A stretch of DNA of 61,374 nucleotides, filler included. It is 6 parts of 6 records of this genome, joined end to end, with 100 filler letters (N's around TTAATTAATTAA, not from the genome) between each part and the next. Parts side by side here need not be neighbours in the genome. Positions count along the whole stretch, not along the records: positions 1 to 12,381 come from SRR31156797_22499; 5 more parts are not named here. One strand, written 5' to 3'. How positions within the stretch are numbered: position 1 is the stretch's first letter; each line of letters opens with the position of its first letter. A program made the position numbers and the translations under genes. This document shows positions 1-61,374 of this stretch, one piece after another. The notes beneath the pieces were generated by a model. That model ran no database searches and had not been told where the DNA came from. It was given only the letters and a program-made list of their open reading frames with translations.

Positions 1-1584
1 TCCCCAATTAGCCATTACCGAATAAACATCCTTAAATTGTCCATCCCCGCCAGTGCGTGGAACAAACCACGTAGTAGGCCATGTTGGATCGGTACGCCTA
101 TCCAAAATATCATGGATATCTTCGGGAAGTTCAACTGTCCAGCCTTCTGCTACTTGCAGAACAGGTCCCTTCCCTTTTGCAATGTTAATTCGCGACATTG
201 TTACAGGCATCTGCCCTGCAGTTTTGAATTGCGAGGAGAATCCACCACCTCTAAAATATCCTAGATTAGCAGGACACCATTGTGTAGCATCCAGACAGGC
301 TTGCGCTTCTTTCTTACTAATTTCCCAGAATGGTTTCATTACGGCTTCACCATTATCATCCTTTTGTTTTGCGGTGGCATCCAATGTTGTTGAGCCGGAA
401 TTTATCAAGTGAATAATTCCTTTTTCAGCCAGCCCACTTAACTCTTTTCCTGTCACCCGTTTTACCGAATCAGGACTCCAGAATGTACGTACATCTGAAA
501 AAATCTGGCTGGTATTGGTTAACAAATGCCCCATTAGCATTGATACACCATTTAGAGAGTCGTTTTCTGTTGCAACAATAAAGGATTGACGAATCCCTGA
601 CCAGTCAAATGATGAATTAAGGATAGCCTCAGAAAAATCTCCGTTGGGAAGATAATCTGTCCATTGCCGTTGTCCCTGGAAACCACTTAGTAAAGCATTC
701 CGGCCTCTTGCTTCTTCCCCAAAACCCTTTTCTGCCAGTTTTGGGTTACCAATCATCATATCCCTGATAATAATTGTCATTTTAACCACCATCTCCCATT
801 CCTTCTCTTTTTGTTCTTTCGAATGTTGTAAATCAGGTGGATTATTATCAAATCCTTCATTGCAGTTAGCTTTTGTCCATTCAAGTGCTTCTTGATATTC
901 GTCCTGATCAAAAATTCCCTGTTCTATACGCCGGTGAACTTCACACATGTCAACAAACTCGGTACGCATTCCCAGGTAATCCTGGAAAAAGCCGGCATCA
1001 ACTTCTGAGCCAGCTATCCCCATTGAAGTATACCCCAGAGAAAGGTATGATTTCCCTTTCATCTGGCTTACTGCAAGGCCAGCCTTTACAAATCGCAGAA
1101 TTTTTTCTTGTACATCTTCTGGGATAGTATTATCTCCGGCATCCTGTACATCGCGACCATAAATACTAAAAGCCGGTAAGCCTTTTTGAGTATACCCGGC
1201 CAATGCGGCTGCAAGGTAAACAGCACCAGGACGTTCAGAACCATTAAATCCCCAAATAGCTTTGGGAATCAACGGCTCGGAGTCCATTACTTCGCTACCA
1301 TAACACCATGCAGGAGTTACTGTTAACGATACACCAACACCTTCACGTTCAAACTGGTCGGCACATTTGGCTGCATCAGCAACACCTCCAATGGTGGTTT
1401 CTGAAATTACACATTCTACCTTTTCTCCTGATGGGAAGCGAAGGTTAACTTCAATAAAATCTGCGGCCGTTTTGGCAAGGTCCATTGTTTGTCCTTCAAG
1501 CGATTCGCGCACTCCTTTTTCTCTTCCGTCAATAACCGGACGTATACCGACTTTGGGTAATCTTCCTATTAATCTGTTACACAT
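1..1584 (-). CDS. fucI: L-fucose/D-arabinose isomerase, 3' end runs off the window
   Basis: Missing from the ORF track because there is no stop in the window. Manual translation from the ATG at 1584 gives [21 protein letters not shown]...WCYGSE...[15 protein letters not shown]...[10 protein letters not shown]...ATENDSLNG...SVMANWG, all hallmark FucI segments. Confidence 0.95.
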
Positions 1585-1636
1585 TTCTTTATTTTATATT
1601 TTTTGATTATTCGATTAAGTGGTCTGGCACAAAAAA

Positions 1637-2860
1637 TTAATTTATTTCTAAATCATCTTTTGAAGGCAATTGGGGAAATTTAGCATGAGGCTCTGCCTGG
1701 TACCAAAATGCTACCGATGAAATATCATCCTTCAATGACAAGAATCTACGGTCGCCCCGCCAGCCCAATGCCTGTATGGTTACTTTTAAATCTTTATCGA
1801 ACCTGACAGGGTCCGTGATATGCCATCGGTACATCCCGAACCGTGTTTGGATTTCGGGAATAAATCCATTAGAATTATCATCCGGGGAAATTGCGTAAAA
1901 ACCGGCGTAAGGCGTCGTGTAATCCTTGTATACGTTTTTTCCTTCTTTATCTGTGGCAATAAAACAATACGAACCGCAGAAATAATCCTCTGTCCCTGTT
2001 CCGCAGATCGTGGGGAATTCTTTGTCCCCATCCATGTAAAATTTAATTTCGCCTTCACCCCACCAACCGTTAGTAATGGTCTGCCAGGCTAGGTATGTAC
2101 CGACATAATGCCCTTTGCCCTTGATATTGTCGATTATCGTGTATTCTTCTTTGTACTGCAATGGATTGGTTCGCCGGAATTGGGCATGAAAATAAGCAGC
2201 ATCATCAGGTACATCTGTCAAAGTATAATCTATTTGGTAAAAAAGCGTCATTTCATCCTGTTTGTTAATATTCTCCATTGTTATTTTACAATTCTTTCGA
2301 AAGGGCATCGGCCAATAACAATTAAAACCATTACGGGGATTGACGCAAACAGCCAACGATGAAATTTGCTTGCATTCAACTATCGATGAAATTTGATTGG
2401 GAGTTTTCTTGTAAGCATAAGCAGCTGCGAAAAAATCGCCTGCAGGTACCTCAACAGACGGCTCTTCCTCATCATCATAATAAATTCGGATAATCGAAAA
2501 CCTCATGTTACCGGTTAGGGTCATCCAAATATGCTGTATGCCACCAGGGCCATTAATCTCAGCCATGGTAAAAGTTTCACCTGGTTTAATCCGGACAAAT
2601 GGGTTCACTTTCCAACCTTGTCCAAGGTCCCGTGCTGCATTTGTTAGATTGGCTGTGTTAGAAGGAGCATTGACATCAGGTATCGCCATGCCCCCCTTTC
2701 CCTTTTCTCCTGTGAAATTTTCAGGACTGATCGAACGTGTTTGTGCATTCGATAACTTATAAAGATTCCCCATGTTCATTCCCAAACCATTAAATTCGGA
2801 TTGGGAATAAACATAAGTTGACATTAAAATTGTCATTAATAAAAATATTGTTTTTTTCAT
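1637..2860 (-). CDS. Glycoside hydrolase family 172 (DUF2961), secreted
   Basis: N-terminal signal peptide; RSISPENFTGEKGKGG, GPGGIQHIWMT, WWGEGEIKFYMDGD, GTGTEDYF and YRWHITDPVRF motifs of DUF2961/GH172. Confidence 0.9.
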   Translation of the reverse strand: MKKTIFLLMTILMSTYVYSQSEFNGLGMNMGNLYKLSNAQTRSISPENFTGEKGKGGMAIPDVNAPSNTANLTNAARDLGQGWKVNPFVRIKPGETFTMAEINGPGGIQHIWMTLTGNMRFSIIRIYYDDEEEPSVEVPAGDFFAAAYAYKKTPNQISSIVECKQISSLAVCVNPRNGFNCYWPMPFRKNCKITMENINKQDEMTLFYQIDYTLTDVPDDAAYFHAQFRRTNPLQYKEEYTIIDNIKGKGHYVGTYLAWQTITNGWWGEGEIKFYMDGDKEFPTICGTGTEDYFCGSYCFIATDKEGKNVYKDYTTPYAGFYAISPDDNSNGFIPEIQTRFGMYRWHITDPVRFDKDLKVTIQALGWRGDRRFLSLKDDISSVAFWYQAEPHAKFPQLPSKDDLEIN

Positions 2861-3204
2861 TTTGTAAAATTTTTATATTTATAAATTGAAGTGAATTTTC
2901 AATTAGCCTGATTAACCTGTTTCAAACCTGACAGGATCAATAATATGCCAAGGGAACGATTAATGCTTTAATGAAAATAAATGTAAATCCGTTCATTGAT
3001 CCTTAATCGGAATAACTTTAAAAATTATCAGGAAAAAATAATATACTGCGGTTTAAAAACGCCTACATGTATCTGATTCCAAGACTCCCAGTAACAACAC
3101 TTGCAATTCCTTCACAACTTCAAGATGATCGCTGTAAAAGTTATTTAACAATAGTTGATTATAATTTTTAACCAACTATTGCAATATCTTATTTCTTTGA
3201 AAAT

Positions 3205-4932
3205 TTAGTATCCGGGATTCTGTTTATAAACTCCTTGTGACCAGTTCATTTGATTTTGAGGAATTGGAAGGAATTCATCACGTCCTTTTGTAAAAAATGC
3301 AACATCTAACCAATATCTTCGAATCTTTTCTTTTTCAAAATATTCATTCATAACTTCAGCAGCAATGCCCCATCTTACAAGATCATAGAATCGTCTTCCC
3401 TCCATAGCAAATTCCAATCTTTTTTCCCAAATTAATGCTTGCCAAGCATTTTCTTTGTTCCAATTTATATTAATACCATCAATATATGGCTCAATAAAAT
3501 AATTTGTCGGATAATTACCATCAGGCAATTTTAACATATTCACACTATTAGATGCCCTTTCTCTAATTTGATTTATTATAGGTAAGGCTTCTATTTCTCT
3601 ATTAATTTGGATTAATATTTCTGCTTTCCACAATAATACTTCAGCAAGACGAATTTCAGATTCATTTTTTGAATTAAACATCCAAAAATAATTAAATAAA
3701 CCTGGACAGTCAGTTTGAACATTTTCCTTCATTGAATTTAGATAACCATAATCAGTTGGTGCTCGTGTAGCTGTACTGTCAAATTTTATATCCTGATATT
3801 TCCAGGGAAATCCTGGAATCGCGATAGTATGTCCAAGTCTTGGATCAAAAGAATTTCTTGCAAAAAAATCATTTTTATTATCTATTTCCTCATCATTGAA
3901 AGAGTCAAATATTGGTATTCCCTTTTCATTTGCTTTAAAAGCATTTAATAAATTAACAGAAGCCTTATGAAAATCACAGCAGGAATAATATGGCGACCAC
4001 CATGGTGCTGTTAATCCATTTCCCCAGTTAACATTTCCATAACTAGTGCCATCATCATGTGAATACTGATATTCCCAAATGGCTTCATGAGTTTTATTTT
4101 CCCAGTCAAAAATAAAGTTATATGCAAAGTCTTCTGAAAGGCTATATTTACCACTTTCAATTACAAAATTACAATGCTCCAGAGCTTCTGTAAGTTTGGT
4201 TTTATCAATACCTGTTACCTGATTGATATTATCTTGAGGATATGCCATCCACAGAAGAGTTTTTACTAATAGCGCCTTTGCAGCATATTGATTTGCACGT
4301 CCAACTTCATCCTGAACAAGAGGTAGATTATTTGCAGCATATTCCAAATCATCATATATTTTTTGCCATAATGGAATATCATTTTCCATAGAATCCGGAT
4401 GATTTGAAATTTGGTAGATATCATCAGTACTTGCAGTTTCATCTATATAAGGAATCCATTTCCAACGTTCTTTCATTTTCAAATAAATCCATCCCCTGAG
4501 AAACCTCATCTCGGCAAGCCTAGTAATTTTTTCAGGATATATTTCAGTATCCATTTTTTCAATTGCTCGAATAGCTGTATTTATACGGGAAACAACCTCA
4601 TAGTTTTCTGTCCACATTGCATCATTATTTTCAACACTAGGTGTTACTAAAGAAAAAACTTCCTGATGGTACCATCCGGGCTGATCTCCCAGTCCACCTC
4701 CGCCTTTGTAAGCATCATCCGACCTTAAGCTTGCTGTCCATGGATTTAATGTGCTTAGTGCATCTATCGATCCATATCTAGCATATGCTGCAATTACTAA
4801 TCCTTCTACATGTTCCGGCTCAACAAGTTGTTTTTCAGTTAGTATTCCTTTAGGAGTAATGTCTAAAACATCTTCGCAAGATGTTAATGTTATTAATAAT
4901 CCTATAATAACTAAACAATATATTGTCTTCAT
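3205..4932 (-). CDS. susD: SusD/RagB family lipoprotein
   Basis: Lipobox LTSC; LAEMRFLRG, RLAEVLLWKAE, EKRLEFAMEGRRFYDLVRWG and terminal QNPGY. Confidence 0.95.
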   Translation of the reverse strand: MKTIYCLVIIGLLITLTSCEDVLDITPKGILTEKQLVEPEHVEGLVIAAYARYGSIDALSTLNPWTASLRSDDAYKGGGGLGDQPGWYHQEVFSLVTPSVENNDAMWTENYEVVSRINTAIRAIEKMDTEIYPEKITRLAEMRFLRGWIYLKMKERWKWIPYIDETASTDDIYQISNHPDSMENDIPLWQKIYDDLEYAANNLPLVQDEVGRANQYAAKALLVKTLLWMAYPQDNINQVTGIDKTKLTEALEHCNFVIESGKYSLSEDFAYNFIFDWENKTHEAIWEYQYSHDDGTSYGNVNWGNGLTAPWWSPYYSCCDFHKASVNLLNAFKANEKGIPIFDSFNDEEIDNKNDFFARNSFDPRLGHTIAIPGFPWKYQDIKFDSTATRAPTDYGYLNSMKENVQTDCPGLFNYFWMFNSKNESEIRLAEVLLWKAEILIQINREIEALPIINQIRERASNSVNMLKLPDGNYPTNYFIEPYIDGININWNKENAWQALIWEKRLEFAMEGRRFYDLVRWGIAAEVMNEYFEKEKIRRYWLDVAFFTKGRDEFLPIPQNQMNWSQGVYKQNPGY

Positions 4933-4949
4933 AATTTTAAAATTTACAA

Positions 4950-7900
4950 TTAGAATGTAACATCAATACCAATTTTAAATATTTGAGGTCTCAAATATGG
5001 ATCCGAATATTCACTATCTTTACTAGCATTTTCAGGGTCGACACTAGTATAGGCATTATCTCCCCACCATTTTTTAAGATTCACAATATTTTGTGCATTA
5101 AAATTTAACCGGCATTTCTGAATCCCAATTTTAGAAACCAGTTTTTGTGGAAGGGAATAACCTATTTCAATATGTCTCAATTTTAAGTATGCTCCTGATT
5201 CTATGAAATATGTTGATAGTCTTTTTTCATCATTAGCATTTTGTAATGATAATGCAGGGATGTCTGAATCGTGATTATCAGGTGTCCATGCATTTAATAA
5301 CCGTGTTGCATGATTAAATCCAGCTTGAGTCCAAACTGCCCAAAAATCACTATATGATTTCCACGTATTTTCAACTACATTTCCCGCTACTCCCTGCCAA
5401 AACATATTAAAATCAATATTCCGGAATTTCGCATCAAAGGTTACTCCATACATTATATCAGGATCACTGCAACCTATCCATGTTCTATCTTGATCCCATG
5501 TAATCTCACCATCTCCATTAAGATCCATATATCTAATACGGCCAAGTCCTTTACCTGCTTGTTCAGCAGAATTATCAAGTTCTTCCTGTGATTTAAATAG
5601 TCCATCAGTTACAAATCCATAATAGGAGTTTAAAGGTCTTCCTAAAATATCGTCATCTATACCATTACCACCATAAGCATATCTTGCTGATTCAGGTAAA
5701 TTGTCAATTCTATTTTTGAATGAGCTAATATTTCCTGTAATGGAATAAGTAAATTCTTTATTAATATTTCCAGAATAAGCTATAATTAATTCAAATCCTT
5801 TGTTTGACATGTCAGCAGCATTAACCCATTGAGAGCCTCCTTCTCCTATGGCTCCAATATATGGTAACTCATAGAGCATACCTTTTGTGGATTTTAAAAA
5901 ACAATCAAACGAACCTGTTAATGCTCCTTTATATAGACTAAAATCAAAACCAACATTTAACTGCTCTGTTGCTTCCCACTTTAAATCCGGATTACCTGTA
6001 TGGGTTTTTCTATATCCGGATTCAACCTGTCCTGTTTGATTTCCGTTGATAGCATATCCAGTGTCATTAAGACTTGTATCATAATAATCAAGTAATGCAT
6101 TAGTAGGGATATTTGAGTTACCATTCATACCCCAACTTGCTCGAACTTTTAAGTCCTGAACAAATGCATATTTCTCGAAAAAGGGTTCCTTGCTTATCCT
6201 CCACCCAGCAGATACAGCTGGAAAAAATCCAAATTTATTATTTTCCCCAAATTTAGATGAGCCATCATATCTAATTGTTACTGCTAACAAATATTTATTA
6301 TCATAAGCATAATTTAATTTAGAAAAATAAGATAGTAAGCTCCATTCATCTCCAATTCCACTAACAGAAGATGTCCCCGTTGCGGCATCTAAGTATGCAT
6401 AATCGTAATCTTCTAACTCAGTATCGTATCTATTCCCCTGAAGATTTTCATAAGAGTATAAAACGAATTCTGTTCCTAAAAGTGCATCCAACCGATGTTT
6501 ATTTTTTTCCAAATTATAACTTAGAGTATTTGACCAAGTTGTTGTTATTTCATTTGAACGATATGTTCTAATTTGATTTAGATCATTAAACTTCCCTCCT
6601 GCTTCTTCCCATTTAAAGAGTATATCACGATATCTGTGAGCAGTATAATCAATACCATATAGTGTTTTTAGGTTTATTCTTTTAGCAATTTTTAATAAGG
6701 CATAAATACTTCCAACCAATTTGTCAGAGTAATCAAAATTATCTTTATTTAATGTCAATTCTCTTACAGGATTATTATAATCATCCATTCCTAATGCATA
6801 AGCAGTGCCTCCCCATCCACCATCCTCGGAATATACAGGAATAATTGGTGGCATGACTAAAGCATAATGACTTTGATTTTGATTATTATATTTATTATTG
6901 CCAACTGATATATTTTCCCCGATAGTAATACGATTATTAAATAATTTATATTCAGAATTTAGCCTTAATGTCAACCTTCTGAACCTAGAATATATCTGGG
7001 TTCCTTGGTTTTCATAATAATTTAAGGAAAATAAAGATTTAGCCTTTTTATTACCATTTGAAACAGTAATCTGATGTTCATTCTGGATTCCAAGTTGAGA
7101 TATTTCTTTAAACCAATCTGTATCTGCCGACCGTTGTGATTGATCTAAACATAACCATTCTACCGGACTAACATCATACAAAACAGATTTCCCGTCTTCA
7201 TATCCCCAATCATAATCATAGATTTGCGTGGCTAAATCAGGATCTACACCGTCATTTATTGCAGCTTGCCATAAAGCTTGACCATACTGATCAGTGTTCA
7301 TAAGGTCAATTCTATTCATAAAACTAGAAATCCCAAATGAACCATTATAGGTAATTTTTGCTTCGCCAGTTTTTCCACTTTTTGTTTCAATAATAATTAC
7401 TCCACTTGCAGCCCTTGAACCATAAATACTTGCTGATGCCGCATCTTTCAGTACTTGAATAGAAGCAATGTCTTTAGAATTTATATCGCTTAAATTCATA
7501 GTTGTTGGCAAATTATCAATAATTATTAATGGAGGAGCAGCTCTTAATGAGGTTAATCCTCTAATCTGAATTCCAACATCACCACTTGGATTCCCGTCAG
7601 CTGTAATAAATACACCTGGAATCTTACCTTGTAGTCCTTGAAGAACATTTGCATAACTATTCTTTTCAATGTCATCTTCTGATATTGTCGCTACAGAACC
7701 AGTTAAATCTGCTTTTCTTATTGTACCATATCCAATAGCTACCACTTCTTCCAATCCAATGGTTTCTTCAGTCAAAGTTACATTGATGGTTGTTATGCCG
7801 ACAACAGATATTTCTTGCGTTTGCATTCCCACAAAAGAAAATACCAACGTTGCATCTTCAGGGATATCCGCAAGAGAATAATTCCCATCGGCATCGGTAA

Positions 7901-8411
7901 TAGTTCCCTGGGTAGTACCTTTTACAACTACGGTGACACCAGGGAGGGGTAATCCAGAAGAATCAGTTACTTTGCCTGAAACTGTTTTTTGTTGGGGTTG
8001 TTCCAACTCAGATTCTTTAGTTTTAATGTCTTCTAAGTTTTCTTTTGGAAAAATAACGATTTGCCGGTCAATCACTTTGAAATCAAGCTGCATCCCTTCA
8101 AGTGCCTTTGTTAAAATGTCTTCAACAGAAGTTTTACTTGCAGTAATATCAACCTTCCTGGTTTTATCAACCTGGTTATTTTTGTAGAAAATGTTAAACT
8201 CGCTTTGAATTTGAATTTCTTCAAAAAGCTGTTCTAAGGAAACATTCCTTAAATCAAAGGTAAATTTCGTGCTTTGTGAATAAGTCGAACTTGCAAAAAC
8301 ATTACTTATTCCAATTAGTATGAGAAAAACAGTTACCCTCATAACTTTAAAAAAATGTGTACCCGTTAACTGTTTTAGAAAAACAAGGTACCTCGTTTTA
8401 CTTTTTTTCAT
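4950..8411 (-). CDS. susC: SusC/RagA TonB-dependent transporter with N-terminal STN signalling domain
   Basis: STN-like N-terminal extension, CarboxypepD_reg-like domain (VSGKVTDSSGLPLPGVTVVVKGT), plug motif IQVLKDAASASIYGSRAASGVIIIETK, NPDLKWE, C-terminal Phe. Confidence 0.96.
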   Translation of the reverse strand: MKKSKTRYLVFLKQLTGTHFFKVMRVTVFLILIGISNVFASSTYSQSTKFTFDLRNVSLEQLFEEIQIQSEFNIFYKNNQVDKTRKVDITASKTSVEDILTKALEGMQLDFKVIDRQIVIFPKENLEDIKTKESELEQPQQKTVSGKVTDSSGLPLPGVTVVVKGTTQGTITDADGNYSLADIPEDATLVFSFVGMQTQEISVVGITTINVTLTEETIGLEEVVAIGYGTIRKADLTGSVATISEDDIEKNSYANVLQGLQGKIPGVFITADGNPSGDVGIQIRGLTSLRAAPPLIIIDNLPTTMNLSDINSKDIASIQVLKDAASASIYGSRAASGVIIIETKSGKTGEAKITYNGSFGISSFMNRIDLMNTDQYGQALWQAAINDGVDPDLATQIYDYDWGYEDGKSVLYDVSPVEWLCLDQSQRSADTDWFKEISQLGIQNEHQITVSNGNKKAKSLFSLNYYENQGTQIYSRFRRLTLRLNSEYKLFNNRITIGENISVGNNKYNNQNQSHYALVMPPIIPVYSEDGGWGGTAYALGMDDYNNPVRELTLNKDNFDYSDKLVGSIYALLKIAKRINLKTLYGIDYTAHRYRDILFKWEEAGGKFNDLNQIRTYRSNEITTTWSNTLSYNLEKNKHRLDALLGTEFVLYSYENLQGNRYDTELEDYDYAYLDAATGTSSVSGIGDEWSLLSYFSKLNYAYDNKYLLAVTIRYDGSSKFGENNKFGFFPAVSAGWRISKEPFFEKYAFVQDLKVRASWGMNGNSNIPTNALLDYYDTSLNDTGYAINGNQTGQVESGYRKTHTGNPDLKWEATEQLNVGFDFSLYKGALTGSFDCFLKSTKGMLYELPYIGAIGEGGSQWVNAADMSNKGFELIIAYSGNINKEFTYSITGNISSFKNRIDNLPESARYAYGGNGIDDDILGRPLNSYYGFVTDGLFKSQEELDNSAEQAGKGLGRIRYMDLNGDGEITWDQDRTWIGCSDPDIMYGVTFDAKFRNIDFNMFWQGVAGNVVENTWKSYSDFWAVWTQAGFNHATRLLNAWTPDNHDSDIPALSLQNANDEKRLSTYFIESGAYLKLRHIEIGYSLPQKLVSKIGIQKCRLNFNAQNIVNLKKWWGDNAYTSVDPENASKDSEYSDPYLRPQIFKIGIDVTF

Positions 8412-8471
8412 AAATTTGTTTGATTTTAATTTAATAAATATCGCTTTGGGGCGATGTTAATTAATGTTCAG

Positions 8472-8500
8472 GCTTGCAGATGTTGGAACCATCTGCAGGC
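8472..8500 (-). promoter_or_regulatory. Hairpin in the fecR-susC intergenic region
   Basis: GCTTGCAGATG-N7-CATCTGCAGGC inverted repeat. Similar hairpins commonly lie upstream of susC in ECF/FecR-controlled PULs; function inferred. Confidence 0.55.
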
Positions 8501-8538
8501 TTTTGGTAAAAAAAAACGTAATTCTCACATAGGCAGGA

Positions 8539-9702
8539 TTAGTTTAAGTTAATAATTAGTTTTTGGTTTTCATATCTAACTAAAAATGGTGTAGTTACAG
8601 CAATTACATTTAAAACCTCTTCTGGGGTATTTTTTAAATTCAGGTTTCCTGAAAATTTTTCTTTACCCAGATTTTCACTTTGTAAGACTATTTCAATATT
8701 ATAATACCTCTCCAGCTTTTTTATGATATTTGCCAGAGGCTCATCGTTGAAAATAAAATATCCTTCACGCCACGACATATAATTTTGGGCATCGACTTTT
8801 TGTTGATGAAAGGCTTTTTCGCTTGAATTGAAAACCGCCATAGTTCCCGGAACAATAGTCAGTTTTTCTTTACTAAAGAGGTTCTTTTCTGTAGAAGAAA
8901 GTTCTATTTTCCCTCTTTCCAGAACTGTGCTGGAAATATTATCGTCAGGATAAGCACTTACATTGAACACCGTTCCAAGTACTTTGATTTCGAAATCTTT
9001 TGTAGCAACAAAGAAGGGGTGCTGTTTTGAATGTGAAACTTCAAAAACAGCTTCCCCTTCAAGATAAACAGTCCTTTTCTCTTTAATATTTGCCGGATAG
9101 ACCAACTTTGACCCGGAATTTAACCAAACTTTAGAACCGTCGGATAAAGCTATTTGTGTTCGTTTTCCGTAAGGAACAACCAATGTATTAAAAACCTGTT
9201 CTTCCGCTACAACCTGCTGAGAAACTGTTTGGGTTGAATCGATAACAATATTTTCTCCTTTTTTATCATAAGTAATTTTAGACTCTATTTGAGATATCAA
9301 AACCTTGCGTCCATCTTGTAATAGTAAGTTTGTAACGCTGTCTGGTTTTACATTGTTTAAAGTCTGGGCAAATTCCGTAATTTCAGTTGTATTGCTTAAT
9401 TTATGCTGGAAAATCCAAACAGAAAAGGCAATTAATAAAACGGAGGCTGCTACAGCCCATCTAGTTACTATATATCTTTTCTTTTGATGAATTCTCTGAA
9501 CTGATAGTTTTAGCTTTTTTCTGGTTTGTTCTTTTTCCTTGTTCCGTGAAATTACTTTTTGAGGCGATAGATATTTATAAATAATACGAGCTATCTGTAT
9601 TTCTCTTTCATCGATGTTTCCAATTTTATCTGATAATGATTTTTTCGAAAAATTCTCATCGGATAAAATATCGTGTGCCTTTATTTTGTTCTTTTTATTC
9701 AT
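8539..9702 (-). CDS. FecR-family anti-sigma factor
   Basis: TM helix (WAVAASVLLIAFSVWIF); NTLVVPYGKR..LSDGSKVWLNSGSKL, VYLEGEAVFEV, VLGTVFNVSAY, SWREG. Confidence 0.93.
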   Translation of the reverse strand: MNKKNKIKAHDILSDENFSKKSLSDKIGNIDEREIQIARIIYKYLSPQKVISRNKEKEQTRKKLKLSVQRIHQKKRYIVTRWAVAASVLLIAFSVWIFQHKLSNTTEITEFAQTLNNVKPDSVTNLLLQDGRKVLISQIESKITYDKKGENIVIDSTQTVSQQVVAEEQVFNTLVVPYGKRTQIALSDGSKVWLNSGSKLVYPANIKEKRTVYLEGEAVFEVSHSKQHPFFVATKDFEIKVLGTVFNVSAYPDDNISSTVLERGKIELSSTEKNLFSKEKLTIVPGTMAVFNSSEKAFHQQKVDAQNYMSWREGYFIFNDEPLANIIKKLERYYNIEIVLQSENLGKEKFSGNLNLKNTPEEVLNVIAVTTPFLVRYENQKLIINLN

Positions 9703-9796
9703 TTATGTCCTCCTCTGTTTAGAGAAAGACCAAACCAAACAAAACATAGACAAAAAAAATGAGCTTTTTTATTTTTGACCTATAAAAGATTATTTT

Positions 9797-10435
9797 TCAG
9801 TGTATTTGAAATTGTTTGTCACGAAAAAGAAGAAATAATAAAAATGAGGAAATACCTTTCTTTTTAAGTACCCTCCGAAGGTCTTTAAGGGCACGGTAAA
9901 TATTAGTGCGCGCGGATTCAACAGAAATCCCAAGAATATCTGCAATTTCTTTATATGAAAAGTTTTGTTCAAATTTCAGGGAAAGCCCTTCACGTTGCCT
10001 TTCCGATAATTCCTTCATTGCCTCTGCTAAAATCTTATGATTTTCATCTTTAGTTTCAGATTCTATTATCGTATCTTCAAAAGCCATAACAGGAATATCA
10101 TTTCCCAGTAATATTTTATCGTCAGATAAAATGGAGATTCTTTTGCTTTGTTCTTTATATAGAAGTCTCCTCAATGAACGGAATAAGTAAAAATGAATAT
10201 TATCAGTTTCAGAAAGATGTTCTCTGTATTTATACAGGTCTAAAAAAAGATCATGAATACAATCTTTGATTAAATCTTTATCTTTAGAAAAATGTATTCC
10301 GTAACTGTAAAGTGCATCGAAATATTGATCGTAAATAGAAAAAAAAGCTTTATTATCTCCTTCGATAAACCTTTTCCATAGAAAATAATCTTCGCTTTTC
10401 TCCTTGCTAATATTTAATACAGCACTATTCCGCAT
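9797..10435 (-). CDS. ECF RNA polymerase sigma-70 factor
   Basis: Region 2 (DCIHDLFLDL) and region 4 (LSERQREGLSLKF..SYKEIADILGIS); adjacent to fecR-susC. Confidence 0.93.
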   Translation of the reverse strand: MRNSAVLNISKEKSEDYFLWKRFIEGDNKAFFSIYDQYFDALYSYGIHFSKDKDLIKDCIHDLFLDLYKYREHLSETDNIHFYLFRSLRRLLYKEQSKRISILSDDKILLGNDIPVMAFEDTIIESETKDENHKILAEAMKELSERQREGLSLKFEQNFSYKEIADILGISVESARTNIYRALKDLRRVLKKKGISSFLLFLLFRDKQFQIH

Positions 10436-10468
10436 AAAAAAACAAAATTACAAAAAAAGGGTTATTTA

Positions 10469-10555
10469 CTAGAATGCTTTCAATTTCTTCATATCCTTCG
10501 ATATTTTCTCATCAACAATTTTTGCATAACCCTGAGTAGTTTTAATTGAAGTATG
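10469..10555 (-). pseudogene. C-terminal fragment of a tyrosine integrase
   Basis: Manual translation HTSIKTTQGYAKIVDEKISKDMKKLKAF* matches the (G)H-x-x-I-x-TTQ-x-YA catalytic tail of Bacteroidota integrases; in-frame stop just upstream. Confidence 0.75.
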
Positions 10556-10953
10556 GTTTTAAAAAAATTTGGATTTACATATTTTGCATACTCCGTAAAC
10601 ACTATTCAACAAAAGGAATAATTTAAATTTCCGACTCATTATTAGAGGGCATAAAACATTGCATCAACAATTCGGTACTTGCTTAAAAAACAAAACTCTA
10701 ATATTGTAAAACTACGGAATTTGTAACGTTTTTTAGAAATTTTGATTAAATAAAAATTGGAAAACTTAATAATTATAATTTGGTGGCTATTAAATAGTAT
10801 GGATTATATTTGATACATTTGAATGTAATTTACAACGTTCTAACGGCTAATAATTATAGGGTTACCCAAGAGGTACCATAAAAGGATAAAGAATTTTAAA
10901 ATCCTGAATATAAACGCATTTGTAAATAAAACATGCCCTTGTTCTGGGCACGT

Positions 10954-10988
10954 AAAAGCAGTATCTTTATAAAAGGTACTGTTTTTTA
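10954..10988. terminator. Probable bidirectional intrinsic terminator
   Basis: AAAAGCAGTATCTTT-ATA-AAAGGTACTGTTTTTT: stem flanked by an A-run and a T-run. Confidence 0.7.
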
Positions 10989-11032
10989 TTTGTCAAATTT
11001 GTAAATTCTTATTTAAAAATATTATTATCAGG

Positions 11033-11620
11033 TTATTCTTTCCACTCAACTTTTGTATCGATTGAGCCTCTTCCCGGTGAAGGATAATCTATTGCAATAT
11101 AACCAACATGAAAAAATCCCAGTAATTTCTGACCAGGTTTCAATTCCAATGTTTCGTGTAAAAAAGGTAAAAATTGTGGCGATGCCCAAAATGCACCCAG
11201 GCCGGCTTCGGTTGCAGTTAACCACATATTTTGAACGGCCATTGAAACAGCAGCTATTTCTTCCCATTCCGGAATTCTTTTGGCTTCATCGCGTTGCATA
11301 ATTATGGCAATCGACACCGGAACCCGTTTTAAGCTTTCTCTGAATTTCTCCGCCTTTTGTGGATTAATCGCTGTTCCTTTAGAAATTTTCTCTTCCAGTA
11401 TTATGTAAATTGAATGTGCCAGATTTTCTTTTGCTTTACCGGTATAAACAACAAATCGCCATGGTTCGGTATGTTTGTGGTTGGGAGCCCAGTTTGCATT
11501 TTCCAAAAGATTTTGAATAATTTCTTTTGGAATTTCTGTTTTATCTATAAATCGAGGCGGAGTAGCTCTGCGGTTTTCAATAATGTCTTTAAAGTTCATT
11601 GTCTTTATTTGTTTTTTCAT
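11033..11620 (-). CDS. Nitroreductase family protein (YdjA-like)
   Basis: IIENRRA, ANWAPNHKHTEPWRFVV, AVQNMWLTATEAGLGAFWAS. Confidence 0.92.
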   Translation of the reverse strand: MKKQIKTMNFKDIIENRRATPPRFIDKTEIPKEIIQNLLENANWAPNHKHTEPWRFVVYTGKAKENLAHSIYIILEEKISKGTAINPQKAEKFRESLKRVPVSIAIIMQRDEAKRIPEWEEIAAVSMAVQNMWLTATEAGLGAFWASPQFLPFLHETLELKPGQKLLGFFHVGYIAIDYPSPGRGSIDTKVEWKE

Positions 11621-11825
11621 TATGAAGATTTTTTATACAAACATTTACTTAACCAAAGTTGTTCTTGCCAAACAAAATCAGGATCATATTTTACGAAAAG
11701 TTACTAAACCAGGTTTAAGTACGGGAAAAGATTTTTGATTTTGTTTGATTATGCCTGTTCGCAGTTATCAACAATTGTTAATAACAACAGTTAGTACTTG
11801 GTGTATATAAACCAAGCCAAACCTC

Positions 11826-11857
11826 TTGACTTTAATATCAATTTTTGATTATTTTTG
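11826..11857 (+). promoter_or_regulatory. Bacteroidota housekeeping promoter
   Basis: -7 element TAnnTTTG = TATTTTTG at 11850-11857 with TTG at ~11826; predicts a start near 11863-11865. Confidence 0.65.
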
Positions 11858-11862
11858 ATTTA

Positions 11863-12380
11863 TCAGATGAGCGATAAAAGGCAGTTCTGAGATTGTGGAG
11901 GCGGGAAAGTTTCTTAGTTGAAACCGGAACAATTCGAACCAACCTTCGGGATGGCACAAAAGAAGAACCGAAGTTTGAACTTGATAGTCTGGAAATCAAA
12001 GTTCAGTCAATCATCGAAAGAAACCAGACGTTCTTTTATAGATTGAGTCATCAGGCAGGAGACCAAACGATTTCGGTCGCATAAGTCATACTGCACAACA
12101 AAAGTGGTAAAACACCGGAGTTGATTAAAGAATGCAAAAACCGAAAGGGAGATGCAGGAAAACTGAGTGACACTTCGTCCAGGAAGGCAATCTAGAATGC
12201 CGAACGGAATACCGAAAAGGTTTGCTGTAGAAAGCTAACCCGGAAAGTAAAGGGCTTAAATTAATTTGAAAAAGTTAAAGAAAGCCGGTCGTAATAACCG
12301 TAATCTGGCACGAGAGGAAACTTCGGTTACCTCAAGTGAATGGGAGCTATTCGTAACAGAGTAGTTCCCATTTGTGTTTT
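11863..12380 (+). ncRNA. Candidate large structured non-coding RNA (~510 nt), family not recognised
   Basis: Promoter upstream, terminator at the end and no credible ORF. More than ten hairpins with UUCG/GAAA loops, complementary loops GUCUGG/CCAGAC and long-range closing helices. Confidence 0.7.
12339..12380 (+). terminator. Intrinsic terminator closing the candidate ncRNA
   Basis: AATGGGAGCTATTC-GTAACA-GAGTAGTTCCCATT followed by TGTGTTTT. Confidence 0.75.
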
Positions 12381-12381
12381 A

Positions 12382-12481
12382 NNNNNNNNNNNNNNNNNNN
12401 NNNNNNNNNNNNNNNNNNNNNNNNNTTAATTAATTAANNNNNNNNNNNNNNNNNNNNNNNNNNNNNNNNNNNNNNNNNNNN
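12382..12481. other. Artificial contig spacer
   Basis: N44-TTAATTAATTAA-N44 (stop codons in all frames); gene content and composition change across it. Confidence 0.98.
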
Positions 12482-12501
12482 TACCGTTGATGCCAATCCA
12501 G

Positions 12502-12587
12502 TACTAACGCCGCGTTAAGGTGCGACAAACATAGCGTGCCATACTGTCGGCACGCGTTTGGAGTCACTCTTAAACGCTTTGTTAAGT
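12502..12587 (-). repeat. Integron attC site (short, ~86 bp)
   Basis: Minus strand begins ACTTAAC (RYYYAAC) and ends GTTAGTA (GTTRRRY-like), with imperfect dyad symmetry; directly after a cassette stop codon. Confidence 0.88.
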
Positions 12588-13295
12588 GCGTTTCCAAGGG
12601 GCGGCATCAAAAAACTTTAACTTAAGCCCAAGACTTTCTGCTTCTTGTAATTCAACCTGTATTTCATCAAACAAATTTGGCATTACATAATTCTTGAATT
12701 GAATTCGGTTCATCAGTATTGGTGTTAACTCCTCCTCACTGAGGGGAACGAGTTCTGAAAACAAATAGTTGTAAAAATTGAACACTGTCTTAAGCACTTC
12801 ATATGCGTGATTGTGACTCCAGAACATTGAACATTTGGGAATTTTCACTTGTTTATGTAATTTGCCTTCCAAGTCCATAGGTAGGTTCCAATTTTCCTTA
12901 CCATCTTCTGGTTTACCAATATCAGTTTTGATTTTGGTTCCTTTCTGATGCACAAACTGATTCCGGATTTGAAGTAACTCTTTAACTTTTTGAACTACAT
13001 TGCTCCCGTAGTCTAAGCCTGACAGCTGATGTTCAACTCGCAAGTACATGTCTATTTTAGATAGAGCGGGCATCCTGTCTAAATCATTTAATGTTTGCGG
13101 TGATACTTCAATTTGCTGAAGTAAAGCATTAGCGCAATTTTCAATGGACAGAACAGACGCGCAAATAGACGAGCGGGAAAAGCGGTTACATCTGTAACTA
13201 CTATTTTCACTCTGTTGCGCTTGAGTATGTTGTATCAATGCATCACACAGTAAGTCAAAGAATCCGACACGCATAAACTGAGCTGGAATTTTCAT
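12582..13295 (-). CDS. Integron cassette protein with HEPN-like R-x4-H motif
   Basis: Single ORF between two attC sites with matching GTTAAGTGC/GCACTTAAC ends; helical protein containing IRNQFVH. Confidence 0.7.
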   Translation of the reverse strand: MKIPAQFMRVGFFDLLCDALIQHTQAQQSENSSYRCNRFSRSSICASVLSIENCANALLQQIEVSPQTLNDLDRMPALSKIDMYLRVEHQLSGLDYGSNVVQKVKELLQIRNQFVHQKGTKIKTDIGKPEDGKENWNLPMDLEGKLHKQVKIPKCSMFWSHNHAYEVLKTVFNFYNYLFSELVPLSEEELTPILMNRIQFKNYVMPNLFDEIQVELQEAESLGLKLKFFDAAPWKRT

Positions 13296-13323
13296 ACGCT
13301 AAACCTTTATTTTCACCCTTAGC

Positions 13324-13449
13324 ACTTAACGCCGTGTTAAGTAGTGAGCAACGCAATACCGATGTCGCCGCATACCACCTTAATCACTAAAATCAACGTA
13401 TAGCAGAACTGCCACGCGTTGCGAATCTGCCTTAAACACTTTGTTAGTT
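13324..13449 (-). repeat. Vibrio superintegron attC (VCR/VXR-like, ~126 bp)
   Basis: AACTAAC...GTTAAGT ends on the minus strand, internal CAACGCGTGGC and GCGTTG arms typical of Vibrio repeats. Confidence 0.92.
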
Positions 13450-13470
13450 GCCAGACTGTGTAGGCTATCT

Positions 13471-13743
13471 TTAGTAATGGTAGCGACACGAAATTATAGT
13501 AATTGCCTGTTCATCAACGGCATAAACAAGCCTATTTGTATCATCAATACGCCGAGACCAAAAACCAGAAAGGTTCTCTTTTAATGGTTCTGGTTTACCA
13601 ATACCCTCAAACGGAGAACGCTTCACATCATTGATAAGTTTATTAATACGCTTAAGTGTTTTTTTGTCTTGGGTTTGCCAATACAAATAGTCATCCCAAG
13701 CGTCGTCAGTCCAAGATAATAGGCGTTGGCTACTACTCATCAA
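13471..13743 (-). CDS. yoeB: YoeB/Txe family toxin
   Basis: AWDDYLYWQTQDKKTLKRINKLI...PFEGIGKPEPLKENLSGFWSRRIDDTNRLVY...CRYHY. Confidence 0.96.
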   Translation of the reverse strand: MMSSSQRLLSWTDDAWDDYLYWQTQDKKTLKRINKLINDVKRSPFEGIGKPEPLKENLSGFWSRRIDDTNRLVYAVDEQAITIISCRYHY

Positions 13744-13987
13744 TTAACTCTCGTGCTGTTGTTTTACCAGCACGATACTGCGCTATTGAACGATTTAGGT
13801 GCTCTGCGTTTTGAGGAGAACGGAGTAAATGAACGGTTTCCATAAGGCTATTGTAATAGTCTAATGACATTACTACTGCATCTTCTGAATCGCGGCGAGT
13901 AATTACAGTTGTATCTGCATCATTCACTACACCGTCCAAAACTGACTTGAGACTATTTCTAGCTTCTGTAAAAGATACGATTCGCAT
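13733..13987 (-). CDS. yefM: YefM/Phd antitoxin
   Basis: MRIVSFTEARNSLKSVLD...VITRR..AVVMSLDYYNSLMETVHLLRSPQNAEHL; overlaps the yoeB start. Confidence 0.96.
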   Translation of the reverse strand: MRIVSFTEARNSLKSVLDGVVNDADTTVITRRDSEDAVVMSLDYYNSLMETVHLLRSPQNAEHLNRSIAQYRAGKTTARELIDE

Positions 13988-14000
13988 AAGAACCTCTACA

Positions 14001-14047
14001 TGTACATATAATGGAACAAGTATAGACTCACAGTTTGTACTTGTACA
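14001..14047 (-). promoter_or_regulatory. YefM-YoeB autoregulatory operator region
   Basis: TGTACA palindromes at 14001-14006 and 14042-14047 upstream of yefM; TGTACA is the known core of the E. coli YefM operator. Confidence 0.65.
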
Positions 14048-14076
14048 GCTAATTGGACATGCGGTATTGATATGGC

Positions 14077-14192
14077 AACTAACGCCGCGTTAAGGGGCAG
14101 CAACGCGCTACCACCAAACTTCAATTTACCACTGTAAACACAAATGCCAAGATTTAAGCCAAAGTTGCCACGCGTTGACTGTCCCTCTTGAG
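14077..14192 (-). repeat. Truncated attC (VCR-like) lacking its R'' end
   Basis: Matches the VCR pattern (C)TCAAGAGGGACAGTCAACGCGTGGC...GCGTTAGTT on the minus strand. The expected TAACAAACGC end is replaced by unrelated sequence from 14193. Confidence 0.8.
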
Positions 14193-14384
14193 AATCTCGA
14201 CTAACGATTCATATAGTCTAATACCGTCTCAAATCAAAACGTAACATATTGATATGAAATATTTTTTGCTGTTTTTGATATCTTTCGGTCTCACTGAGTC
14301 TCACACCTCTTTGCCCCCCTTGTGCCCCCCTGAATTCACCGCTAATGTGAAGGGGAACAGAACATTTTACTAAGGGGTAACAGC

Positions 14385-15728
14385 ATGGCTGGGATCAATA
14401 AACTACATGACACTACAATAAAAAAAGCAAAAGCAGGTGATAGAGAATATACGCTCGGAGACGGTGGAAACTTATTTCTTAGAATTCGCCCTAATGGAAC
14501 GAAAAATTGGATATTTGTCTATTCACATCCTCACACCAAAAAACGTATGAAGCTGGGTTTAGGTGCATATCCAGACACATCGCTCACTTACGCTAGAACA
14601 TTAGCAAAAGAGTACCGTAATCAACTTGCTCAAAGCATAGACCCAAAAATCTATCGTGAGAAACTACTATTAGAACATCAAATTAAACATCAAAACACGT
14701 TCTTATTTGTCGCTGAAAACTTTCTAAAAATGCAAGAAGACAAGGAAGCATTGAAGCGCAAAAAATTAATTGATGAAGCACAAATACTTGCTAGACAAAA
14801 TAACACTGATTTCGATGAGACGGATCTGGCAAAAATACATAATAAAGTTCGAACATCACATCGTAAGCGCCTTTTCTTGAAAAAGAATATCTACCCTGCT
14901 CTCGCAAATATGCCTATTACTGATATAACCGCGCCTGGTGTCATCAAAGTAATCGAACCCATAGCTGCATTAGGGAAATTGGAGAACGTAAAACGTGGCT
15001 GCGCCATAATGAATCAAATAATGAATCATGCAGTTAACCGTTCATTCGTTAAATTTAATCCTTTAAATGCCATTGCAGACGTTTTTGTGAAGCCGATATC
15101 TCAGTCAATGCCAACCGTTGAGCCAAAAGAGTTGGGTGATGTTATGAGGATTATGAGTAATTGCAACATGAAACATGTCACTCGCTGTGCTTTCGAAATG
15201 CAGTTCCATACGCTTACTCGAGCAGAAGAACTCGCATCAATGCGTTGGTGTGACATCAACTGGGATGAAAATCTTTGGACAATACCAGACTTCATGACCA
15301 AAATGCAGCGCCAGCATAGAATTCCATTGACTATCTATACCGCTGGAATTCTTCAACATATGAAAGCCATTTCTGGGGATGACAAATACGTATTTCCCTC
15401 TGACAAACTTGGTAGCAAGTTTCCACACATTAGTCCTTATGCAGTAAATTCGGCCTTACAGGCTACGCCCTTGAAGGGAAAGCTCGTAGCACATGGATTA
15501 AGATCGATAGGTAGTACGAAGCTCAATTCGGAAAAGTTTGATGAGGATGCTATAGAAGTGGCACTTTCTCACTTAGACAAAGACCGTGTTCGTGCTGCTT
15601 ATAATAAAAATGACTATTTGGAAGAACGCCAAGAAATCATGAATTATTGGAGCGACTTTATCGTACAGTCAACTGGAAAATACTATTCGATTGCAGGTCA
15701 ATATAAACCTGAAGATACAATAAGCTAG
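14385..15728 (+). CDS. P4-type tyrosine integrase with arm-binding domain
   Basis: N-terminal YTLGDGGNLFLRIRPNGTKNW...LGLGAYPDTSL; catalytic R (TLTRAEE), HGLRS, LSH and RAAYN. Confidence 0.95.
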   Translation: MAGINKLHDTTIKKAKAGDREYTLGDGGNLFLRIRPNGTKNWIFVYSHPHTKKRMKLGLGAYPDTSLTYARTLAKEYRNQLAQSIDPKIYREKLLLEHQIKHQNTFLFVAENFLKMQEDKEALKRKKLIDEAQILARQNNTDFDETDLAKIHNKVRTSHRKRLFLKKNIYPALANMPITDITAPGVIKVIEPIAALGKLENVKRGCAIMNQIMNHAVNRSFVKFNPLNAIADVFVKPISQSMPTVEPKELGDVMRIMSNCNMKHVTRCAFEMQFHTLTRAEELASMRWCDINWDENLWTIPDFMTKMQRQHRIPLTIYTAGILQHMKAISGDDKYVFPSDKLGSKFPHISPYAVNSALQATPLKGKLVAHGLRSIGSTKLNSEKFDEDAIEVALSHLDKDRVRAAYNKNDYLEERQEIMNYWSDFIVQSTGKYYSIAGQYKPEDTIS

Positions 15729-15832
15729 CGAGAGTAACCTCTCTCAATTTCAAATTATCTACGTATATATCGCACTCTGGTTAGCAGAGCGCGAAGGATT
15801 TTCGCAACGTAAAAACCATCAATAATGGAGAT

Positions 15833-16117
15833 TTGATTATGTTTAAATTAACTCAACCACAAGTAATGGGGTTAGTAGAAATGCTCGATGATTGCACACA
15901 GCATCCAACTGAATGCAGTTCATCTCTGATGTATCAAATAGGTTTTGACTACAACGATGTAATGTTGCTTATGTCTATGATTAATGAAATTCGCTCTAAC
16001 CCAAACATGAATATCATTCATTTCAAACATCGACGCCAACAAAATCTATTAAGCCTACTTGGAGGTATTGAACAACTCAAAGAGTGCATCCATCTAACGG
16101 ATGGATATCGCTCGTAA
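15833..16117 (+). CDS. Hypothetical protein
   Basis: 94-aa ORF with GGAG RBS downstream of the integrase; no family recognised. Confidence 0.55.
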   Translation: MIMFKLTQPQVMGLVEMLDDCTQHPTECSSSLMYQIGFDYNDVMLLMSMINEIRSNPNMNIIHFKHRRQQNLLSLLGGIEQLKECIHLTDGYRS

Positions 16118-16179
16118 CGCTATGAACGAGATTCCGACTAACCAATGTTCAGCTTACTCAACATGACAAGGATAACTCT

Positions 16180-16809
16180 ATGCGAACAGTAAAAAGCATG
16201 ACGCTCACCCATAAAGCACAACAAATTCTTGAACATAAGCTGAGTTATTGGCAACAACGCGGCTGGTGCAAAGCCAGCCAACCCTACCAATCCAAAGAAG
16301 GAACACTCTGCGTTGATATTCAGATTGAACAACGCCCTGTCATCTACACATCCATCAGCGGAGTTCTCTACCCTAATTGTCAAACCAAACAACAGCAAGC
16401 CATCGATGCTTATCACACTAGAAAGCTTACAAAACTTCAATTCATGCCAGAGGCCGTCAACATCTTGATTAAACTATTAGAAGCAACAGAAGCTAGATTA
16501 AAAGTACATTCTCACTGGCGTTATCGCTTATATGACGAACCACAAAGCATGACCGAACTTTTCGTTAATAATGGTTTTCAAGCTCACCATCTTCACCCTG
16601 ATTTTTTTGTCAAACTCAAAGGCCGCAACCATATCAAAGAGCATGACATCAATTTCTCGCTAAGTGATGATGCTTCCCAAAATATTGTTCTTGATACACG
16701 GGAACTAAATCTATACCCAGAGTTTCAAGTCTATCTAGTAACCGCAGAAAACGGATTTTCACTCAAGGATATGGCTCATGTTTTGTCTTTGATAGAAAAT
16801 GAGACCTAA
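16180..16809 (+). CDS. Hypothetical protein
   Basis: 209-aa ORF with AAGGA RBS; no family recognised. Confidence 0.65.
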   Translation: MRTVKSMTLTHKAQQILEHKLSYWQQRGWCKASQPYQSKEGTLCVDIQIEQRPVIYTSISGVLYPNCQTKQQQAIDAYHTRKLTKLQFMPEAVNILIKLLEATEARLKVHSHWRYRLYDEPQSMTELFVNNGFQAHHLHPDFFVKLKGRNHIKEHDINFSLSDDASQNIVLDTRELNLYPEFQVYLVTAENGFSLKDMAHVLSLIENET

Positions 16810-16847
16810 AGGTCTCATTCATATCTGTAAAACGTATATGGACAAAA

Positions 16848-17210
16848 TGTATGGTACGCCCCGTTTTGCAAGTGAAAAATCCAAATAACGGAGTTGGTTT
16901 GCGCTAATGTATTCAGAGTCTAATTGGGACACTGATTAGTTAGCCCCAGCTCTACGATGAGATCCGCGCCAGATTGTCCTCAAAAACGTGAAAGCACTCT
17001 AGTTGCTGTTCTGTCCATCAGGTCTTCAATCTGGTGGTCTAACCGTTTTGTCATCTTTCATTATCATATGCAAATCTAGATTAAACTCTTAATTCAAAGG
17101 GCATGTGACTTGTCATTACTGACCATGCAATCCTCGCTAGCTTATTTGCTAACGCAACTAGAGCAACATTAAAAGGTTTTCGACGTTTCAAATCTAATAA
17201 CCATTGACCT
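16848..17210 (-). mobile_element. IS110 family (IS1111 group) remnant: transposase C-terminus plus downstream non-coding end
   Basis: 17081-17209 translates GQWLLDLKRRKPFNVALVALANKLARIAWSVMTSHMPFELRV* (IS110 ALANKLARIAW motif). It is followed by ~230 nt of non-coding sequence ending CTTGCAAAACGGGGCGTACCAT, like an IS1111 subterminal repeat. Confidence 0.8.
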
Positions 17211-17385
17211 CCTCTTCGATGTTGTTGGTCAACATAGAGTCTGGCTATCAACTAGAACTGTTCCAGTCGCGACGAGATTCGGTCAGGGTGAATGAAACAT
17301 CCATGGACATTTCTGAGTTAGGTACAACTCTGCAACAAAGCAAAAAAGAGGTCGTATTGACCTCTATCATTGATTTGATTCGTAC

Positions 17386-18252
17386 TTAAGAGAACTCATC
17401 AACAAATTCTGGCGGTGTATTTGCAAGTATGTTCTCGTTTTTTATAAAAACTGTATTGGCAAACCAAACCAAATTTCTCAACGTCAATGGATAGTCAAAA
17501 CCTTTATAGTAAAGTTGATAGATAAAATCTTCTCTATCGACTCGGAAGAATTTTTTCGCTAGTTCGGTATCTGTATGAAAGAGCTGATTTATATCTTCAC
17601 CTAGTTCAAAGTCTTGAATTCTAAGCCTAAGTTTTTGCCTAAGCATCGCTTCCCAATTTTGTTGCTTGTAGTGTTTATATGCTACTCCTTCAAGTATTCG
17701 AATCATTGTCCATTCATTCGTTTCCAAAGAAGCATACACACCATTTAACTTTCGTGACTCTATAGCACTCTCATCCCAATCACCTTGATATTTATATCGT
17801 AAGTCATGCTCCACTTCATGCCATCCCTCAGATAAAACAGTCCTAATTTGAAGTTCAAATGTGTCATCTACACATCTTGAGTTTTCAAAGTCCAAATCAT
17901 AACTGTACTCACTAGGTAGTTCGTACACTAAGTTGTAACGCACTGGTTTAAATGTGTTGTCGTCAAGGTCATCTATACTGGCATCCTTTCGTCTTTCTGC
18001 ATATGTAGCACTCATTGCATTGTGGACTAATTCAATATCATCGGGAAAATACAAAACTATACGAATACCGATCATATCTTGTATTTTGGATAGTCCCTCC
18101 AGATACTTAGGTTTAGAATTTATTTTTCTTGTTAGTGAGCGAAGGTCTTTTGCTCTTGAGAATATGCGATACATAATCCCAATCTTATCAAGAGTACGCG
18201 TTATATCTTCTACAATAGCTTTTTCGACTAAAGATGGGAGTTTAGTTTTCAT
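17386..18252 (-). CDS. RelA/SpoT-domain nucleotidyltransferase (small alarmone synthetase-like)
   Basis: RAKDLRSLTRK, IQDMIGIRIV and FELQIRTVLSEGWHEVEHDLRYK motifs. Confidence 0.88.
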   Translation of the reverse strand: MKTKLPSLVEKAIVEDITRTLDKIGIMYRIFSRAKDLRSLTRKINSKPKYLEGLSKIQDMIGIRIVLYFPDDIELVHNAMSATYAERRKDASIDDLDDNTFKPVRYNLVYELPSEYSYDLDFENSRCVDDTFELQIRTVLSEGWHEVEHDLRYKYQGDWDESAIESRKLNGVYASLETNEWTMIRILEGVAYKHYKQQNWEAMLRQKLRLRIQDFELGEDINQLFHTDTELAKKFFRVDREDFIYQLYYKGFDYPLTLRNLVWFANTVFIKNENILANTPPEFVDEFS

Positions 18253-20408
18253 TACACTCTCCCTAACATCTCTTTGATAGCAACAATGCTATCCCTATTG
18301 ATTGCGATATACTCTCCATCATTCGCATCCCCAAGGATTTTTCGGGATTTCATGCGCCTGATTTCCACTGTGATTTGACGCTTTGAGTAACCCTGTTGTT
18401 GACACACCTTATAAATACTTGCCAAAGGTATATGCAGTCTATCAATCTGTGCAGACCCTACACGCCAATACCGTTCGAGAATTAGTCTTGTTAACTCATC
18501 AATCTCATCCACATCTTCTTCTGGTTTATATCCTTCGACATCATTGATAAAGCCATTATTATCAGTGCAATTCAAGAATAGAAAAGACTCTGTATTTAGA
18601 AGCTCCCCGCTAATTCTGCAACCATAAAACTTACAGTTAATAAACGTTATATCTTGCATATTCGCTGCTACAAACTCAATATCAGAGAAAACGCAGTCAC
18701 TAAATGATACTTCTTTTACAGAACGATTGTTGAACAGCCTGTACTGTTGAATGTTCAAAGACATTAGTGAGCATTGATCGTAATCGCCATCTTTAATCTC
18801 ATCTAACATGTTTAGCTCATATTTAAACCTATCAGATGCAGACAAAAATTCACTCATAGGCTTTAATAAACACCAAAGCTTTTGTCGTTCATCCGTATGT
18901 CTTGGAACATACGAAAGCACCGCTGGCTCAACAAATCTTTCGTCACTTGCCATCCAATCATTGTCACACTTTAATATGCTCTCAGCTATAAAGTTTCCAA
19001 AAACAAATTCGTTGACGAATTCAATACGTCCTTCTCCTTGATTACTACGATCAAAGAAGGCGTGATTAGACAAAGTGTTGCTCAGTGAATCAATTGAAGG
19101 ACGCTCACTAGCCTTATAAGACTTTCTTGCAAGCTCCAAAATTACAGAACATTTTTCTGATTTAAAGAACTCTATCAATTTTTCTTTCGACTCTGATGTG
19201 TAGTCTCGCTCACACATATCCTCTGCCAGCATCGTAAGAAGCGTACTTTGTCCTTCTGGTGTAATATGCAAGTTTTGACGCTCTTGTTCACGCTCCAGCA
19301 TACTATTGAAGTATTTAGTCACCAGCTCATCTGGTGAGTCACACAGCTCCTGAAACTTTTGATCATTTACGAATCGAAGATAAGATAATAAAACTGGATT
19401 CGACACCTCTTTGAGATTCAGCCCCACGTTTTCAACTTTGCTTAGCCTTGCCGCTCCCAGCCAATCACCAACATCAGGTCGCTCTATTCTATATCGCACA
19501 AAGCTGAACTTATCGTCGAACCTCTCAACCCACTCACTAAAAGTTGCACCATCAAACATGGCTGACTTCCTAGATGTGATAATGATTTTAGACTTCCCTT
19601 CTAGCAGTTCACTTATAGTTTCGAGCATAGGCTCTGCATTCTCATAATCTTCCGTAGATTCTGATTTTTGGGTGTCAGACAATAATTCATCAAATCCATC
19701 TAAAACCATTACAATTCGGCCATTCTTAAGTTCGTATTCGACGATATCTGAGTTCACCTGATTAAATGCTCTATCAACCTCTCTTACAAACACATGATTG
19801 AAAATTCTAGCTTGCCTGTCTCTTGAAAATTCCGTAAAGAAGGGAATAGGGTTACTATTATCTGAAATTAGAGTATTTATAAGCTCATATGATGTGCATG
19901 TTTTACCGAATCCAGCAGGTGCCTCTATGAGTATCAATTGAGCCTTGTCATCACTTAAGCGAGACACAATATCATCAATAATTTGAGGCGAAGGTTCCGA
20001 TTTGGAATTAACTACACTATATGGGGCATTTATATAGTCGTAAGATAGGTCACTTTCTTGATCGGGGTAGGCAAGCATTACTGATTCGACATATTCTTTA
20101 TATTCATTTCCTATGCGTTTACGCCAAGAGTCAACGTCAAAAAAACCTGCAAATAGACCTTCTTCAATCTCATCTAGTGTTGAGTATTCGGTAATCTTCG
20201 CAGAAATACCTAAATCATTAAGGCTCTTAATCTTTTTTTCAATCTGCTTTTTATCTTCTGCATCGTTCGAAATTTTTACAACTTCTGCATTGTGAAAGAA
20301 ACCTGACCTAAATGTGAATGTAAGATATGAGCGATTTGAATACTGCTTCTTGTATTCAAAGCCATACTTTCTATACTTTTCAATAACCTGACTTGCGCAT
20401 TGTTCCAT
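18252..20408 (-). CDS. NACHT/STAND P-loop NTPase with C-terminal pentapeptide-like repeats
   Basis: Walker A APAGFGKT, Walker B MVLDGFDE, sensor IIITSR, NPVLL motif, IEFVNEFVFGNFIAE segment; repeats VSFSDCVFSDIEF...ITFINCKFYGC. Confidence 0.85.
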   Translation of the reverse strand: MEQCASQVIEKYRKYGFEYKKQYSNRSYLTFTFRSGFFHNAEVVKISNDAEDKKQIEKKIKSLNDLGISAKITEYSTLDEIEEGLFAGFFDVDSWRKRIGNEYKEYVESVMLAYPDQESDLSYDYINAPYSVVNSKSEPSPQIIDDIVSRLSDDKAQLILIEAPAGFGKTCTSYELINTLISDNSNPIPFFTEFSRDRQARIFNHVFVREVDRAFNQVNSDIVEYELKNGRIVMVLDGFDELLSDTQKSESTEDYENAEPMLETISELLEGKSKIIITSRKSAMFDGATFSEWVERFDDKFSFVRYRIERPDVGDWLGAARLSKVENVGLNLKEVSNPVLLSYLRFVNDQKFQELCDSPDELVTKYFNSMLEREQERQNLHITPEGQSTLLTMLAEDMCERDYTSESKEKLIEFFKSEKCSVILELARKSYKASERPSIDSLSNTLSNHAFFDRSNQGEGRIEFVNEFVFGNFIAESILKCDNDWMASDERFVEPAVLSYVPRHTDERQKLWCLLKPMSEFLSASDRFKYELNMLDEIKDGDYDQCSLMSLNIQQYRLFNNRSVKEVSFSDCVFSDIEFVAANMQDITFINCKFYGCRISGELLNTESFLFLNCTDNNGFINDVEGYKPEEDVDEIDELTRLILERYWRVGSAQIDRLHIPLASIYKVCQQQGYSKRQITVEIRRMKSRKILGDANDGEYIAINRDSIVAIKEMLGRV

Positions 20409-20707
20409 CTAACCAGCTCTTTTTATTCATTTTAATTAAATTGATACTATCAGATTCTTATTTACTAATTCGAGCGCCCAAATACAAACTTGTTAACTAT
20501 CTCCTAGGCATACCCAAATGAACTTACTAGGTTTGCTTATCCCGACATAAGGTTTGAAAGCCTTAATAATGGCTTTATCAGACAAGTGACACATTAAAAG
20601 GAGTGATACAAATGTTATACCCAAACAAACTTTGGGGCAGGAGTTTGTTAGCTAGGATTACGCTGAGAAGCCCCTAGACAGTTTGAGTTGTAACGTGGCA
20701 GGTATAT

Positions 20708-21124
20708 TTATGTGTCTTGCCCCGGAAGTCCTTCATAGCTAGGCAGATTATCTAAATTCCTAGACCAGTTTGCACTACTACTAACAAAGATTTTAGCGGT
20801 AGGCTCAATTGAAATTATGCTATCTAGACTACCCGCAGGAACCACTACACTGTTAATACTTTCAGCTATCGTGGGAAGTGCAGACCCACATATTTGGCAA
20901 AAGCTTTTGGCATGCATTGAGTTTGGATGCTGGTAGGTTGTAACGTCACTTTCACCTTTCAACCAGGTTAACGTGCTCGCTTTAGCAAATAGATTAGCAG
21001 CATGAGCAGAACCGGTATCCTTTTGACAACGAATACAGTGACACAAAAAGAAAGACTGGAAATCACCAGAAAGCTCATATTTCACTCTACCACAAAGACA
21101 TGATCCTTGATGTTTACTGGTCAT
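20708..21124 (-). CDS. GFA/CENP-V family zinc protein
   Basis: GSCLCG, CHCIRCQK and FCQICGS cysteine pattern. Confidence 0.92.
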   Translation of the reverse strand: MTSKHQGSCLCGRVKYELSGDFQSFFLCHCIRCQKDTGSAHAANLFAKASTLTWLKGESDVTTYQHPNSMHAKSFCQICGSALPTIAESINSVVVPAGSLDSIISIEPTAKIFVSSSANWSRNLDNLPSYEGLPGQDT

Positions 21125-21337
21125 AAAAGCCCCCTTACTTTCGTTTACAAATTAGCTCCATTAAGTAGTGTGTACTGCCACAAAGCCAGTGATGACATCC
21201 CAACTCACTTCAATATTCAACCATAATCACATTGAATCATTAAAGAAATTTGGTCAAATAGTGAGTTAAAAATATGAGGAAAGTGCTCGTTCTAAATGAG
21301 AATGGGGCATAAGTGCGTTATTTTATTTCTACCGTTC

Positions 21338-21384
21338 TTGACGCTGATACCATTTAGCCTCAAAATAACTGTACATATATACAG
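21338..21384 (+). promoter_or_regulatory. Sigma70 promoter with LexA (SOS) box
   Basis: TTGACG-17nt-CAAAAT; CTGT-ACATATAT-ACAG at 21369-21384 immediately upstream of umuD. Confidence 0.9.
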
Positions 21385-21396
21385 TTATTTGAGTTT

Positions 21397-21822
21397 ATGA
21401 AAGTTATCCCAATTCTTGCAAGTGCCGGTATTACAGGCTTTGAATCCCCAGCAGCAGAATACGCTCAGCTGGGAATGAGCCTTGACGAACTACTAGTTGA
21501 GCATCCTAGTGCTACTTTCATCGGGCAAGCAATGGGTGAATCTATGCAGGGAATTGGCATCTTTGATGGTGACTTGTTAATTGTCGACCGACATGTCACC
21601 GTTCAAAACCATGATGTTATCGTGGCTAACTATAACGGTGAGTTCATTTGTAAGATGATCGATATGACACGTCGGTTACTCTTATCAGCAAATGAAACAA
21701 TGATGCCTGTCTACATTAATTCTCAAGATACGTTTTCGATTGAAGGAGTAGTAATTCGTTCAATTCGGTGCCACCGACCAAGCTACCTATTATCTTCTGG
21801 TGGTAAAGCATGTACGCGCTAA
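21397..21822 (+). CDS. umuD: UmuD/RumA-like S24 peptidase subunit of Pol V
   Basis: AGITGFESPAAEY, GESMQGIGIFDGDLLIVDR, GEFICK. Confidence 0.93.
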   Translation: MKVIPILASAGITGFESPAAEYAQLGMSLDELLVEHPSATFIGQAMGESMQGIGIFDGDLLIVDRHVTVQNHDVIVANYNGEFICKMIDMTRRLLLSANETMMPVYINSQDTFSIEGVVIRSIRCHRPSYLLSSGGKACTR

Positions 21823-23066
21823 TTGATGCCAACTCTTTTTACTGTAGTGCTGAGCAAGTTTTTCGTCCGGAGTGGCGAGGTAAGCCTCTCGTCGTACTAT
21901 CAAACAATGATGGCTGTGTAGTAGCAGCTAATCGTCAAGCAAAGGAAGCCGGAATACCTAAGTTCAAACCTTATTTTGAAGTTAAGGCTTTATGTGAATT
22001 AAAAGACGTCATTGCGCTATCCTCGAACTATGAACTCTATTCTGATTTGTCAGCAAAAATGATGGAAGTCATCGGGAGATTTGCACCTGACCAGCACATT
22101 TATTCTATTGACGAGTCCTTCCTGTCCTTCCATCGAACATACACTGCAATCAAAGATTTGCGAGAGCATGGAATTTTAATTAGACGAACCGTTTGGAAAG
22201 AATGTCGTTTACCTGTTTGTGTTGGCATGGGTACAACTCTGACCCTTGCCAAAATTGCGAACCATGCAGCTAAAAAGATTCAAGGCTATCAGGGCGTTTG
22301 TGTTATCGACAATGACAAAGAACGTATTGAGATATTGAAGAAATTAGAAGTCAGTGATGTATGGGGAATTGGCAGACGTATTTCAGCTCGTTTGAAACAT
22401 ATGGGTATAAATACGGCTTACGATTTAGCGCAGTACGCACCAGAAAGAGCACAACGCGAATTCTCTGTTGAGGTAGAGAGAACGGTTCGTGAGTTGAATG
22501 GTGTTGCTTGCAAAGTTTGGGATGCAGCTAGAGCAGATAAAAAGCAGATTTACTCGACTCGTAGTGTCGGGAAACGAATAACAAAACTTGAAGAGCTTGA
22601 ACAAGCTTTAAGTAAACATTCTGCTATCGCCGCTAGTAAAGCTCGTAAACAAAAGTCGCTGTGTAAGGTGATGTTGTGCTTTGCTTCTAACTCGCCATTT
22701 GATGACAAGCCTTGTAGTTTCCGTGTCGTTCATCGCTTTCCTTATCCCACTTCTGATTCAATCCAGCTCGTCAAAGTAGCAACCGATGCTGCTAAACAAT
22801 TGTTCAAACCTGGAGTTCGCTACTACAAGATTGGAGTAGGATTAATCGAATTGGTTGACGGACGGCATCAGCAATTAGATCTGTTAAATCAAACCCCAAG
22901 TAATGATAAGTTAATGGAGGTGTTTGATAGCCTCAATAATAGGTACGGAACTGATACACTTTTCATTGGTTCCCAAGGTATGGAACAGAAATGGAGTATG
23001 CGAAGAGAAATGCTTACTCCACAATACACAACTAAGTGGTTAGATATACCTAAAGTAAGGTGTTAG
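21810..23066 (+). CDS. umuC: UmuC/RumB-like Y-family DNA polymerase
   Basis: ALIDANSFYCS, VVLSNNDGC, SSNYELY, YSIDESF and the C-terminal WSMRREMLTPQYTTKW. Confidence 0.96.
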   Translation: MYALIDANSFYCSAEQVFRPEWRGKPLVVLSNNDGCVVAANRQAKEAGIPKFKPYFEVKALCELKDVIALSSNYELYSDLSAKMMEVIGRFAPDQHIYSIDESFLSFHRTYTAIKDLREHGILIRRTVWKECRLPVCVGMGTTLTLAKIANHAAKKIQGYQGVCVIDNDKERIEILKKLEVSDVWGIGRRISARLKHMGINTAYDLAQYAPERAQREFSVEVERTVRELNGVACKVWDAARADKKQIYSTRSVGKRITKLEELEQALSKHSAIAASKARKQKSLCKVMLCFASNSPFDDKPCSFRVVHRFPYPTSDSIQLVKVATDAAKQLFKPGVRYYKIGVGLIELVDGRHQQLDLLNQTPSNDKLMEVFDSLNNRYGTDTLFIGSQGMEQKWSMRREMLTPQYTTKWLDIPKVRC

Positions 23067-23153
23067 CAGCTCACTTCTGGACAAAAGTGATTTAGATATA
23101 TTGGAACGTCTGAGGCACATTGGACTAGAAAAAGTATCCGAAACACTTGTCAA

Positions 23154-23342
23154 CTAACCATTAATCATCTTACGTTTTAGCTCTTCAATTTTCTTCTTTT
23201 TTTGAATGAACCTTTCGTCTGCTTCCTTTTCAGTGACGTAATTTTTCATTTCTTTATTTAAATTATCTAAGCCACTCGTAAGCATTTCGAGACCATCATT
23301 AAGACCTTCCAAGATTTTATTGGCACATTCCAATTTTGACAT
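23154..23342 (-). CDS. Small coiled-coil hypothetical protein
   Basis: 62-aa ORF with AAGGA RBS. Confidence 0.55.
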   Translation of the reverse strand: MSKLECANKILEGLNDGLEMLTSGLDNLNKEMKNYVTEKEADERFIQKKKKIEELKRKMING

Positions 23343-23630
23343 AATGTTATCCTTACGATGATATTAAACTAATTAACTATACATCACCAAATGAGTTTGG
23401 TGCATCTTTTACAGTAACCCAGATGCCCATTCCGTGTCGTAAAAAGTGAGTTACAGCCCGTAAATTTTCTTCGGATTAACTAAGGTATGTAAAGGTCACG
23501 GTTAAGTTATATACCTTATCGAACCATACCTACAGTTTGCAATGTTCAAATGACAATTAACCCTGCTTATACAACTTCCACGTTTAAGATCATCTTACGT
23601 ATTTGGTATCATGCTCACCCTTTGAGCTAA

Positions 23631-24218
23631 CTAACAATACGTGGGATAAAACTCTTCAACTTCTATAGAGAAAATTTCATCATCTGAATGCTTTGAATAA
23701 TAGGTAGGGTCATAATAATCATCAACGAAATAATAGGATTGTGTAGACTGTTTAGGGACAGGGTAATCGCTAAATTTCGATATTCTTAAAGTTACATTTA
23801 ATCCTTTACGAGCAATATCTCTACCCGCTTCCGCGGCACAATGATAATAACGAAAATAGATGATTATTTTTGTTTTTGTAGCAAAAGGGTTGGGTCCATT
23901 ATCTTGACCGTAACCTATCATAGTACTAATACTGAATACGTGGAATTTCTTGAAGCGACGTAGCGAATTGTCACTTTCATGTTTCAGTTTATCTAATTGG
24001 TCTTGATACTCTTTACTATTATTTTCTTTCTTCAAATAGGTTCTTCTTAACTTTGAATACTTGTTTTCAGCCATGCGATGTGCATATAAACTAAATACCG
24101 CACTTGAGATTCGCCTGTATTCAGATATCCTCGACTCTGTTTCCCCATTATCCCGAACGTAGGGGATACCATCCATTCCCCATAAACCGTTGTCATAGCC
24201 ATACTGCCAATCCCCCAT
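23631..24218 (-). CDS. Hypothetical protein
   Basis: 195-aa ORF preceded by a purine-rich RBS; no family recognised. Confidence 0.6.
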   Translation of the reverse strand: MGDWQYGYDNGLWGMDGIPYVRDNGETESRISEYRRISSAVFSLYAHRMAENKYSKLRRTYLKKENNSKEYQDQLDKLKHESDNSLRRFKKFHVFSISTMIGYGQDNGPNPFATKTKIIIYFRYYHCAAEAGRDIARKGLNVTLRISKFSDYPVPKQSTQSYYFVDDYYDPTYYSKHSDDEIFSIEVEEFYPTYC

Positions 24219-24407
24219 ACCGACACTTCCCCTTTACTGCCAATCTGTCATATAAAATTATCCTTCTTTCTATACATCTATTGATATAAATAATTTAACC
24301 AATTGATTGTAACAAAGATGGTCCCTAAACACAGGATTAACCAGTTTCAGGGTATCTTCATGCTAGATAACTTAACCTCATTTGCTATTTTTAACCCACA
24401 AGATATA

Positions 24408-24821
24408 TCAGATAGTAAATTTAAAATATTCCGGACTATCGAATAATGGATTAGGTTTTACTGACGCATCTAGATACAAGCGGAGATCAGTACGGGAAGC
24501 ATAAAATTCTTGATAAATTTCAAACCCAAGAGACTCATAGAATGTTACGAGATTATCCTTAGTTACTTCACAATGTTCATCTGGTTGTGCTGAAATTTCT
24601 ATACACGCTTGGCTGCATTCAACTTTAATGTGTGCAATCGCGGCATTCAACAACTTACGAGCTATTCCGCTCTGACGTAACTGCGGTAACACATCTAAAC
24701 GTTCAATTGAATAAACCTTGTTTTGATGTTCATTTTTTCTCCACATACAATAACAATCTTCAGGATATTCTTCGAGGTGAACATAAAAATCGCCATCATT
24801 CCCGTTATATTCAATAATCAT
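24408..24821 (-). CDS. GNAT family acetyltransferase
   Basis: IERLDVLPQLRQSGIARKLL acetyl-CoA motif and LVTFYESLGF. Confidence 0.85.
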   Translation of the reverse strand: MIIEYNGNDGDFYVHLEEYPEDCYCMWRKNEHQNKVYSIERLDVLPQLRQSGIARKLLNAAIAHIKVECSQACIEISAQPDEHCEVTKDNLVTFYESLGFEIYQEFYASRTDLRLYLDASVKPNPLFDSPEYFKFTI

Positions 24822-25328
24822 ATTGCTTATCCCTTTTGTTGGTTCAATCTAGCACGCTTCAGGTAATGCCTTTTCGCTCTAAGCTATAAAAGCGAACTTT
24901 TAATTCAGAGTAAATCGCCACAAGCAAGTTAGATACCATGGTACATTACTAGAATTTGGGCTACTTGATACTTATTTAACTTCACAATCTAAAACTTGCT
25001 AGCACACTTTGGGGCAAAAGTAATTTGGATCGACTCAAATGATTTAAACAATGATTGAGTCCAGACAAATAAAATTAATTCCTATTTTAGAATTCACGAC
25101 AGATTTAAGTGAAATTTTCTAATCTCATTTGTCCATAAAAGTCTTATAACAAATTGAATTTAATCTACAACATGAAAAATTCATCACAATTCATCCACAC
25201 TTAATGAAAAGTTGAACTAATCCAACAAACAACTACCGAATCACGTTTTCTTTTTAAATGAAAGCGGCTTTCCCTAGGACACAGAAAGAAAGCCAGCGTG
25301 AAGCTGTCCATGTGAACGAAAAGTCGCC

Positions 25329-26957
25329 CTACAGCTCGTACTCACTGCTATCGCGTACACGTTCGTGATTTTTTTCATCAGCGAATAGCTCTCGAAGACT
25401 AGAAAGAAGTGGGTTAACCGCAGCGGGAAATTTATCTACCAACTTTTTCTCTATTTTATCTTTTAACTCACTCAAAACCGACAGGTTAGCACGATTGTTG
25501 CTCTTACTAACAAAGTACGAGAAAACCCCTCTTACGACCTTTATCAACTCAAATTTTATATCCTGAGTAATTTCTAGCAGCTCTTGTTTCTTCCGCTCAA
25601 TAAGCTTATCTAGGCGGCTTAAATCGCGAGTCTTTTCCTCTTCAGCTTTAGATAACTTGTTCACTGTCGTTTGCATTTCTTCAAACTCTTCACGGATGTT
25701 ATCCAATGCTGACATCCCGTGTTTCGTAGCGTCTTCGATGATAGTTCGCGTATCTTTCATCGCTTGAATCTCATCAGTTAATGATTGACGTTCATCTTGT
25801 AGCTTTGTCACTTCATTGTTTGATTCCAGAGCTTTCTGATAAGCTAACTGCTGCTGTTCTTTGAATAACGCTACTTTTTTTTCACTATCTTCAATTTGTT
25901 TTGTAAAGTAATTAAAATCACGAGCACTTTTCGCCCATCTGGATTGTCTCACCATATTACGATACTGCTCGCTCTTCTTTTCAGTATCACTGGTAAATAT
26001 AGCTTTCAGTTTTTTTTCACTGAGTAACCGCTCATTAGCGAGACGTTGAATAAGCTGCTGCAAATTATGCCCAAGTTTCCTCGTTTCTTTGTAGTCTAGC
26101 TTCCCATCCTCACAGAATAACTCTTCGCCAGAATGTTCTTTCGAAACGCTCAAATACTTATTCACAACAGCAATCATCGATTTTCGCAAATCATATTCAC
26201 CAGTTACACGGTTCCTCCCACTTAAAAAGTAATGGATATGCGCACCGGTGACGGATTGCTCATTCCGTTCATCATCATGAGCTATGACTGTTTTGATATC
26301 ATAGCTAGGAAAAAGACTACTTAGAATTTCTACTATAAAATTAATGTATTCTTGTAACGAAATAACATCAGTACCAACTTCCCATTTAGAGGGTATTTTA
26401 AATATCCCTTCTTGAACGTAAGTTGAATTTACGGGCGCAACATCATAGAGTTGGTTATGTAGAGTGATATAATCTTTTAGCTGTTTTATTCGTTGCTGTT
26501 TCCGAGGCATTTCTATTTGTTCAAAACACTCAATGCATGAGATATCTATTGCACCGCTATCTTGTGCAAGCACAGTATCTAATACGTTAACAGCTTCCAT
26601 GTACCCGCTTGCACACAGCGAACGTATAGAACTCTTTAGCGAGTGTTTTTTCTTGCGCCTATGTTCTTGAAGAGTTTTTTGTTTATGCAATTTTGGTTTC
26701 GGAGCAATATCTTCAAGTAACTCATTTTTGTCCTCGACAGTCATCTCATGAAGTAACTGCGTTCGACCATTTAACCAAATGAGGTTTTGGTCGCTTAATG
26801 CCGAATTCCACTCAATGTCTTTTTTATTGTGATTTTGCTCTGATTCAATTCGAAGTGAATGCATAAGAGAGATAGTGCATTTTTTTCTGTCCTCTGGTGA
26901 AGATGAGCTATTTATGGTACGAAAAAAAAGGTGGATATGTTTTGCTTTTAAGGACAT
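25329..26957 (-). CDS. Mobilisation relaxase, MOBV/Mob_Pre-like, with C-terminal coiled coil
   Basis: N-terminal HSLR; VIAHDDE...AHIHYFLSG HUH motif; long coiled-coil tail. ATG at 26957 has a GGAGGT RBS. Confidence 0.72.
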   Translation of the reverse strand: MSLKAKHIHLFFRTINSSSSPEDRKKCTISLMHSLRIESEQNHNKKDIEWNSALSDQNLIWLNGRTQLLHEMTVEDKNELLEDIAPKPKLHKQKTLQEHRRKKKHSLKSSIRSLCASGYMEAVNVLDTVLAQDSGAIDISCIECFEQIEMPRKQQRIKQLKDYITLHNQLYDVAPVNSTYVQEGIFKIPSKWEVGTDVISLQEYINFIVEILSSLFPSYDIKTVIAHDDERNEQSVTGAHIHYFLSGRNRVTGEYDLRKSMIAVVNKYLSVSKEHSGEELFCEDGKLDYKETRKLGHNLQQLIQRLANERLLSEKKLKAIFTSDTEKKSEQYRNMVRQSRWAKSARDFNYFTKQIEDSEKKVALFKEQQQLAYQKALESNNEVTKLQDERQSLTDEIQAMKDTRTIIEDATKHGMSALDNIREEFEEMQTTVNKLSKAEEEKTRDLSRLDKLIERKKQELLEITQDIKFELIKVVRGVFSYFVSKSNNRANLSVLSELKDKIEKKLVDKFPAAVNPLLSSLRELFADEKNHERVRDSSEYEL

Positions 26958-27190
26958 TAGCAACCTCCCTGGGGGGTTGCTAGAGCGTCGAGAGATACTT
27001 CTCTCGCCAACAGGTCACGTCCTACTCTTTTGCCCTGGCAAAAAGTTGGATGTAACCGTAGTTGGTTACTAAGGTGTTCGACTTTCGTCAAACTACTTAT
27101 TTCGTGCTCAATACACACTAGTGAATTAAGTAAGGAATAATCAGCGTGCAAAGCACTCTGATTAACTCTACAGAGTTTTAGTTGTTTCAT
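26957..27190 (-). CDS. Small ORF whose stop overlaps the relaxase start (possible leader/coupling peptide)
   Basis: AGGCGG-type RBS before the ATG; its TAA overlaps the relaxase ATG (TAATG). Confidence 0.45.
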   Translation of the reverse strand: MKQLKLCRVNQSALHADYSLLNSLVCIEHEISSLTKVEHLSNQLRLHPTFCQGKRVGRDLLAREVSLDALATPQGGC

Positions 27191-27241
27191 GTTTACCGCC
27201 TATTTATATAGATCTTATCGTTATGTTTGTTCGATTTATTT

Positions 27242-28045
27242 TTACACTGCGCTTCCTTTAAGGTCATTGAGTTCAGCTTGTACTTTTTCAGATATATCCA
27301 TCGCCTGCTTGACCACACTATCCTTTGCATTTTCATCAGGAATTTTAGTTATTAATTGATTAATCTGACCTTTTAGTGCTTGTATTTCTTCTTGAGACTT
27401 CTCGACCGTTATAGTGAGTTGCTTGCATTCCCATTGGGATTGAAAATAACCTTTTAGTTCTTCGTCTTTGGTTGATAATATATTATTTAATGTTTCAATT
27501 TCGTTTCTTAAATAATCGTTATCTCGATCTAACCGACTCACATCACCCTCAAGAGACTTAACCTTAACTAATTCACTTTTAAGTCGATTTATACCATCTA
27601 TCAGCTCTTTTTCCTTCGACTCTAAATCATCTATGACTTCATATAACTCTTCGTGTTCACTGTATGCCTGATTAAGTTTAGCTTCCATGATTTCTGTCTT
27701 AGCTTTTACCGTCGCTTGAATATCCTGGTCAATATCATTCCATGCATGATTCATCGAGTCCTCAATACTTTTGAATATTGTCTTCTGTACATCGGCGTAC
27801 CATTCTGGCTTATCTCTTATAGCTACAGCGGGTTTCATGGCTCGGGTTATCACTTTATAGGCAATACGAGCTTTCGAGTACTCCCCCCCAACCATATTAC
27901 GCAATGCCCTAGCGCTCGATGGAGCACTACCGTCTGAGAAACATTGCAAGTAATTCGAAAAAGGTATCCCCGAATTTGGGTTCTTGTCCTTTTCTAACAT
28001 CTTTGCATTAAACTCTTCCTGCAATTCATTTTCATTCATAGCCAT
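27242..28045 (-). CDS. KfrA-like DNA-binding coiled-coil protein
   Basis: N-terminal SARALRNMVGGEYS resembles the KfrA_N HTH; the rest is heptad-rich coiled coil; GGAGG RBS. Confidence 0.6.
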   Translation of the reverse strand: MAMNENELQEEFNAKMLEKDKNPNSGIPFSNYLQCFSDGSAPSSARALRNMVGGEYSKARIAYKVITRAMKPAVAIRDKPEWYADVQKTIFKSIEDSMNHAWNDIDQDIQATVKAKTEIMEAKLNQAYSEHEELYEVIDDLESKEKELIDGINRLKSELVKVKSLEGDVSRLDRDNDYLRNEIETLNNILSTKDEELKGYFQSQWECKQLTITVEKSQEEIQALKGQINQLITKIPDENAKDSVVKQAMDISEKVQAELNDLKGSAV

Positions 28046-28060
28046 GAGAATATCCTCCCC

Positions 28061-28090
28061 CTGCTAAGACTGCTAAGACTGCTAAGACTG
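28061..28090. repeat. 9-bp tandem direct repeat (CTGCTAAGA, at least 3.3 copies, cut by the contig end)
   Basis: CTGCTAAGA at 28061, 28070 and 28079 plus CTG, directly upstream of the RBS of the KfrA-like gene. Confidence 0.9.
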
Positions 28091-28190
28091 NNNNNNNNNN
28101 NNNNNNNNNNNNNNNNNNNNNNNNNNNNNNNNNNTTAATTAATTAANNNNNNNNNNNNNNNNNNNNNNNNNNNNNNNNNNNNNNNNNNNN
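28091..28190. other. Artificial contig spacer
   Basis: N44-TTAATTAATTAA-N44. Confidence 0.98.
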
Positions 28191-28317
28191 AAATCATCGC
28201 AAAAGATAAACAGGCTCTAAGCAACATGAAATTTTTATGACATCTAAAGCACGCGCATTGACGCGTGTTTTTTTATAATTATGATATTCACATATCCATA
28301 TATGTTGGAGGTAAGCA

Positions 28318-28653
28318 GTGTTACCGCATCAGTTTTTTAAATTATTGTCCGATGAGACTCGCTTCAGGTGCCTAGTACTTATTGCACGTGAGAAAAGGCT
28401 ATGTGTTTGTGAGCTTACTCATGCACTACAAGAAAGCCAACCTAAGGTCTCTCGTCACTTAGCGCAGTTACGCCAGTCAGGTGTGTTGGTGGATGAGCGC
28501 CAAGGGCAATGGGTTTATTACAGTATTTCCGACCAACTTCCGGGGTGGTTGAACAAAGTTATTGATGGGTTAAAGCAGTCTAATTGTTTGCAACAGCAAT
28601 ACAGTGTTGATACCGAACGTTTGAGCGACATGGTAGATCGCCCGTGTTGTTAG
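28318..28653 (+). CDS. arsR: ArsR family repressor
   Basis: FKLLSDETR, LCVCEL arsenite-binding motif, SQPKVSRHLAQLR, RQGQWVYY. Confidence 0.93.
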   Translation: MLPHQFFKLLSDETRFRCLVLIAREKRLCVCELTHALQESQPKVSRHLAQLRQSGVLVDERQGQWVYYSISDQLPGWLNKVIDGLKQSNCLQQQYSVDTERLSDMVDRPCC

Positions 28654-28686
28654 GCTGTCGGTAGTTAGAAAATTATGGAGAATACA

Positions 28687-29691
28687 ATGACGATTAAAGT
28701 TGGGATTAACGGTTTTGGCCGTATTGGACGTTTGGCTATGCGCGCAGCATTTGACTGGCCTGAGCTAGAGTTTGTGCAAATTAATGACGTTGCTGGTGAT
28801 ACTGCAACATTGGCACATTTATTAGAGTTCGATTCTATTCAGGGACGCTGGCATCACGAAGTCACCGCTGACGCGAATGAAATGGTGATTGATGGTAAAC
28901 GAATTACGACTACCCAAGAACGCGATATTGCCGCTATTGATTGGTCGGGCTGTGATGTCGTGATTGAAGCGACCGGTGTTCACCGTAAGACAAAATTCCT
29001 CAATCAATACTTAGAACAGGGTGTGAAGCGTGTTGTTGTGTCAGCACCCGTTAAGGAAGAAGGCATTGCGAACATCGTTGTAGGTGTGAATGATGAGATC
29101 TTCGACCCAGCGCTACACCGAATCGTGACAGCCGCTTCATGTACCACAAACTGTATCGCGCCAGTGGTAAAAGTCATCCATGAAAAGTTAGGTATTGAGC
29201 AGTCTTCATTTACCACTATTCATGATTTAACCAATACCCAAACGATTCTAGATGCGCCTCATAAAGATTTGCGTCGCGCACGTGCTTGCGGCATGAGCTT
29301 AATTCCAACCACAACGGGTAGCGCAACAGCAATCGTAGAAATCTTCCCAGAGTTAGCAGGCAAAATTAATGGCCACGCTGTCCGCGTGCCGTTAGCGAAC
29401 GCATCTTTGACCGATATTATCTTTGACGTAAAACGTGACACCACAGCGGAAGAGGTTAATGCCTTACTGAAAGAAGCTTCAGAGGGTGAATTGAAAGGGA
29501 TTCTTGGTTTCGAAGAGAAGCCATTAGTGTCTATCGATTACCGTGGCGATCAGCGTTCAACGATTGTCGATGCTATGTCAACGATGGTTGTGGGTACACG
29601 TATGGTGAAAATTTACGCCTGGTACGACAATGAAATGGGTTATGCCACTCGTACTGCTGAGTTGGTTCGTAAAGTAGGGGAGGCACAATAA
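28687..29691 (+). CDS. ArsJ-associated glyceraldehyde-3-phosphate dehydrogenase
   Basis: [23 protein letters not shown]; located in an ars operon with arsJ. ATG 28687 chosen from the GGAG RBS. Confidence 0.93.
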
Positions 29692-30194
29692 TGGTTCATC
29701 CAACTTGGGAACTGCCGGTAGAAGCGGCATCACTCGTCTTAACACCATGCCCGGGTACTAAGGATCTTGGGCTGGAAGAAAGTATTGAGCAGTTAAAACA
29801 GAGTGGTGTTAAGGCGATTGTGACCGCGTTAACCACAGAAGAAATGCAAAGCAAAAACGTTGAGGCATTAGGCTCTCTGGCACAAGCGCAAGGTATGTTG
29901 TGGGTTCACTTACCCATTGAAGACGACAGCGTGCCTGATCAGCAATTCACGCAACACTGGCCATCAGTCAGCGTTCAACTGCAGGACTTGTTAAAACAAG
30001 GCCATAAAGTGGCACTTCATTGTATGGGTGGCTCTGGTCGTACAGGGTTATTAGCCGGACACCTGCTACTCGATATGGATTGGACTTTAGAGACGATTAT
30101 TTCTCAAGTTCAGGCGTTACGCCCAGGTGCTTTTACTAAGCCTGATCAGTGTGACTACATTGCTCAAGTTGCTCTTGCAGCAAACTCTAAGTAA
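29691..30194 (+). CDS. Cys-based (PTP/dual-specificity) phosphatase
   Basis: HCMGGSGRTG (CX5R) motif; coupled to gapdh by a TAATG overlap. Confidence 0.9.
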   Translation: MVHPTWELPVEAASLVLTPCPGTKDLGLEESIEQLKQSGVKAIVTALTTEEMQSKNVEALGSLAQAQGMLWVHLPIEDDSVPDQQFTQHWPSVSVQLQDLLKQGHKVALHCMGGSGRTGLLAGHLLLDMDWTLETIISQVQALRPGAFTKPDQCDYIAQVALAANSK

Positions 30195-30248
30195 GTTCAT
30201 ATAGCTTTGGGATCATGATGATCCCAAAGCCTAATTTGGATCTTTAAT

Positions 30249-31484
30249 ATGTTCAAAGCCTTTGCAAATCTAGACGCTTCGATCCGCCAATATATGTTGG
30301 TGACTTTCAATTACTGGAACTTCACTTTAACAGATGGCGCATTGAGAATGCTGGTGGTTCTGTATTTCCATCAATTGGGCTACGGTACTCTCGCAATTGC
30401 TTCTTTGTTTTTGTTTTATGAGTTCTTTGGTGTGGTTACTAACTTGGTCGGTGGTTGGTTAGGGGCAAGGCTGGGTCTCAATAGAACGATGAACATTGGC
30501 TTAGCCATGCAGATAGTCGCGCTCGCAATGCTCGCCGTTCCTAATCCTTGGTTGACGATTCCTTGGGTAATGGCCGCACAAGCCTTGTCTGGTATTGCTA
30601 AAGATTTGAATAAGATGAGTGCGAAAAGTGCGATCAAGACACTGGTTCCTGATGAACAACAAGGAGCTTTGTATCACTGGATTGCACTTCTAACTGGCTC
30701 TAAAAATGCGCTTAAAGGTATCGGCTTCTTCATTGGTGGTTTATTACTGACAGCGATTGGCTTTAAAGGGGCTGTGCTGATTATGGCTGGTGTGTTAACG
30801 CTGGTATTAATCGGTAGCTTGATGGGGCTGAAACAGGATTTAGGCAAAGCGAAAAGTAAGCCTAAATTCTCAGAGATTTTTTCTAAATCGCCAGCTATCA
30901 ATATTCTGTCTGCTGCTCGAATGTTCCTATTTGGCGCGCGTGACGTTTGGTTTGTTGTCGCGCTTCCGGTCTATTTAGGCACGGTGTTTGGTTGGGATCA
31001 TTTATGGGTGGGTGGCTTTTTAGCATTGTGGGTCATTGGCTATGGCATTGTTCAAAGTCAGGCGCCTAAGATTACTGGTAAGGCTCAAGGCAGGGTTCCT
31101 GATGGTCATGCAGCATTCCGATGGGCAATCGGGCTGAGTGTTGTAACTGCAGCGGTTGCCATTGGTGTCAGCCAAAACTGGCATCCACAGTGGGTCATTA
31201 CCATCGGCTTAATGCTATTCGGTGCTGTGTTTGCGGTGAACTCTTCTTTGCACTCGTACTTAATTGTGAGTTATGCCAAAGGCGACGGTGTGTCTCTTGA
31301 TGTTGGTTTCTATTACATGGCCAATGCAATGGGACGTCTGATCGGTACGATATTATCGGGTTATTTGTTTCAGGTTGGTGGTTTGGCGGTATGCCTTTGG
31401 GTCTCTCTCGCCTTCTTGGTGCTGACCAGCATTATCTCTTTGTGGTTACCTAAAGTTCCACAGCAATCTCAAGCCCTCTCATGA
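30249..31484 (+). CDS. arsJ: Organoarsenical efflux MFS transporter ArsJ
   Basis: YWNFTLTDGALRMLVVLYFH, SGIAKDLNKMSAKSAIK, ARMFLFGARDVWFVVALPVYL, DVGFYYMANAMGRL. Confidence 0.95.
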   Translation: MFKAFANLDASIRQYMLVTFNYWNFTLTDGALRMLVVLYFHQLGYGTLAIASLFLFYEFFGVVTNLVGGWLGARLGLNRTMNIGLAMQIVALAMLAVPNPWLTIPWVMAAQALSGIAKDLNKMSAKSAIKTLVPDEQQGALYHWIALLTGSKNALKGIGFFIGGLLLTAIGFKGAVLIMAGVLTLVLIGSLMGLKQDLGKAKSKPKFSEIFSKSPAINILSAARMFLFGARDVWFVVALPVYLGTVFGWDHLWVGGFLALWVIGYGIVQSQAPKITGKAQGRVPDGHAAFRWAIGLSVVTAAVAIGVSQNWHPQWVITIGLMLFGAVFAVNSSLHSYLIVSYAKGDGVSLDVGFYYMANAMGRLIGTILSGYLFQVGGLAVCLWVSLAFLVLTSIISLWLPKVPQQSQALS

Positions 31485-31495
31485 GGGCTTTTTTG
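31471..31495 (+). terminator. Intrinsic terminator of the ars operon
   Basis: AAGCCCTC-TCAT-GAGGGCTT followed by a T-run. Confidence 0.85.
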
Positions 31496-31653
31496 TCTCT
31501 GTCGTTTCTTAATTCGGTTGCATCAAGGCTTTATCTCTCTGACCAAAGCCTTAACTCATTCCTTGCTAATTCCTTTCGATTAACCTTAACTGATGACTGA
31601 CGGTTTCTTTACACAAAAGGGATATTTCACCTTATAGTAGAAGCAGTTAACCA

Positions 31654-32685
31654 ATGGAGAGCGAAGTAATGACGACCAAGCGGGTAATGTTTTTTGATTT
31701 GATGCGCTGCGTTGCTGCTGTGGCTGTTATTGCAATACATGTCTTAGCACCTTACCGACATGAACTAGGAAACATCCCATATGGAGAGTGGCTGACAGCG
31801 GTCACCGTAAATGGGATGACACGCTGGGCCGTACCGGTTTTTATCCTGATCTCAGGGGCTCTGATGCTTAGTGATACTCGACCTTTTGATTTCGGCTACT
31901 ATCTAAAAAGACGGCTGGGCAAGGTTTTACTGCCTTTCATTGTGTGGTCGCTGTTCTATGCTTATTTTTCTGGATGGAGCGCGCAAGGCTTTGATAGCAG
32001 TGTGGCGAAGAGTGTTCTTGAGAACGGTCTGCACCATGCCACGTATTATCATCTTGGGTTTTTCTACTATTTCATTCCACTTTATTTTGTCATCCCTGTT
32101 TTACAGTGGTTGATGAAAAGAACGGATGATACCGCGTGGTATGTGTTTGTCTCTCTGTGGCTGATAACCACAACACTGTTCTTATTGAGAATGGATGGCC
32201 CTTGGAGTTATGAAATTTGGCTGTATACCGGGTATCTACCACTGGGTTACTTACTTTATAAGAAGCTACCTATTAACCCTTTGACAGTATCACTTGCGGT
32301 TGTACTAGGCGGTATCTCATTCTATTTCACCGTCAGTTCCGTGGTTGAGCTGAGTATGGCGCAGGGGGAGTATACGGTAGGACGCTGGTTCTCCTATAAA
32401 ACCCTGAATGTGGTTATAGCAGCGAGTATGGTCTTTATTTTATGCCGAGCTGTAGGGGAGTCACTCTCAAGCGGTGCAAGCAAAATGGTTAGCCTGATAA
32501 GCCAGAACAGTTTAGGGATTTACCTGTTGCACCCGATTTTCCTCTGGCCGATGAAAGAGTTTGGATGGTATCAAGGCCATCCAGCCTGGGTGATACCGTT
32601 ATGGATAGTGATTAGCGGTGCAGGAGCCTTGATGGTAAGTTGGCTGCTTTCGCGTTCGACCAAGACAAGGTGGCTATTGCCTTAG
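31654..32685 (+). CDS. Acyltransferase family 3 membrane protein
   Basis: FFDLMRCVAAVAVIAIH, RWAVPVFILISGAL, SLGIYLLHP; multiple TM helices. Confidence 0.9.
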   Translation: MESEVMTTKRVMFFDLMRCVAAVAVIAIHVLAPYRHELGNIPYGEWLTAVTVNGMTRWAVPVFILISGALMLSDTRPFDFGYYLKRRLGKVLLPFIVWSLFYAYFSGWSAQGFDSSVAKSVLENGLHHATYYHLGFFYYFIPLYFVIPVLQWLMKRTDDTAWYVFVSLWLITTTLFLLRMDGPWSYEIWLYTGYLPLGYLLYKKLPINPLTVSLAVVLGGISFYFTVSSVVELSMAQGEYTVGRWFSYKTLNVVIAASMVFILCRAVGESLSSGASKMVSLISQNSLGIYLLHPIFLWPMKEFGWYQGHPAWVIPLWIVISGAGALMVSWLLSRSTKTRWLLP

Positions 32686-33017
32686 CGTTCAAGAGCAAAA
32701 TGGATAAATTGAGCACCTTGATAAGTGAGTACGCCTTTATCTCCGGGATTGAGAGCATGGAAATAGTGAACACCCACTTGAAACTCGCGTTTTGGTCCGA
32801 TACGACCTTTTTGTACGTAGATCCAAAATTCCTGGTCATCTTGCCCAGGAAGAGGATTAGTTACAGGGATAGACTGCTTATCTAAGATAGTGACATGCGC
32901 TTGTTTTTCTGGGGCGTTTTTACCGTGAATATGTTTTTGGTAAAAATAGATGAAGAGTGTTGCAGCAGCTGCTAGCAACAAGAGTAGAGACAAAATCAAA
33001 GGGATATGCATGGTCAA
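32682..33017 (-). CDS. DUF2500-like membrane-anchored protein
   Basis: N-terminal TM helix; FHALNPGDKGVLTYQG..FIHF tail. Confidence 0.75.
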   Translation of the reverse strand: MTMHIPLILSLLLLLAAAATLFIYFYQKHIHGKNAPEKQAHVTILDKQSIPVTNPLPGQDDQEFWIYVQKGRIGPKREFQVGVHYFHALNPGDKGVLTYQGAQFIHFALER

Positions 33018-33259
33018 CTCCTTATATGAACAGCTCTCTATTTTACTTAATGGTTTGATTTGCCGAGATGTTTCACATTATAAAATTGAGTTAGAGCATA
33101 CACTTACTTGAGTTTTTAGGCGAGCTTCACATTGTTATTTGTGTTAATAGCCCCAGTTTTGCCGCTAGCGCTATTTTGAGCTTAAATTTTTATCGAGTAG
33201 TGATTTTTATCTTCACTTTCTAACTGGAAAGAGATTTTACTTAGGTAGAGAGGATTTTC

Positions 33260-33634
33260 GTGTCAGATATAGAGCAAGTTGTTGTTCGTACCCGTAAAAT
33301 TGAACGGTTACTGAGGGAGCAGTATCACGCCCATGGAAAGGGGTTGCACCAGCTGATAAGTAGTTGTGAAGAGCGCCTCCCGCATGATGTCATTTCTAAG
33401 TTGCGTTTTATTGCTACGATTCGAAATAAGGTTGTTCATGAGGATCGTTATAAATTAGAAGATAGAAAAGCATTTTTGGCTGTGTGCAATGAGTGCGAGA
33501 AAGAACTGACGCCTCGCAGCACTCGGTTTGTTTGGCGAATTGTTTTTTCGCTGGTTTCTCTGATGACGTTGATAGCGATGATGTTTTATTACATATACTG
33601 GGAAGAGTTATCTGAGCATATCAATAGGCTGTGA
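33260..33634 (+). CDS. DUF4145-like (HEPN-related) protein with C-terminal TM helix
   Basis: IRNKVVH R-x4-H motif; hydrophobic C-terminus. Confidence 0.7.
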   Translation: MSDIEQVVVRTRKIERLLREQYHAHGKGLHQLISSCEERLPHDVISKLRFIATIRNKVVHEDRYKLEDRKAFLAVCNECEKELTPRSTRFVWRIVFSLVSLMTLIAMMFYYIYWEELSEHINRL

Positions 33635-33644
33635 TTTTCGAGCA

Positions 33645-33677
33645 ATAAAAAAGGACGCTAACGCGTCCTTTTTTATT
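33645..33677. terminator. Bidirectional terminator
   Basis: ATAAAAAAGGACGC-TAAC-GCGTCCTTTTTTAT between convergent ORFs. Confidence 0.85.
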
Positions 33678-33691
33678 TTAATAACAGTAGG

Positions 33692-33772
33692 TTAGTACAT
33701 CATTGGCAGTGTCATTAAACCAACGATAACTGCGATCATTACTAATCCCTGCTTTTGAGATGAAGAAATCAT
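33692..33772 (-). CDS. 26-aa single-TM small protein (below the ORF-track cutoff)
   Basis: MISSSQKQGLVMIAVIVGLMTLPMMY* with an AAGGAG RBS 7 nt upstream and a terminator directly downstream. Confidence 0.65.
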   Translation of the reverse strand: MISSSQKQGLVMIAVIVGLMTLPMMY

Positions 33773-34515
33773 AACACTGCTCCTTTTGAGTGATTCACCA
33801 TGTGCAAATAGAATAACATGGTTTTTGCGGCTTTATCAACTAGATCTTTTTAAATCTTTAAAAGTTTATGTTTTAGGTGGTGATATTGCACTTAAATGGT
33901 CCATGTTAAGTGTTGTTTTGGTGCGGTTACAAAGTGTTCTTATTGTTTGATGTGTGATTGATTTGTATTTAAGTGGTTGTTTTTAATTTAATTTAAATGG
34001 GCTATTTTATGTTCTGTTTTGGGTTTGTTGTGGTTTTGAGGGTTAGTGGGGTAAGCCGGATTTTTGAGTGCATAACATAGTGTCTTTGGGTTTCTTTGTT
34101 ACCTTGTTGATATTTATTCCTGTTTGATGGCTTGTTGTTTCGTTGTAACGAGTGGTAAATTTGTTTTTATTTCTCAGTGTTTTTAGGTGGTGCTGTCGCT
34201 TGTTATTTTTAGTTATAGTATTAACCTTATGTTTTTGATTTAGTTTTATTTGATATTTTTATTTTTAACGCTTAGTTTCTGTATCTTGAATTAGATGTTT
34301 TTGTGATTTTTGGCGGTATCAGGGTTCAATGCTGGTGGGGTGGGGTATAGTCAGACTTTTTATTGGAAGTAAGGCAATGCTCGATTTTTAAGCCGCAGAG
34401 TTAGGATTGATGAGGGATGAATGAATCGTAATCAAGATCCAATTTTTGCCTTTCATTTCTGGACATCCGATCTAACAACTCTACACTGGCGGCAGATTGT
34501 AAATGAGGTATAAGC

Positions 34516-35139
34516 ATGTGGGGCTGGGTTTCTGCTGTAATATTTGGATTTATCAGCGTATCGGCATTTGAACGTGAAAAACTAAAGCAAGCGGTGGTGT
34601 TCAATTCGCTCTTCATACTACTGTTAGCGTTTATCGTAATTAATCAGCAGCAAGGGTTATCTGCGGCTTCGCTATGGGTTATTGCTGGTTTAGGTATTTC
34701 TTTTATCGCGGACTTTTTACGTATACAGCATAAGCAGTCAAAACTTTGCTTTACGGCGTTTCTGGTTGTCCAACTCATATACAGTAAAGCTTTCTGGATG
34801 CAGTTATCAGGCGCAATGGTTTGGTGGTTGCCTGCTCTATTAATAGCAGCCAGTATCGTCGCTTTTTTCCTCCTGTTACCTCAGATTGATACCTTAATCT
34901 TTCCTGTCACCGTAATGGGTATGATGTTGATACAAATGACATGGGCCTCAGGTGAAGTTTGGCTTAATCACCCAACCTCAGCTTCGCTGATGGGGTTTGT
35001 GGGGTGCATTTTCTTCATGGTGTCTGCTATTTTTCTTGCCATACATGATTTTCGTCAGCCGCTCAGGTTCGGGCATAGCTTTATCGGTGGAAGTTACTTG
35101 CTAGCGCAAACCTTTATTGTGGCTTCGGTTGTGCTGTAA
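34516..35139 (+). CDS. YhhN-like (lysoplasmalogenase family) membrane protein
   Basis: Multi-TM protein with GLGISFIADF and SYLLAQTFIV segments. Confidence 0.75.
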   Translation: MWGWVSAVIFGFISVSAFEREKLKQAVVFNSLFILLLAFIVINQQQGLSAASLWVIAGLGISFIADFLRIQHKQSKLCFTAFLVVQLIYSKAFWMQLSGAMVWWLPALLIAASIVAFFLLLPQIDTLIFPVTVMGMMLIQMTWASGEVWLNHPTSASLMGFVGCIFFMVSAIFLAIHDFRQPLRFGHSFIGGSYLLAQTFIVASVVL

Positions 35140-35212
35140 TTCTGTTTAACATCAATACAGCTCTTTACCAGTATGATTAAAGTGTGAGTTAAACCTAAGA
35201 GGGCAGAAGCTC

Positions 35213-35449
35213 ATGCAACAGCAAGTTCATGCACACAAAATTTTAAACCAACTTAGATCTCAGCCGATGACAGAAACACAGATTCGTCACTTTGTGTCTA
35301 CTGAATTTGGTGATCAAGTGCTATTCCACACCTGCAAGTTATCGGGAATGGGATTAGATGAGTTACTAAACTTTTTTCAACAGCAGAGAAAAATCATCAT
35401 CCAAGAGGGTGTTTGGCATATCAATGAACAAGAGATCTGTCAGCATTAA
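35213..35449 (+). CDS. YecH family metal-binding protein
   Basis: VHAHKIL...FG...FHTCK...C-terminal ICQH. Confidence 0.85.
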   Translation: MQQQVHAHKILNQLRSQPMTETQIRHFVSTEFGDQVLFHTCKLSGMGLDELLNFFQQQRKIIIQEGVWHINEQEICQH

Positions 35450-35566
35450 ACTCTAAGCTTCGCCTACAAGAGATGTAGGTAGATAACCTCTCCTATTGGC
35501 TGGTAATCGTAAATTACTTAGTGCGTTGATATACTCACTCTCAATGCTTATTTCTATTGAGACGTT

Positions 35567-36154
35567 ATGGATATTTTATCAGCCGCAACCATGTTATTCC
35601 TGATTATGGATCCACTAGGAAACCTTCCTATTGTATTGTCGATCCTTAAACATATAGACCCCAAACGTCGGCGTGTTGTTCTAATACGAGAGCTACTTTT
35701 TGCTTTGCTTATCTTGATGCTGTTCCTGTTTGCAGGGCAGTCGATTATGGATTTCTTGCATGTTCAGCCCGAGACGTTAAGCATCTCTGGCGGTATTATC
35801 TTGTTCATTATTGCGATTAAGATGATCTTCCCAAGCGCCGGTAGCATTACAGGGTTAGCGGCTGGTGAAGAGCCTTTCATTGTCCCATTGGCAACCCCTC
35901 TGATTGCGGGGCCTACGGTCATCGCGACTCTGTTGCTTCTTTCGAGCCAAAATCCTTCTCAGTTGCTTGAGCTGTCGGCGGCTGTGATGCTGGCCTGGGG
36001 CGGCACATTTATCATTCTGCTATTTAACGGGTTCTTCCATAAGATTCTTGGCGAACGTGGCTTGAAGGCGATTGAGAGGTTAATGGGGCTATTGCTGGTT
36101 ATGATCTCTACCCAGATGTTCCTTGATGGTATAAAAGCTTACGTAGGGCTTTAG
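35567..36154 (+). CDS. MarC/YhgN family membrane protein
   Basis: LFLIMDPLGNLP, EEPFIVPLATPLIAGP, ERLMGLLL. Confidence 0.92.
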   Translation: MDILSAATMLFLIMDPLGNLPIVLSILKHIDPKRRRVVLIRELLFALLILMLFLFAGQSIMDFLHVQPETLSISGGIILFIIAIKMIFPSAGSITGLAAGEEPFIVPLATPLIAGPTVIATLLLLSSQNPSQLLELSAAVMLAWGGTFIILLFNGFFHKILGERGLKAIERLMGLLLVMISTQMFLDGIKAYVGL

Positions 36155-36280
36155 AGCGACTTGCAGTGAATGAAAACTAGGTGAAGACCTGGGTCTTTTT
36201 GTTTTGGAACGCTGAATTGGCTTTCCGCAGATAAAAAATAAACCCCTGTATTTAGACAGGGGTTTAATGAGGAAAGGGGT

Positions 36281-37387
36281 TTACTTACGCTCAAGCAGTA
36301 CGCCTGCTTCCATGTGGTGCGTAAATGGGAACTGGTCAAACAGAGCAAAGCGAGTCACTTTGTGGGTTTGACACAGTACATCTAAGTTCTCTTTAAGAGT
36401 TTCAGGGTTGCATGAGATATAAAGAATACGCTCATAGCCCTGAACCATCTTACAGGTATCGATATCCATACCTGAACGAGGTGGATCGACGAAAATAGTG
36501 TTGCAGTTATAACTTTTCAGATCGATGCCTGCATCTTTCAAGCGATTAAACTCGCGTTTGCCTTCCATCGCTTCCGTAAATTCTTCAGCAGACATACGGA
36601 TGATTTGAACGTTATCAATCTTATTTGCTGCAATATTGAATTGAGCTGAATGCACAGAAGGCTTAGCAAGTTCAGTAGCAAGTACGCGCTCAAAGTTTTG
36701 AGCCAGTGCCAGTGAGAAGTTGCCGTTGCCACAATACAGCTCAAGCAAATCACCTTGGCTATCCTGAGTGCAGTCTACGGCCCACTCCAACATCTTCTCA
36801 GCAACTTTGCCGTTTGGCTGCGTAAAGCTGTTTTCTACTTGTTGGTAGATGTACGGCTGACCATTAACGTTGAGTTTTTCGATAACGTAGTCTTGATCCA
36901 GTACGATTTTCATCTTACGCGCACGGCCAATCAGGTTTAAGTTGAAACCTTCATTCTGTAGACGCTGTTTTAACTTCTTCGCTTCTTCTATCCACTCATC
37001 ATCAAGTTGACGGTGATATAAAAGCGAAACCAGTACTTCGCCGCTTAAAGTAGATAAAAAGTCGACTTGGAAAAGCTTACGACGTAGCGTGTCGTTATCT
37101 TTCATCGCTTCAATGATTAGCGGCATTAAATCGTTGATTAAACGGCTTGCTGCAGGGAACTGATCAACGCGGTATTTTTCACGAGTTTGCTGGTTGAACA
37201 TGATGTAGTACATATCATCACCTTCATGCCAAATTCTAAACTCTGCGCGCATTCGGTAATACTGGGCAGGAGACTCAAAGACCTCCAACGCAGGCACACC
37301 GTATGATTCGAACATATCTCCTAGTCGAGAGATTTTCTCATCCAGTTGTGCTTGGTAGTTGTCTGGGTTTACATCAAGAGTCGCCAT
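36281..37387 (-). CDS. trmA: tRNA (uracil-5-)-methyltransferase
   Basis: [59 protein letters not shown]. Likely start ATG 37387 (MATLDV). Confidence 0.97.
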
Positions 37388-37549
37388 TGCGTTACCTTTT
37401 GCTGGTCGGTTCAAATAAAGAGCGCAGATTTTATTCAATCTCCCGCTTATGTCCAGTCCTGTTCTAAAATAGATGTCTTGTCGCACGTAAAAACTATAGC
37501 TTAAATCAATCAATGCTAGACAAGTTATCGTTTGCTCAATACTATCAAC

Positions 37550-37726
37550 GGCAAGCTGGTGTTGTTTAGCAGTCTAGGTGGCTAAACAGACTAAAAGGGA
37601 ATCTGGTGAGAATCCAGAACTGACGCGCAGCGGTAAGAGAGAACGAACGCTCAAATGACACTACATATATGTGGGAAGTCGAGCTAGTAGGCTAACAGCT
37701 CTCAAGTCCGAAGACCTGCCAGCAGC
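37550..37726 (+). ncRNA. Cobalamin riboswitch
   Basis: AAAAGGGAATCTGGTGAGAATCCAGAACTGACGCGCAGCGGT...GGGAAG...AAGTCCGAAGACCTGCC (B12 box), upstream of btuB. Confidence 0.93.
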
Positions 37727-37786
37727 CGAGCAAACTCATGGGATGGACCCATGCTCGGTAGGATTAACGCGATTTAGGACAAAATA

Positions 37787-39610
37787 ATGAATAAATCCCT
37801 TCTAGCGGTGGCAGTGGCGTCGCTGTGTTCTTATACCTCTTTTTCATACGCACAAGAAGCAACCGCTGATGAAACTATCGTTGTAACGGCGAACCGTTTT
37901 GGTCAAAGTCAGGCTTCAGTGTTAAATGCAACGACCGTGGTTTCTCGTCAAGAGATTGAAAACTATCAATCAAATTCCTTATTGGAACTACTTCGTCGTG
38001 TTCCCGGAGTAGAGATCGCCCAGAATGGTGGTCGAGGACATAATGCCTCTATTTTCATGCGTGGCACCAACAGTGATCACGTATTGGTACTGGTTGATGG
38101 CGTTCGTATTGAATCTGCTGCTGGTGGTGTTGCAATAAACCGTTTCCCTGTTGGCTTGGTTGAACGATTGGAAGTTGTTCGAGGCTCTGGCGCCGCTATG
38201 TATGGCTCAGATGCCATTGGCGGTGTGATTAATATTATTACACGCACACACCTAGGAGATAACCTTAAGCAAGTAAACGCAGGTGTTGGTAGTAATGCTT
38301 CCCGCCAAGGTAGTGTCGTTGTTAAAAATGATACTTCAGAGCAAGGCCACTTGCAGCTTGCTGCTGGTTTTGAAAACACCGATGGTTATGACATTAAGGA
38401 AACAGGGACAGGCGTTGACTACGGCTACGATAGCCAGAACTTGATGGGTGGCTATGAGCATCAGTTTAATCAGAGCTGGCTAGGTTATGTATCTGCAAGT
38501 TGGCTTAATAGCGACGTTGAGTACGATAGTTTCGGCTCTGTAAGTCACGGTTATTCTGATAATCAAAGTTTTACTGCGCAGTTGAATTACCAGGGTGAAC
38601 AACTAAGAAGTCTATACAGTGTTAATTACCAAAAGACTGAAGATTTAGATTATTCACAAAGTGAGGGTAAAGATAATGCAAGTACGCGTGCCAATATCAC
38701 TCTAGCTCAACTTCAATGGGCGAATCTTTACCAACTGAATGATAATGTTGAACTAGGCGCGGGGATTGATGGTCGTCGAGAGAAGTTAGATGGCGATGCT
38801 TTGAGCTACGGTTCTGCACATAATCTTGCTGGGGAAAGTCGCGATACATTGGGTGCTTTTGTTTCAGCGAAATGGAGTTTAGGTGATTGGGCATTGGAGG
38901 CTAATGCTCGTCATGATAAACATGATGACTATGATAAGAACACAACTTGGTCTACAGCGGTTGGTTATCAGATTAATGAACAGCATCTGGTTAGAGCATC
39001 ATATGGTACAGCTTACAAAGCACCGAGCTATTCTGATCTAACAACGACTCCTGATCTAAAAGCGGAAGAGTCAGACAATATAGAAATAGGTGTATCAGGT
39101 ATATATTCCTTTGCATCGTGGAATGTGTCTGCTTATGACAACCAAGTGGATAACCTTATTATTTGGTATCAAGGCGCAAGTGGGTGGTATTCAGATAATG
39201 TGAATGCTCATATCAAGGGTATTGAACTTGATGTTAACTTCGATACAGGTCCGATTAACCATACAGTTGTGGCTGAATTTAAAGATCATGAAGATGACAA
39301 TGGTGTTCAGCTAGCACGACGAGCCAAAGAAAACTATAAATGGATTAGTTCCGTTCAGTTTGGGGACTTCGATATTAACGCCACTTATACCTACACAGGT
39401 AAACGTTTGGATCTTCCAACGCCCCAACCAACGGCAGAAGACTATATTTCGTCAACGAACTTATGGGATGTCTCTGTAGGGTATTGGGTAACTGATAAGT
39501 TAGTGTTCAGAGGGAGAGTGGATAACTTGTTTAATGAACAGTACGAAACCGCTCTGACATATAAAGCTCCAGAACGTGCGTATTACCTAAATGCGAATTA
39601 CCAGTTCTAA
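37787..39610 (+). CDS. btuB: TonB-dependent vitamin B12 receptor
   Basis: Signal peptide, TonB box ETIVVTANR, RGTNSDHVLVLVDG, YGSDAIGGVINIIT, C-terminal YQF; riboswitch upstream. Confidence 0.95.
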   Translation: MNKSLLAVAVASLCSYTSFSYAQEATADETIVVTANRFGQSQASVLNATTVVSRQEIENYQSNSLLELLRRVPGVEIAQNGGRGHNASIFMRGTNSDHVLVLVDGVRIESAAGGVAINRFPVGLVERLEVVRGSGAAMYGSDAIGGVINIITRTHLGDNLKQVNAGVGSNASRQGSVVVKNDTSEQGHLQLAAGFENTDGYDIKETGTGVDYGYDSQNLMGGYEHQFNQSWLGYVSASWLNSDVEYDSFGSVSHGYSDNQSFTAQLNYQGEQLRSLYSVNYQKTEDLDYSQSEGKDNASTRANITLAQLQWANLYQLNDNVELGAGIDGRREKLDGDALSYGSAHNLAGESRDTLGAFVSAKWSLGDWALEANARHDKHDDYDKNTTWSTAVGYQINEQHLVRASYGTAYKAPSYSDLTTTPDLKAEESDNIEIGVSGIYSFASWNVSAYDNQVDNLIIWYQGASGWYSDNVNAHIKGIELDVNFDTGPINHTVVAEFKDHEDDNGVQLARRAKENYKWISSVQFGDFDINATYTYTGKRLDLPTPQPTAEDYISSTNLWDVSVGYWVTDKLVFRGRVDNLFNEQYETALTYKAPERAYYLNANYQF

Positions 39611-39619
39611 CTAAACTTT

Positions 39620-39645
39620 AAAAACCGCCTTTGGGCGGTTTTTTA
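39620..39645 (+). terminator. btuB terminator
   Basis: AAAAACCGCC-TTTG-GGCGGTTTTTT. Confidence 0.85.
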
Positions 39646-39716
39646 CGATCGGTGGGTAACTCGACTGATTGCCAATTGGCATAGAGCGAGTATGATCGCT
39701 CAGTTATCTTTCGTTA

Positions 39717-40523
39717 ATGGTTTTTATTGTGCCTGCTCAAACTGTACCTAAAGTTCTTATTTTCGATTCTGGTGTCGGCGGACTATCCGTATATAAAGAA
39801 ATCCAATCTTTATTACCTCAGCTTTCTTATACCTACTTATTTGATAATGCGGCATATCCATACGGAGAGTTAGAACAGACGACATTATTGCACAGAGTAG
39901 AGAAGCTTATTGCTGGGTTAGTTGAGAGCGATGGTTTTGATATTGTGGTAATAGCGTGTAATACCGCAAGTACTATTGTGTTACCTACATTACGATCGAG
40001 ACTAAGCATTCCGGTTGTAGGGGTTGTTCCTGCAATCAAACCTGCTTCTTCTCTTGCGAATAAAGCCGTTGGCTTAATAGCGACGCCTGCAACTGTAACA
40101 CGTCAGTACACTCATGATCTTATTCGTAACTTCTCAGCCGATATCAATGTTGAGTTGCTAGGTTCAACTCGATTAGTTGATATGGCCGAAGAGAAACTAA
40201 GAGGACGGGAGCTTGATTTAGAGGAACTGCAAAATATCTTAAGTCCTTTAATCGGCCAAATTGATGTTGCAGTATTAGGTTGTACTCATTTCCCGTTGAT
40301 CAGGAGCGAGATTCAACAAGTTCTAGGAAGTGGGGTAGTGTTGGTGGATTCTGGTGCGGCAATTGCCAGAAGAGTAAAAGATTTACTTAATATAGAAAAG
40401 AGTGTTTGCTCAGGGAGCAAACACTCTATATATGCAAGTGCACCTCCTTGGGAAGAAAGTGCACTGAATAACATGCTTGAGTCTTTAGGCTTTTCGACTA
40501 TTCAGCTTCTTCAGGATGCTTAG
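39717..40523 (+). CDS. murI: Glutamate racemase
   Basis: [37 protein letters not shown]. The true start may be GTG 39729. Confidence 0.97.
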
Positions 40524-40944
40524 GGTCGTTAGCAATTCTAACTTTAAGGGTTCTTTGCATGTAGTCGTGTTCGTTCAGAGCATCAATTGCGGTTTGAGCA
40601 TGCGTTGCAGCCATAACAACAAAACCGAATCCTCTTCTCTTACCTGTACGCTTGTCTTTCATTAAGCGAACAGCAAACACATCACCGTGCTGAGCGAATA
40701 GATCACGTACATGTGACTCATTTGCTTTGTACGGCAAGTTTCCTACATAAAGTGTTTTGGTTGGTAACGCTGAATCGTCCTCTTCGGAGGTAGTAGGTGA
40801 TGATTTAAATAGTGTGAATACAATCGTTGCTGCTATAACACCCACAATAAAACTTACAACTGGATGAATTGGAACTAGAGAAAATATTACACTGCCAATA
40901 ATCGCTAAGGCGATAACAAAAAACATTGGTTTATTAGAGTTCAT
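40498..40944 (-). CDS. RRM RNA-binding protein with N-terminal membrane anchor
   Basis: RNP2 LYVGNL and RNP1 RGFGFV; two hydrophobic N-terminal segments. Confidence 0.9.
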
Positions 40945-41137
40945 AAAAGAATACTACTTGTAAGAAATAAAATAAGACGCTTATCTACTATTAACAAAAT
41001 AGATACATGAATCTTACGTATATGCTTAGCCTTTTTCCAACCTAATGCTGTGACCCTCTTCAAATGTTGAAATTTTATTCGATAAACAGCGTGTTGCTGG
41101 CTTTTTAATCAAACGGAAAATTAATTGAAAAAAGTAC

Positions 41138-41330
41138 TTGTCATAATTCGCTACCTCCCTATAATGCCGCCTCACCGACACGGAGTGAGACGAACATCAC
41201 AACGTGTTTGGTAAGAGAGAAAATTAAGTTTGAAATAAACGTTGACTCTCAGAATTTAAAGCGTATTATACGCACCCCTAGCGACGAGGCTTTTAAAGCT
41301 AAAGTCGATAGGAAAAAGCTCTTTAACAAT
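41138..41330 (+). promoter_or_regulatory. rRNA operon leader: P1, P2 and boxA
   Basis: P1 TTGTCA-16-TATAAT with a GC-rich discriminator (41138-41165); P2 TTGACT-16-TATTAT (41242-41269); boxA GCTCTTTAACAA (41318-41329). The contig ends before the 16S gene. Confidence 0.88.
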
Positions 41331-41344
41331 TTAAACCTATCAAT

Positions 41345-41444
41345 NNNNNNNNNNNNNNNNNNNNNNNNNNNNNNNNNNNNNNNNNNNNTTAATTAATTAA
41401 NNNNNNNNNNNNNNNNNNNNNNNNNNNNNNNNNNNNNNNNNNNN
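41345..41444. other. Artificial contig spacer
   Basis: N44-TTAATTAATTAA-N44. Confidence 0.98.
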
Positions 41445-41445
41445 G

Positions 41446-42393
41446 GACGAGGATGAAGAGATCGAAGAGGTCGACGACGACCTGGATACCCTTGAGGTGG
41501 GAGAGGATGAGGAGCTGATAAAGGTCAGCAGGCTGACGGAAGAAGAGCTCAAGGCCCTGGAAGAGTTCAAAAAACAAAAAGAGCTTGCCGAAAACTTTGA
41601 CAAGGCCCTGGGAGAAAAGGACAAAAAGTACAACGCCTATGTCAGGATTCCCGAGGGCACCTACACCGTGGGCTCCACCCGGGATGCCAAAAAAACCCTT
41701 GCCCTCCAGCAATTGGAGATGCCCAAGGCCTTTATCGGCCGATACCCGGTGACCAACTCCCTGTTTGAAGTGTTTGTCGAACAGACAGGGTACGTCACAA
41801 CGGCGGAAAAAAAAGGAGCTGGCACGGTATTCCAGGGCCGGTTCAAAAAGGGCAAAGGATCGGCCCTGTGGAAAAAAAGCGCCGGCTCCACCCTGGTAGA
41901 AGGCGCATGCTGGTACCAGCCCCACGGGCCCGGCAGTTCCCTCCACGGCAAACGCAACCATCCCGTGGTCCAGGTCAGTATCGAAGATGCCCAGGTCTTT
42001 TCCTCCTGGATCGGCAGACGCCTGCCCTCGGAAGCGGAATGGGAAGCAGCGGCCAGGACCGACATGGGATTCAGGTATCCCTGGGGCAACCAGTGGGAAG
42101 AGAACGCATGCAACATCGAAAAAAGCGCGGTGGCAGACACCACCCCGGTCGACCAGTATGAAGACCATGCCAATGAATTCAGGATTGTCGACCTTCTCGG
42201 GAATGTCATGGAATGGGTTTCCGACCAGGAGCTGGTGACTGTCGAGAGAAAGGAACCCACACGCTTCAACATCGCCAAGGGGGGCGGCTGGATCGCCAAA
42301 CAGGATATCACGGTGACCTCCCGGGCCCTGTTCCGGCCCGACTTCACGGCCAACATCATCGGCTTCAGATGCATATCGAAAATTGACTTGTAA
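41446..42393 (+). CDS. FGE/SUMF1-domain protein, 5' truncated
   Basis: Acidic linker, then YPVTN, HPVVQVS..DA..F..W..RRLPSEAEWEAAAR, YPWG, GNVMEW and GFRC; open from the contig start. Confidence 0.88.
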   Translation, partial: DEDEEIEEVDDDLDTLEVGEDEELIKVSRLTEEELKALEEFKKQKELAENFDKALGEKDKKYNAYVRIPEGTYTVGSTRDAKKTLALQQLEMPKAFIGRYPVTNSLFEVFVEQTGYVTTAEKKGAGTVFQGRFKKGKGSALWKKSAGSTLVEGACWYQPHGPGSSLHGKRNHPVVQVSIEDAQVFSSWIGRRLPSEAEWEAAARTDMGFRYPWGNQWEENACNIEKSAVADTTPVDQYEDHANEFRIVDLLGNVMEWVSDQELVTVERKEPTRFNIAKGGGWIAKQDITVTSRALFRPDFTANIIGFRCISKIDL

Positions 42394-42462
42394 CCATTCA
42401 CCGTCAAGGTACAATGCGGAACCGTTGAAATCACAATTAATACTTTAGGAGAAAAACCACCA

Positions 42463-43575
42463 TTGAAACAGCCCATTATCAAAGAACGAATCAACCGGCT
42501 CAGAAACAGCTTTGCCGACCTTTTCGACACCCTTGTAATCCTGTCGGATGAGAACAGGCACTACCTGAGCGGCTACACCGGTGAGGACGGCAGCTATGAC
42601 GAAACCGCCGGGGTCCTCATCATCACACAGAATGACCTTATTCTTGCCACGGATTCACGATATGACACCCAGGCAAAAAACGAGACCGACCTCTACACCA
42701 TCCACTGCTGCAAAAACAGCCTGACCAAGGAGCTGCCCGGCCTTTTGAAATCCGTGGGTGCAAAGCGGGTGGGCATCGAGGGGGCACGCCTCACCTACCA
42801 GCAGTACCAGAAAATATGCGACGGGATCTCAAACAGCGGACTTGAAATGGAGTTTACCCCGGCCGATGACACCCTGCGCCCCCTTCGCGTCCGCAAGGAC
42901 CAGGAGGAACTCTCCAGGATCAAGGCGGCGCTGGCCATTGCCGAACGGGCCTTTCTTGAGTTCAGGGGCCGGATCCATGTGGGGATGACGGAAAAAGAGG
43001 CGGCATGGCTCCTGGAACAAACCATGCGGCAGATGGGTGCGGATGCCCTCTCCTTTCCCGTGATCGCGGCATCCGGCCCCAACAGCGCCCTTGCCCATGC
43101 CATCCCGGGAGAACGGCAATTCAGGGCCGGCGAACCCCTGCTCTTTGACTTTGGGGCAAAGCTGGACGGATACTGCAGTGACACCACCCGGACCCTGGTA
43201 ATCGGAGAGCCGGATGAAAGGTTTACGGAGATCTACGACATCCTGTTCCAGGCCCAGAAACTGGCCATCGATGCCGTTCGCCCCGGGGTCAAGGGAAGCG
43301 CCATCGACAAGATCGCCCGGGATTACATCGATGCCACCCTCTACAACGGACGATTCGGCCACAGCCTGGGACACGGCGTGGGACTTGCCATCCATGAAGA
43401 ACCGAGATTCTCAAGGTTCGACCACACCCCCCTCGAACCGGGAATGGTCGTGACGGTGGAACCCGGCATCTACATTCCCGAATGGGGAGGGATACGCCTG
43501 GAAAACATGATCCTGGTGACCGACCAGGGCGCGGAGGTACTGAACACCATGGACTACAGTGAGTTTCGGCTATAA
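42463..43575 (+). CDS. Xaa-Pro aminopeptidase (M24)
   Basis: [42 protein letters not shown]. Confidence 0.94.
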
Positions 43576-44463
43576 ATGGATTCCCTCATAGACCAATACC
43601 TGGCCCACCTGGCCCTTGAGCGGGGACTTGCCCCCAATAGCCTGGACTCCTACGCAAGGGACCTTGCGGAGTATGCGGACTTCCTTGAAACCAACAAGAT
43701 TCCGGATATCGGCCGGGTGGATACCGTGGCCATCCTGGGCTGGCTTGTCCACCTGGAGGCCAAGGGGCTCTCCCCGCGCTCCCGGGCACGGCACCTGATC
43801 GCGGTCCGGGGGTTCTACCGCTTTCTCGTCCAGGAGAAGCAGGCTGAGACCAACCCGTTGAAACGGATCGACATCCCCAAGACTGGCAGCAAGCTTCCCC
43901 AGTTCCTCACCTGCGACCAGGTGACAACCCTTATGGATATGCCGGACCGGACCACCCACAGGGGGCTCAGGAACGCCGCCATGCTCGAGATCCTATACGG
44001 AGCGGGCCTCAGGGTCTCCGAGCTCGTCAACCTCAAGGTGGAACAGATCGACCTCGAGGCCTGCTTTGTCAGGATCTTCGGCAAGGGGTCCAAGGAGCGG
44101 ATCGTCCCCATCGGCTCCCTTGCCAGGGAGCGGACCCAGGAGTGGCTCGAATGGGGACGGCCCTGGCTGTTAAAGGGTAATCCAAGCGCCTACCTCTTTG
44201 TGGCAAGGGCGGGCAAGCCCATGACCCGCCAGGGGTTCTGGAAACTGTTGAAAAAGTATGCCGCGGCAGCGGGCATCCGGGCCACGGTCTCCCCCCACAC
44301 CCTTCGCCATTCCTTTGCCACCCATCTGCTGGAGGGAGGCGCGGACCTGAGGTCGGTCCAGACCATGCTCGGCCACTCGGATATCGCCACCACCCAAATC
44401 TACACCCATGTCTCACGGCAATACCTGGTGGATATGCACAAGCAATATCACCCCAGGGGGTAG
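43576..44463 (+). CDS. xerD: Site-specific tyrosine recombinase XerD
   Basis: LERGLAPNSLDSY, RNAAMLEILYGAGLRVSEL, GKGSKERIVP, MTRQGFWK, SPHTLRHSFATHLLEGGADLRSVQTMLGHSDIATTQIYTHV. Confidence 0.95.
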   Translation: MDSLIDQYLAHLALERGLAPNSLDSYARDLAEYADFLETNKIPDIGRVDTVAILGWLVHLEAKGLSPRSRARHLIAVRGFYRFLVQEKQAETNPLKRIDIPKTGSKLPQFLTCDQVTTLMDMPDRTTHRGLRNAAMLEILYGAGLRVSELVNLKVEQIDLEACFVRIFGKGSKERIVPIGSLARERTQEWLEWGRPWLLKGNPSAYLFVARAGKPMTRQGFWKLLKKYAAAAGIRATVSPHTLRHSFATHLLEGGADLRSVQTMLGHSDIATTQIYTHVSRQYLVDMHKQYHPRG

Positions 44464-44606
44464 CGCCATCCACATGAAAACCGGGGGGGCCACGAAACGC
44501 CCCCCAATGGCGAAGGGGTTAACCTGATATTGATTCCTGAATCGGTTCTATGGTAGGTTGAGTGACTTTTAATTACCTTAACCCTATAAATAAAGAGAAA
44601 ACGCAT

Positions 44607-46250
44607 ATGATCATACAGACACCCCCGCCCCAAGGATGGTGGGCTCCGGGAGAAGAGCCGCCCGCCCACGGCGCCGACGAAATCAGAAAGGCTCTGATGC
44701 GGATTTCAAAACCTGTCTACCTTGTTGAAACCGAGGGCCGGACCGCCGTGGCCAACACCGGCACCGCCTTCCTTGGTTCCCATGAACACCAAGGGTCCCC
44801 CCTCTATCCCATCACGGCCTATGCCCCGGCGCTTCCCCTGGAAAACCTGGGCGACAAGGATTTCAAGGCAAGGCACCGGCTGAAATATCCCTATATCGCC
44901 GGCGCCATGGCCAACGGCATCACCTCGGTGGAGATGGTGGCTGCCATGGCCGAAAACGGCATGACCGGTTTTTTCGGTGCCGGCGGCCTCAGTGTCCCCC
45001 GTGTGGAAGCGGCCATGGTGGCGTTGAAGGAGCGCCTGGGCGACCTGCCATTCGGCTCCAACCTGATCCACTCCCCCGGGGATCCGGAACTTGAAATGGC
45101 CGTTGTCAACCTCTACCTCAAGCACGGCATCCGGCGCATATCGGCCGCGGCCTTCATGCGCATGACCCTGGCCCTGGTCTACTACCGGGTCAAGGGGGTT
45201 CACCGGGATTGCGCAGGCAACATCACGGCGCCCAACCAGGTGATCGCAAAGGTGTCACGGATCGAGGTTGCCAGGCATTTTTTCTCCCCGCCACCGGAAA
45301 AGCTCGTGGCGGAGCTCCTGGAAAAAGGACTCATCACGGGGGAGGAGGCAAAACTGTCCCGGTACATCCCCATGGCCCAGGATCTCACGGCGGAAGCCGA
45401 CTCCGGCGGACACACGGACAACCGGCCCGCCCTGGCCCTGCTGCCCACCATGATCGCCCTGCGGGACGAGTTCAACGAAAAATTTCGCTACCAGATCCCC
45501 CTCTGCGTCGGACTTGCGGGCGGCATCGCAACCCCCCAGGCCGCGGCCGCCGCCTTTCAGATGGGGGCCGCCTATGTGCTCACCGGATCGGTCAACCAGT
45601 CCTGCCTGGAATCCGCCACATCCAGGGAAGTCAGGACACTTCTCGCCCAGGCGGAGCAGGCCGATGTGGCCATGGCACCGGCTGCCGACATGTTCGAGCT
45701 GGGCGCCAGGGTCCAGGTGCTCAAGCGGGGAACCATGTTCCCGGTCCGGGCGGAAAAGCTCTACAAACTCTACAAGGACTACGATTCCTTTGGGGCGATC
45801 CCCAAGCGTCAGCAGGAGGAGATCGAAAAGAAATTTCTCCTCACCAGCTTTGAGGAAAACTGGCAGCAGACCCGGGCCTTTTTCCTGGAAAGGAACATCA
45901 AGGAGGTGGAACGGGCCGAAAAAGATCCCCGGTACAAGATGTCCCTGGTGTTCCGCTCCTATCTCGGGCTCTCCTCCCGGTGGGCCACCACTGGGGAAGC
46001 GAAACGGCGAATGGACTACCAGATCTGGTGCGGCCCGGGCATGGGCGCCTTTAACCAGTGGACAAAGGGAACGTTCCTTGAACAGCCTGAAAATCGCAAG
46101 GTCGTCGATGTCGCACTGAACCTCCTGGTGGGGGCCGCCATTACCACCCGGGCCGGCTGGCTCAGAAGCCAGGGTGCCACCCTGGATTCCCGGGCCGAAG
46201 GATTCAGCCCAATGGAGCAAGAGCGCCTGCTGGAGCTGATCTCTATGTAA
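44607..46250 (+). CDS. pfaD: PfaD family enoyl reductase
   Basis: YIAGAMANGI, AEADSGGHTDNRP, MAPAADMFELG..VQVLKRGTMF, DYQIWCGP; ATG at 44607. Confidence 0.94.
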   Translation: MIIQTPPPQGWWAPGEEPPAHGADEIRKALMRISKPVYLVETEGRTAVANTGTAFLGSHEHQGSPLYPITAYAPALPLENLGDKDFKARHRLKYPYIAGAMANGITSVEMVAAMAENGMTGFFGAGGLSVPRVEAAMVALKERLGDLPFGSNLIHSPGDPELEMAVVNLYLKHGIRRISAAAFMRMTLALVYYRVKGVHRDCAGNITAPNQVIAKVSRIEVARHFFSPPPEKLVAELLEKGLITGEEAKLSRYIPMAQDLTAEADSGGHTDNRPALALLPTMIALRDEFNEKFRYQIPLCVGLAGGIATPQAAAAAFQMGAAYVLTGSVNQSCLESATSREVRTLLAQAEQADVAMAPAADMFELGARVQVLKRGTMFPVRAEKLYKLYKDYDSFGAIPKRQQEEIEKKFLLTSFEENWQQTRAFFLERNIKEVERAEKDPRYKMSLVFRSYLGLSSRWATTGEAKRRMDYQIWCGPGMGAFNQWTKGTFLEQPENRKVVDVALNLLVGAAITTRAGWLRSQGATLDSRAEGFSPMEQERLLELISM

Positions 46251-46354
46251 AACTTTTGTCAAATCCATCCCCCTGCCTATAAAAAAAAATATCCATATAG
46301 TATCGTATGGATATTTTTTTTTACACACACACACTCATATCATTGGGGGATATA

Positions 46355-49300
46355 TTGCGAAATAAGAACGCTGTGGCAATTATTGGAATGGGCTGCATCT
46401 TTCCAAAGGCCAACGGACTCAAGGAATACTGGCGTCTGCTGCTCAACGGAGAGGATGCCATCACGGAAGTCCCGGAGGGAAGCCACTGGTCCCGGGAAGA
46501 CTATTTTGACAACGATCCGTCCACACCGGACCACACCTACTGCTCAAGGGGCGGATTCATCCCTCCGGTTTCATTTGATCCGGCCCGGTTCGGCCTCCCC
46601 CCAAACAACCTGGACGTAACAGATTCCTCCCAGCTGCTGGGACTGATCGTGGCCGAGATGGCCCTGGAAGATGCGGGCTACGGGTCCAAGGACTCCTTTG
46701 ACCGCAACCGGACCAATGTCATCCTGGGGGTCACCGGAACCCAGGAGCTGGTGATCCCCCTGGGAGCAAGGCTGGGCCACCCCGTATGGAAACAGGCGCT
46801 GAAAGACTCCGGGATCCCGGAAGACAAGGCCGCGGAAATCGTCCAGAGGATTTCAGGCTCCTATTCGGAATGGCAGGAGAACTCATTCCCGGGCCTGCTG
46901 GGCAACGTGGTGGCAGGAAGGATCGCCAACCGCCTGGACCTCGGGGGAACCAACTCGGTGGTGGATGCGGCCTGCGCAAGCTCCCTGAGCGCCGTCAACA
47001 CCGCGGTGATGGAACTTATCGAGGGCCGGTGCGACATCTCCATCTCAGGCGGGGTGGACACCCTCAACGATATTTTCATGAACATGTGCTTTGCTAAAAC
47101 GGGGGTCCTCTCCCACTCCGGTGACGCAAAGCCGTTTTCAAAGGATGCCGACGGCACCATTCTCGGGGAAGGCATCGGCATGCTGGTGATGAAACGCCTG
47201 GAAGACGCGGAACGGGACAAGGACAGGATCTATGCCGTGATCAAAGGGATCGGCACTTCCAGCGACGGCAAGACCGGCGGCATCTACGCCCCGGACGCCA
47301 AGGGCCAGCTCCGGGCACTCAAGGCCGCCTACGACCTTGCCGGGGTGGACCCGGCCAGCATCGAACTCATCGAAGCCCACGGCACCGGCACCCGGGTGGG
47401 AGACAAGATCGAGTTCTCGGCCCTGAAAGAGCTTGCCAAAGAAAGCAAAAAAAACATCCCATGCGCCATCGGATCGGTGAAATCCATGATCGGCCACTCA
47501 AAGGCCGCGGCCGGGGCCGCCGGACTCATCAAATCGATCCTGAGCCTCTACCACAAGGTGCTGCCGCCGACCCTCAAGGCCGAGGAGCCCGATCCGGAAC
47601 TGGACATCAATGCCACCTCCTTTTACCTCAACGACCGGTCCAAACCCTGGATTTCCGAAACAGGAGGCCCCAGGCGCTCCGGCATCAGCGCCTTTGGCTT
47701 CGGCGGCAGTAATTTCCATGCAGTGGTCGAGGAATATGACCGCAACAAGCCCCATGTTTCCTGGGACGGCACGGTCCAGATCGCAGCCTTTTCAGCCCCC
47801 TCCAAGGAGGCGCTCACCCCAAAACTCAACGAATTCATGGAAGCCCTTGCCAAGGCAAAGGAGTGGGATTCACGGGAGCTGTCCCAGGAGATCGGATGGC
47901 TTACTGCCCAGACAAGAAAAACCTTCTCCGGCAAGGATGAGGCAAGGCTTCTGATCCTCATCAAGGAGGGTGACGATCCCGCCGAGGTGATACGGACGGC
48001 CCGTTCCCTTCTTCAAACCGAAGAGGCGTCCTCCTGGTCAAAACAGAACATCTATCTGGGGTCAGGCAAACAAAAGGGAAAACTCGCCTTTCTCTTTCCC
48101 GGCCAGGGCAGCCAGTACACGGGAATGGGGAAAGACCTTACCGGCATTTTTCCGGAAGCCATGGAAGCCCTTGAGGCGTCGGAAGCGCATTTCACAAAGG
48201 AATGGGAAGATAAAAAGCAGCCCCTGCACAGCTACATTTTTCCCCCGCCCCCCCATCGTCAGGACAAAAAAACAAGCGAAGAGATGCTCAGGAGCACCGA
48301 TGTGGCCCAGCCGGCCCTGGGCGGTATAAGCCTTGCCATGGCCGCCGTGCTCAAGCGCTTCAACATCCGGCCGGACGCGGCCTGCGGCCACAGTTTCGGC
48401 GAACTTCCGGCCCTCTGGTGCGCCGACCGGCTGGACAGGGACGCCCTGTTCTCCCTTGCCTGTGCCAGGGGGCGCTACATGGCCGAATCCTCGGGAGCAT
48501 CCGGGGAGAAAGGGAGCATGCTCGCGGTAAAAGCCCCCCTTGTTGATATCGAAGCCTTCATCAAGGAAGAAAACCTCGACCTTGTGCTGGCCAACCGGAA
48601 CAGCCACGACCAGGGCGTACTCTCCGGAAAGACCGACCAGATTAAAAAGGCCCTGAAGCTATGCCGAAAAAGGAAGATGAGAGCCGTGCAGCTTCCCGTG
48701 GCAGCCGCCTTCCACAGCGCCCTTGTGGAAAACGCGGCCCAACCTTTCAAGGAGCGCCTCCAGGGATTTGCCATCAACCCGGCCACGGTGCCGGTCTATT
48801 CCAACACCACGGGCGCCCCCTATCCCGGGGATAAAGACAAGGCAAAGGAGATCCTCGGCAACCAGCTCCTGAACTCGGTCAAGTTTGTGGACAACATCGA
48901 AGCCATGGTTGAGAACGACATCACCACCTTTGTGGAGGTGGGGCCCAAGAACGTGCTCACGGGCCTGACACGATCCATCCTCAAGGGAAAGGACTTCACC
49001 GCCATGGCCGTGGACGGTTCCGGGGGCAGAAAATCCGGCATCGAGGACCTGGCCAAGGTGCTTTGCGAACTCTCCGCCCTGGGTTTACCCGTTGATCTTA
49101 CCCAATGGGAAGAGGAGATCGAAAAACCCAGGAAAAAGATGATGCGGATCCCCCTGACCGGCGCCAACATCAAGCCCAAGCCGGGCTGTGACCTGCCGCC
49201 GTCCAAACCCATGGATGAAAAACCCGCTGAAGAAACGAACGTCCCTCCAACACAACCAGCTCCCGGGCCGGAACCGGCACCAGAGCCCCCGGCAGAGAGC

Positions 49301-49972
49301 AAAGGAGCCGAGATGACGATACCAGAATCCCATGTTCAGGAACCGGTCAGCCAGGTTCCCCCCAGGCAAACGGAGCAGATCCCTCCCCAGGAAACAAAGC
49401 CGATGCCCCCCGCAAAAGCGGTGCAGGTGCAACCCGGCGCCGTTGAGCTGATCCAAAGGGGACTCCAATCCATGGAAGCCCTCCAGGCCCAGACGGCCAG
49501 GACCCATGAAAAGTTCCTCGAAACCCAGGCCCTTGCGAGCAAAACCCTCCAGGGCATGATGGAGCAGACCCGGATCTTTGCCCAGAACGTGGTGAACAAC
49601 AATGGGGCCCCGGTCTACAGCACGCCTGTGACCACCAGCGCTATTCCTGAACCCGCTGCTCCGCCGGCTCCCTCCAGGCCTGAACCTCCGGCAGCAGCGC
49701 CCCCCCCTGCCCCAGCCCCCCAGGCAGCAGCCCCGGCATCCAGGCCCGAGCCGGTCGCTCCCCCGGTTGTTCAGCAAACGCCCGCCGCCCAGCCGAAGGC
49801 TCCGGCCAAGCCCCTGAACGGCACCGATCCAAAGGAGAGCCGAACCCAAAGCCTGCTCATGGATACGGTGAGCCGACTCACGGGATTTCCCCAGGAGATG
49901 CTTGATCTCGACATGGAGATCGAGTCCGACCTTGGCATCGACTCCATCAAACGGGTGGAGATCGTGAGCGAA
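46355..49972 (+). CDS. pfaA: PfaA-like iterative PKS/FAS (KS-MAT-ACP...), 3' truncated
   Basis: KS DAACASS, EAHGTGT, KSMIGH; AT FPGQGSQY, GHSFG, AAFHS; Pro/Ala linker; ACP LGIDSIKRVEI. Probable TTG start at 46355 after GGGGGA. Confidence 0.92.
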
Positions 49973-50072
49973 NNNNNNNNNNNNNNNNNNNNNNNNNNNN
50001 NNNNNNNNNNNNNNNNTTAATTAATTAANNNNNNNNNNNNNNNNNNNNNNNNNNNNNNNNNNNNNNNNNNNN
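49973..50072. other. Artificial contig spacer
   Basis: N44-TTAATTAATTAA-N44. Confidence 0.98.
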
Positions 50073-50073
50073 C

Positions 50074-50997
50074 ATTAAAAGGACATGGACCGAAATTGTT
50101 AAAGCCTCTGAGGATGTTTTCGGAGAAGATGTATTCAATTACTTTGAAACGATGAAGACAATCCTCGGTGTTGATGTCGTTACCGCTTTGGAGGAAGCAT
50201 CCTCTGGACTTTCGGCAACGGCCGAAGAAATCAGGGTGCGGAATAATACTCCTGTTGGTGCGGGGCTGATTCGGCCGCCTTCAAATATTACGTCTTTCCA
50301 CGGAGCGACCGGAGTCTATAATGGCCCCTCGGATTTTATGGTTTTTCTTAATACCCTTAAATCAAGTTTCGGGAGCCTCACCGACGCTGTTCTTCCAATG
50401 ATTCAGAGCTTGTCTTCGGTCAATGCTTTGATGAATTGGCAGATGACAATCCTTGAAGGGGTTCTGTCTGTACTGGGACCGGTGATCGATTCTCTCCTTA
50501 CCCCATTAGTCGGAATTCTGCGAGTAATGGGACAGACGATTGGGGCAATCATTGTCCCTGCTCTGCAGTTCTTGCATCCAATAATTGAGACGATTTCGAA
50601 TGTTTTTATTTGGCTATATAACAATGCGATCCGACCTTTTGCCAATGCCTTGATCTCTCTCGGAGGTTCTCTTTATAACGGATTTATTGAGCTTATAAAT
50701 GCAATAATCAGTGCCATAAATAAAATTCCCGGAGTAGATGTTAAGAAACAATCCAAAATGGATATTAGCAGTAATTGGCTTGAAGAGATCGACTCATCCA
50801 GTCTGTATGACTCCGGTGAGGCCGGAATGACCTCCAGTAGTAGCGGGACCAGTGCTACCTACACCGGCGGACAGAATATCACCAACAACTGGTATATAAA
50901 TATCGGTGCCATGACCGGAGATCAGGAAACTTTCGAGGAATTCGTCCGGCTCATTACATTGGAGCAGACTCGGGCGGAGCGTGTTGGTCTGGCTTAA
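50074..50997 (+). CDS. Phage tape-measure protein C-terminus (5' truncated)
   Basis: Amphipathic repeats, INAIISAINKIPGV and a terminal NITNNWYINI segment typical of TMP ends; upstream of a tail gene. Confidence 0.7.
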   Translation: MKRTWTEIVKASEDVFGEDVFNYFETMKTILGVDVVTALEEASSGLSATAEEIRVRNNTPVGAGLIRPPSNITSFHGATGVYNGPSDFMVFLNTLKSSFGSLTDAVLPMIQSLSSVNALMNWQMTILEGVLSVLGPVIDSLLTPLVGILRVMGQTIGAIIVPALQFLHPIIETISNVFIWLYNNAIRPFANALISLGGSLYNGFIELINAIISAINKIPGVDVKKQSKMDISSNWLEEIDSSSLYDSGEAGMTSSSSGTSATYTGGQNITNNWYINIGAMTGDQETFEEFVRLITLEQTRAERVGLA

Positions 50998-51026
50998 AAT
51001 GATGTCCCCATCGGCACTATGGGGAC

Positions 51027-54000
51027 ATGAGCTTTACAGTCGAGATCGATTTTTTAGATGGAGCCGGTTATACCGATGTCACCAGCAAGGTAACCGCCCG
51101 GAAGTTTAAGAAAAAAGAAGTCCTACACAACAATCTCAAGCCGGTAGTCAATACCTGTACTTTCGAAATCATGAATCCCCAGGCGGAGACCTCCAAACTC
51201 ATTGAATACAGTGGGAAAAAGCCGATCCGCATTGAGGCTGACGGGAGCCCTTTTTTCACTGGGTATATCCGAGATACTTATAAAACGGGGGTTATTGGAT
51301 CCCCGAAAATGAAACCGCTCAAGGTCCAGATTGTTGATCCTTCATTCCGGCTGGATCAGAAGGTGAAATCCTCCTTTATTCTCCAGGGGAAACAACTCTC
51401 TGACACTTCTACTCCGGGGGAATCGATCCTTCATTTACTCCTGACCGACGCAGGATTCGTCTCGGGAGAGAGCAATATCTCAAGCATTGCGAAGACTATC
51501 CCCTACCTGGTTATTGAGGCAGGCGAGAAAACCTATAAGGAAGTAATCAGCAAGCTACTATTCGATTGCGGGTACACTTACAATTTCAATGCCGCCGGAC
51601 AGTTTGAACTTGTCGACCTGTTTCCGACGGATATCACTTCGACATCCTATATTTTTGCGAACAATGGAACAGTCAATAATATCGGCGGAGAACTCGAACT
51701 TGAGAAAGTCGAGGAGAAGTACGAAGCGATTTCCGTACAGTGGCAGAAGCTTCGAACTGAAGAGAATGCTGTAGTCTTCTCCGATACCACCGGTGGAAAT
51801 GATTTCTATAAATGTTTTATCCCTGTAGCCGGCGGAGACTATTACCCCGAAGGGGCAGGGGACAGAACCGTCTATTGTGATTATTCGCTGAATGATCAAG
51901 ATCTTGTTCTCGTTACCAATGTGACAAAGGACTTTACTCTTGGTATTGGCCAGACCGTCGAGGAATTTACCGCATATGGGAAGCGGGCCTCCCTTCGGAT
52001 CAAAAACACCTCCGGGGCTCCTTCGAATATCACGAAACTGCAGCTTAAAGGTGACGCCGTCGTCGTAGCCGAAAATAATACCTCGGAACGGTGGAATGTT
52101 GCCAATACTGAAAAGATCCTGGACTATGAAGCGGAATTTGTAAACGAGCAGACTTCCGCCGACTTCCTGGTCAACGGGTTGGCCTCTTATTATAAGTATG
52201 CTGATGTCAAACTCAAGTTGAAAAGTAAATCCAACTATGAGATCGGTGATGCCGTCGCGCTCGATGAGAACATCTCCGACCTTGCTACCTATGCCCGAAT
52301 CATTGAAAAGGTTGACGACCTCTCCGGGACTTATTCCTACGTTCTGGAAGGTGCCTCCGACTTTGAGACTGATGTCGTCGTCAATGAGGCTGTCCTCTCC
52401 TCTCAGCCCCCGATCAATTACGCAGCCAGTAGGGAGGCTGTGATTCAGGCCATTGATACAGGATACGATTCTCCCCTCGATGGCGGGGGTACGACTACTC
52501 CCGAGGCTGTAACTCTGGCTGCCACTGGCGGAATCCGATCCTCTGCACTTAGTTGTACTTATCAATCAAGTTTAAGATGGTTGGATCATTACGAGTTTCA
52601 GGTAGCCCCCGTGCCGGATTCGGCCACCTGGTACGCCCTGGGGAGCGGTGCGGATTGGAGAGGAGCCGTCGGAGAAACGACAGACACCGCCGCCCCGGCT
52701 TTTAATCATTCCGATATACCCCCGGACCTTTCGGACCCTACAAACCCTCTTGAGGTTGAATTATCCTATCGGGTCCGCCAGGTTACGAAGGCCGGAACCG
52801 TTGGCCCCTGGTCGAATGTCGTAACCGTAACGGTTAAATTGATCGGCCTCGATGACGTTTTAAACGGTTCGATCACCGCTCCGAAGCTTGCCGCCTTATC
52901 GGTAGACACTTCAAATTTAACCGCCGGGGCCTTGAGTAGCCGGGCGACGGTTGCGGGCGATTTAAAAGCAACGGAGATAGATCTTGATACCGGGATCCAA
53001 AAATGGAGAAGGGCGGACGGGGTAACGATCTTTGATTTTGACCCGAACCGGACTGGCGACGAAATCCGATATACTGGAAAAGTGACCGCGGACTCCGGCC
53101 GGATTGGAGCCTTCACCCTGGGAACAAATAAAGCCTATGCGGGCGCCGGGGTTTTTGGCGGAGCGACTACACCGTTTTACGCTGACACGGGGGGAGATTT
53201 TTCCCTCGGAGACAAACTTAAATTCGACTACTCCGCGGAGCTTTTAGAAATCACGGGAAAGTTAACCGCGGACTCCGGCCGGATTGGAGCCTTTACCCTG
53301 GGGATCGGTAAAGTCTATATGGGCGCGGGGACCTGGGCGACGGCCTTAACTCCATTTTACGCCGACGACCAGGGGAATTTTTCCCTGGGGAATAAGCTTT
53401 ATTTTGATTATGAAAACGAGGTTTTAAACGTTGACGGAATAATCAACACTTCCGGCGGCGCGATCGCCAGTTGGCAGATCGAACAGGGCCTTTTACAATC
53501 CGCCGACTCCGGCGCGCGGGTTGTTTTAAATGCGACTTTAAACCGGGTTTCAATTTTCGATACCGCAGGGGAAAAAGTAGTCATGGGATTTTTAAAGGAT
53601 CTTTTAATCCCGGACACCTCCCCCGCCGAGTATTACACCTCCGCCGATTATGGTTTTTGGATTGCCCAGGGGAACCGCCTTGTAATTGCCGGAGCCATGG
53701 CGATCAAATCTTCCGACCTGGTTAACCATGACGGGAATATAGCGATTTATTCCGGGGAGTCAACGGAGCTGTTAAGGATGGGGTCCGATAACGGCGCGAT
53801 CGGATATCATTTTTATTATTCCGCTTCCGGGGCTTTGTCGTTAACGGCGGGGGCCTCCTCTGAATTAAATGTTAAAACCGCACACGGTTATATTGATATC
53901 GGTCCGAAAAATGGAACATGGTGCCATATTTACACGGATAGAGGAGCATTTTATTTTAATAAAGAATTGTACGTCCTTGGGTCGAAAGTTTGGAACGCTG

Positions 54001-55784
54001 GAAACTTAATAAATACAGACGGGGATCGGACTAACGAATTAGATTTTAATACTTGTTTAATGACCGGTTTTTACAATGTCGGATCCGGCGGGGTTAATGG
54101 TACAGGGGCGGATTATACTCAAATAATAGCCGTTAGGGGACGTGATACAGGATTACAAATAAGTGGCGGATATAATTCAAATGAGTTAAAATTTAGAGGT
54201 TGGGCACAATACGGCGCGATCTGGTATCCCTGGCGGAGGATTTGGCACGATGGAAACCACGGCGCCGGGTCCGGCCTCGATGCCGATTTATTAGACGGGA
54301 ATCACGCTTCATATTTTGCAATATATAATCATTTTCGTTCCCTTGGGGCCCCTACGCTTAACGATGGGACGACGACAGCCGCGATCATAGCTGAAATCGA
54401 AAATAAGGGCGGCTTTGATTCTTATCTGTCCGGTTTTAAAACATCCTGGAGTTATGCCAATAATTCCAATTTGGCCGACGCTGGGAGGCTTACTGAATTA
54501 GCCGGGACGGCCTGGCTAACATGGACAGATAACGCCGATGATACTACCAGGGGCCATATTACGGCCTTGGTTATTGCACCTAACACCGGCGGATCCGCTA
54601 AAGGCGTTTACATTTATAATGATCAAGGATCTTCCTATTCCCCTGGCTGGCGAGAAATTTGGACCAGCGCTACGGACGGCGCGGGGTCGGGCATGGACTC
54701 AGATAAACTCGACGGTTACCACGCGGCCTCTTTTGCTATGCTTACAGGGGCAATATTTACCGGCAATATTACAATAAGTAAAACAAATGGGCGGGTAACC
54801 TTTGACGAAACCGCGTACGCGACGGGCAATAGTGGTTTAGCTTTTCAAACCGGCGCCGGGCAAAATTGCGAATTAGTACACGAAATAACAGACGGAGAAC
54901 TTCCTTGGGCCGGGCAAGGTTTACGACTTAATAATACAACGTCAGGCGGCGGTTCCCCCGCGCACTTAGTAATTGACGGAAACATAAAGGCTGGCGGCGG
55001 AAATATGCTTTGCGGTTCAAATGCTGTTTGGCACGCCGGAAACGTCGGCGCCGGGTCCGGCCTCGATGCCGATAAACTCGACGGCGATCACGCCTCGGCA
55101 TTTATGCGGGCGGTTTCCGACGGATCATACTACGGCCTAAAAGACCCAGGCGGATCGGCGGCCAACTGGATCCGCACGACTTCAAACGGAATCTTGCCTT
55201 ATTCCTCCGGCGGCGCCTCCGCCCTGGGTACTTCTACTTGGTGGTTTAATAGCGCACATATAAAAACGATTAGAAGTACCTCGATTGAACTTACGTCAGA
55301 CACATATCAAAATACATATTGGGGCCGAATAGTTGGGGATTCTACCAGTATAAAATTCGAAAGGGGTGGAATTAACCGATTACAACTTATGAGCTACGGA
55401 ATAAAAGTGACCGGGCATATTTATATTGATAGTAAAAAAATCGCATCTTCCGATGGGAATACCTTATACGAAAATGGAGTAGCACTATCGAGTAAATACG
55501 CGACCCCCGCCGATCTCAGTGGTTACGCGCAATTCTCCACTACTTCAATTGAATATACAACAGAGTACCCTATAGGGGCGTATGTTTATGTTTATTGTTC
55601 TACCTCAGCCCCGAAAATAAATAACAGTGTAAGTATATACGCTTATAGTTATGGAGGTAACGGGAATAAATATTTTATGAATTCCGACGGAGGGGCGTAT
55701 TGGTACCCATTATCCGGGACTTGGCGGGCTTGCGGTTGTTATGATTCAAGCGGGGATGCTTTTCTTGCGCGGAGGGTTGCATAA
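51027..55784 (+). CDS. Large phage tail/host-specificity protein (hub + FN3-like + fibre modules)
   Basis: YRVRQVTKAGTVGPWS FN3-like strand, GSITAPKLAA repeat, internal duplication, three W-H-x-G-N-x-GAGSGLDADxLDG-type fibre motifs, C-terminal YPIG...LSGTWR...RRVA. Confidence 0.85.
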   Translation: MSFTVEIDFLDGAGYTDVTSKVTARKFKKKEVLHNNLKPVVNTCTFEIMNPQAETSKLIEYSGKKPIRIEADGSPFFTGYIRDTYKTGVIGSPKMKPLKVQIVDPSFRLDQKVKSSFILQGKQLSDTSTPGESILHLLLTDAGFVSGESNISSIAKTIPYLVIEAGEKTYKEVISKLLFDCGYTYNFNAAGQFELVDLFPTDITSTSYIFANNGTVNNIGGELELEKVEEKYEAISVQWQKLRTEENAVVFSDTTGGNDFYKCFIPVAGGDYYPEGAGDRTVYCDYSLNDQDLVLVTNVTKDFTLGIGQTVEEFTAYGKRASLRIKNTSGAPSNITKLQLKGDAVVVAENNTSERWNVANTEKILDYEAEFVNEQTSADFLVNGLASYYKYADVKLKLKSKSNYEIGDAVALDENISDLATYARIIEKVDDLSGTYSYVLEGASDFETDVVVNEAVLSSQPPINYAASREAVIQAIDTGYDSPLDGGGTTTPEAVTLAATGGIRSSALSCTYQSSLRWLDHYEFQVAPVPDSATWYALGSGADWRGAVGETTDTAAPAFNHSDIPPDLSDPTNPLEVELSYRVRQVTKAGTVGPWSNVVTVTVKLIGLDDVLNGSITAPKLAALSVDTSNLTAGALSSRATVAGDLKATEIDLDTGIQKWRRADGVTIFDFDPNRTGDEIRYTGKVTADSGRIGAFTLGTNKAYAGAGVFGGATTPFYADTGGDFSLGDKLKFDYSAELLEITGKLTADSGRIGAFTLGIGKVYMGAGTWATALTPFYADDQGNFSLGNKLYFDYENEVLNVDGIINTSGGAIASWQIEQGLLQSADSGARVVLNATLNRVSIFDTAGEKVVMGFLKDLLIPDTSPAEYYTSADYGFWIAQGNRLVIAGAMAIKSSDLVNHDGNIAIYSGESTELLRMGSDNGAIGYHFYYSASGALSLTAGASSELNVKTAHGYIDIGPKNGTWCHIYTDRGAFYFNKELYVLGSKVWNAGNLINTDGDRTNELDFNTCLMTGFYNVGSGGVNGTGADYTQIIAVRGRDTGLQISGGYNSNELKFRGWAQYGAIWYPWRRIWHDGNHGAGSGLDADLLDGNHASYFAIYNHFRSLGAPTLNDGTTTAAIIAEIENKGGFDSYLSGFKTSWSYANNSNLADAGRLTELAGTAWLTWTDNADDTTRGHITALVIAPNTGGSAKGVYIYNDQGSSYSPGWREIWTSATDGAGSGMDSDKLDGYHAASFAMLTGAIFTGNITISKTNGRVTFDETAYATGNSGLAFQTGAGQNCELVHEITDGELPWAGQGLRLNNTTSGGGSPAHLVIDGNIKAGGGNMLCGSNAVWHAGNVGAGSGLDADKLDGDHASAFMRAVSDGSYYGLKDPGGSAANWIRTTSNGILPYSSGGASALGTSTWWFNSAHIKTIRSTSIELTSDTYQNTYWGRIVGDSTSIKFERGGINRLQLMSYGIKVTGHIYIDSKKIASSDGNTLYENGVALSSKYATPADLSGYAQFSTTSIEYTTEYPIGAYVYVYCSTSAPKINNSVSIYAYSYGGNGNKYFMNSDGGAYWYPLSGTWRACGCYDSSGDAFLARRVA
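53074..53410 (+). repeat. Intragenic tandem duplication (~177-bp unit x2)
   Basis: GK(V/L)TADSGRIGAFTLG...TPFYAD..G.FSLG.KL.FDY occurs twice; ACCGCGGACTCCGGCCGGATTGGAGCCTT is identical in both copies. Confidence 0.9.
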
Positions 55785-56179
55785 TGTTTAAAGAAATAAA
55801 AAATCCAAGATTTTTAAAGGGCGGAAAAATACAAGTTGATGTTTTATTAACAGGGGATGAAAGCGGGGAATTCCTCCCGTTTATTGCAGATAAAAACGAT
55901 ATAGAGGAACACGGCCGAAAGCTTTTTGAAGAACTTTTAAACGGGGAGTATGGCGAGGTAGAAGAGTATGCCCCGCCGACCGAAGCCGAAGAACTTGAAA
56001 AACAGATTTTATTTTGCCTTCAATTGAGAAAAGATTCGTATAAAGCTGAATCGGATCCCCTCTATCTAGAGTGGCAATTTTCAAAAGAGGCCGGGACCGC
56101 CGAGGAAGCCGAAGCGGCCCGGATTGCCTGGATCGAAAAAGTCAAGGAAATAAAAGAGCGATTCCCGAAGCCTGAATAA
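55784..56179 (+). CDS. Tail fibre assembly chaperone-like protein
   Basis: PFIADKNDIEEHGRKLF..GEYGEVEEY and YKAESDPLY..W...V.EIKERFP segments; TAATG-coupled to the fibre gene. Confidence 0.75.
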   Translation: MFKEIKNPRFLKGGKIQVDVLLTGDESGEFLPFIADKNDIEEHGRKLFEELLNGEYGEVEEYAPPTEAEELEKQILFCLQLRKDSYKAESDPLYLEWQFSKEAGTAEEAEAARIAWIEKVKEIKERFPKPE

Positions 56180-56241
56180 TAGCCTTTTAAAAAATAGCCA
56201 CTCCCCCGGCACTATTGGATTATCCGTTTCAACTTTAAACG

Positions 56242-56341
56242 NNNNNNNNNNNNNNNNNNNNNNNNNNNNNNNNNNNNNNNNNNNNTTAATTAATTAANNN
56301 NNNNNNNNNNNNNNNNNNNNNNNNNNNNNNNNNNNNNNNNN
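56242..56341. other. Artificial contig spacer
   Basis: N44-TTAATTAATTAA-N44. Confidence 0.98.
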
Positions 56342-56491
56342 ACCAGCACATCCATTCCTGTCGCAGGGCTCGAGCTCGGGGGCTCAGGTGTGATCCGGGA
56401 TCTGTTGAATCAGAACCTGGAATTCGAGGAGAAGAGCGATATTCCCTTGCAGCCTTACCAGGTCCGGTTTCTTGTCCGGAAACCAGTCTAA
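56342..56491 (+). CDS. C-terminal fragment of a gene, possibly the beta-sandwich tail of a carbohydrate-active enzyme
   Basis: ...IRDLLNQNLEFEEKSDIPLQPYQVRFLVRKPV*; the DLL...LxPYQV ending is common in GH13-type C-terminal domains. Followed by the hairpin AGGGTTTT-CGGC-AGAACCCT. Confidence 0.45.
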   Translation, partial: TSTSIPVAGLELGGSGVIRDLLNQNLEFEEKSDIPLQPYQVRFLVRKPV

Positions 56492-56513
56492 GGGTTTTCG
56501 GCAGAACCCTCGG

Positions 56514-57749
56514 CTATCGTTTGTCCACAACCAGTTTTCCTGATTTGATGACAGCAGCAACACAGTCACGCCCGGTGTTGTATGGCCATTCGATGTAATT
56601 TTTCACATCCAGAATAATCAGGTCTGCCTGCATACCCGGAGCAATCGCACCTAACCGGTCTGCGCGGTCCATTGCAGCAGCGGCATTTGCGGTCGACGCC
56701 ACAAGACACTCCGCAGGCGTCATTTTCATCTGCGTGCAGGCGATGGACATCGTCAACGCCATGGAATCGATCATGCATGAGCCGGGATTGTAATCGGTCG
56801 CAAGAGCAACCGGAATTCCTGCGTCCATGATTTTCCGTGCAGGTGCCTGCTCGACGCCCAGGAAGAAGGAACACGCCGGCAGAAGCACTCCTATCGTTCC
56901 GGCAGCCTTCATCTGTTTGAGACCTTCCTCATCTATCGTTTCGAGATGATCAGCCGAGACGGCTTTTACTTCTGCCGCGAGACGGGTTGCTCCGATCTGG
57001 TTGATCTGATCTGCATGGAGCCGCGGTTTCATGCCGTACTCAGCAGCTGTCGTTAAAACACGACGGGACTGGTCGATATCAAATGCGCCCGCTTCGGTGA
57101 AGACATCGCAGAATTCGGCCAGCTGTTCATCGCGAATCACCTCCAGCACCTCGGAGGCGAGAATCATATCGAGATACTCTTCCGGGCGTCCCTTGAATTC
57201 ACGAGGAAGCGTGTGAGCAGCGAGGTATGTGGCGACAATTTCCTGTGGGACCAGGTTTCTCAGCCTTCGGATTGCGCAAAGCATTTTCAGTTCATCATCA
57301 ACCGTCAGGCCATAACCGCTCTTCATTTCGACTGTTGTAACCCCCGATTCCAGCATTCGACGCAGGCGAGGGATTGCCAGTTCGACAAGATCATGCTCTG
57401 TTGCAGTACGAACGGCATCCACCGTGTTATTGATACCGCCGCCCGAAGCGGCGATTTCGGAATAGGACTTTCCCTCAATCCGCTGGACGAACTCATTGGC
57501 CCGACACCCGGCGTAGACCGTGTGCGTGTGACAATCAATCAAACCCGGCACAACCGCCCTGCCGCCAGCATCGATGATGGCTTCTCCAGGTTCGGCAGCA
57601 AGATCAATATCCTTGCCAATCCATTCGATCCGATCCCCCTTAAGACGTACAGCTGCATCTTCAATTATGCTGAGCTGGTTCAGCTCTGCTCCTGCTACCG
57701 GTCCCTGAGGAACCAGCACCAGTTGCCCGATATGTCGAATAACAGTCAT
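56514..57749 (-). CDS. hutI: Imidazolonepropionase
   Basis: PGLIDCHTH, GGGINNTV, EMKSGYGL, FCDVFTE, LHADQ, SADHLE, ALATDYNPGS. Likely start ATG 57749 with a GAGGA RBS. Confidence 0.96.
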   Translation of the reverse strand: MTVIRHIGQLVLVPQGPVAGAELNQLSIIEDAAVRLKGDRIEWIGKDIDLAAEPGEAIIDAGGRAVVPGLIDCHTHTVYAGCRANEFVQRIEGKSYSEIAASGGGINNTVDAVRTATEHDLVELAIPRLRRMLESGVTTVEMKSGYGLTVDDELKMLCAIRRLRNLVPQEIVATYLAAHTLPREFKGRPEEYLDMILASEVLEVIRDEQLAEFCDVFTEAGAFDIDQSRRVLTTAAEYGMKPRLHADQINQIGATRLAAEVKAVSADHLETIDEEGLKQMKAAGTIGVLLPACSFFLGVEQAPARKIMDAGIPVALATDYNPGSCMIDSMALTMSIACTQMKMTPAECLVASTANAAAAMDRADRLGAIAPGMQADLIILDVKNYIEWPYNTGRDCVAAVIKSGKLVVDKR

Positions 57750-57870
57750 TGAATTATCCTCATGATTCGAAGCTTCGAGGAGTACATGGGAAAGGATAGC
57801 AAGCGAGGTGTCAAGATCCATCTATCCGGATCCTGACACCTCGCCGTATCATTATCTTATATTGGCTTTT

Positions 57871-59892
57871 CTAGTTCTGCAGTGGTTCGGTTGTCGGGGG
57901 AGCCGGGTCAGACGATTGGGCCGGAGCCGTGGTCGGAGGTTCCAGCTTGATATAGGTCATGACGTTCTCTGTCATCCAAAGGTCGCCTTTGACCGTTGTT
58001 ACCGTTGCTGACGAGGACAGGAAATTTACCTGTGCAATGACAGGTCCCAGGCGGGAAGCCAGAAGCAGCAGGGATTTCGCTTTTCGTTCTTCCGGGGAAT
58101 TTCCCGGGAACATCTGTGCGCTGAAGTTGAGCATAGTCAAAGCACCAGCGACCTGCTGAGCCCAAAGCTGAAGATCCGTGAATGATGCTGCAGCAACGGG
58201 TCCCTTTGTGACGAACCCTTCTTTCTGGAATCGAGGGTTATCCATGATTGTCTTTGCACCCGGTTTGCCAGCCGCGATGCATTTTTCGATGGCAGGTGCA
58301 GATGTTCCGACGACCAGCCAGTCTTCGTATACTCCCCAGTGGATAGTAATAAACATGGCCATTGGGTGAGTATGCCGCAAAACAAAGAACTGATTCGATC
58401 CAGCAATTTCGACCGGTGCCAGAACGATCGGATCCTGTTCGGCTTCTGCCAGGAAGGTGTTGATCCAGGCAAAGAGGGCTTTGCATTTCTCCACAGCTTT
58501 TGCACTGTCCTTGATCTTGATCATCAATACGGAGTCGTCGCCTCCGAAAGGACTCGGGACCACCGGTTTCATCGTCACGGAAATGGTTTCACCACTGATC
58601 CATGAGAAAATATCTTCTTCCGGATTCAGGCCGATGCTTGTGCACGTGGTTTCCCACCAGCCCAGAACCCCCTTTGTGAGTTCGCCGCCTTCCTTGAGGA
58701 AATCCATCATCCCGGTATAGATCCCGGACGGATCCAGGGATGCCGAGACGGAGAAACCGGTCGCCTCCTGAGGAATAAATCGATCGAATCGATCCAGGGT
58801 ACGCGTATTGCTTATGATTTTTCCGAAGAGTTTATCCTTCGCGTCTGATTTCATCCTGCAGACCGTCGAGCATTTCTGCTGCATGCCTTCGATTCTCGAC
58901 GTCGTAATGACATAATCGATAATGTCCGTTTCCTTGAGGATGTTGGCAATTAAGCCCTGAACGCATGCAACTTCTTCCCTTGCCTGGACATCGTTCGCCA
59001 GCACGACCTGCTGATTGCACATTGCCAGTGACGCTTTTGATCCTACCGTTGACCCAATCGTTGCAGTTGGCTGCGGCTTCGAAGGACAAGCGGGACCGGT
59101 ACTACCCGATGGAGGAGCGATCAGATTCGGCAGGGAGCAGATCGACTCCATCATCATGCTGATGTCAATCCAGCTCACCTGGATTTCAGGAGGTGTAATT
59201 TCCTTCAGAGCCTTCTGAAAGCGGGGTTCATCCAGAATCGATTTTCGGGGTTCATGCCTGACCAGCGCAAGCGAATCGCGGAGAATCCCACAACCCATCG
59301 CTATTCCGACAATGTCCCCTTTGCTGAAAACGTGGAACGTTATCGGGGAATTGACAATATAGACCGAGGCAACTTCACTACCACAGTCAGACTTTTCTTC
59401 GGAGAAAGTGACGTCATCACCGAGCTCCGCAAAAGAAGCGAGAATCGCCTTCAGTCCCGCGAGATTATGCGTGCGTGCCTCTTTGTCCGGCATGCGGGAG
59501 AGCAGGAGAAACTCAGGCATCGGAACGCCTTTGGCAAAGCGTTCGGCAAACACAAATTCCGTCCCAACCAGGTCACCCCAGTTGACTCCAGATAAGAGTG
59601 AAGCCGACGTGTTCCAGAAGTTCTGAAATTCCTGACGGTCTTTCTGCTGACGAATGTCAGACAGTATCAGATTTTTCAGATCGTCACTGATGCCACTATT
59701 GGCCAGCGCTGTGAACACTCTTCCCCAGCATTCGTTGAAGTAGTCATTCTCGGGGGTATCGATCGAGTGGACATAAAGCCAGCAATCATTCGGTACGCAT
59801 CGGCCCAGTGTAAACTTTTCAGGTAACGTCGATGCACTGACCGGCAAAGCAAAAAGCAGTATTCCAATGTAGATGCGATTATGACGGAACAT
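57871..59892 (-). CDS. Large exported hypothetical protein
   Basis: Signal peptide (LPVSA-ST); 673 aa with two loosely similar halves; no family confidently recognised. Confidence 0.75.
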   Translation of the reverse strand: MFRHNRIYIGILLFALPVSASTLPEKFTLGRCVPNDCWLYVHSIDTPENDYFNECWGRVFTALANSGISDDLKNLILSDIRQQKDRQEFQNFWNTSASLLSGVNWGDLVGTEFVFAERFAKGVPMPEFLLLSRMPDKEARTHNLAGLKAILASFAELGDDVTFSEEKSDCGSEVASVYIVNSPITFHVFSKGDIVGIAMGCGILRDSLALVRHEPRKSILDEPRFQKALKEITPPEIQVSWIDISMMMESICSLPNLIAPPSGSTGPACPSKPQPTATIGSTVGSKASLAMCNQQVVLANDVQAREEVACVQGLIANILKETDIIDYVITTSRIEGMQQKCSTVCRMKSDAKDKLFGKIISNTRTLDRFDRFIPQEATGFSVSASLDPSGIYTGMMDFLKEGGELTKGVLGWWETTCTSIGLNPEEDIFSWISGETISVTMKPVVPSPFGGDDSVLMIKIKDSAKAVEKCKALFAWINTFLAEAEQDPIVLAPVEIAGSNQFFVLRHTHPMAMFITIHWGVYEDWLVVGTSAPAIEKCIAAGKPGAKTIMDNPRFQKEGFVTKGPVAAASFTDLQLWAQQVAGALTMLNFSAQMFPGNSPEERKAKSLLLLASRLGPVIAQVNFLSSSATVTTVKGDLWMTENVMTYIKLEPPTTAPAQSSDPAPPTTEPLQN

Positions 59893-60079
59893 CTTTGATT
59901 TCCTGTTCTCAACAGACTTTGCATCAGAAAGGACCTGTTCGGAGGTCCAAGTGTTTCACCTTTTGACCATCCCTGACTTGATAAATAATACTTGTATCTT
60001 CGGCAAGAGACCAGATTGGGTCTGTCGTCTTTTGTTTGATCTTGTATGCATGCTCCATATTGGGCTGTTCGCGGGGTTT

Positions 60080-61309
60080 TTACATCGACCACATGCCGGC
60101 AATCTTCACATTACACTTGGGGCATTTACCCTCCTTTATGGAGTTTGACAGCACCTTGAAGCCTGCCCGGTGGATGAGTTTTTCACCACAGGACGGACAC
60201 GACGTGTTTTCACCCGGATGTCCTGGGATATTTCCGCCATACACATATTGAAGTCCAGACTCCAACGCGATTTTTCTGCAGGTCTCGATGGTTCTGATTG
60301 GTGTTCTTGGAAGGTTCGTCAGTTTGTACGTGGGGTGGAATCGCGTGAAATGAATGGGAATGTCTTTTCCCAGATTTTTCAGTACCCATTTGCTCATGTC
60401 CCGGATTTGTTTTTCCGAATCGTTCAGGGTTGGGATCACCAGTGTGACAAGCTCGAGCCAGACCCCCTCAGCGCGGATCGTCTCCAATGTTTTGAGGACC
60501 GGCTTTAATTGCCCATCGCATCTCTTGCTGTAGAACTCTTCCGAGTACCCTTTGAAGTCCACCTTGATTGCTTTCATCTGTTTGCAGAGTTCGCGGAGAG
60601 GTTCTTTGTTGATGTAGCCATTGGAAATCATAAGGGGATAGATTCCCTCTTTTCTGGCGGTTTCAGCGGAATCCAGCATGAATTCGAATGAGACAATCGG
60701 TTCAGAGTACGTATACGCGATTGAATCACATTTTGTCCGTTTTGCCATTCGCACCAGCTTGTCGATGGAGACTGCCTGACTTCGAACACCCTCTGGTCCT
60801 GCCTGGCTGATCTGCCAGTTCTGGCAAAAGGAACAGGTGATATTGCATCCTGCTGCTGCAATTGAAAACGCCTTCGTCCCCGGAAGCACATGGAACAACG
60901 GTTTCTTTTCGATCGGGTCCGGATTTGCAGAGCAGAGAGCACCGTACACCAATGTGTCGTATGTTCCGTTGCGATTTTCCCTGACGCGGCATCTGCCTCT
61001 CTGCCCATCGATTACCTTGCATGACCTGGGGCAAAGTGAGCACTGCACTACCCGGTCGTCCAGTTTTTTCCAGTACCGGGCTTCTCTTCGGATGACTGTT
61101 CCCGTCTTCACTGGGTCTGCCAGGGCATGTCGAGCAAGAACGCAACCTGCCCCACATGCCGCAGCCCAACGCATCAGTTCTCTCCGGGAAGGTTTTGCAT
61201 CGGAACAGAAATTATGGGGATTTTCAGAGGAGGAGTCCTGAGTTCTGCAGGAACCTTGTTCAGACTGAGCACTTCGAAGGGCCATCTTCCGGTTTCCTGG
61301 TTTCTTCAA
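60080..61309 (-). CDS. AmmeMemoRadiSam system radical SAM enzyme
   Basis: CSLCPRSC..CRVR, DPIEKKPLFH, GCNITCSFCQNWQISQ (CxxxCxxC), AYTYSEP, HFTRFHP, terminal CPSC..CPKC. Start codon uncertain. Confidence 0.92.
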   Translation of the reverse strand: MKKPGNRKMALRSAQSEQGSCRTQDSSSENPHNFCSDAKPSRRELMRWAAACGAGCVLARHALADPVKTGTVIRREARYWKKLDDRVVQCSLCPRSCKVIDGQRGRCRVRENRNGTYDTLVYGALCSANPDPIEKKPLFHVLPGTKAFSIAAAGCNITCSFCQNWQISQAGPEGVRSQAVSIDKLVRMAKRTKCDSIAYTYSEPIVSFEFMLDSAETARKEGIYPLMISNGYINKEPLRELCKQMKAIKVDFKGYSEEFYSKRCDGQLKPVLKTLETIRAEGVWLELVTLVIPTLNDSEKQIRDMSKWVLKNLGKDIPIHFTRFHPTYKLTNLPRTPIRTIETCRKIALESGLQYVYGGNIPGHPGENTSCPSCGEKLIHRAGFKVLSNSIKEGKCPKCNVKIAGMWSM

Positions 61310-61374
61310 CCAATGCTTTTTGATTCAGGAGGGCTAACGCTGCCCCCATGAAAAGGATCGGCATCAATGGCAGA

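Follow-up and report, generated by a model that had tools for sequence, protein, structure and literature searches.

The window (the whole 61,374-nt stretch of DNA that was analysed) carries what we take, at a probability of about 0.85, to be a complete gene that is transcribed on its own and encodes a stable non-coding RNA with extensive structure, a member of a family not catalogued before. The predicted RNA occupies positions 11862–12380 of the plus strand, as do all its parts described below, and measures about 519 nt, over which 38 full-length homologues align end to end. Its putative 5′ end is placed from the promoter spacing and its putative 3′ end from the U-tail of the terminator. Five elements make up the family core: the terminal helix P1, the second helix P2, an internal loop between them that hardly varies (GAGNGAUAAAAGG / AAUAACNGUA), a hairpin on the 3′ side and the terminator.

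The two signals that the original prediction placed around the RNA are both conserved. The promoter, a Bacteroidota-type −7 box of the form TAnnTTTG (TATTTTTG, 11850–11857), is recognized by sequence and conservation; the box is kept in 38/38 aligned homologues, with A7 and T10–T12 invariant and G13 at ≥90% in that alignment. It lies 5–6 nt upstream of P1 in most of a larger set of 88 members, which were chosen by a regular expression that itself demanded the box. Passages of PMC7366714 describe a −7/−33 architecture for Bacteroides promoters. The strong intrinsic terminator (12339–12380) comprises a hairpin (12339–12372, helix 24) of 14 pairs, 97.2% paired and with compensatory changes in 8 of them, and a U-rich tail, CCCAUUUGUGUUUU, that is conserved among homologues. 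The orientation of both signals agrees with the strand evidence from the helices themselves, where many G-U pairs would become A-C on the opposite strand (for example, 23 and 20 U-G in P1). The RNA is non-coding, in keeping with the earlier remark that no convincing ORF is present: the five ORFs of at least 30 aa are open and in frame in 1, 11, 7, 1 and 2 of the 38 homologues, segment lengths among homologues occupy all three residue classes modulo 3, with indels that are not multiples of three, and neither a protein-coding gene nor a small ORF with a conserved reading frame was found in this set.

The RNA is represented in RNA libraries. In three of them, from two studies, contigs lie on its body (11892–12372) at very high depth, which shows presence and not starts, ends, strand or level. 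One of these, a 187-nt contig (run X5), is identical to the window and has a word depth of 19,688; another, of 302 nt (run X3), has 7 differences from it. The first ~30 nt of the RNA have no contig cover at ≥88% likeness. Upstream, over the nitroreductase gene and spacer (11300–11891), the three RNA runs have no contigs while the DNA run X1 fills all 30 bins, an emptiness that we count neither as a silent flank nor as evidence for the 5′ end. Two further features of the contigs were considered and rejected: a loose contig end at 11909 (run X10), as a candidate transcription start, reads like sequencing adapter, and contig joints that skip 70–323 nt, as candidate processing events, are most simply read as relatives with different middle domains. 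The libraries containing the RNA come from sediments. From the small shares of runs X4, X6–X9 and X11–X20 we draw no conclusion, on habitat either.

That the RNA is highly structured, as first proposed, is borne out by folding and by comparison. Its minimum free energy is −147.9 kcal/mol, against −118.7 ± 5.8 for shuffled sequences (z −5.03; 0/100 shuffles as good), and the reverse strand gives z −3.71. In the 38 full-length homologues, 93.5% of cells are paired, against 84.3% in shuffles (none of 500 reaching 93.5%) and 28–42% in slid controls, and compensatory changes on both sides are found in 75 of 106 pairs, against 41 in shuffles. Covariation supports four of the hairpins that had been picked out by eye, namely CC-UUCG-GG (near 11943, helix 6), CC-GAAA-GG (12141, helix 15; CG 24, UA 10), UUAAUUU-GAAA (12261, helix 21) and GAGG..UUCG..CCUC (near 12314, helix 23). 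Another, CGAU-UUCG-GUCG (near 12068), survives only in kind; it sits within a variable stretch, where a UUCG- or similarly capped hairpin can be seen by eye in every homologue, but its stem differs and is not part of the RNAalifold consensus.

Two long-range closing helices had also been proposed, of which one is confirmed and one is wrong. The confirmed helix is P1, formed by UCAGAU (11863–11868) and AUCUGG (12303–12308), in which each position pairs in 60–63 of 63 sequences, with GC to AU covariation; over the 88 members its covarying forms include UCAGGU/ACCUGG, UCAAGU/ACUUGA, UCAGAC/GUCUGG and UCAAAU/AUUUGA. It is 6 bp long and holds the 5′ end against a segment that lies ~75 nt short of the 3′ end. 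The rejected helix, CAGUU/AACUG (11882/12161), has three of five positions that pair in just 22–25 of the 63 sequences. The true second closing helix is instead P2 (helix 2), between 11880–11885 and 12284–12290, which is 95.3% paired and shows both-side changes in 4/5 pairs.

P1 and P2 flank an asymmetric internal loop, GAGNGAUAAAAGG opposite AAUAACNGUA, which stays invariant while P1 covaries across the 88 members. Its two near-invariant strands are J1/2 (GAGCGAUAAAA, 11869–11879) and J2/1 (GUAAUAACCGUA, 12291–12302). The former reads GAGNGAUAAA(A/G)G in 88/88 of the regex-selected members, 33 of which are identical to the window; the latter reads AAUAACNGUA in 74/88, the other 14 differing by one base or, once, by an inserted U. 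Downstream of P1 stands the 3′ hairpin (CAC...UUCG...GUG, 12309–12338), whose helices 22 and 23 are 100% and 89% paired, with 5/6 pairs of helix 23 covarying. Part of it (12311–12319, ACGAGAGGA) resembles the sarcin-ricin loop, but this candidate was rejected: the segment lacks conservation and forms one side of a helix that covaries.

Catalytic RNAs typically combine an invariant core with a variable periphery. The invariant internal loop, purine-rich, asymmetric and set between covarying helices, could be the active site of a ribozyme or ligand-binding RNA, with a periphery that varies several-fold in size acting to stabilize it, in the pattern of RNase P and group I RNAs. We regard this as very unlikely: we see no sign of a substrate, a cleavage site or processing, known ribozyme models give no match above chance level (the RAGATH-6 hit, at E 2.1 and 21.6 bits with a gathering score of 170, falls upstream of the RNA), and RNase P RNA sits elsewhere in related genomes.

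The two strands of P2 enclose a multi-hairpin domain with UUCG and GNRA caps, whose size differs several-fold between lineages. Its 5′ part (11895–11965, coordinates derived from alignment columns 52–121) is a three-way domain of helices 3–6 that includes a conserved CUUAG hairpin and the CC-UUCG-GG hairpin; by covariation it is well defined, with 93–97% pairing and both-side changes in 14/16 pairs. The long-range helix P7 (helix 7) follows, CGAAGU at 11969–11974 pairing with ACUUCG at 12172–12177 (98.2% paired; both-side changes in 2/6 pairs). The RNA also has conserved unpaired stretches, and J1/2, J2/1, the CUUAG loop and GUUCUUU might serve as the single-stranded contacts of a trans-acting base-pairing regulator or sponge. 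A stand-alone promoter-to-terminator unit is also what parts of PMC7366714 describe for Bacteroides sRNAs. This role is nonetheless quite unlikely: known Bacteroides sRNAs are much smaller and less structured, and conservation here resides in compensated helices and not in a seed; the invariant strands, moreover, are opposed in one internal loop.

Two adjacent hairpins follow P7, at 11975–12005 (helix 8, 5/5 pairs covarying) and 12007–12046 (helix 10), which expose the complementary loops GUCUGG (A, 11987–11992) and CCAGAC (B, 12024–12029). The kissing interaction originally read from these loops is real: the loop-loop helix 9 has 84.8% of cells paired and both-side changes in 4/6 pairs, with covarying variants AUCUGG/CCAGAU, GUCUGU/ACAGGC and UCUGGA/UCCAGA. 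It is no hallmark of the family, however, but specific to one clade, being found in ~30 of the 34 closest sequences, with tetraloops at the same place in other subclades. The remainder of the domain (12047–12283, helices 11–21, comprising the variable middle and a 3′ hairpin set) is 82–97% paired and holds most of the length variation between relatives (indel-rich alignment columns 237–470). Across the family the span from P1 to P1′ ranges from 158 to 579 nt and total length from ~230 to 650 nt; large size is a feature of the window's clade and not of the family, whose shortest relatives measure ~230–300 nt.

These peripheral arms raise the question of an RNA-only quaternary assembly, in which a homo-oligomer would be held together by tetraloop-capped arms and loop-loop contacts, with the core as the inter-subunit interface. 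Homo-oligomers formed by ornate RNAs are described in PMC12286853, and the many UUCG- and GNRA-capped hairpins, the covarying 6-bp loop-loop complementarity, the variability of the arms, the lack of a linked partner gene and the high depth in RNA libraries all fit. We still consider such an assembly unlikely, since the kissing loops are on adjacent hairpins of one molecule, so that the contact looks intramolecular, and are absent from most subclades; since short members (~230–300 nt) have few arms; and since neither its sequence nor the model searches link it to GOLLD, ROOL or OLE.

The suggestion that the RNA represents a new class is supported by comparison with Rfam 15 (4227 models, gathering threshold), in which we take models for GOLLD, ROOL, OLE, HEARO and raiA to be included. 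No family matches the RNA at gathering score or with E up to 10 beyond chance level: the sole threshold-level match in the whole window is a cobalamin riboswitch at 37540–37737, and at E up to 10 the region 11600–12382 yields six chance-level matches; the strongest scores 21.6 bits where the gathering threshold is 170, and only one (mir-255, 18.5 bits) falls within the RNA. Searched in the same way, the loci of 27 relatives gave two tRNAs only. None of the four outcomes named in advance as refuting the original reading came about: RNA-library contigs lie on the RNA, covariation among homologues is abundant, no coding pattern is conserved and no Rfam family matches. The likening of the RNA to the GOLLD/ROOL/OLE kind therefore holds as a description of a large, structured, stand-alone non-coding RNA, but as an analogy and not as membership, no Rfam 15 model being matched. 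The RNA is not mentioned in the literature searched, although a description could sit in supplementary tables outside that search, such as those that accompany PMC8040213 and PMC7366714.

The other large RNAs of the bacterial housekeeping set are accounted for separately. As first noted, signatures of RNase P, tmRNA and SRP are lacking, with no match to RF00010, RF00023 or RF00169 in the window and no tmRNA by ARAGORN; in five related genomes RNase P (4/5), tmRNA (4/5 over the cut-off) and SRP (5/5) are found, all at other loci. The canonical 6S model RF00013 matches 0/5 of these genomes. This, together with the paired ends, the large conserved bubble between two helices and the abundance, could mark the RNA as the lineage's 6S RNA, a decoy for RNA polymerase with a promoter-like bubble. 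Bacteroidales-1 (RF01693), however, is identified as the 6S homologue in an S. copri preprint (10.1101/2024.04.05.588293), and it occurs once per genome at other loci in 5/5 related genomes, 2 of them over the cut-off (for example, RF01693 at G001:C15:311072 and the RNA homologue at G001:C15:6073), with sub-threshold matches to 6S-Flavo (RF01685) at the same loci. These separate loci largely refute a 6S identity, which is extremely improbable also in view of the 6-bp P1 and the branched form and 230–650 nt length of the RNA.

Most of the Prolixibacteraceae-like genomes sampled carry a member of the family, as do a minority elsewhere in the order and class (Bacteroidia). BLAST detected homologues in 147/201 sampled genomes of the same family; these relatives were first reached via the neighbouring nitroreductase gene, and the Prolixibacteraceae label rests on named records among them. 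A covariance model of the 3′ domain, whose only structure is the terminator hairpin so that its matches lean on sequence, hit 125/151 genomes at the level of the family, 33/151 of the order, 14/151 of the class and 2/151 of the phylum. One of the two phylum-level matches is the query's own relative, and in the rest of that 151-genome sample the model did not find the RNA. There was no match either in 26/151 family genomes or in most order and class genomes, among which many assemblies are incomplete, and the filters were strict; in those genomes the RNA may be either dispensable or simply diverged. Nearly all order and class matches have the 5′ motif 250–650 nt upstream on the same strand. Genomes carry one to five copies; some of these stand in tandem, and every such copy has a promoter and terminator of its own. 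Homologues extend to cultured, named relatives, for which strains of Draconibacterium, Maribellus, Mariniphaga and Tangfeifania are candidates. Next to the Mariniphaga sediminis locus L029 lies a partial copy.

Neighbourhoods were compared by clustering the flanks of 38 + 25 homologous loci (1.5 kb per side), with 18 flank proteins scanned. Neighbours are housekeeping or metabolic, with alpha-L-fucosidase at 17/38 loci and a PLP-decarboxylase-like protein at 8/38, and others being alanyl-tRNA synthetase, KDO8P/DAHP synthase, dnaG and relA/spoT. The clustered flanks contain no conserved neighbouring protein gene that hints at a partner, and among the 18 scanned proteins there is no transposase, Cas, reverse transcriptase, nuclease, recombinase or phage gene. 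No BLAST match to the RNA was obtained in phage and plasmid collections, nor an exact 18-mer match in viral contigs.

This setting bears on whether the RNA might be a cis-acting part of a neighbour gene (leader, 3′ UTR or riboswitch) or the guide or scaffold RNA of a mobile element (omega RNA, bridge RNA, retron or tracrRNA) that was lost at the contig end. The RNA does lie at the very end of its contig, where repeats often break assemblies, and in many relatives a same-strand gene stands 74–200 nt upstream. Contigs of the DNA run X1, however, stop at 11851–11871 and 12283–12313, inside the conserved 5′ and 3′ cores, and it is because the DNA assembly graph breaks within these cores that the RNA comes to be at a contig end. 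With its own conserved promoter and terminator, neighbours that differ between lineages on both sides, no nuclease, recombinase or reverse transcriptase among the scanned proteins and no phage, plasmid or viral-contig match, a cis-acting or mobile origin seems barely credible.

Transcription would start at P1 and proceed through the near-invariant internal loop and P2, with the 3′ hairpin and terminator coming after P1 is completed. The P1/loop/P2 platform and the 3′ hairpin may together bind a partner in the cell, most probably a protein; this proposal, which we hold at somewhat under even odds, is suggested solely by the pattern of invariant core, variable periphery and abundance. By analogy with 6S, Y or raiA-type RNAs, the RNA could act as a stable ribonucleoprotein or decoy, and its variable middle would serve as a structural scaffold. 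Wider still, and tentative, is the possibility that Bacteroidia possess in it a fifth stable RNA of the housekeeping type beside RNase P, tmRNA, SRP and 6S, a new class whose invariant platform has a new biochemical role (ribonucleoprotein, ribozyme or RNA-only assembly) and which has grown from ~230 to ~650 nt by lineage-specific expansion domains.

To our knowledge, only a few orphan RNAs of large size and elaborate structure exist, and work on every one examined so far (OLE, GOLLD, ROOL and raiA among them) has turned up unexpected biochemistry; recent cryo-EM work on these four reportedly exists. As far as we know, Bacteroidia have neither Hfq nor chaperones of the ProQ type, and little of their RNA biology has been mapped; a newly found abundant RNA could therefore reveal a part of their post-transcriptional or structural machinery that is still missing from the picture. 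Dozens of diverse covarying homologues make the secondary structure reliable, and a compact invariant core together with natural size variants of ~230 to 650 nt suits experimental follow-up. The family merits an Rfam entry, failing which it will stay unannotated in genomes.

Among known systems, the RNA resembles OLE, GOLLD and ROOL in being a large, intricate stand-alone non-coding RNA with covarying tetraloop-capped helices, long-range closing helices and a loop-loop contact. It differs from them in occurring in Bacteroidota, in being chromosomal and without a phage or tRNA neighbourhood in the examined loci, and in its family length of ~230–650 nt. The raiA motif RNA is likewise conserved and structured around a conserved core, and passages of PMC12968392 describe it as abundant and of unknown function; the RNA reported here shares that abundance, but has no match to the raiA model, occurs in other taxa and is built from a terminal P1, internal loop, P2 and variable inserted domain. 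It shares with 6S/Bacteroidales-1 its abundance, a stand-alone gene on the chromosome, and the pairing of 5′ with 3′ parts on either side of a conserved internal loop, but it is branched, 2–3 times longer and closed by a helix of only 6 bp. Although it has neither the conserved motifs of RNase P RNA nor a match to its model, its architecture is analogous: an invariant core with lineage-specific peripheral helices of varied size, in an RNA that is housekeeping-like and mostly single-copy.

The RNA encoded on the plus strand at window 11862-12380, at the end of the first contig, has its own promoter and terminator, is non-coding, conserved and strongly structured, combines an invariant core with a periphery that can expand, and occurs in RNA libraries. 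Inspection of the sequence found every sequence feature described in the original prediction at its predicted position. The plus strand folds to -147.9 kcal/mol, against -118.7 ± 5.8 kcal/mol for dinucleotide shuffles (z -5.03; 0 of 100 as good), while the minus strand of the same stretch gives z -3.71; frequent G-U pairs identify plus as the RNA strand.

RNAalifold, applied to an alignment of 38 full-length homologues, predicted 100 pairs, and compensatory changes occur in 71 of these. When the kissing loop was entered as a pseudoknot on top of this consensus, making 106 pairs, standard pairs filled 93.5% of cells versus 84.3 ± 0.3% for column shuffles, and both-side changes affected 75 pairs versus 41.4 ± 3.1 (0 of 500 shuffles in each case); pairing fell to 28-42% in a control in which the 3' partner was shifted 1-3 columns. 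Downstream of the promoter box (11850-57) come helix P1 (11863-68/12303-08), an internal loop with strands J1/2 (GAGCGAUAAAA, 11869-79) and J2/1 (GUAAUAACCGUA, 12291-12302), and helix P2 (11880-85/12284-90). These are followed by a 5' three-way domain (about 11895-11965), the long-range helix P7 (11969-74/12172-77), which encloses both kissing hairpins and a variable hairpin set, further hairpins up to 12283, a 3' hairpin (12309-38), and the terminator (12339-72), whose U-rich tail runs to 12380.

Two long-range helices had been proposed. One, UCAGAU/AUCUGG, is P1, each position of which pairs in 60-63 of 63 sequences; the other, CAGUU/AACUG, failed, as three of its five positions pair in just 22-25 of the 63. 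The proposed kissing loop is supported in the window's own subclade, where about 30 of the 34 closest sequences retain 4-8 complementary loop bases, a level that shuffled loops seldom match, and among them are covarying versions (AUCUGG/CCAGAU, GUCUGU/ACAGGC, UCUGGA/UCCAGA, GUCUGGAA/UUCCAGAC); it does not extend to other subclades, which carry UUCG, GNRA or CUUG tetraloops at the site, with no complementarity.

A motif scan of homologous loci yielded 88 different members; as the motifs were a condition of the scan, it describes members rather than testing membership, for which independent support comes from separate HMM or covariance model matches to the 5' and 3' parts that occur together. 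P1 covaries freely among members (UCAGGU/ACCUGG, UCAAGU/ACUUGA, UCAGAU/AUCUGG, UCAGAC/GUCUGG, UCAAAU/AUUUGA, CCAAGU/GCUUGG). Both internal-loop strands are nearly invariant, with GAGCGAUAAAAGG in 33 of 88, the others deviating at one to three positions, and AAUAACNGUA in 74 of 88. From P1 start to P1' end, members measure 158-579 nt and the copy in the window 446 nt; adding a 3' tail of about 72 nt gives total lengths of about 230-650 nt.

The absence of a convincing ORF was upheld: ORFs of at least 30 aa are open and in frame in only 1, 11, 7, 1 and 2 of the 38 homologues, among which aligned segment lengths vary by non-multiples of three. Regarding transcription, 20 public runs share words with the stretch in an index search, 10 of them recorded as RNA, and contigs of four were compared with it: RNA runs X3 and X5 from one study, RNA run X10 from another, and DNA run X1. 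In all three RNA libraries the predicted transcript is matched by contigs on 11892-12372; these cover the RNA body and carry no information on ends, strand or level. Run X5 supplies two contigs identical to the window, one of 187 nt (12040-12217, word depth 19,688) and one of 77 nt (12259-12334, depth 4,323), summed depth pooling relatives; X3 supplies a 302-nt contig with 7 differences, and X10 a relative's 422-nt contig with 40. All that these contigs show is that RNA libraries of two studies contain, and have heavily sampled, this RNA and its close relatives.

Among 80 loci of the neighbouring nitroreductase gene, nhmmer found the RNA at 8, with side and orientation constant. A 557-nt BLAST query recovered it from 5 of 5 genomes of those relatives and from 147 of 201 genomes sampled from the same family; in the order sample few genomes gave a clear match (12 of 201 at E ≤ 0.001, mostly short). 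A profile HMM showed weak, ends-only BLAST matches to be full-length homologues with a diverged middle, and covariance models were built for the 5' domain (R1) and the 3' domain (R2). R2 matched 125 of 151 genomes in the family sample (up to five matches per genome), 33 of 151 in the order sample (R1, 11 of 151), 14 of 151 in the class sample and 2 of 151 in the phylum sample, the last two being the query's own relative and a genome shared with the class sample; filters were strict and genomes partly incomplete, so that a non-match means not found rather than absent. Nearly all order- and class-level R2 matches are preceded on their strand, at a distance of 250-650 nt, by the 5' motif, which marks these as real members and not stray terminators. 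Tandem arrays were detected by profile HMM at five homologous loci: two copies at L129 (1569-3066), L144 (1052-2718) and L146 (972-2341), three at L130 (1037-3236), and two plus one cut copy at L145 (983-2940). The copies run head-to-tail at 800-1100 nt spacing, each with a promoter box and terminator.

Rfam 15 (4227 models) has no match at the RNA, the sole match in the window being a cobalamin riboswitch on another contig, and permissive filters (E up to 10) gave nothing above chance level in the RNA region, where the best match scored 21.6 bits and its gathering score is 170. ARAGORN found neither tRNA nor tmRNA, and Rfam searches of 27 loci of close and distant relatives found just two tRNAs nearby. 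Stable RNAs with which it might be equated lie at other loci in five related genomes: RNase P RNA in four, tmRNA over cut-off in four, and SRP RNA in all five. That the RNA is itself 6S is scarcely credible; Bacteroidales-1 matches lie at other loci in all five genomes (two over cut-off). The general 6S model matched neither these genomes nor a Bacteroides control, but Bacteroidales-1 is stated, in a passage of an S. copri preprint (10.1101/2024.04.05.588293), to be the Bacteroides 6S homologue, and a passage of PMC7366714 describes 6S of B. thetaiotaomicron as validated. The probable 6S genes of these Prolixibacteraceae-like genomes (G001:C15:311072-311266, G309:C1:836067-836256, G243:C1:216406-216599, G344:C5:1275328-1275519 and G291:C1:48222-48409, by genome and contig) score 48-64 bits against a gathering cut-off of 60, so automatic annotation would overlook 6S in three of the five; all except that of G291 also have sub-threshold 6S-Flavo matches. 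A literature search, with supplementary tables and paywalled papers outside its scope, turned up nothing resembling the RNA, and an earlier description is possible. As far as tested, this is a new RNA class, not a variant of a known one.

The RNA's neighbours are ordinary chromosomal genes that differ between lineages. Of 38 close loci, 17 have an alpha-L-fucosidase gene upstream on the same strand (e.g. L108 3-1391, directly upstream) and 8 have a PLP-decarboxylase-like gene there; other recurrent genes are alanyl-tRNA synthetase and a member of the KDO8P/DAHP-synthase family; at 25 distant loci a convergent dnaG occurs at 4-5 and a downstream relA/spoT at 3. No transposase, Cas protein, reverse transcriptase or phage protein was found among 18 flank proteins scanned, and searches of phage, plasmid and viral collections gave no match to the RNA; a cis element or mobile element is a most improbable account. 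Fucose genes recur nearby, with L-fucose isomerase (1-1584) on the window contig as well as the fucosidase of close relatives, which may reflect a gene order kept by descent and not a functional link. At L166, L170, L172 and L174, loci of several distant relatives, the convergent primase gene dnaG has its stop -2 to 19 nt from the terminator of the RNA, and the terminator hairpin may act in both directions there.

The window is a pseudomolecule of at least six contigs (G+C 0.31-0.61), joined at N runs flanking the six-frame stop linker TTAATTAATTAA (at 12426, 28135, 41389, 50017 and 56286; the first joint spans 12383-12482). Because contigs of differing G+C were joined artificially, features on separate contigs are not neighbours, and probably do not come from one organism. 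The first contig (1-12382, G+C about 0.33) holds a Bacteroidota polysaccharide-utilisation locus (L-fucose isomerase, DUF2961, SusD, SusC/TonB receptor, FecR anti-sigma and ECF sigma factor) and, at 11033-11620 on the minus strand, the nitroreductase gene, whose closest named relatives (≤71% identity) are in Draconibacterium, Maribellus, Mariniphaga and other Prolixibacteraceae. The RNA gene lies at its extreme end and is complete. Contigs of DNA run X1 end within the conserved 5' and 3' cores (11851-11871; 12283-12313), and assembly breaks in these cores are the simplest reason why the window contig stops just past the terminator. On other contigs, the cobalamin riboswitch (RF00174, 37540-37737, plus strand, 93.7 bits, E 5e-22) immediately precedes a 607-aa ORF (37787-39610), and on the second contig a tyrosine integrase (14385-15728, plus strand; Arm-DNA-bind_3, Phage_int_M and Phage_integrase domains) and an adjoining 237-aa ORF without Pfam match (12582-13295, minus strand) may be an integrative element.

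From the compensated helices, the asymmetric internal loop kept letter for letter and the several-fold variable middle, we infer that the RNA acts via its three-dimensional shape. The invariant loop sits where the molecule's two ends meet. Our preferred reading, tentatively held at about 40%, is that the platform of P1, loop and P2 with the adjacent 3' hairpin would bind a cellular partner, probably a protein, and that the RNA would serve as a stable RNP or a decoy. An RNA-only assembly is a doubtful alternative, and a ribozyme or ligand sensor quite unlikely. A base-pairing regulator or sponge is unlikely too, and here the conservation pattern speaks against it, being one that seed-pairing regulators lack; it is shared by RNAs that act through their shape, namely those of RNase P and SRP together with 6S, Y and raiA RNA.

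Follow-up and report, generated by a model that had tools for sequence, protein, structure and literature searches.

To our knowledge, the effector of bacterial NLR-like defences is part of the same polypeptide, and CapRel, the known defence of RelA/SpoT type, detects phage on its own. Phage protection by bacterial NACHT proteins is described by Kibby et al. (bioRxiv 10.1101/2022.07.19.500537), where the signature D[GAS]hDE after Walker B defines the NACHT proteins, pentapeptide repeats are listed among the sensors and alarmone synthetases among the effectors; these bNACHT proteins have a central NACHT module, an N-terminal output domain, a C-terminal repeat or short sensor and an NLR-like fold. 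That a RelA/SpoT-type enzyme can serve as an anti-phage effector is known from CapRel, a single protein that uses its own C-terminal pseudo-ZFD both to inhibit the enzyme and to sense capsid (PMC9712102). In toxSAS operons (FaRel, FaRel2, PhRel, PhRel2 and CapRel; Jimmy et al. 2020, PMC7229694), a synthetase-only enzyme is encoded in a conserved, often overlapping two-gene operon with a small antitoxin or hydrolase, and the main text of that paper makes no mention of a NACHT protein or ATPase. In fungal NLRs that have RelA_SpoT as their N-terminal domain (bioRxiv 10.1101/2024.11.26.625400; see also bioRxiv 10.1101/2022.03.16.484565), this domain and the NACHT module are fused in one polypeptide, with ankyrin, WD40 or TPR repeats as sensors.

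The window analysed here, a stretch of 61,374 nt including filler, is made up of six parts joined end to end by five N44-TTAATTAATTAA-N44 linkers; it is a chain of unlinked contigs, in which adjacent parts are not necessarily genomic neighbours. The gene pair lies on the 15.6-kb piece at 12482..28090, from SRR31156797_22515. Because the window is not continuous DNA, the claim of an earlier note that the pair sits inside a mobile island can be judged on this piece only, where an integrase, a YoeB/YefM pair and UmuDC speak for it but no island ends were found. The features of the pair are as follows.

18252..20408, minus strand: gene 1, 718-aa NLR-like STAND NTPase (ORF, translation, Pfam, AlphaFold2, Foldseek)
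20013..20387, minus strand: NA-iREase2 domain, residues 8-132, predicted synthetase docking site (PF22723, E 2.4e-29)
19509..19952, minus strand: NACHT nucleotide-binding domain, approximately residues 153-300 (Pfam NACHT; invariant motif residues)
18804..19508, minus strand: helical and winged-helix part of the NACHT module, approximately residues 301-535 (AlphaFold2 helices; full-length Foldseek NLR alignments)
18564..18776, minus strand: pentapeptide-repeat beta-helix, approximately residues 545-615, candidate sensor (Pentapeptide_4, AlphaFold2 strands, F/C ladder)
18264..18446, minus strand: C-terminal winged-helix-like domain, approximately residues 655-715, candidate sensor or tether (AlphaFold2 model)
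18250..18263, minus strand: gene junction, with a Shine-Dalgarno-like GGGAG box (18263-18259) 6 nt upstream of the gene 2 ATG, stop TAA (18254-18252) and start ATG (18252-18250)
17386..18252, minus strand: gene 2, 288-aa synthetase-only RelA/SpoT enzyme of the small alarmone synthetase type (ORF, translation, Pfam, AlphaFold2, Foldseek)
17782..18159, minus strand: RelA_SpoT synthetase core, residues 32-157 (invariant residues in 46 sequences)
17389..17664, minus strand: helical C-terminal tail, residues 197-288, predicted docking element (AlphaFold2 helices; predicted contacts)
17347..17365, minus strand: terminator-like hairpin plus downstream T run, 21 nt past the synthetase stop (consensus scan)

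Both ORFs were found where the earlier note had placed them, and they overlap in TAATG as it had claimed, the stop of gene 1 and the start of gene 2 having one base in common. That the two genes form a translationally coupled unit is supported. The consensus scan found two terminator-like sites in the region against 2.2 expected, and the hairpin is therefore weak evidence alone.

The product of gene 1 consists of an NA-iREase2 domain, a NACHT NTPase, a pentapeptide beta-helix and a winged-helix tail. It contains a Walker A motif of the form GxxxxGK[ST] (EAPAGFGKT, with APAGFGKT at residues 163-170), a Walker B/NACHT signature of the form D[GAS]hDE (D237-G-F-D-E241) and a sensor-1 TSR. In an alignment of 44 sequences, E162, A163, A165, G166, G168, K169 and T170 in the Walker A region are invariant, as are D237, G238, F239, D240, E241, T278 and R280; judged by these residues, the NTPase active site is intact. 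The Pfam NACHT model (PF05729) matched at 28.4 bits, barely above its cut-off of 26.7, and NPHP3_N at 29.8 bits against a cut-off of 24.8. The best Foldseek matches of the AlphaFold2 model (pLDDT 83.7) were NLRP2, NOD2, NLRP3, NLRC4 and Avs4 (E 3e-11 to 2e-8), with TM scores that are low (0.2-0.3) because the domains are differently placed. The identification of gene 1 as a genuine NLR-like NACHT protein is thereby supported, in agreement with the NLR-like sensor proposed earlier. Further towards the C terminus, Pentapeptide_4 matched at 23.9 bits, under its cut-off of 38; short strands follow one another at 547-612 of the model, and an F/C ladder (F569, F574, F589, C592, F594 and C597) is conserved in the 44-sequence alignment. 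The tail is modelled as helix-helix-strand-strand (H662-671, H676-688, E692-694 and E700-703) and its winged-helix-like domain has no match in Pfam. Conservation is highest in the NACHT domain (0.63), falls to 0.42 in the beta-helix and is lowest, at 0.38, in the stretch 636-718. The motifs APAGFGKT, LDGFDE and IITSR that the earlier note had read from this protein were all recovered, and the model is in line with its pentapeptide-like repeats and wHTH-like tail. Its "unknown" N-terminal domain of about 150 aa did not hold up: this is NA-iREase2, a catalogued dead-nuclease domain, and is not new but an already named NACHT-associated Pfam family. The domain has a restriction-endonuclease fold without a conserved catalytic residue, and residues 1-150 have no D, E or K among the invariant or near-invariant columns of the 44-sequence alignment. 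With the conserved acidic and lysine catalytic residues absent and the domain labelled inactive by Pfam, a PD-(D/E)xK restriction endonuclease was rejected for this N terminus. The protein resembles bNACHT in its central NACHT module, candidate C-terminal sensor, N-terminal output domain and NLR-like fold, and differs in having a dead nuclease at its N terminus and an enzyme that is encoded apart from it, by a translationally coupled gene.

Gene 2 matched RelA_SpoT (PF04607, E 8.1e-17) as its sole Pfam domain, with no hydrolase domain, and contains QDMIG and ELQIRT, as expected of the 288-aa synthetase described in the earlier note. Its core, which was aligned to RelQ chains, has R33, K35, S39, K43, D59, R64, F101, N107, E133, Q135, R137, H149 and K154 invariant in 46 sequences; R33, K35, D59, F101, N107, E133, Q135, R137, H149 and K154 are invariant also across a 75-row alignment of 52 NACHT-linked copies, 8 stand-alone copies and 15 long forms. 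A synthetase-only RelA/SpoT enzyme with intact catalytic residues, as in the toxSAS enzymes, is supported on this basis. The AlphaFold2 model (pLDDT 90.9) has helices across 200-287, so that the extra tail of about 90 aa is all-helical, again as claimed. RelQ and RelP were its best Foldseek matches (E 1e-7; RelQ 5dec E 1e-7), and CapRel 7ztb was weaker (E 7e-4, TM 0.37). The nearest solved relatives are accordingly housekeeping (p)ppGpp synthetases and not known toxic synthetases. The NCBIfam GTP diphosphokinase YjbM also matched (E 1.9e-10); assignment to this RelQ/YjbM equivalog (NF053588) was rejected, the score being 40.9 bits against a cut-off of 320. A CapRel-type fused toxSAS was rejected too, given a tail that is all-helical and not a pseudo-ZFD, the closer RelQ/RelP matches and a match to the PADLOC v2.0.0 candidate PDC-S33 that is weak (24.5 bits) and the only one.

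Gene 2 shares with RelQ/RelP (PDB 5dec, 5ded, 6ewz and 2be3) its best sequence and fold matches and identical ATP-binding and catalytic residues, but has an extra conserved helix (163-196), the 90-aa tail, a different G-loop motif and the linkage to a NACHT gene. The G-loop aromatic is Phe here (F101, invariant), Tyr in RelQ in the alignment and Y155 in CapRel (PMC9712102). Like CapRel, the pair has a RelA/SpoT-type synthetase as its proposed anti-phage output, a C-terminal extension with a proposed part in control and a proposed activation by a phage cue; unlike CapRel, it would leave sensing to a separate NTPase, and its synthetase tail is predicted to serve in docking. The likeness to toxSAS operons lies in the synthetase-only enzyme and the conserved, overlapping two-gene arrangement, whereas the partner here is a 700-aa STAND NTPase.

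In species genomes, 55 of 80 synthetase-anchored loci had a NACHT homologue directly upstream on the same strand, and in 51 of these 55 the distance from NACHT stop to synthetase start was -11 to +12 nt; the remaining 25 comprised 15 loci of the long-form outgroup, 8 stand-alone copies from gut Bacteroidales and 2 cut by contig ends. Conversely, of 80 metagenome loci anchored on the NACHT gene, 76 had a same-strand synthetase downstream and the other four were cut by contig ends. The pair, whose conservation the earlier note had wanted checked, is therefore linked both ways across Pseudomonadota, Bacteroidota and Bacillota and is a near-obligate cassette. No third gene is conserved with it, no neighbour family occurring in more than 3 of 55 loci, and the searches gave neither a conserved small ORF at the pair loci nor a NACHT-synthetase fusion within this family. 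The pairwise identities of one protein rise and fall with those of the other (r = 0.94, 47 pairs; a value as high came up in 0 of 2000 permutations); the two genes evolved jointly, and the pair moves across phyla as a unit. It was found in metagenomes from marine, soil and gut samples and on plasmids of Klebsiella (IncF) and Pantoea, and not among 50,697 phage records; PF22723 occurs in only 2 of 400 gammaproteobacterial species genomes, the seed among them. At four loci (L010, L012, L001 and L007), an IS, a stop codon or a frameshift interrupts the NACHT gene, and the synthetase ORF next to it is intact and full-length. The frameshifts or stops at L001 and L007, which come from draft or MAG assemblies, may be sequencing errors. 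Two gut Bacteroidales clades carry the synthetase alone, among housekeeping genes (malate dehydrogenase, transporters and SpoIIE-type phosphatases). Because these close relatives live alone in such surroundings, the synthetase family is not intrinsically an immune effector.

A complex prediction for the pair, a check proposed in the earlier note, gave a score of 0.61 against 0.01 for the best of three controls, a score that is model confidence and not a measurement. Among solved complexes, 51 of 78 come up to this mark, compared with 2 of 108 mismatched pairs; 7 of 44 blind-drawn neighbouring gene pairs do so as well, so that neighbours sometimes pass. The runs share at least 82% of contacts, with a partner pLDDT of at least 80, and direct contact of the two products is supported at the level of a model. 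The predicted interface joins NA-iREase2 residues 18-68 to the synthetase tail (211-215, 253-260 and 280-286) and the first helix of the synthetase, with the active site outside it. Two tail prolines at this predicted interface persist where the synthetase is linked to NACHT and have been lost from unlinked relatives: P255 is present in 51 of 52 NACHT-linked copies, 1 of 8 stand-alone copies and 4 of 15 long forms, and P280 in 52 of 52, 3 of 8 and 0 of 15, respectively.

The earlier note had offered the pair as a candidate undescribed system. PADLOC v2.0.0 has no model for the pair and none for gene 1, for which the best match was TRIP13 (E 0.012); with nothing else matched, Avs/AVAST and other catalogued STAND defence systems were rejected for gene 1. 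Against novelty, NA-iREase2 is catalogued and alarmone synthetases have been named as NACHT effectors, so that the pair is less novel than the earlier note supposed. The sole close statement that turned up in print is the mention of alarmone synthetases as NACHT effectors in Kibby et al., whose Tables S1/S2 and Figure 2 may list the clade.

Taken together, the gene pair is probably a self-contained, horizontally mobile NLR-type immune module, in which gene 1 most likely serves as an NLR-type sensor, recruiting and activating an alarmone-synthetase effector that is encoded by its own gene. Its properties were also weighed as those of a stress-signalling module outside immunity, in which a STAND NTPase would sense a cellular cue, such as a metabolite or a DNA state read via the winged helix, and switch on a (p)ppGpp synthetase feeding the host's ordinary stringent response, to the benefit of a mobile element or host under stress and with no anti-phage role. 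The (p)ppGpp synthetases RelQ and YjbM as nearest solved and curated relatives, the housekeeping neighbours of stand-alone copies and the missing PADLOC system fit such a role, as does the lack of a clear excess of PADLOC-matching immediate neighbours (E <= 1e-8) over the control (at least 7 of 96 for the pair, at least 4 of 43 for unlinked relatives). STAND proteins with a DNA-binding end can moreover regulate transcription, as MalT and AfsR do, and MalT was a weak NCBIfam match. We nonetheless regard this role as unlikely, given the patchy distribution, the transfer across phyla as a unit, the plasmid and integrase-adjacent copies, the IS insertions in the sensor gene and a sensor end that is the fastest-varying part, all of which one would expect of conflict systems rather than of core physiology.

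The pair could also be an addiction module that mainly stabilises its mobile element, with the synthetase as a toxSAS that is always toxic and the NACHT protein, encoded upstream, as its large antitoxin. The bicistronic overlap with the putative neutraliser first recalls toxSAS operons (Jimmy et al. 2020, PMC7229694), direct contact is predicted, the pair can be plasmid-borne and the contig piece studied here also carries YoeB/YefM. That such an explanation is very improbable is suggested by the four loci at which the NACHT gene is disrupted and the synthetase ORF intact, by the invariant catalytic residues of the eight stand-alone copies, by a predicted interface at the tail and not the active site, and by an NTPase of 700 aa, conserved and catalytically intact and variable at its sensor end, which far exceeds the needs of an antitoxin. 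The broken-NACHT loci and the two stand-alone clades argue against constitutive toxicity and against control by "releasing" the synthetase, one of the two modes that the earlier note had allowed; the same four loci and a predicted interface that spares the active site point to an activator rather than an antitoxin.

For the immune module, we infer an anti-phage role, a trigger, a product and activation rather than restraint by the NACHT protein, whereas the physical contact and its location are predictions of the model. Gene 1 would act as sensor and switch. Its variable C-terminal end, the pentapeptide beta-helix with the winged helix, would be the likely trigger-binding part, the NACHT NTPase would serve as an oligomerisation switch, and NA-iREase2 would be an adaptor and not an enzyme, holding the synthetase via its C-terminal helical tail. 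Upon sensing of a phage- or infection-derived cue, the NACHT protein may oligomerise and in doing so cluster or unlock the bound synthetase, which would then move pyrophosphate from ATP to an acceptor: GDP/GTP to give (p)ppGpp, ADP/ATP to give (p)ppApp, or the tRNA 3' end. Growth or translation would halt, and phage multiplication with them. The combination of a NACHT module with a RelA/SpoT-type output domain recalls the fungal RelA_SpoT NLRs, except that here it would involve two proteins joined by a predicted adaptor.

The predicted interface and the loss of the two prolines in unlinked relatives offer direct and cheap mutational tests. A further reading, which we put forward tentatively, is that of a bacterial NLR with an alarmone output, in which a dead-nuclease adaptor carries a separate synthetase and infection sensing is wired directly into the stringent response. 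If so, the assembly would make (p)ppGpp- or (p)ppApp-type nucleotides upon sensing infection, the contact of NA-iREase2 with the helical tail would be a new kind of effector-recruitment pair, and the fused fungal RelA_SpoT-NACHT receptors would have in the cassette a bacterial counterpart made of two proteins, which may also be their source. If the immune module is as proposed, the NLR-like and RelA/SpoT-type lines of defence would meet in a widespread cassette whose NLR-type switch recruits a free-standing alarmone-type synthetase. Such a cassette would provide both a clean system for how NACHT oligomerisation activates a separate enzyme and a model in bacteria for the RelA_SpoT domains of fungal NLRs, which are so far unexplained.

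Two minus-strand open reading frames, at 18252..20408 (gene 1, 718 aa) and 17386..18252 (gene 2, 288 aa), were found where an earlier note made from the sequence alone had placed them, and every motif that it had quoted was present in the translated proteins. The overlap it described was also borne out, with the stop codon TAA of gene 1 (18254-18252) and the start codon ATG of gene 2 (18252-18250) having one base in common; a GGGAG box lies 6 nt upstream of this ATG. A scan for hairpin/T-run consensus sites returned two, against 2.2 expected, of which one lies just beyond gene 2. In the window, a 61-aa ORF (17204..17389) overlaps the 3' end; it was unmatched in every fetched locus and is not conserved, and no hidden small ORF was found within 350 nt upstream of the pair. 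The window itself consists of six or more contigs strung together rather than one molecule, and its pieces range from about 30% to 62% GC, a spread that suggests a draft or binned assembly in which organisms are perhaps mixed. The pair is located on the piece at 12482..28090. Because linkers separate the contigs, neither the genes on its left (SusC/SusD, FecR and sigma factors) nor GAPDH on its right count as neighbours of the pair.

Features of the window surrounding the gene pair
12382-12481, 28091-28190, 41345-41444, 49973-50072 and 56242-56341: five N44-TTAATTAATTAA-N44 linkers
12503-12528, 13325-13350 and 14078-14103: three copies of an imperfect repeat (TAACGCCGCGTTAAG ... GCCACGCGTTG ... 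CTTAAACACTTTGTTA)
17365-17347, minus strand: hairpin then T run, 21 nt past the gene 2 stop, a consensus match only
20708..21124: GFA-family protein, immediately 5' of the NACHT gene within one contig piece
21397..23066: UmuD/UmuC translesion polymerase pair, likewise 5' of the NACHT gene within that piece (stretch 20708-23066)

A search for island ends around the pair found no tRNA and no convincing flanking direct repeat, and Rfam gave no match in 10000-30000. Copies of the imperfect repeat flank single-gene units, one coding for a 237-aa protein without assigned function and another holding the YoeB/YefM toxin-antitoxin genes (13471..13987); we take these repeat-bracketed units at 12503-14103 to resemble an integron-type cassette array, as in Vibrio. 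The integrase adjoining the repeats (14385..15728) is of the Arm-DNA-bind_3 island type and is not an integron integrase. On a separate piece (41445-49972), a GC content of 55-62% and long ORFs of 562 and 1237 aa were noted, a composition unlike that of the remaining window.

By sequence and fold, gene 1 belongs to the NACHT clade. Its N-terminal domain, which had been described as unknown, is in fact a catalogued Pfam family, and the NACHT and NPHP3_N models both score above their cut-offs.

Pfam matches in gene 1
Residues 8-132: NA-iREase2 (PF22723, 'NACHT-associated inactive restriction endonuclease 2'), E 2.4e-29
NACHT domain: 28.4 bits, cut-off 26.7
NPHP3_N: 29.8 bits, cut-off 24.8
Residues 559-602: Pentapeptide_4, below threshold

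Across a 44-sequence alignment of gene 1, the Walker A residues never vary, nor do DGFDE (Walker B/NACHT signature) and TSR (sensor-1). Within residues 1-150, D, E and K are missing from all invariant and near-invariant columns, consistent with a dead nuclease. In the AlphaFold2 model (pLDDT 83.7), short strands form a beta-helix-like series at 547-612, followed at 662-703 by an end built as helix-helix-strand-strand, and its top PDB fold matches are NLRP2, NOD2, NLRP3, NLRC4 and Avs4. Conservation is highest in the NTPase (0.63), falls to 0.42 in the pentapeptide region and is lowest (0.38) in the C-terminal stretch 636-718, inside which the winged helix falls; a conserved NTPase with variable C-terminal parts is the usual pattern of a sensor end. 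DNA mimicry is a property of some pentapeptide-repeat proteins, Qnr and MfpA among them, and it may be speculated that the pentapeptide sensor of gene 1 acts as bait for a phage DNA-binding protein.

The sole Pfam match in gene 2 is RelA_SpoT (residues 32-157, E 8.1e-17), without a hydrolase domain. Its model is confident (pLDDT 90.9) and comprises a synthetase core, a long conserved helix at 163-196 and a helical tail at 200-287; an atlas look-up with the tail alone gave a best score of 0.77, under any useful level. The residues invariant among 46 sequences (R33, K35, S39, K43, D59, R64, F101, N107, E133, Q135, R137, H149 and K154) align with the positions for ATP binding and catalysis in RelQ chains. 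The G-loop Tyr of RelQ is replaced at the same position by an invariant Phe. RelQ and RelP are the closest solved structures (E ~1e-7), whereas CapRel is far more distant (E 7e-4) and shows no close resemblance. The score for the RelQ/YjbM equivalog is far below its cut-off (40.9 bits against 320).

Conservation of the gene pair, which the earlier note had put forward as a check, was examined from both sides. A scan anchored on the synthetase, with one genome per species, gave 80 loci from Pseudomonadota, Bacteroidota, Bacillota and Mycoplasmatota, of which 55 carry a gene 1 homologue directly upstream on the same strand; in 51 of them the stop-to-start spacing lies between -11 and +12 nt. When metagenomes were searched with the NACHT gene as anchor, a synthetase was found downstream on the same strand in 76 of the best 80 of 169 confirmed loci, and the other 4 end too early. 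The two genes appear without a constant third, every further family being confined to at most 3 of the 55 neighbourhoods. Sequence identities of the two proteins, compared pair by pair, are correlated (r = 0.94, 47 complete pairs; a value matched by 0 of 2000 permutations); since related sequences share history, this value means joint inheritance and transfer rather than co-adaptation as such. No fused NACHT-synthetase was seen among 505-2000-aa proteins (5 matches, all long forms of ~625 aa) or in the best 150 of 243 representatives at E <= 1e-30, in which the synthetase domain is always N-terminal; this is weak evidence that fused forms may be absent from the family.

A quick maximum likelihood tree was built from 79 synthetase rows, leaving out two of fewer than 200 aa. 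The ~290-aa synthetases form one clade (SH-aLRT 100) of 55 NACHT-linked rows (54 loci and the window), 8 stand-alone rows and one contig-end row. The stand-alone rows, which lack a NACHT gene, make up two gut Bacteroidales clades (L040, L044, L047 and L057; L046, L055, L058 and L071). Outside the ~290-aa clade are fifteen long forms of 596-901 aa from Lachnospiraceae and relatives, and the neighbours of both stand-alone and long forms are housekeeping genes. The long-form loci (L063-L070, L072-L075 and L077-L080; proteins P0316-P0394) have the same N-terminal enzyme and are a sister group, and a ~330-aa C-terminal extension without a Pfam match is common to 27 of 33 extended representatives. 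A NUDIX domain occurs in two long forms. In the NACHT-linked locus L016 (L016:2395-3669) and the database representative P0257, an HD_4 domain (RelA/SpoT-type hydrolase) is fused C-terminal to the synthetase, possibly as a built-in off-switch. The HD_4 and NUDIX fusions fit a removable pyrophosphorylated product, be it on a nucleotide or on tRNA, between which they do not discriminate.

The complex of gene 1 (residues 1-710) with full-length gene 2, whose modelling had likewise been suggested beforehand, was predicted with a score of 0.61, against 0.01 for the best of 3 controls. Among solved complexes, 51 of 78 attain this mark, as do 2 of 108 mismatched pairs and 7 of 44 blind-drawn neighbouring gene pairs. 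At least 82% of contacts agree across three runs, with a partner pLDDT of at least 80, and binding between the two proteins is supported by the model. The predicted interface places NA-iREase2 residues 18-68 against the synthetase tail (211-215, 253-260 and 280-286) and first helix, and excludes the synthetase active site. Interface positions were compared in relatives over 75 of 81 rows, six rows of fewer than 250 residues being left out. P255 is present in 51 of 52 NACHT-linked, 1 of 8 stand-alone and 4 of 15 long-form sequences, and P280 in 52 of 52, 3 of 8 and 0 of 15, respectively; the catalytic residues are all invariant in the three groups. At the sequence level, the loss of these prolines in relatives without a NACHT gene is an independent check on the predicted interface.

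At four loci the NACHT gene is interrupted and the synthetase ORF is whole. It is broken by a DDE transposase in L010 and by an rve-type IS in L012, and carries an in-frame stop in L001 and a frameshift in L007, where assembly error is possible in both cases. Together with the stand-alone clades, these loci indicate that the synthetase is tolerated without its partner, and the NACHT protein is therefore more likely to be an activator than an antitoxin. An addiction or toxin-antitoxin module, with the NACHT protein as antitoxin, would be hard to reconcile with a synthetase kept whole beside a broken NACHT gene or standing alone, and we consider it improbable. A stress-signalling module, its output entering the ordinary stringent response, is somewhat less improbable, though still unlikely. 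The pair is probably a two-gene NLR-type immune module consisting of a sensing end, NACHT oligomerisation, a dead-nuclease adaptor and a synthetase output. An infection cue would be sensed by the variable C-terminal end of gene 1, the NACHT NTPase would then oligomerise, the adaptor would gather or unlock bound synthetase molecules, and their alarmone-type product would halt growth or translation.

The anti-phage role of the pair is inferred from its mobile, patchy distribution and by analogy with tested bacterial NACHT proteins, as far as the available text of Kibby et al. describes them (bioRxiv 10.1101/2022.07.19.500537), and with CapRel, a second precedent in the available part of its report (PMC9712102). 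The role is without backing from the PADLOC neighbour scan. Taking the closest ORF of 120 aa or more on either flank yielded 96 proteins from 51 of 55 linked loci, 4 having no such neighbour. At E <= 1e-8, at least 7 of 96 matched, with mad3 appearing twice alongside a type III methyltransferase, PD-Lambda-4_A, PDC-S70, a type I specificity subunit and PD-Lambda-5_A. In the control, no fewer than 4 of 43 did (CARF-HEPN twice, CARF_ADA and subtilase/IetS). Both figures are floors because counts are per family, and no defensible excess is seen. The control comprised 43 of 45 nearest neighbours of unlinked relatives, the two from contig-end loci L014 and L049 being left out; its 2 CARF-HEPN matches come from long-form and stand-alone Bacteroidales loci pooled together and are not attributable to a locus. 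PADLOC v2.0.0 holds no model for the pair.

The closest homologues are from Vibrio (gene 1, 95%, V. vulnificus; gene 2, 92%, V. alginolyticus). The pair is rare, with PF22723 found in 2 of 400 gammaproteobacterial species genomes, the seed being one. It is present on Pantoea plasmids and on a conjugative IncFIB/IncFII (IncF) plasmid of Klebsiella pneumoniae (L081; OW967220.1 1-10726), flanked there by a XerD-like recombinase on one side and a PifC-annotated repressor on the other. Complete genomes of E. coli yielded nothing near-identical to this Klebsiella copy, and 50,697 phage records contained no full-length match to the pair. Nearly identical pairs (branch lengths ~0.01) occur in a 'Turicibacter' MAG and an 'Aeromonas' MAG of one sample series (L003 and L017), reflecting either very recent transfer or a binning error.

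Among the literature searched, alarmone synthetases with NACHT are mentioned only by Kibby et al., in whose available text poorly conserved operons are only rarely home to the tested NACHT genes (bioRxiv 10.1101/2022.07.19.500537). In fungi, NLRs are known that carry a RelA_SpoT domain fused at the N-terminus, according to the accessible portion of bioRxiv 10.1101/2024.11.26.625400. Literature queries combining RelA SpoT with STAND NTPase, or with defense system and NLR, returned nothing, and text searches of PMC13581612, PMC13092281, PMC7159879, PMC8195603 and 10.1101/2024.10.26.620412 gave no description of the pair in the text available. No published account of the conserved two-gene form, the adaptor contact or an experiment was found in the accessible parts of these sources, and Tables S1/S2 of Kibby et al. 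and the datasets of Jimmy et al. (PMC7229694) may list the clade or subfamily. The component parts are already catalogued, NA-iREase2 being a Pfam family. The pair is a well-supported, testable module whose central functions we infer, and the stand-alone Bacteroidales synthetases may have begun as immune effectors and been taken into ordinary physiology, or have moved the opposite way.
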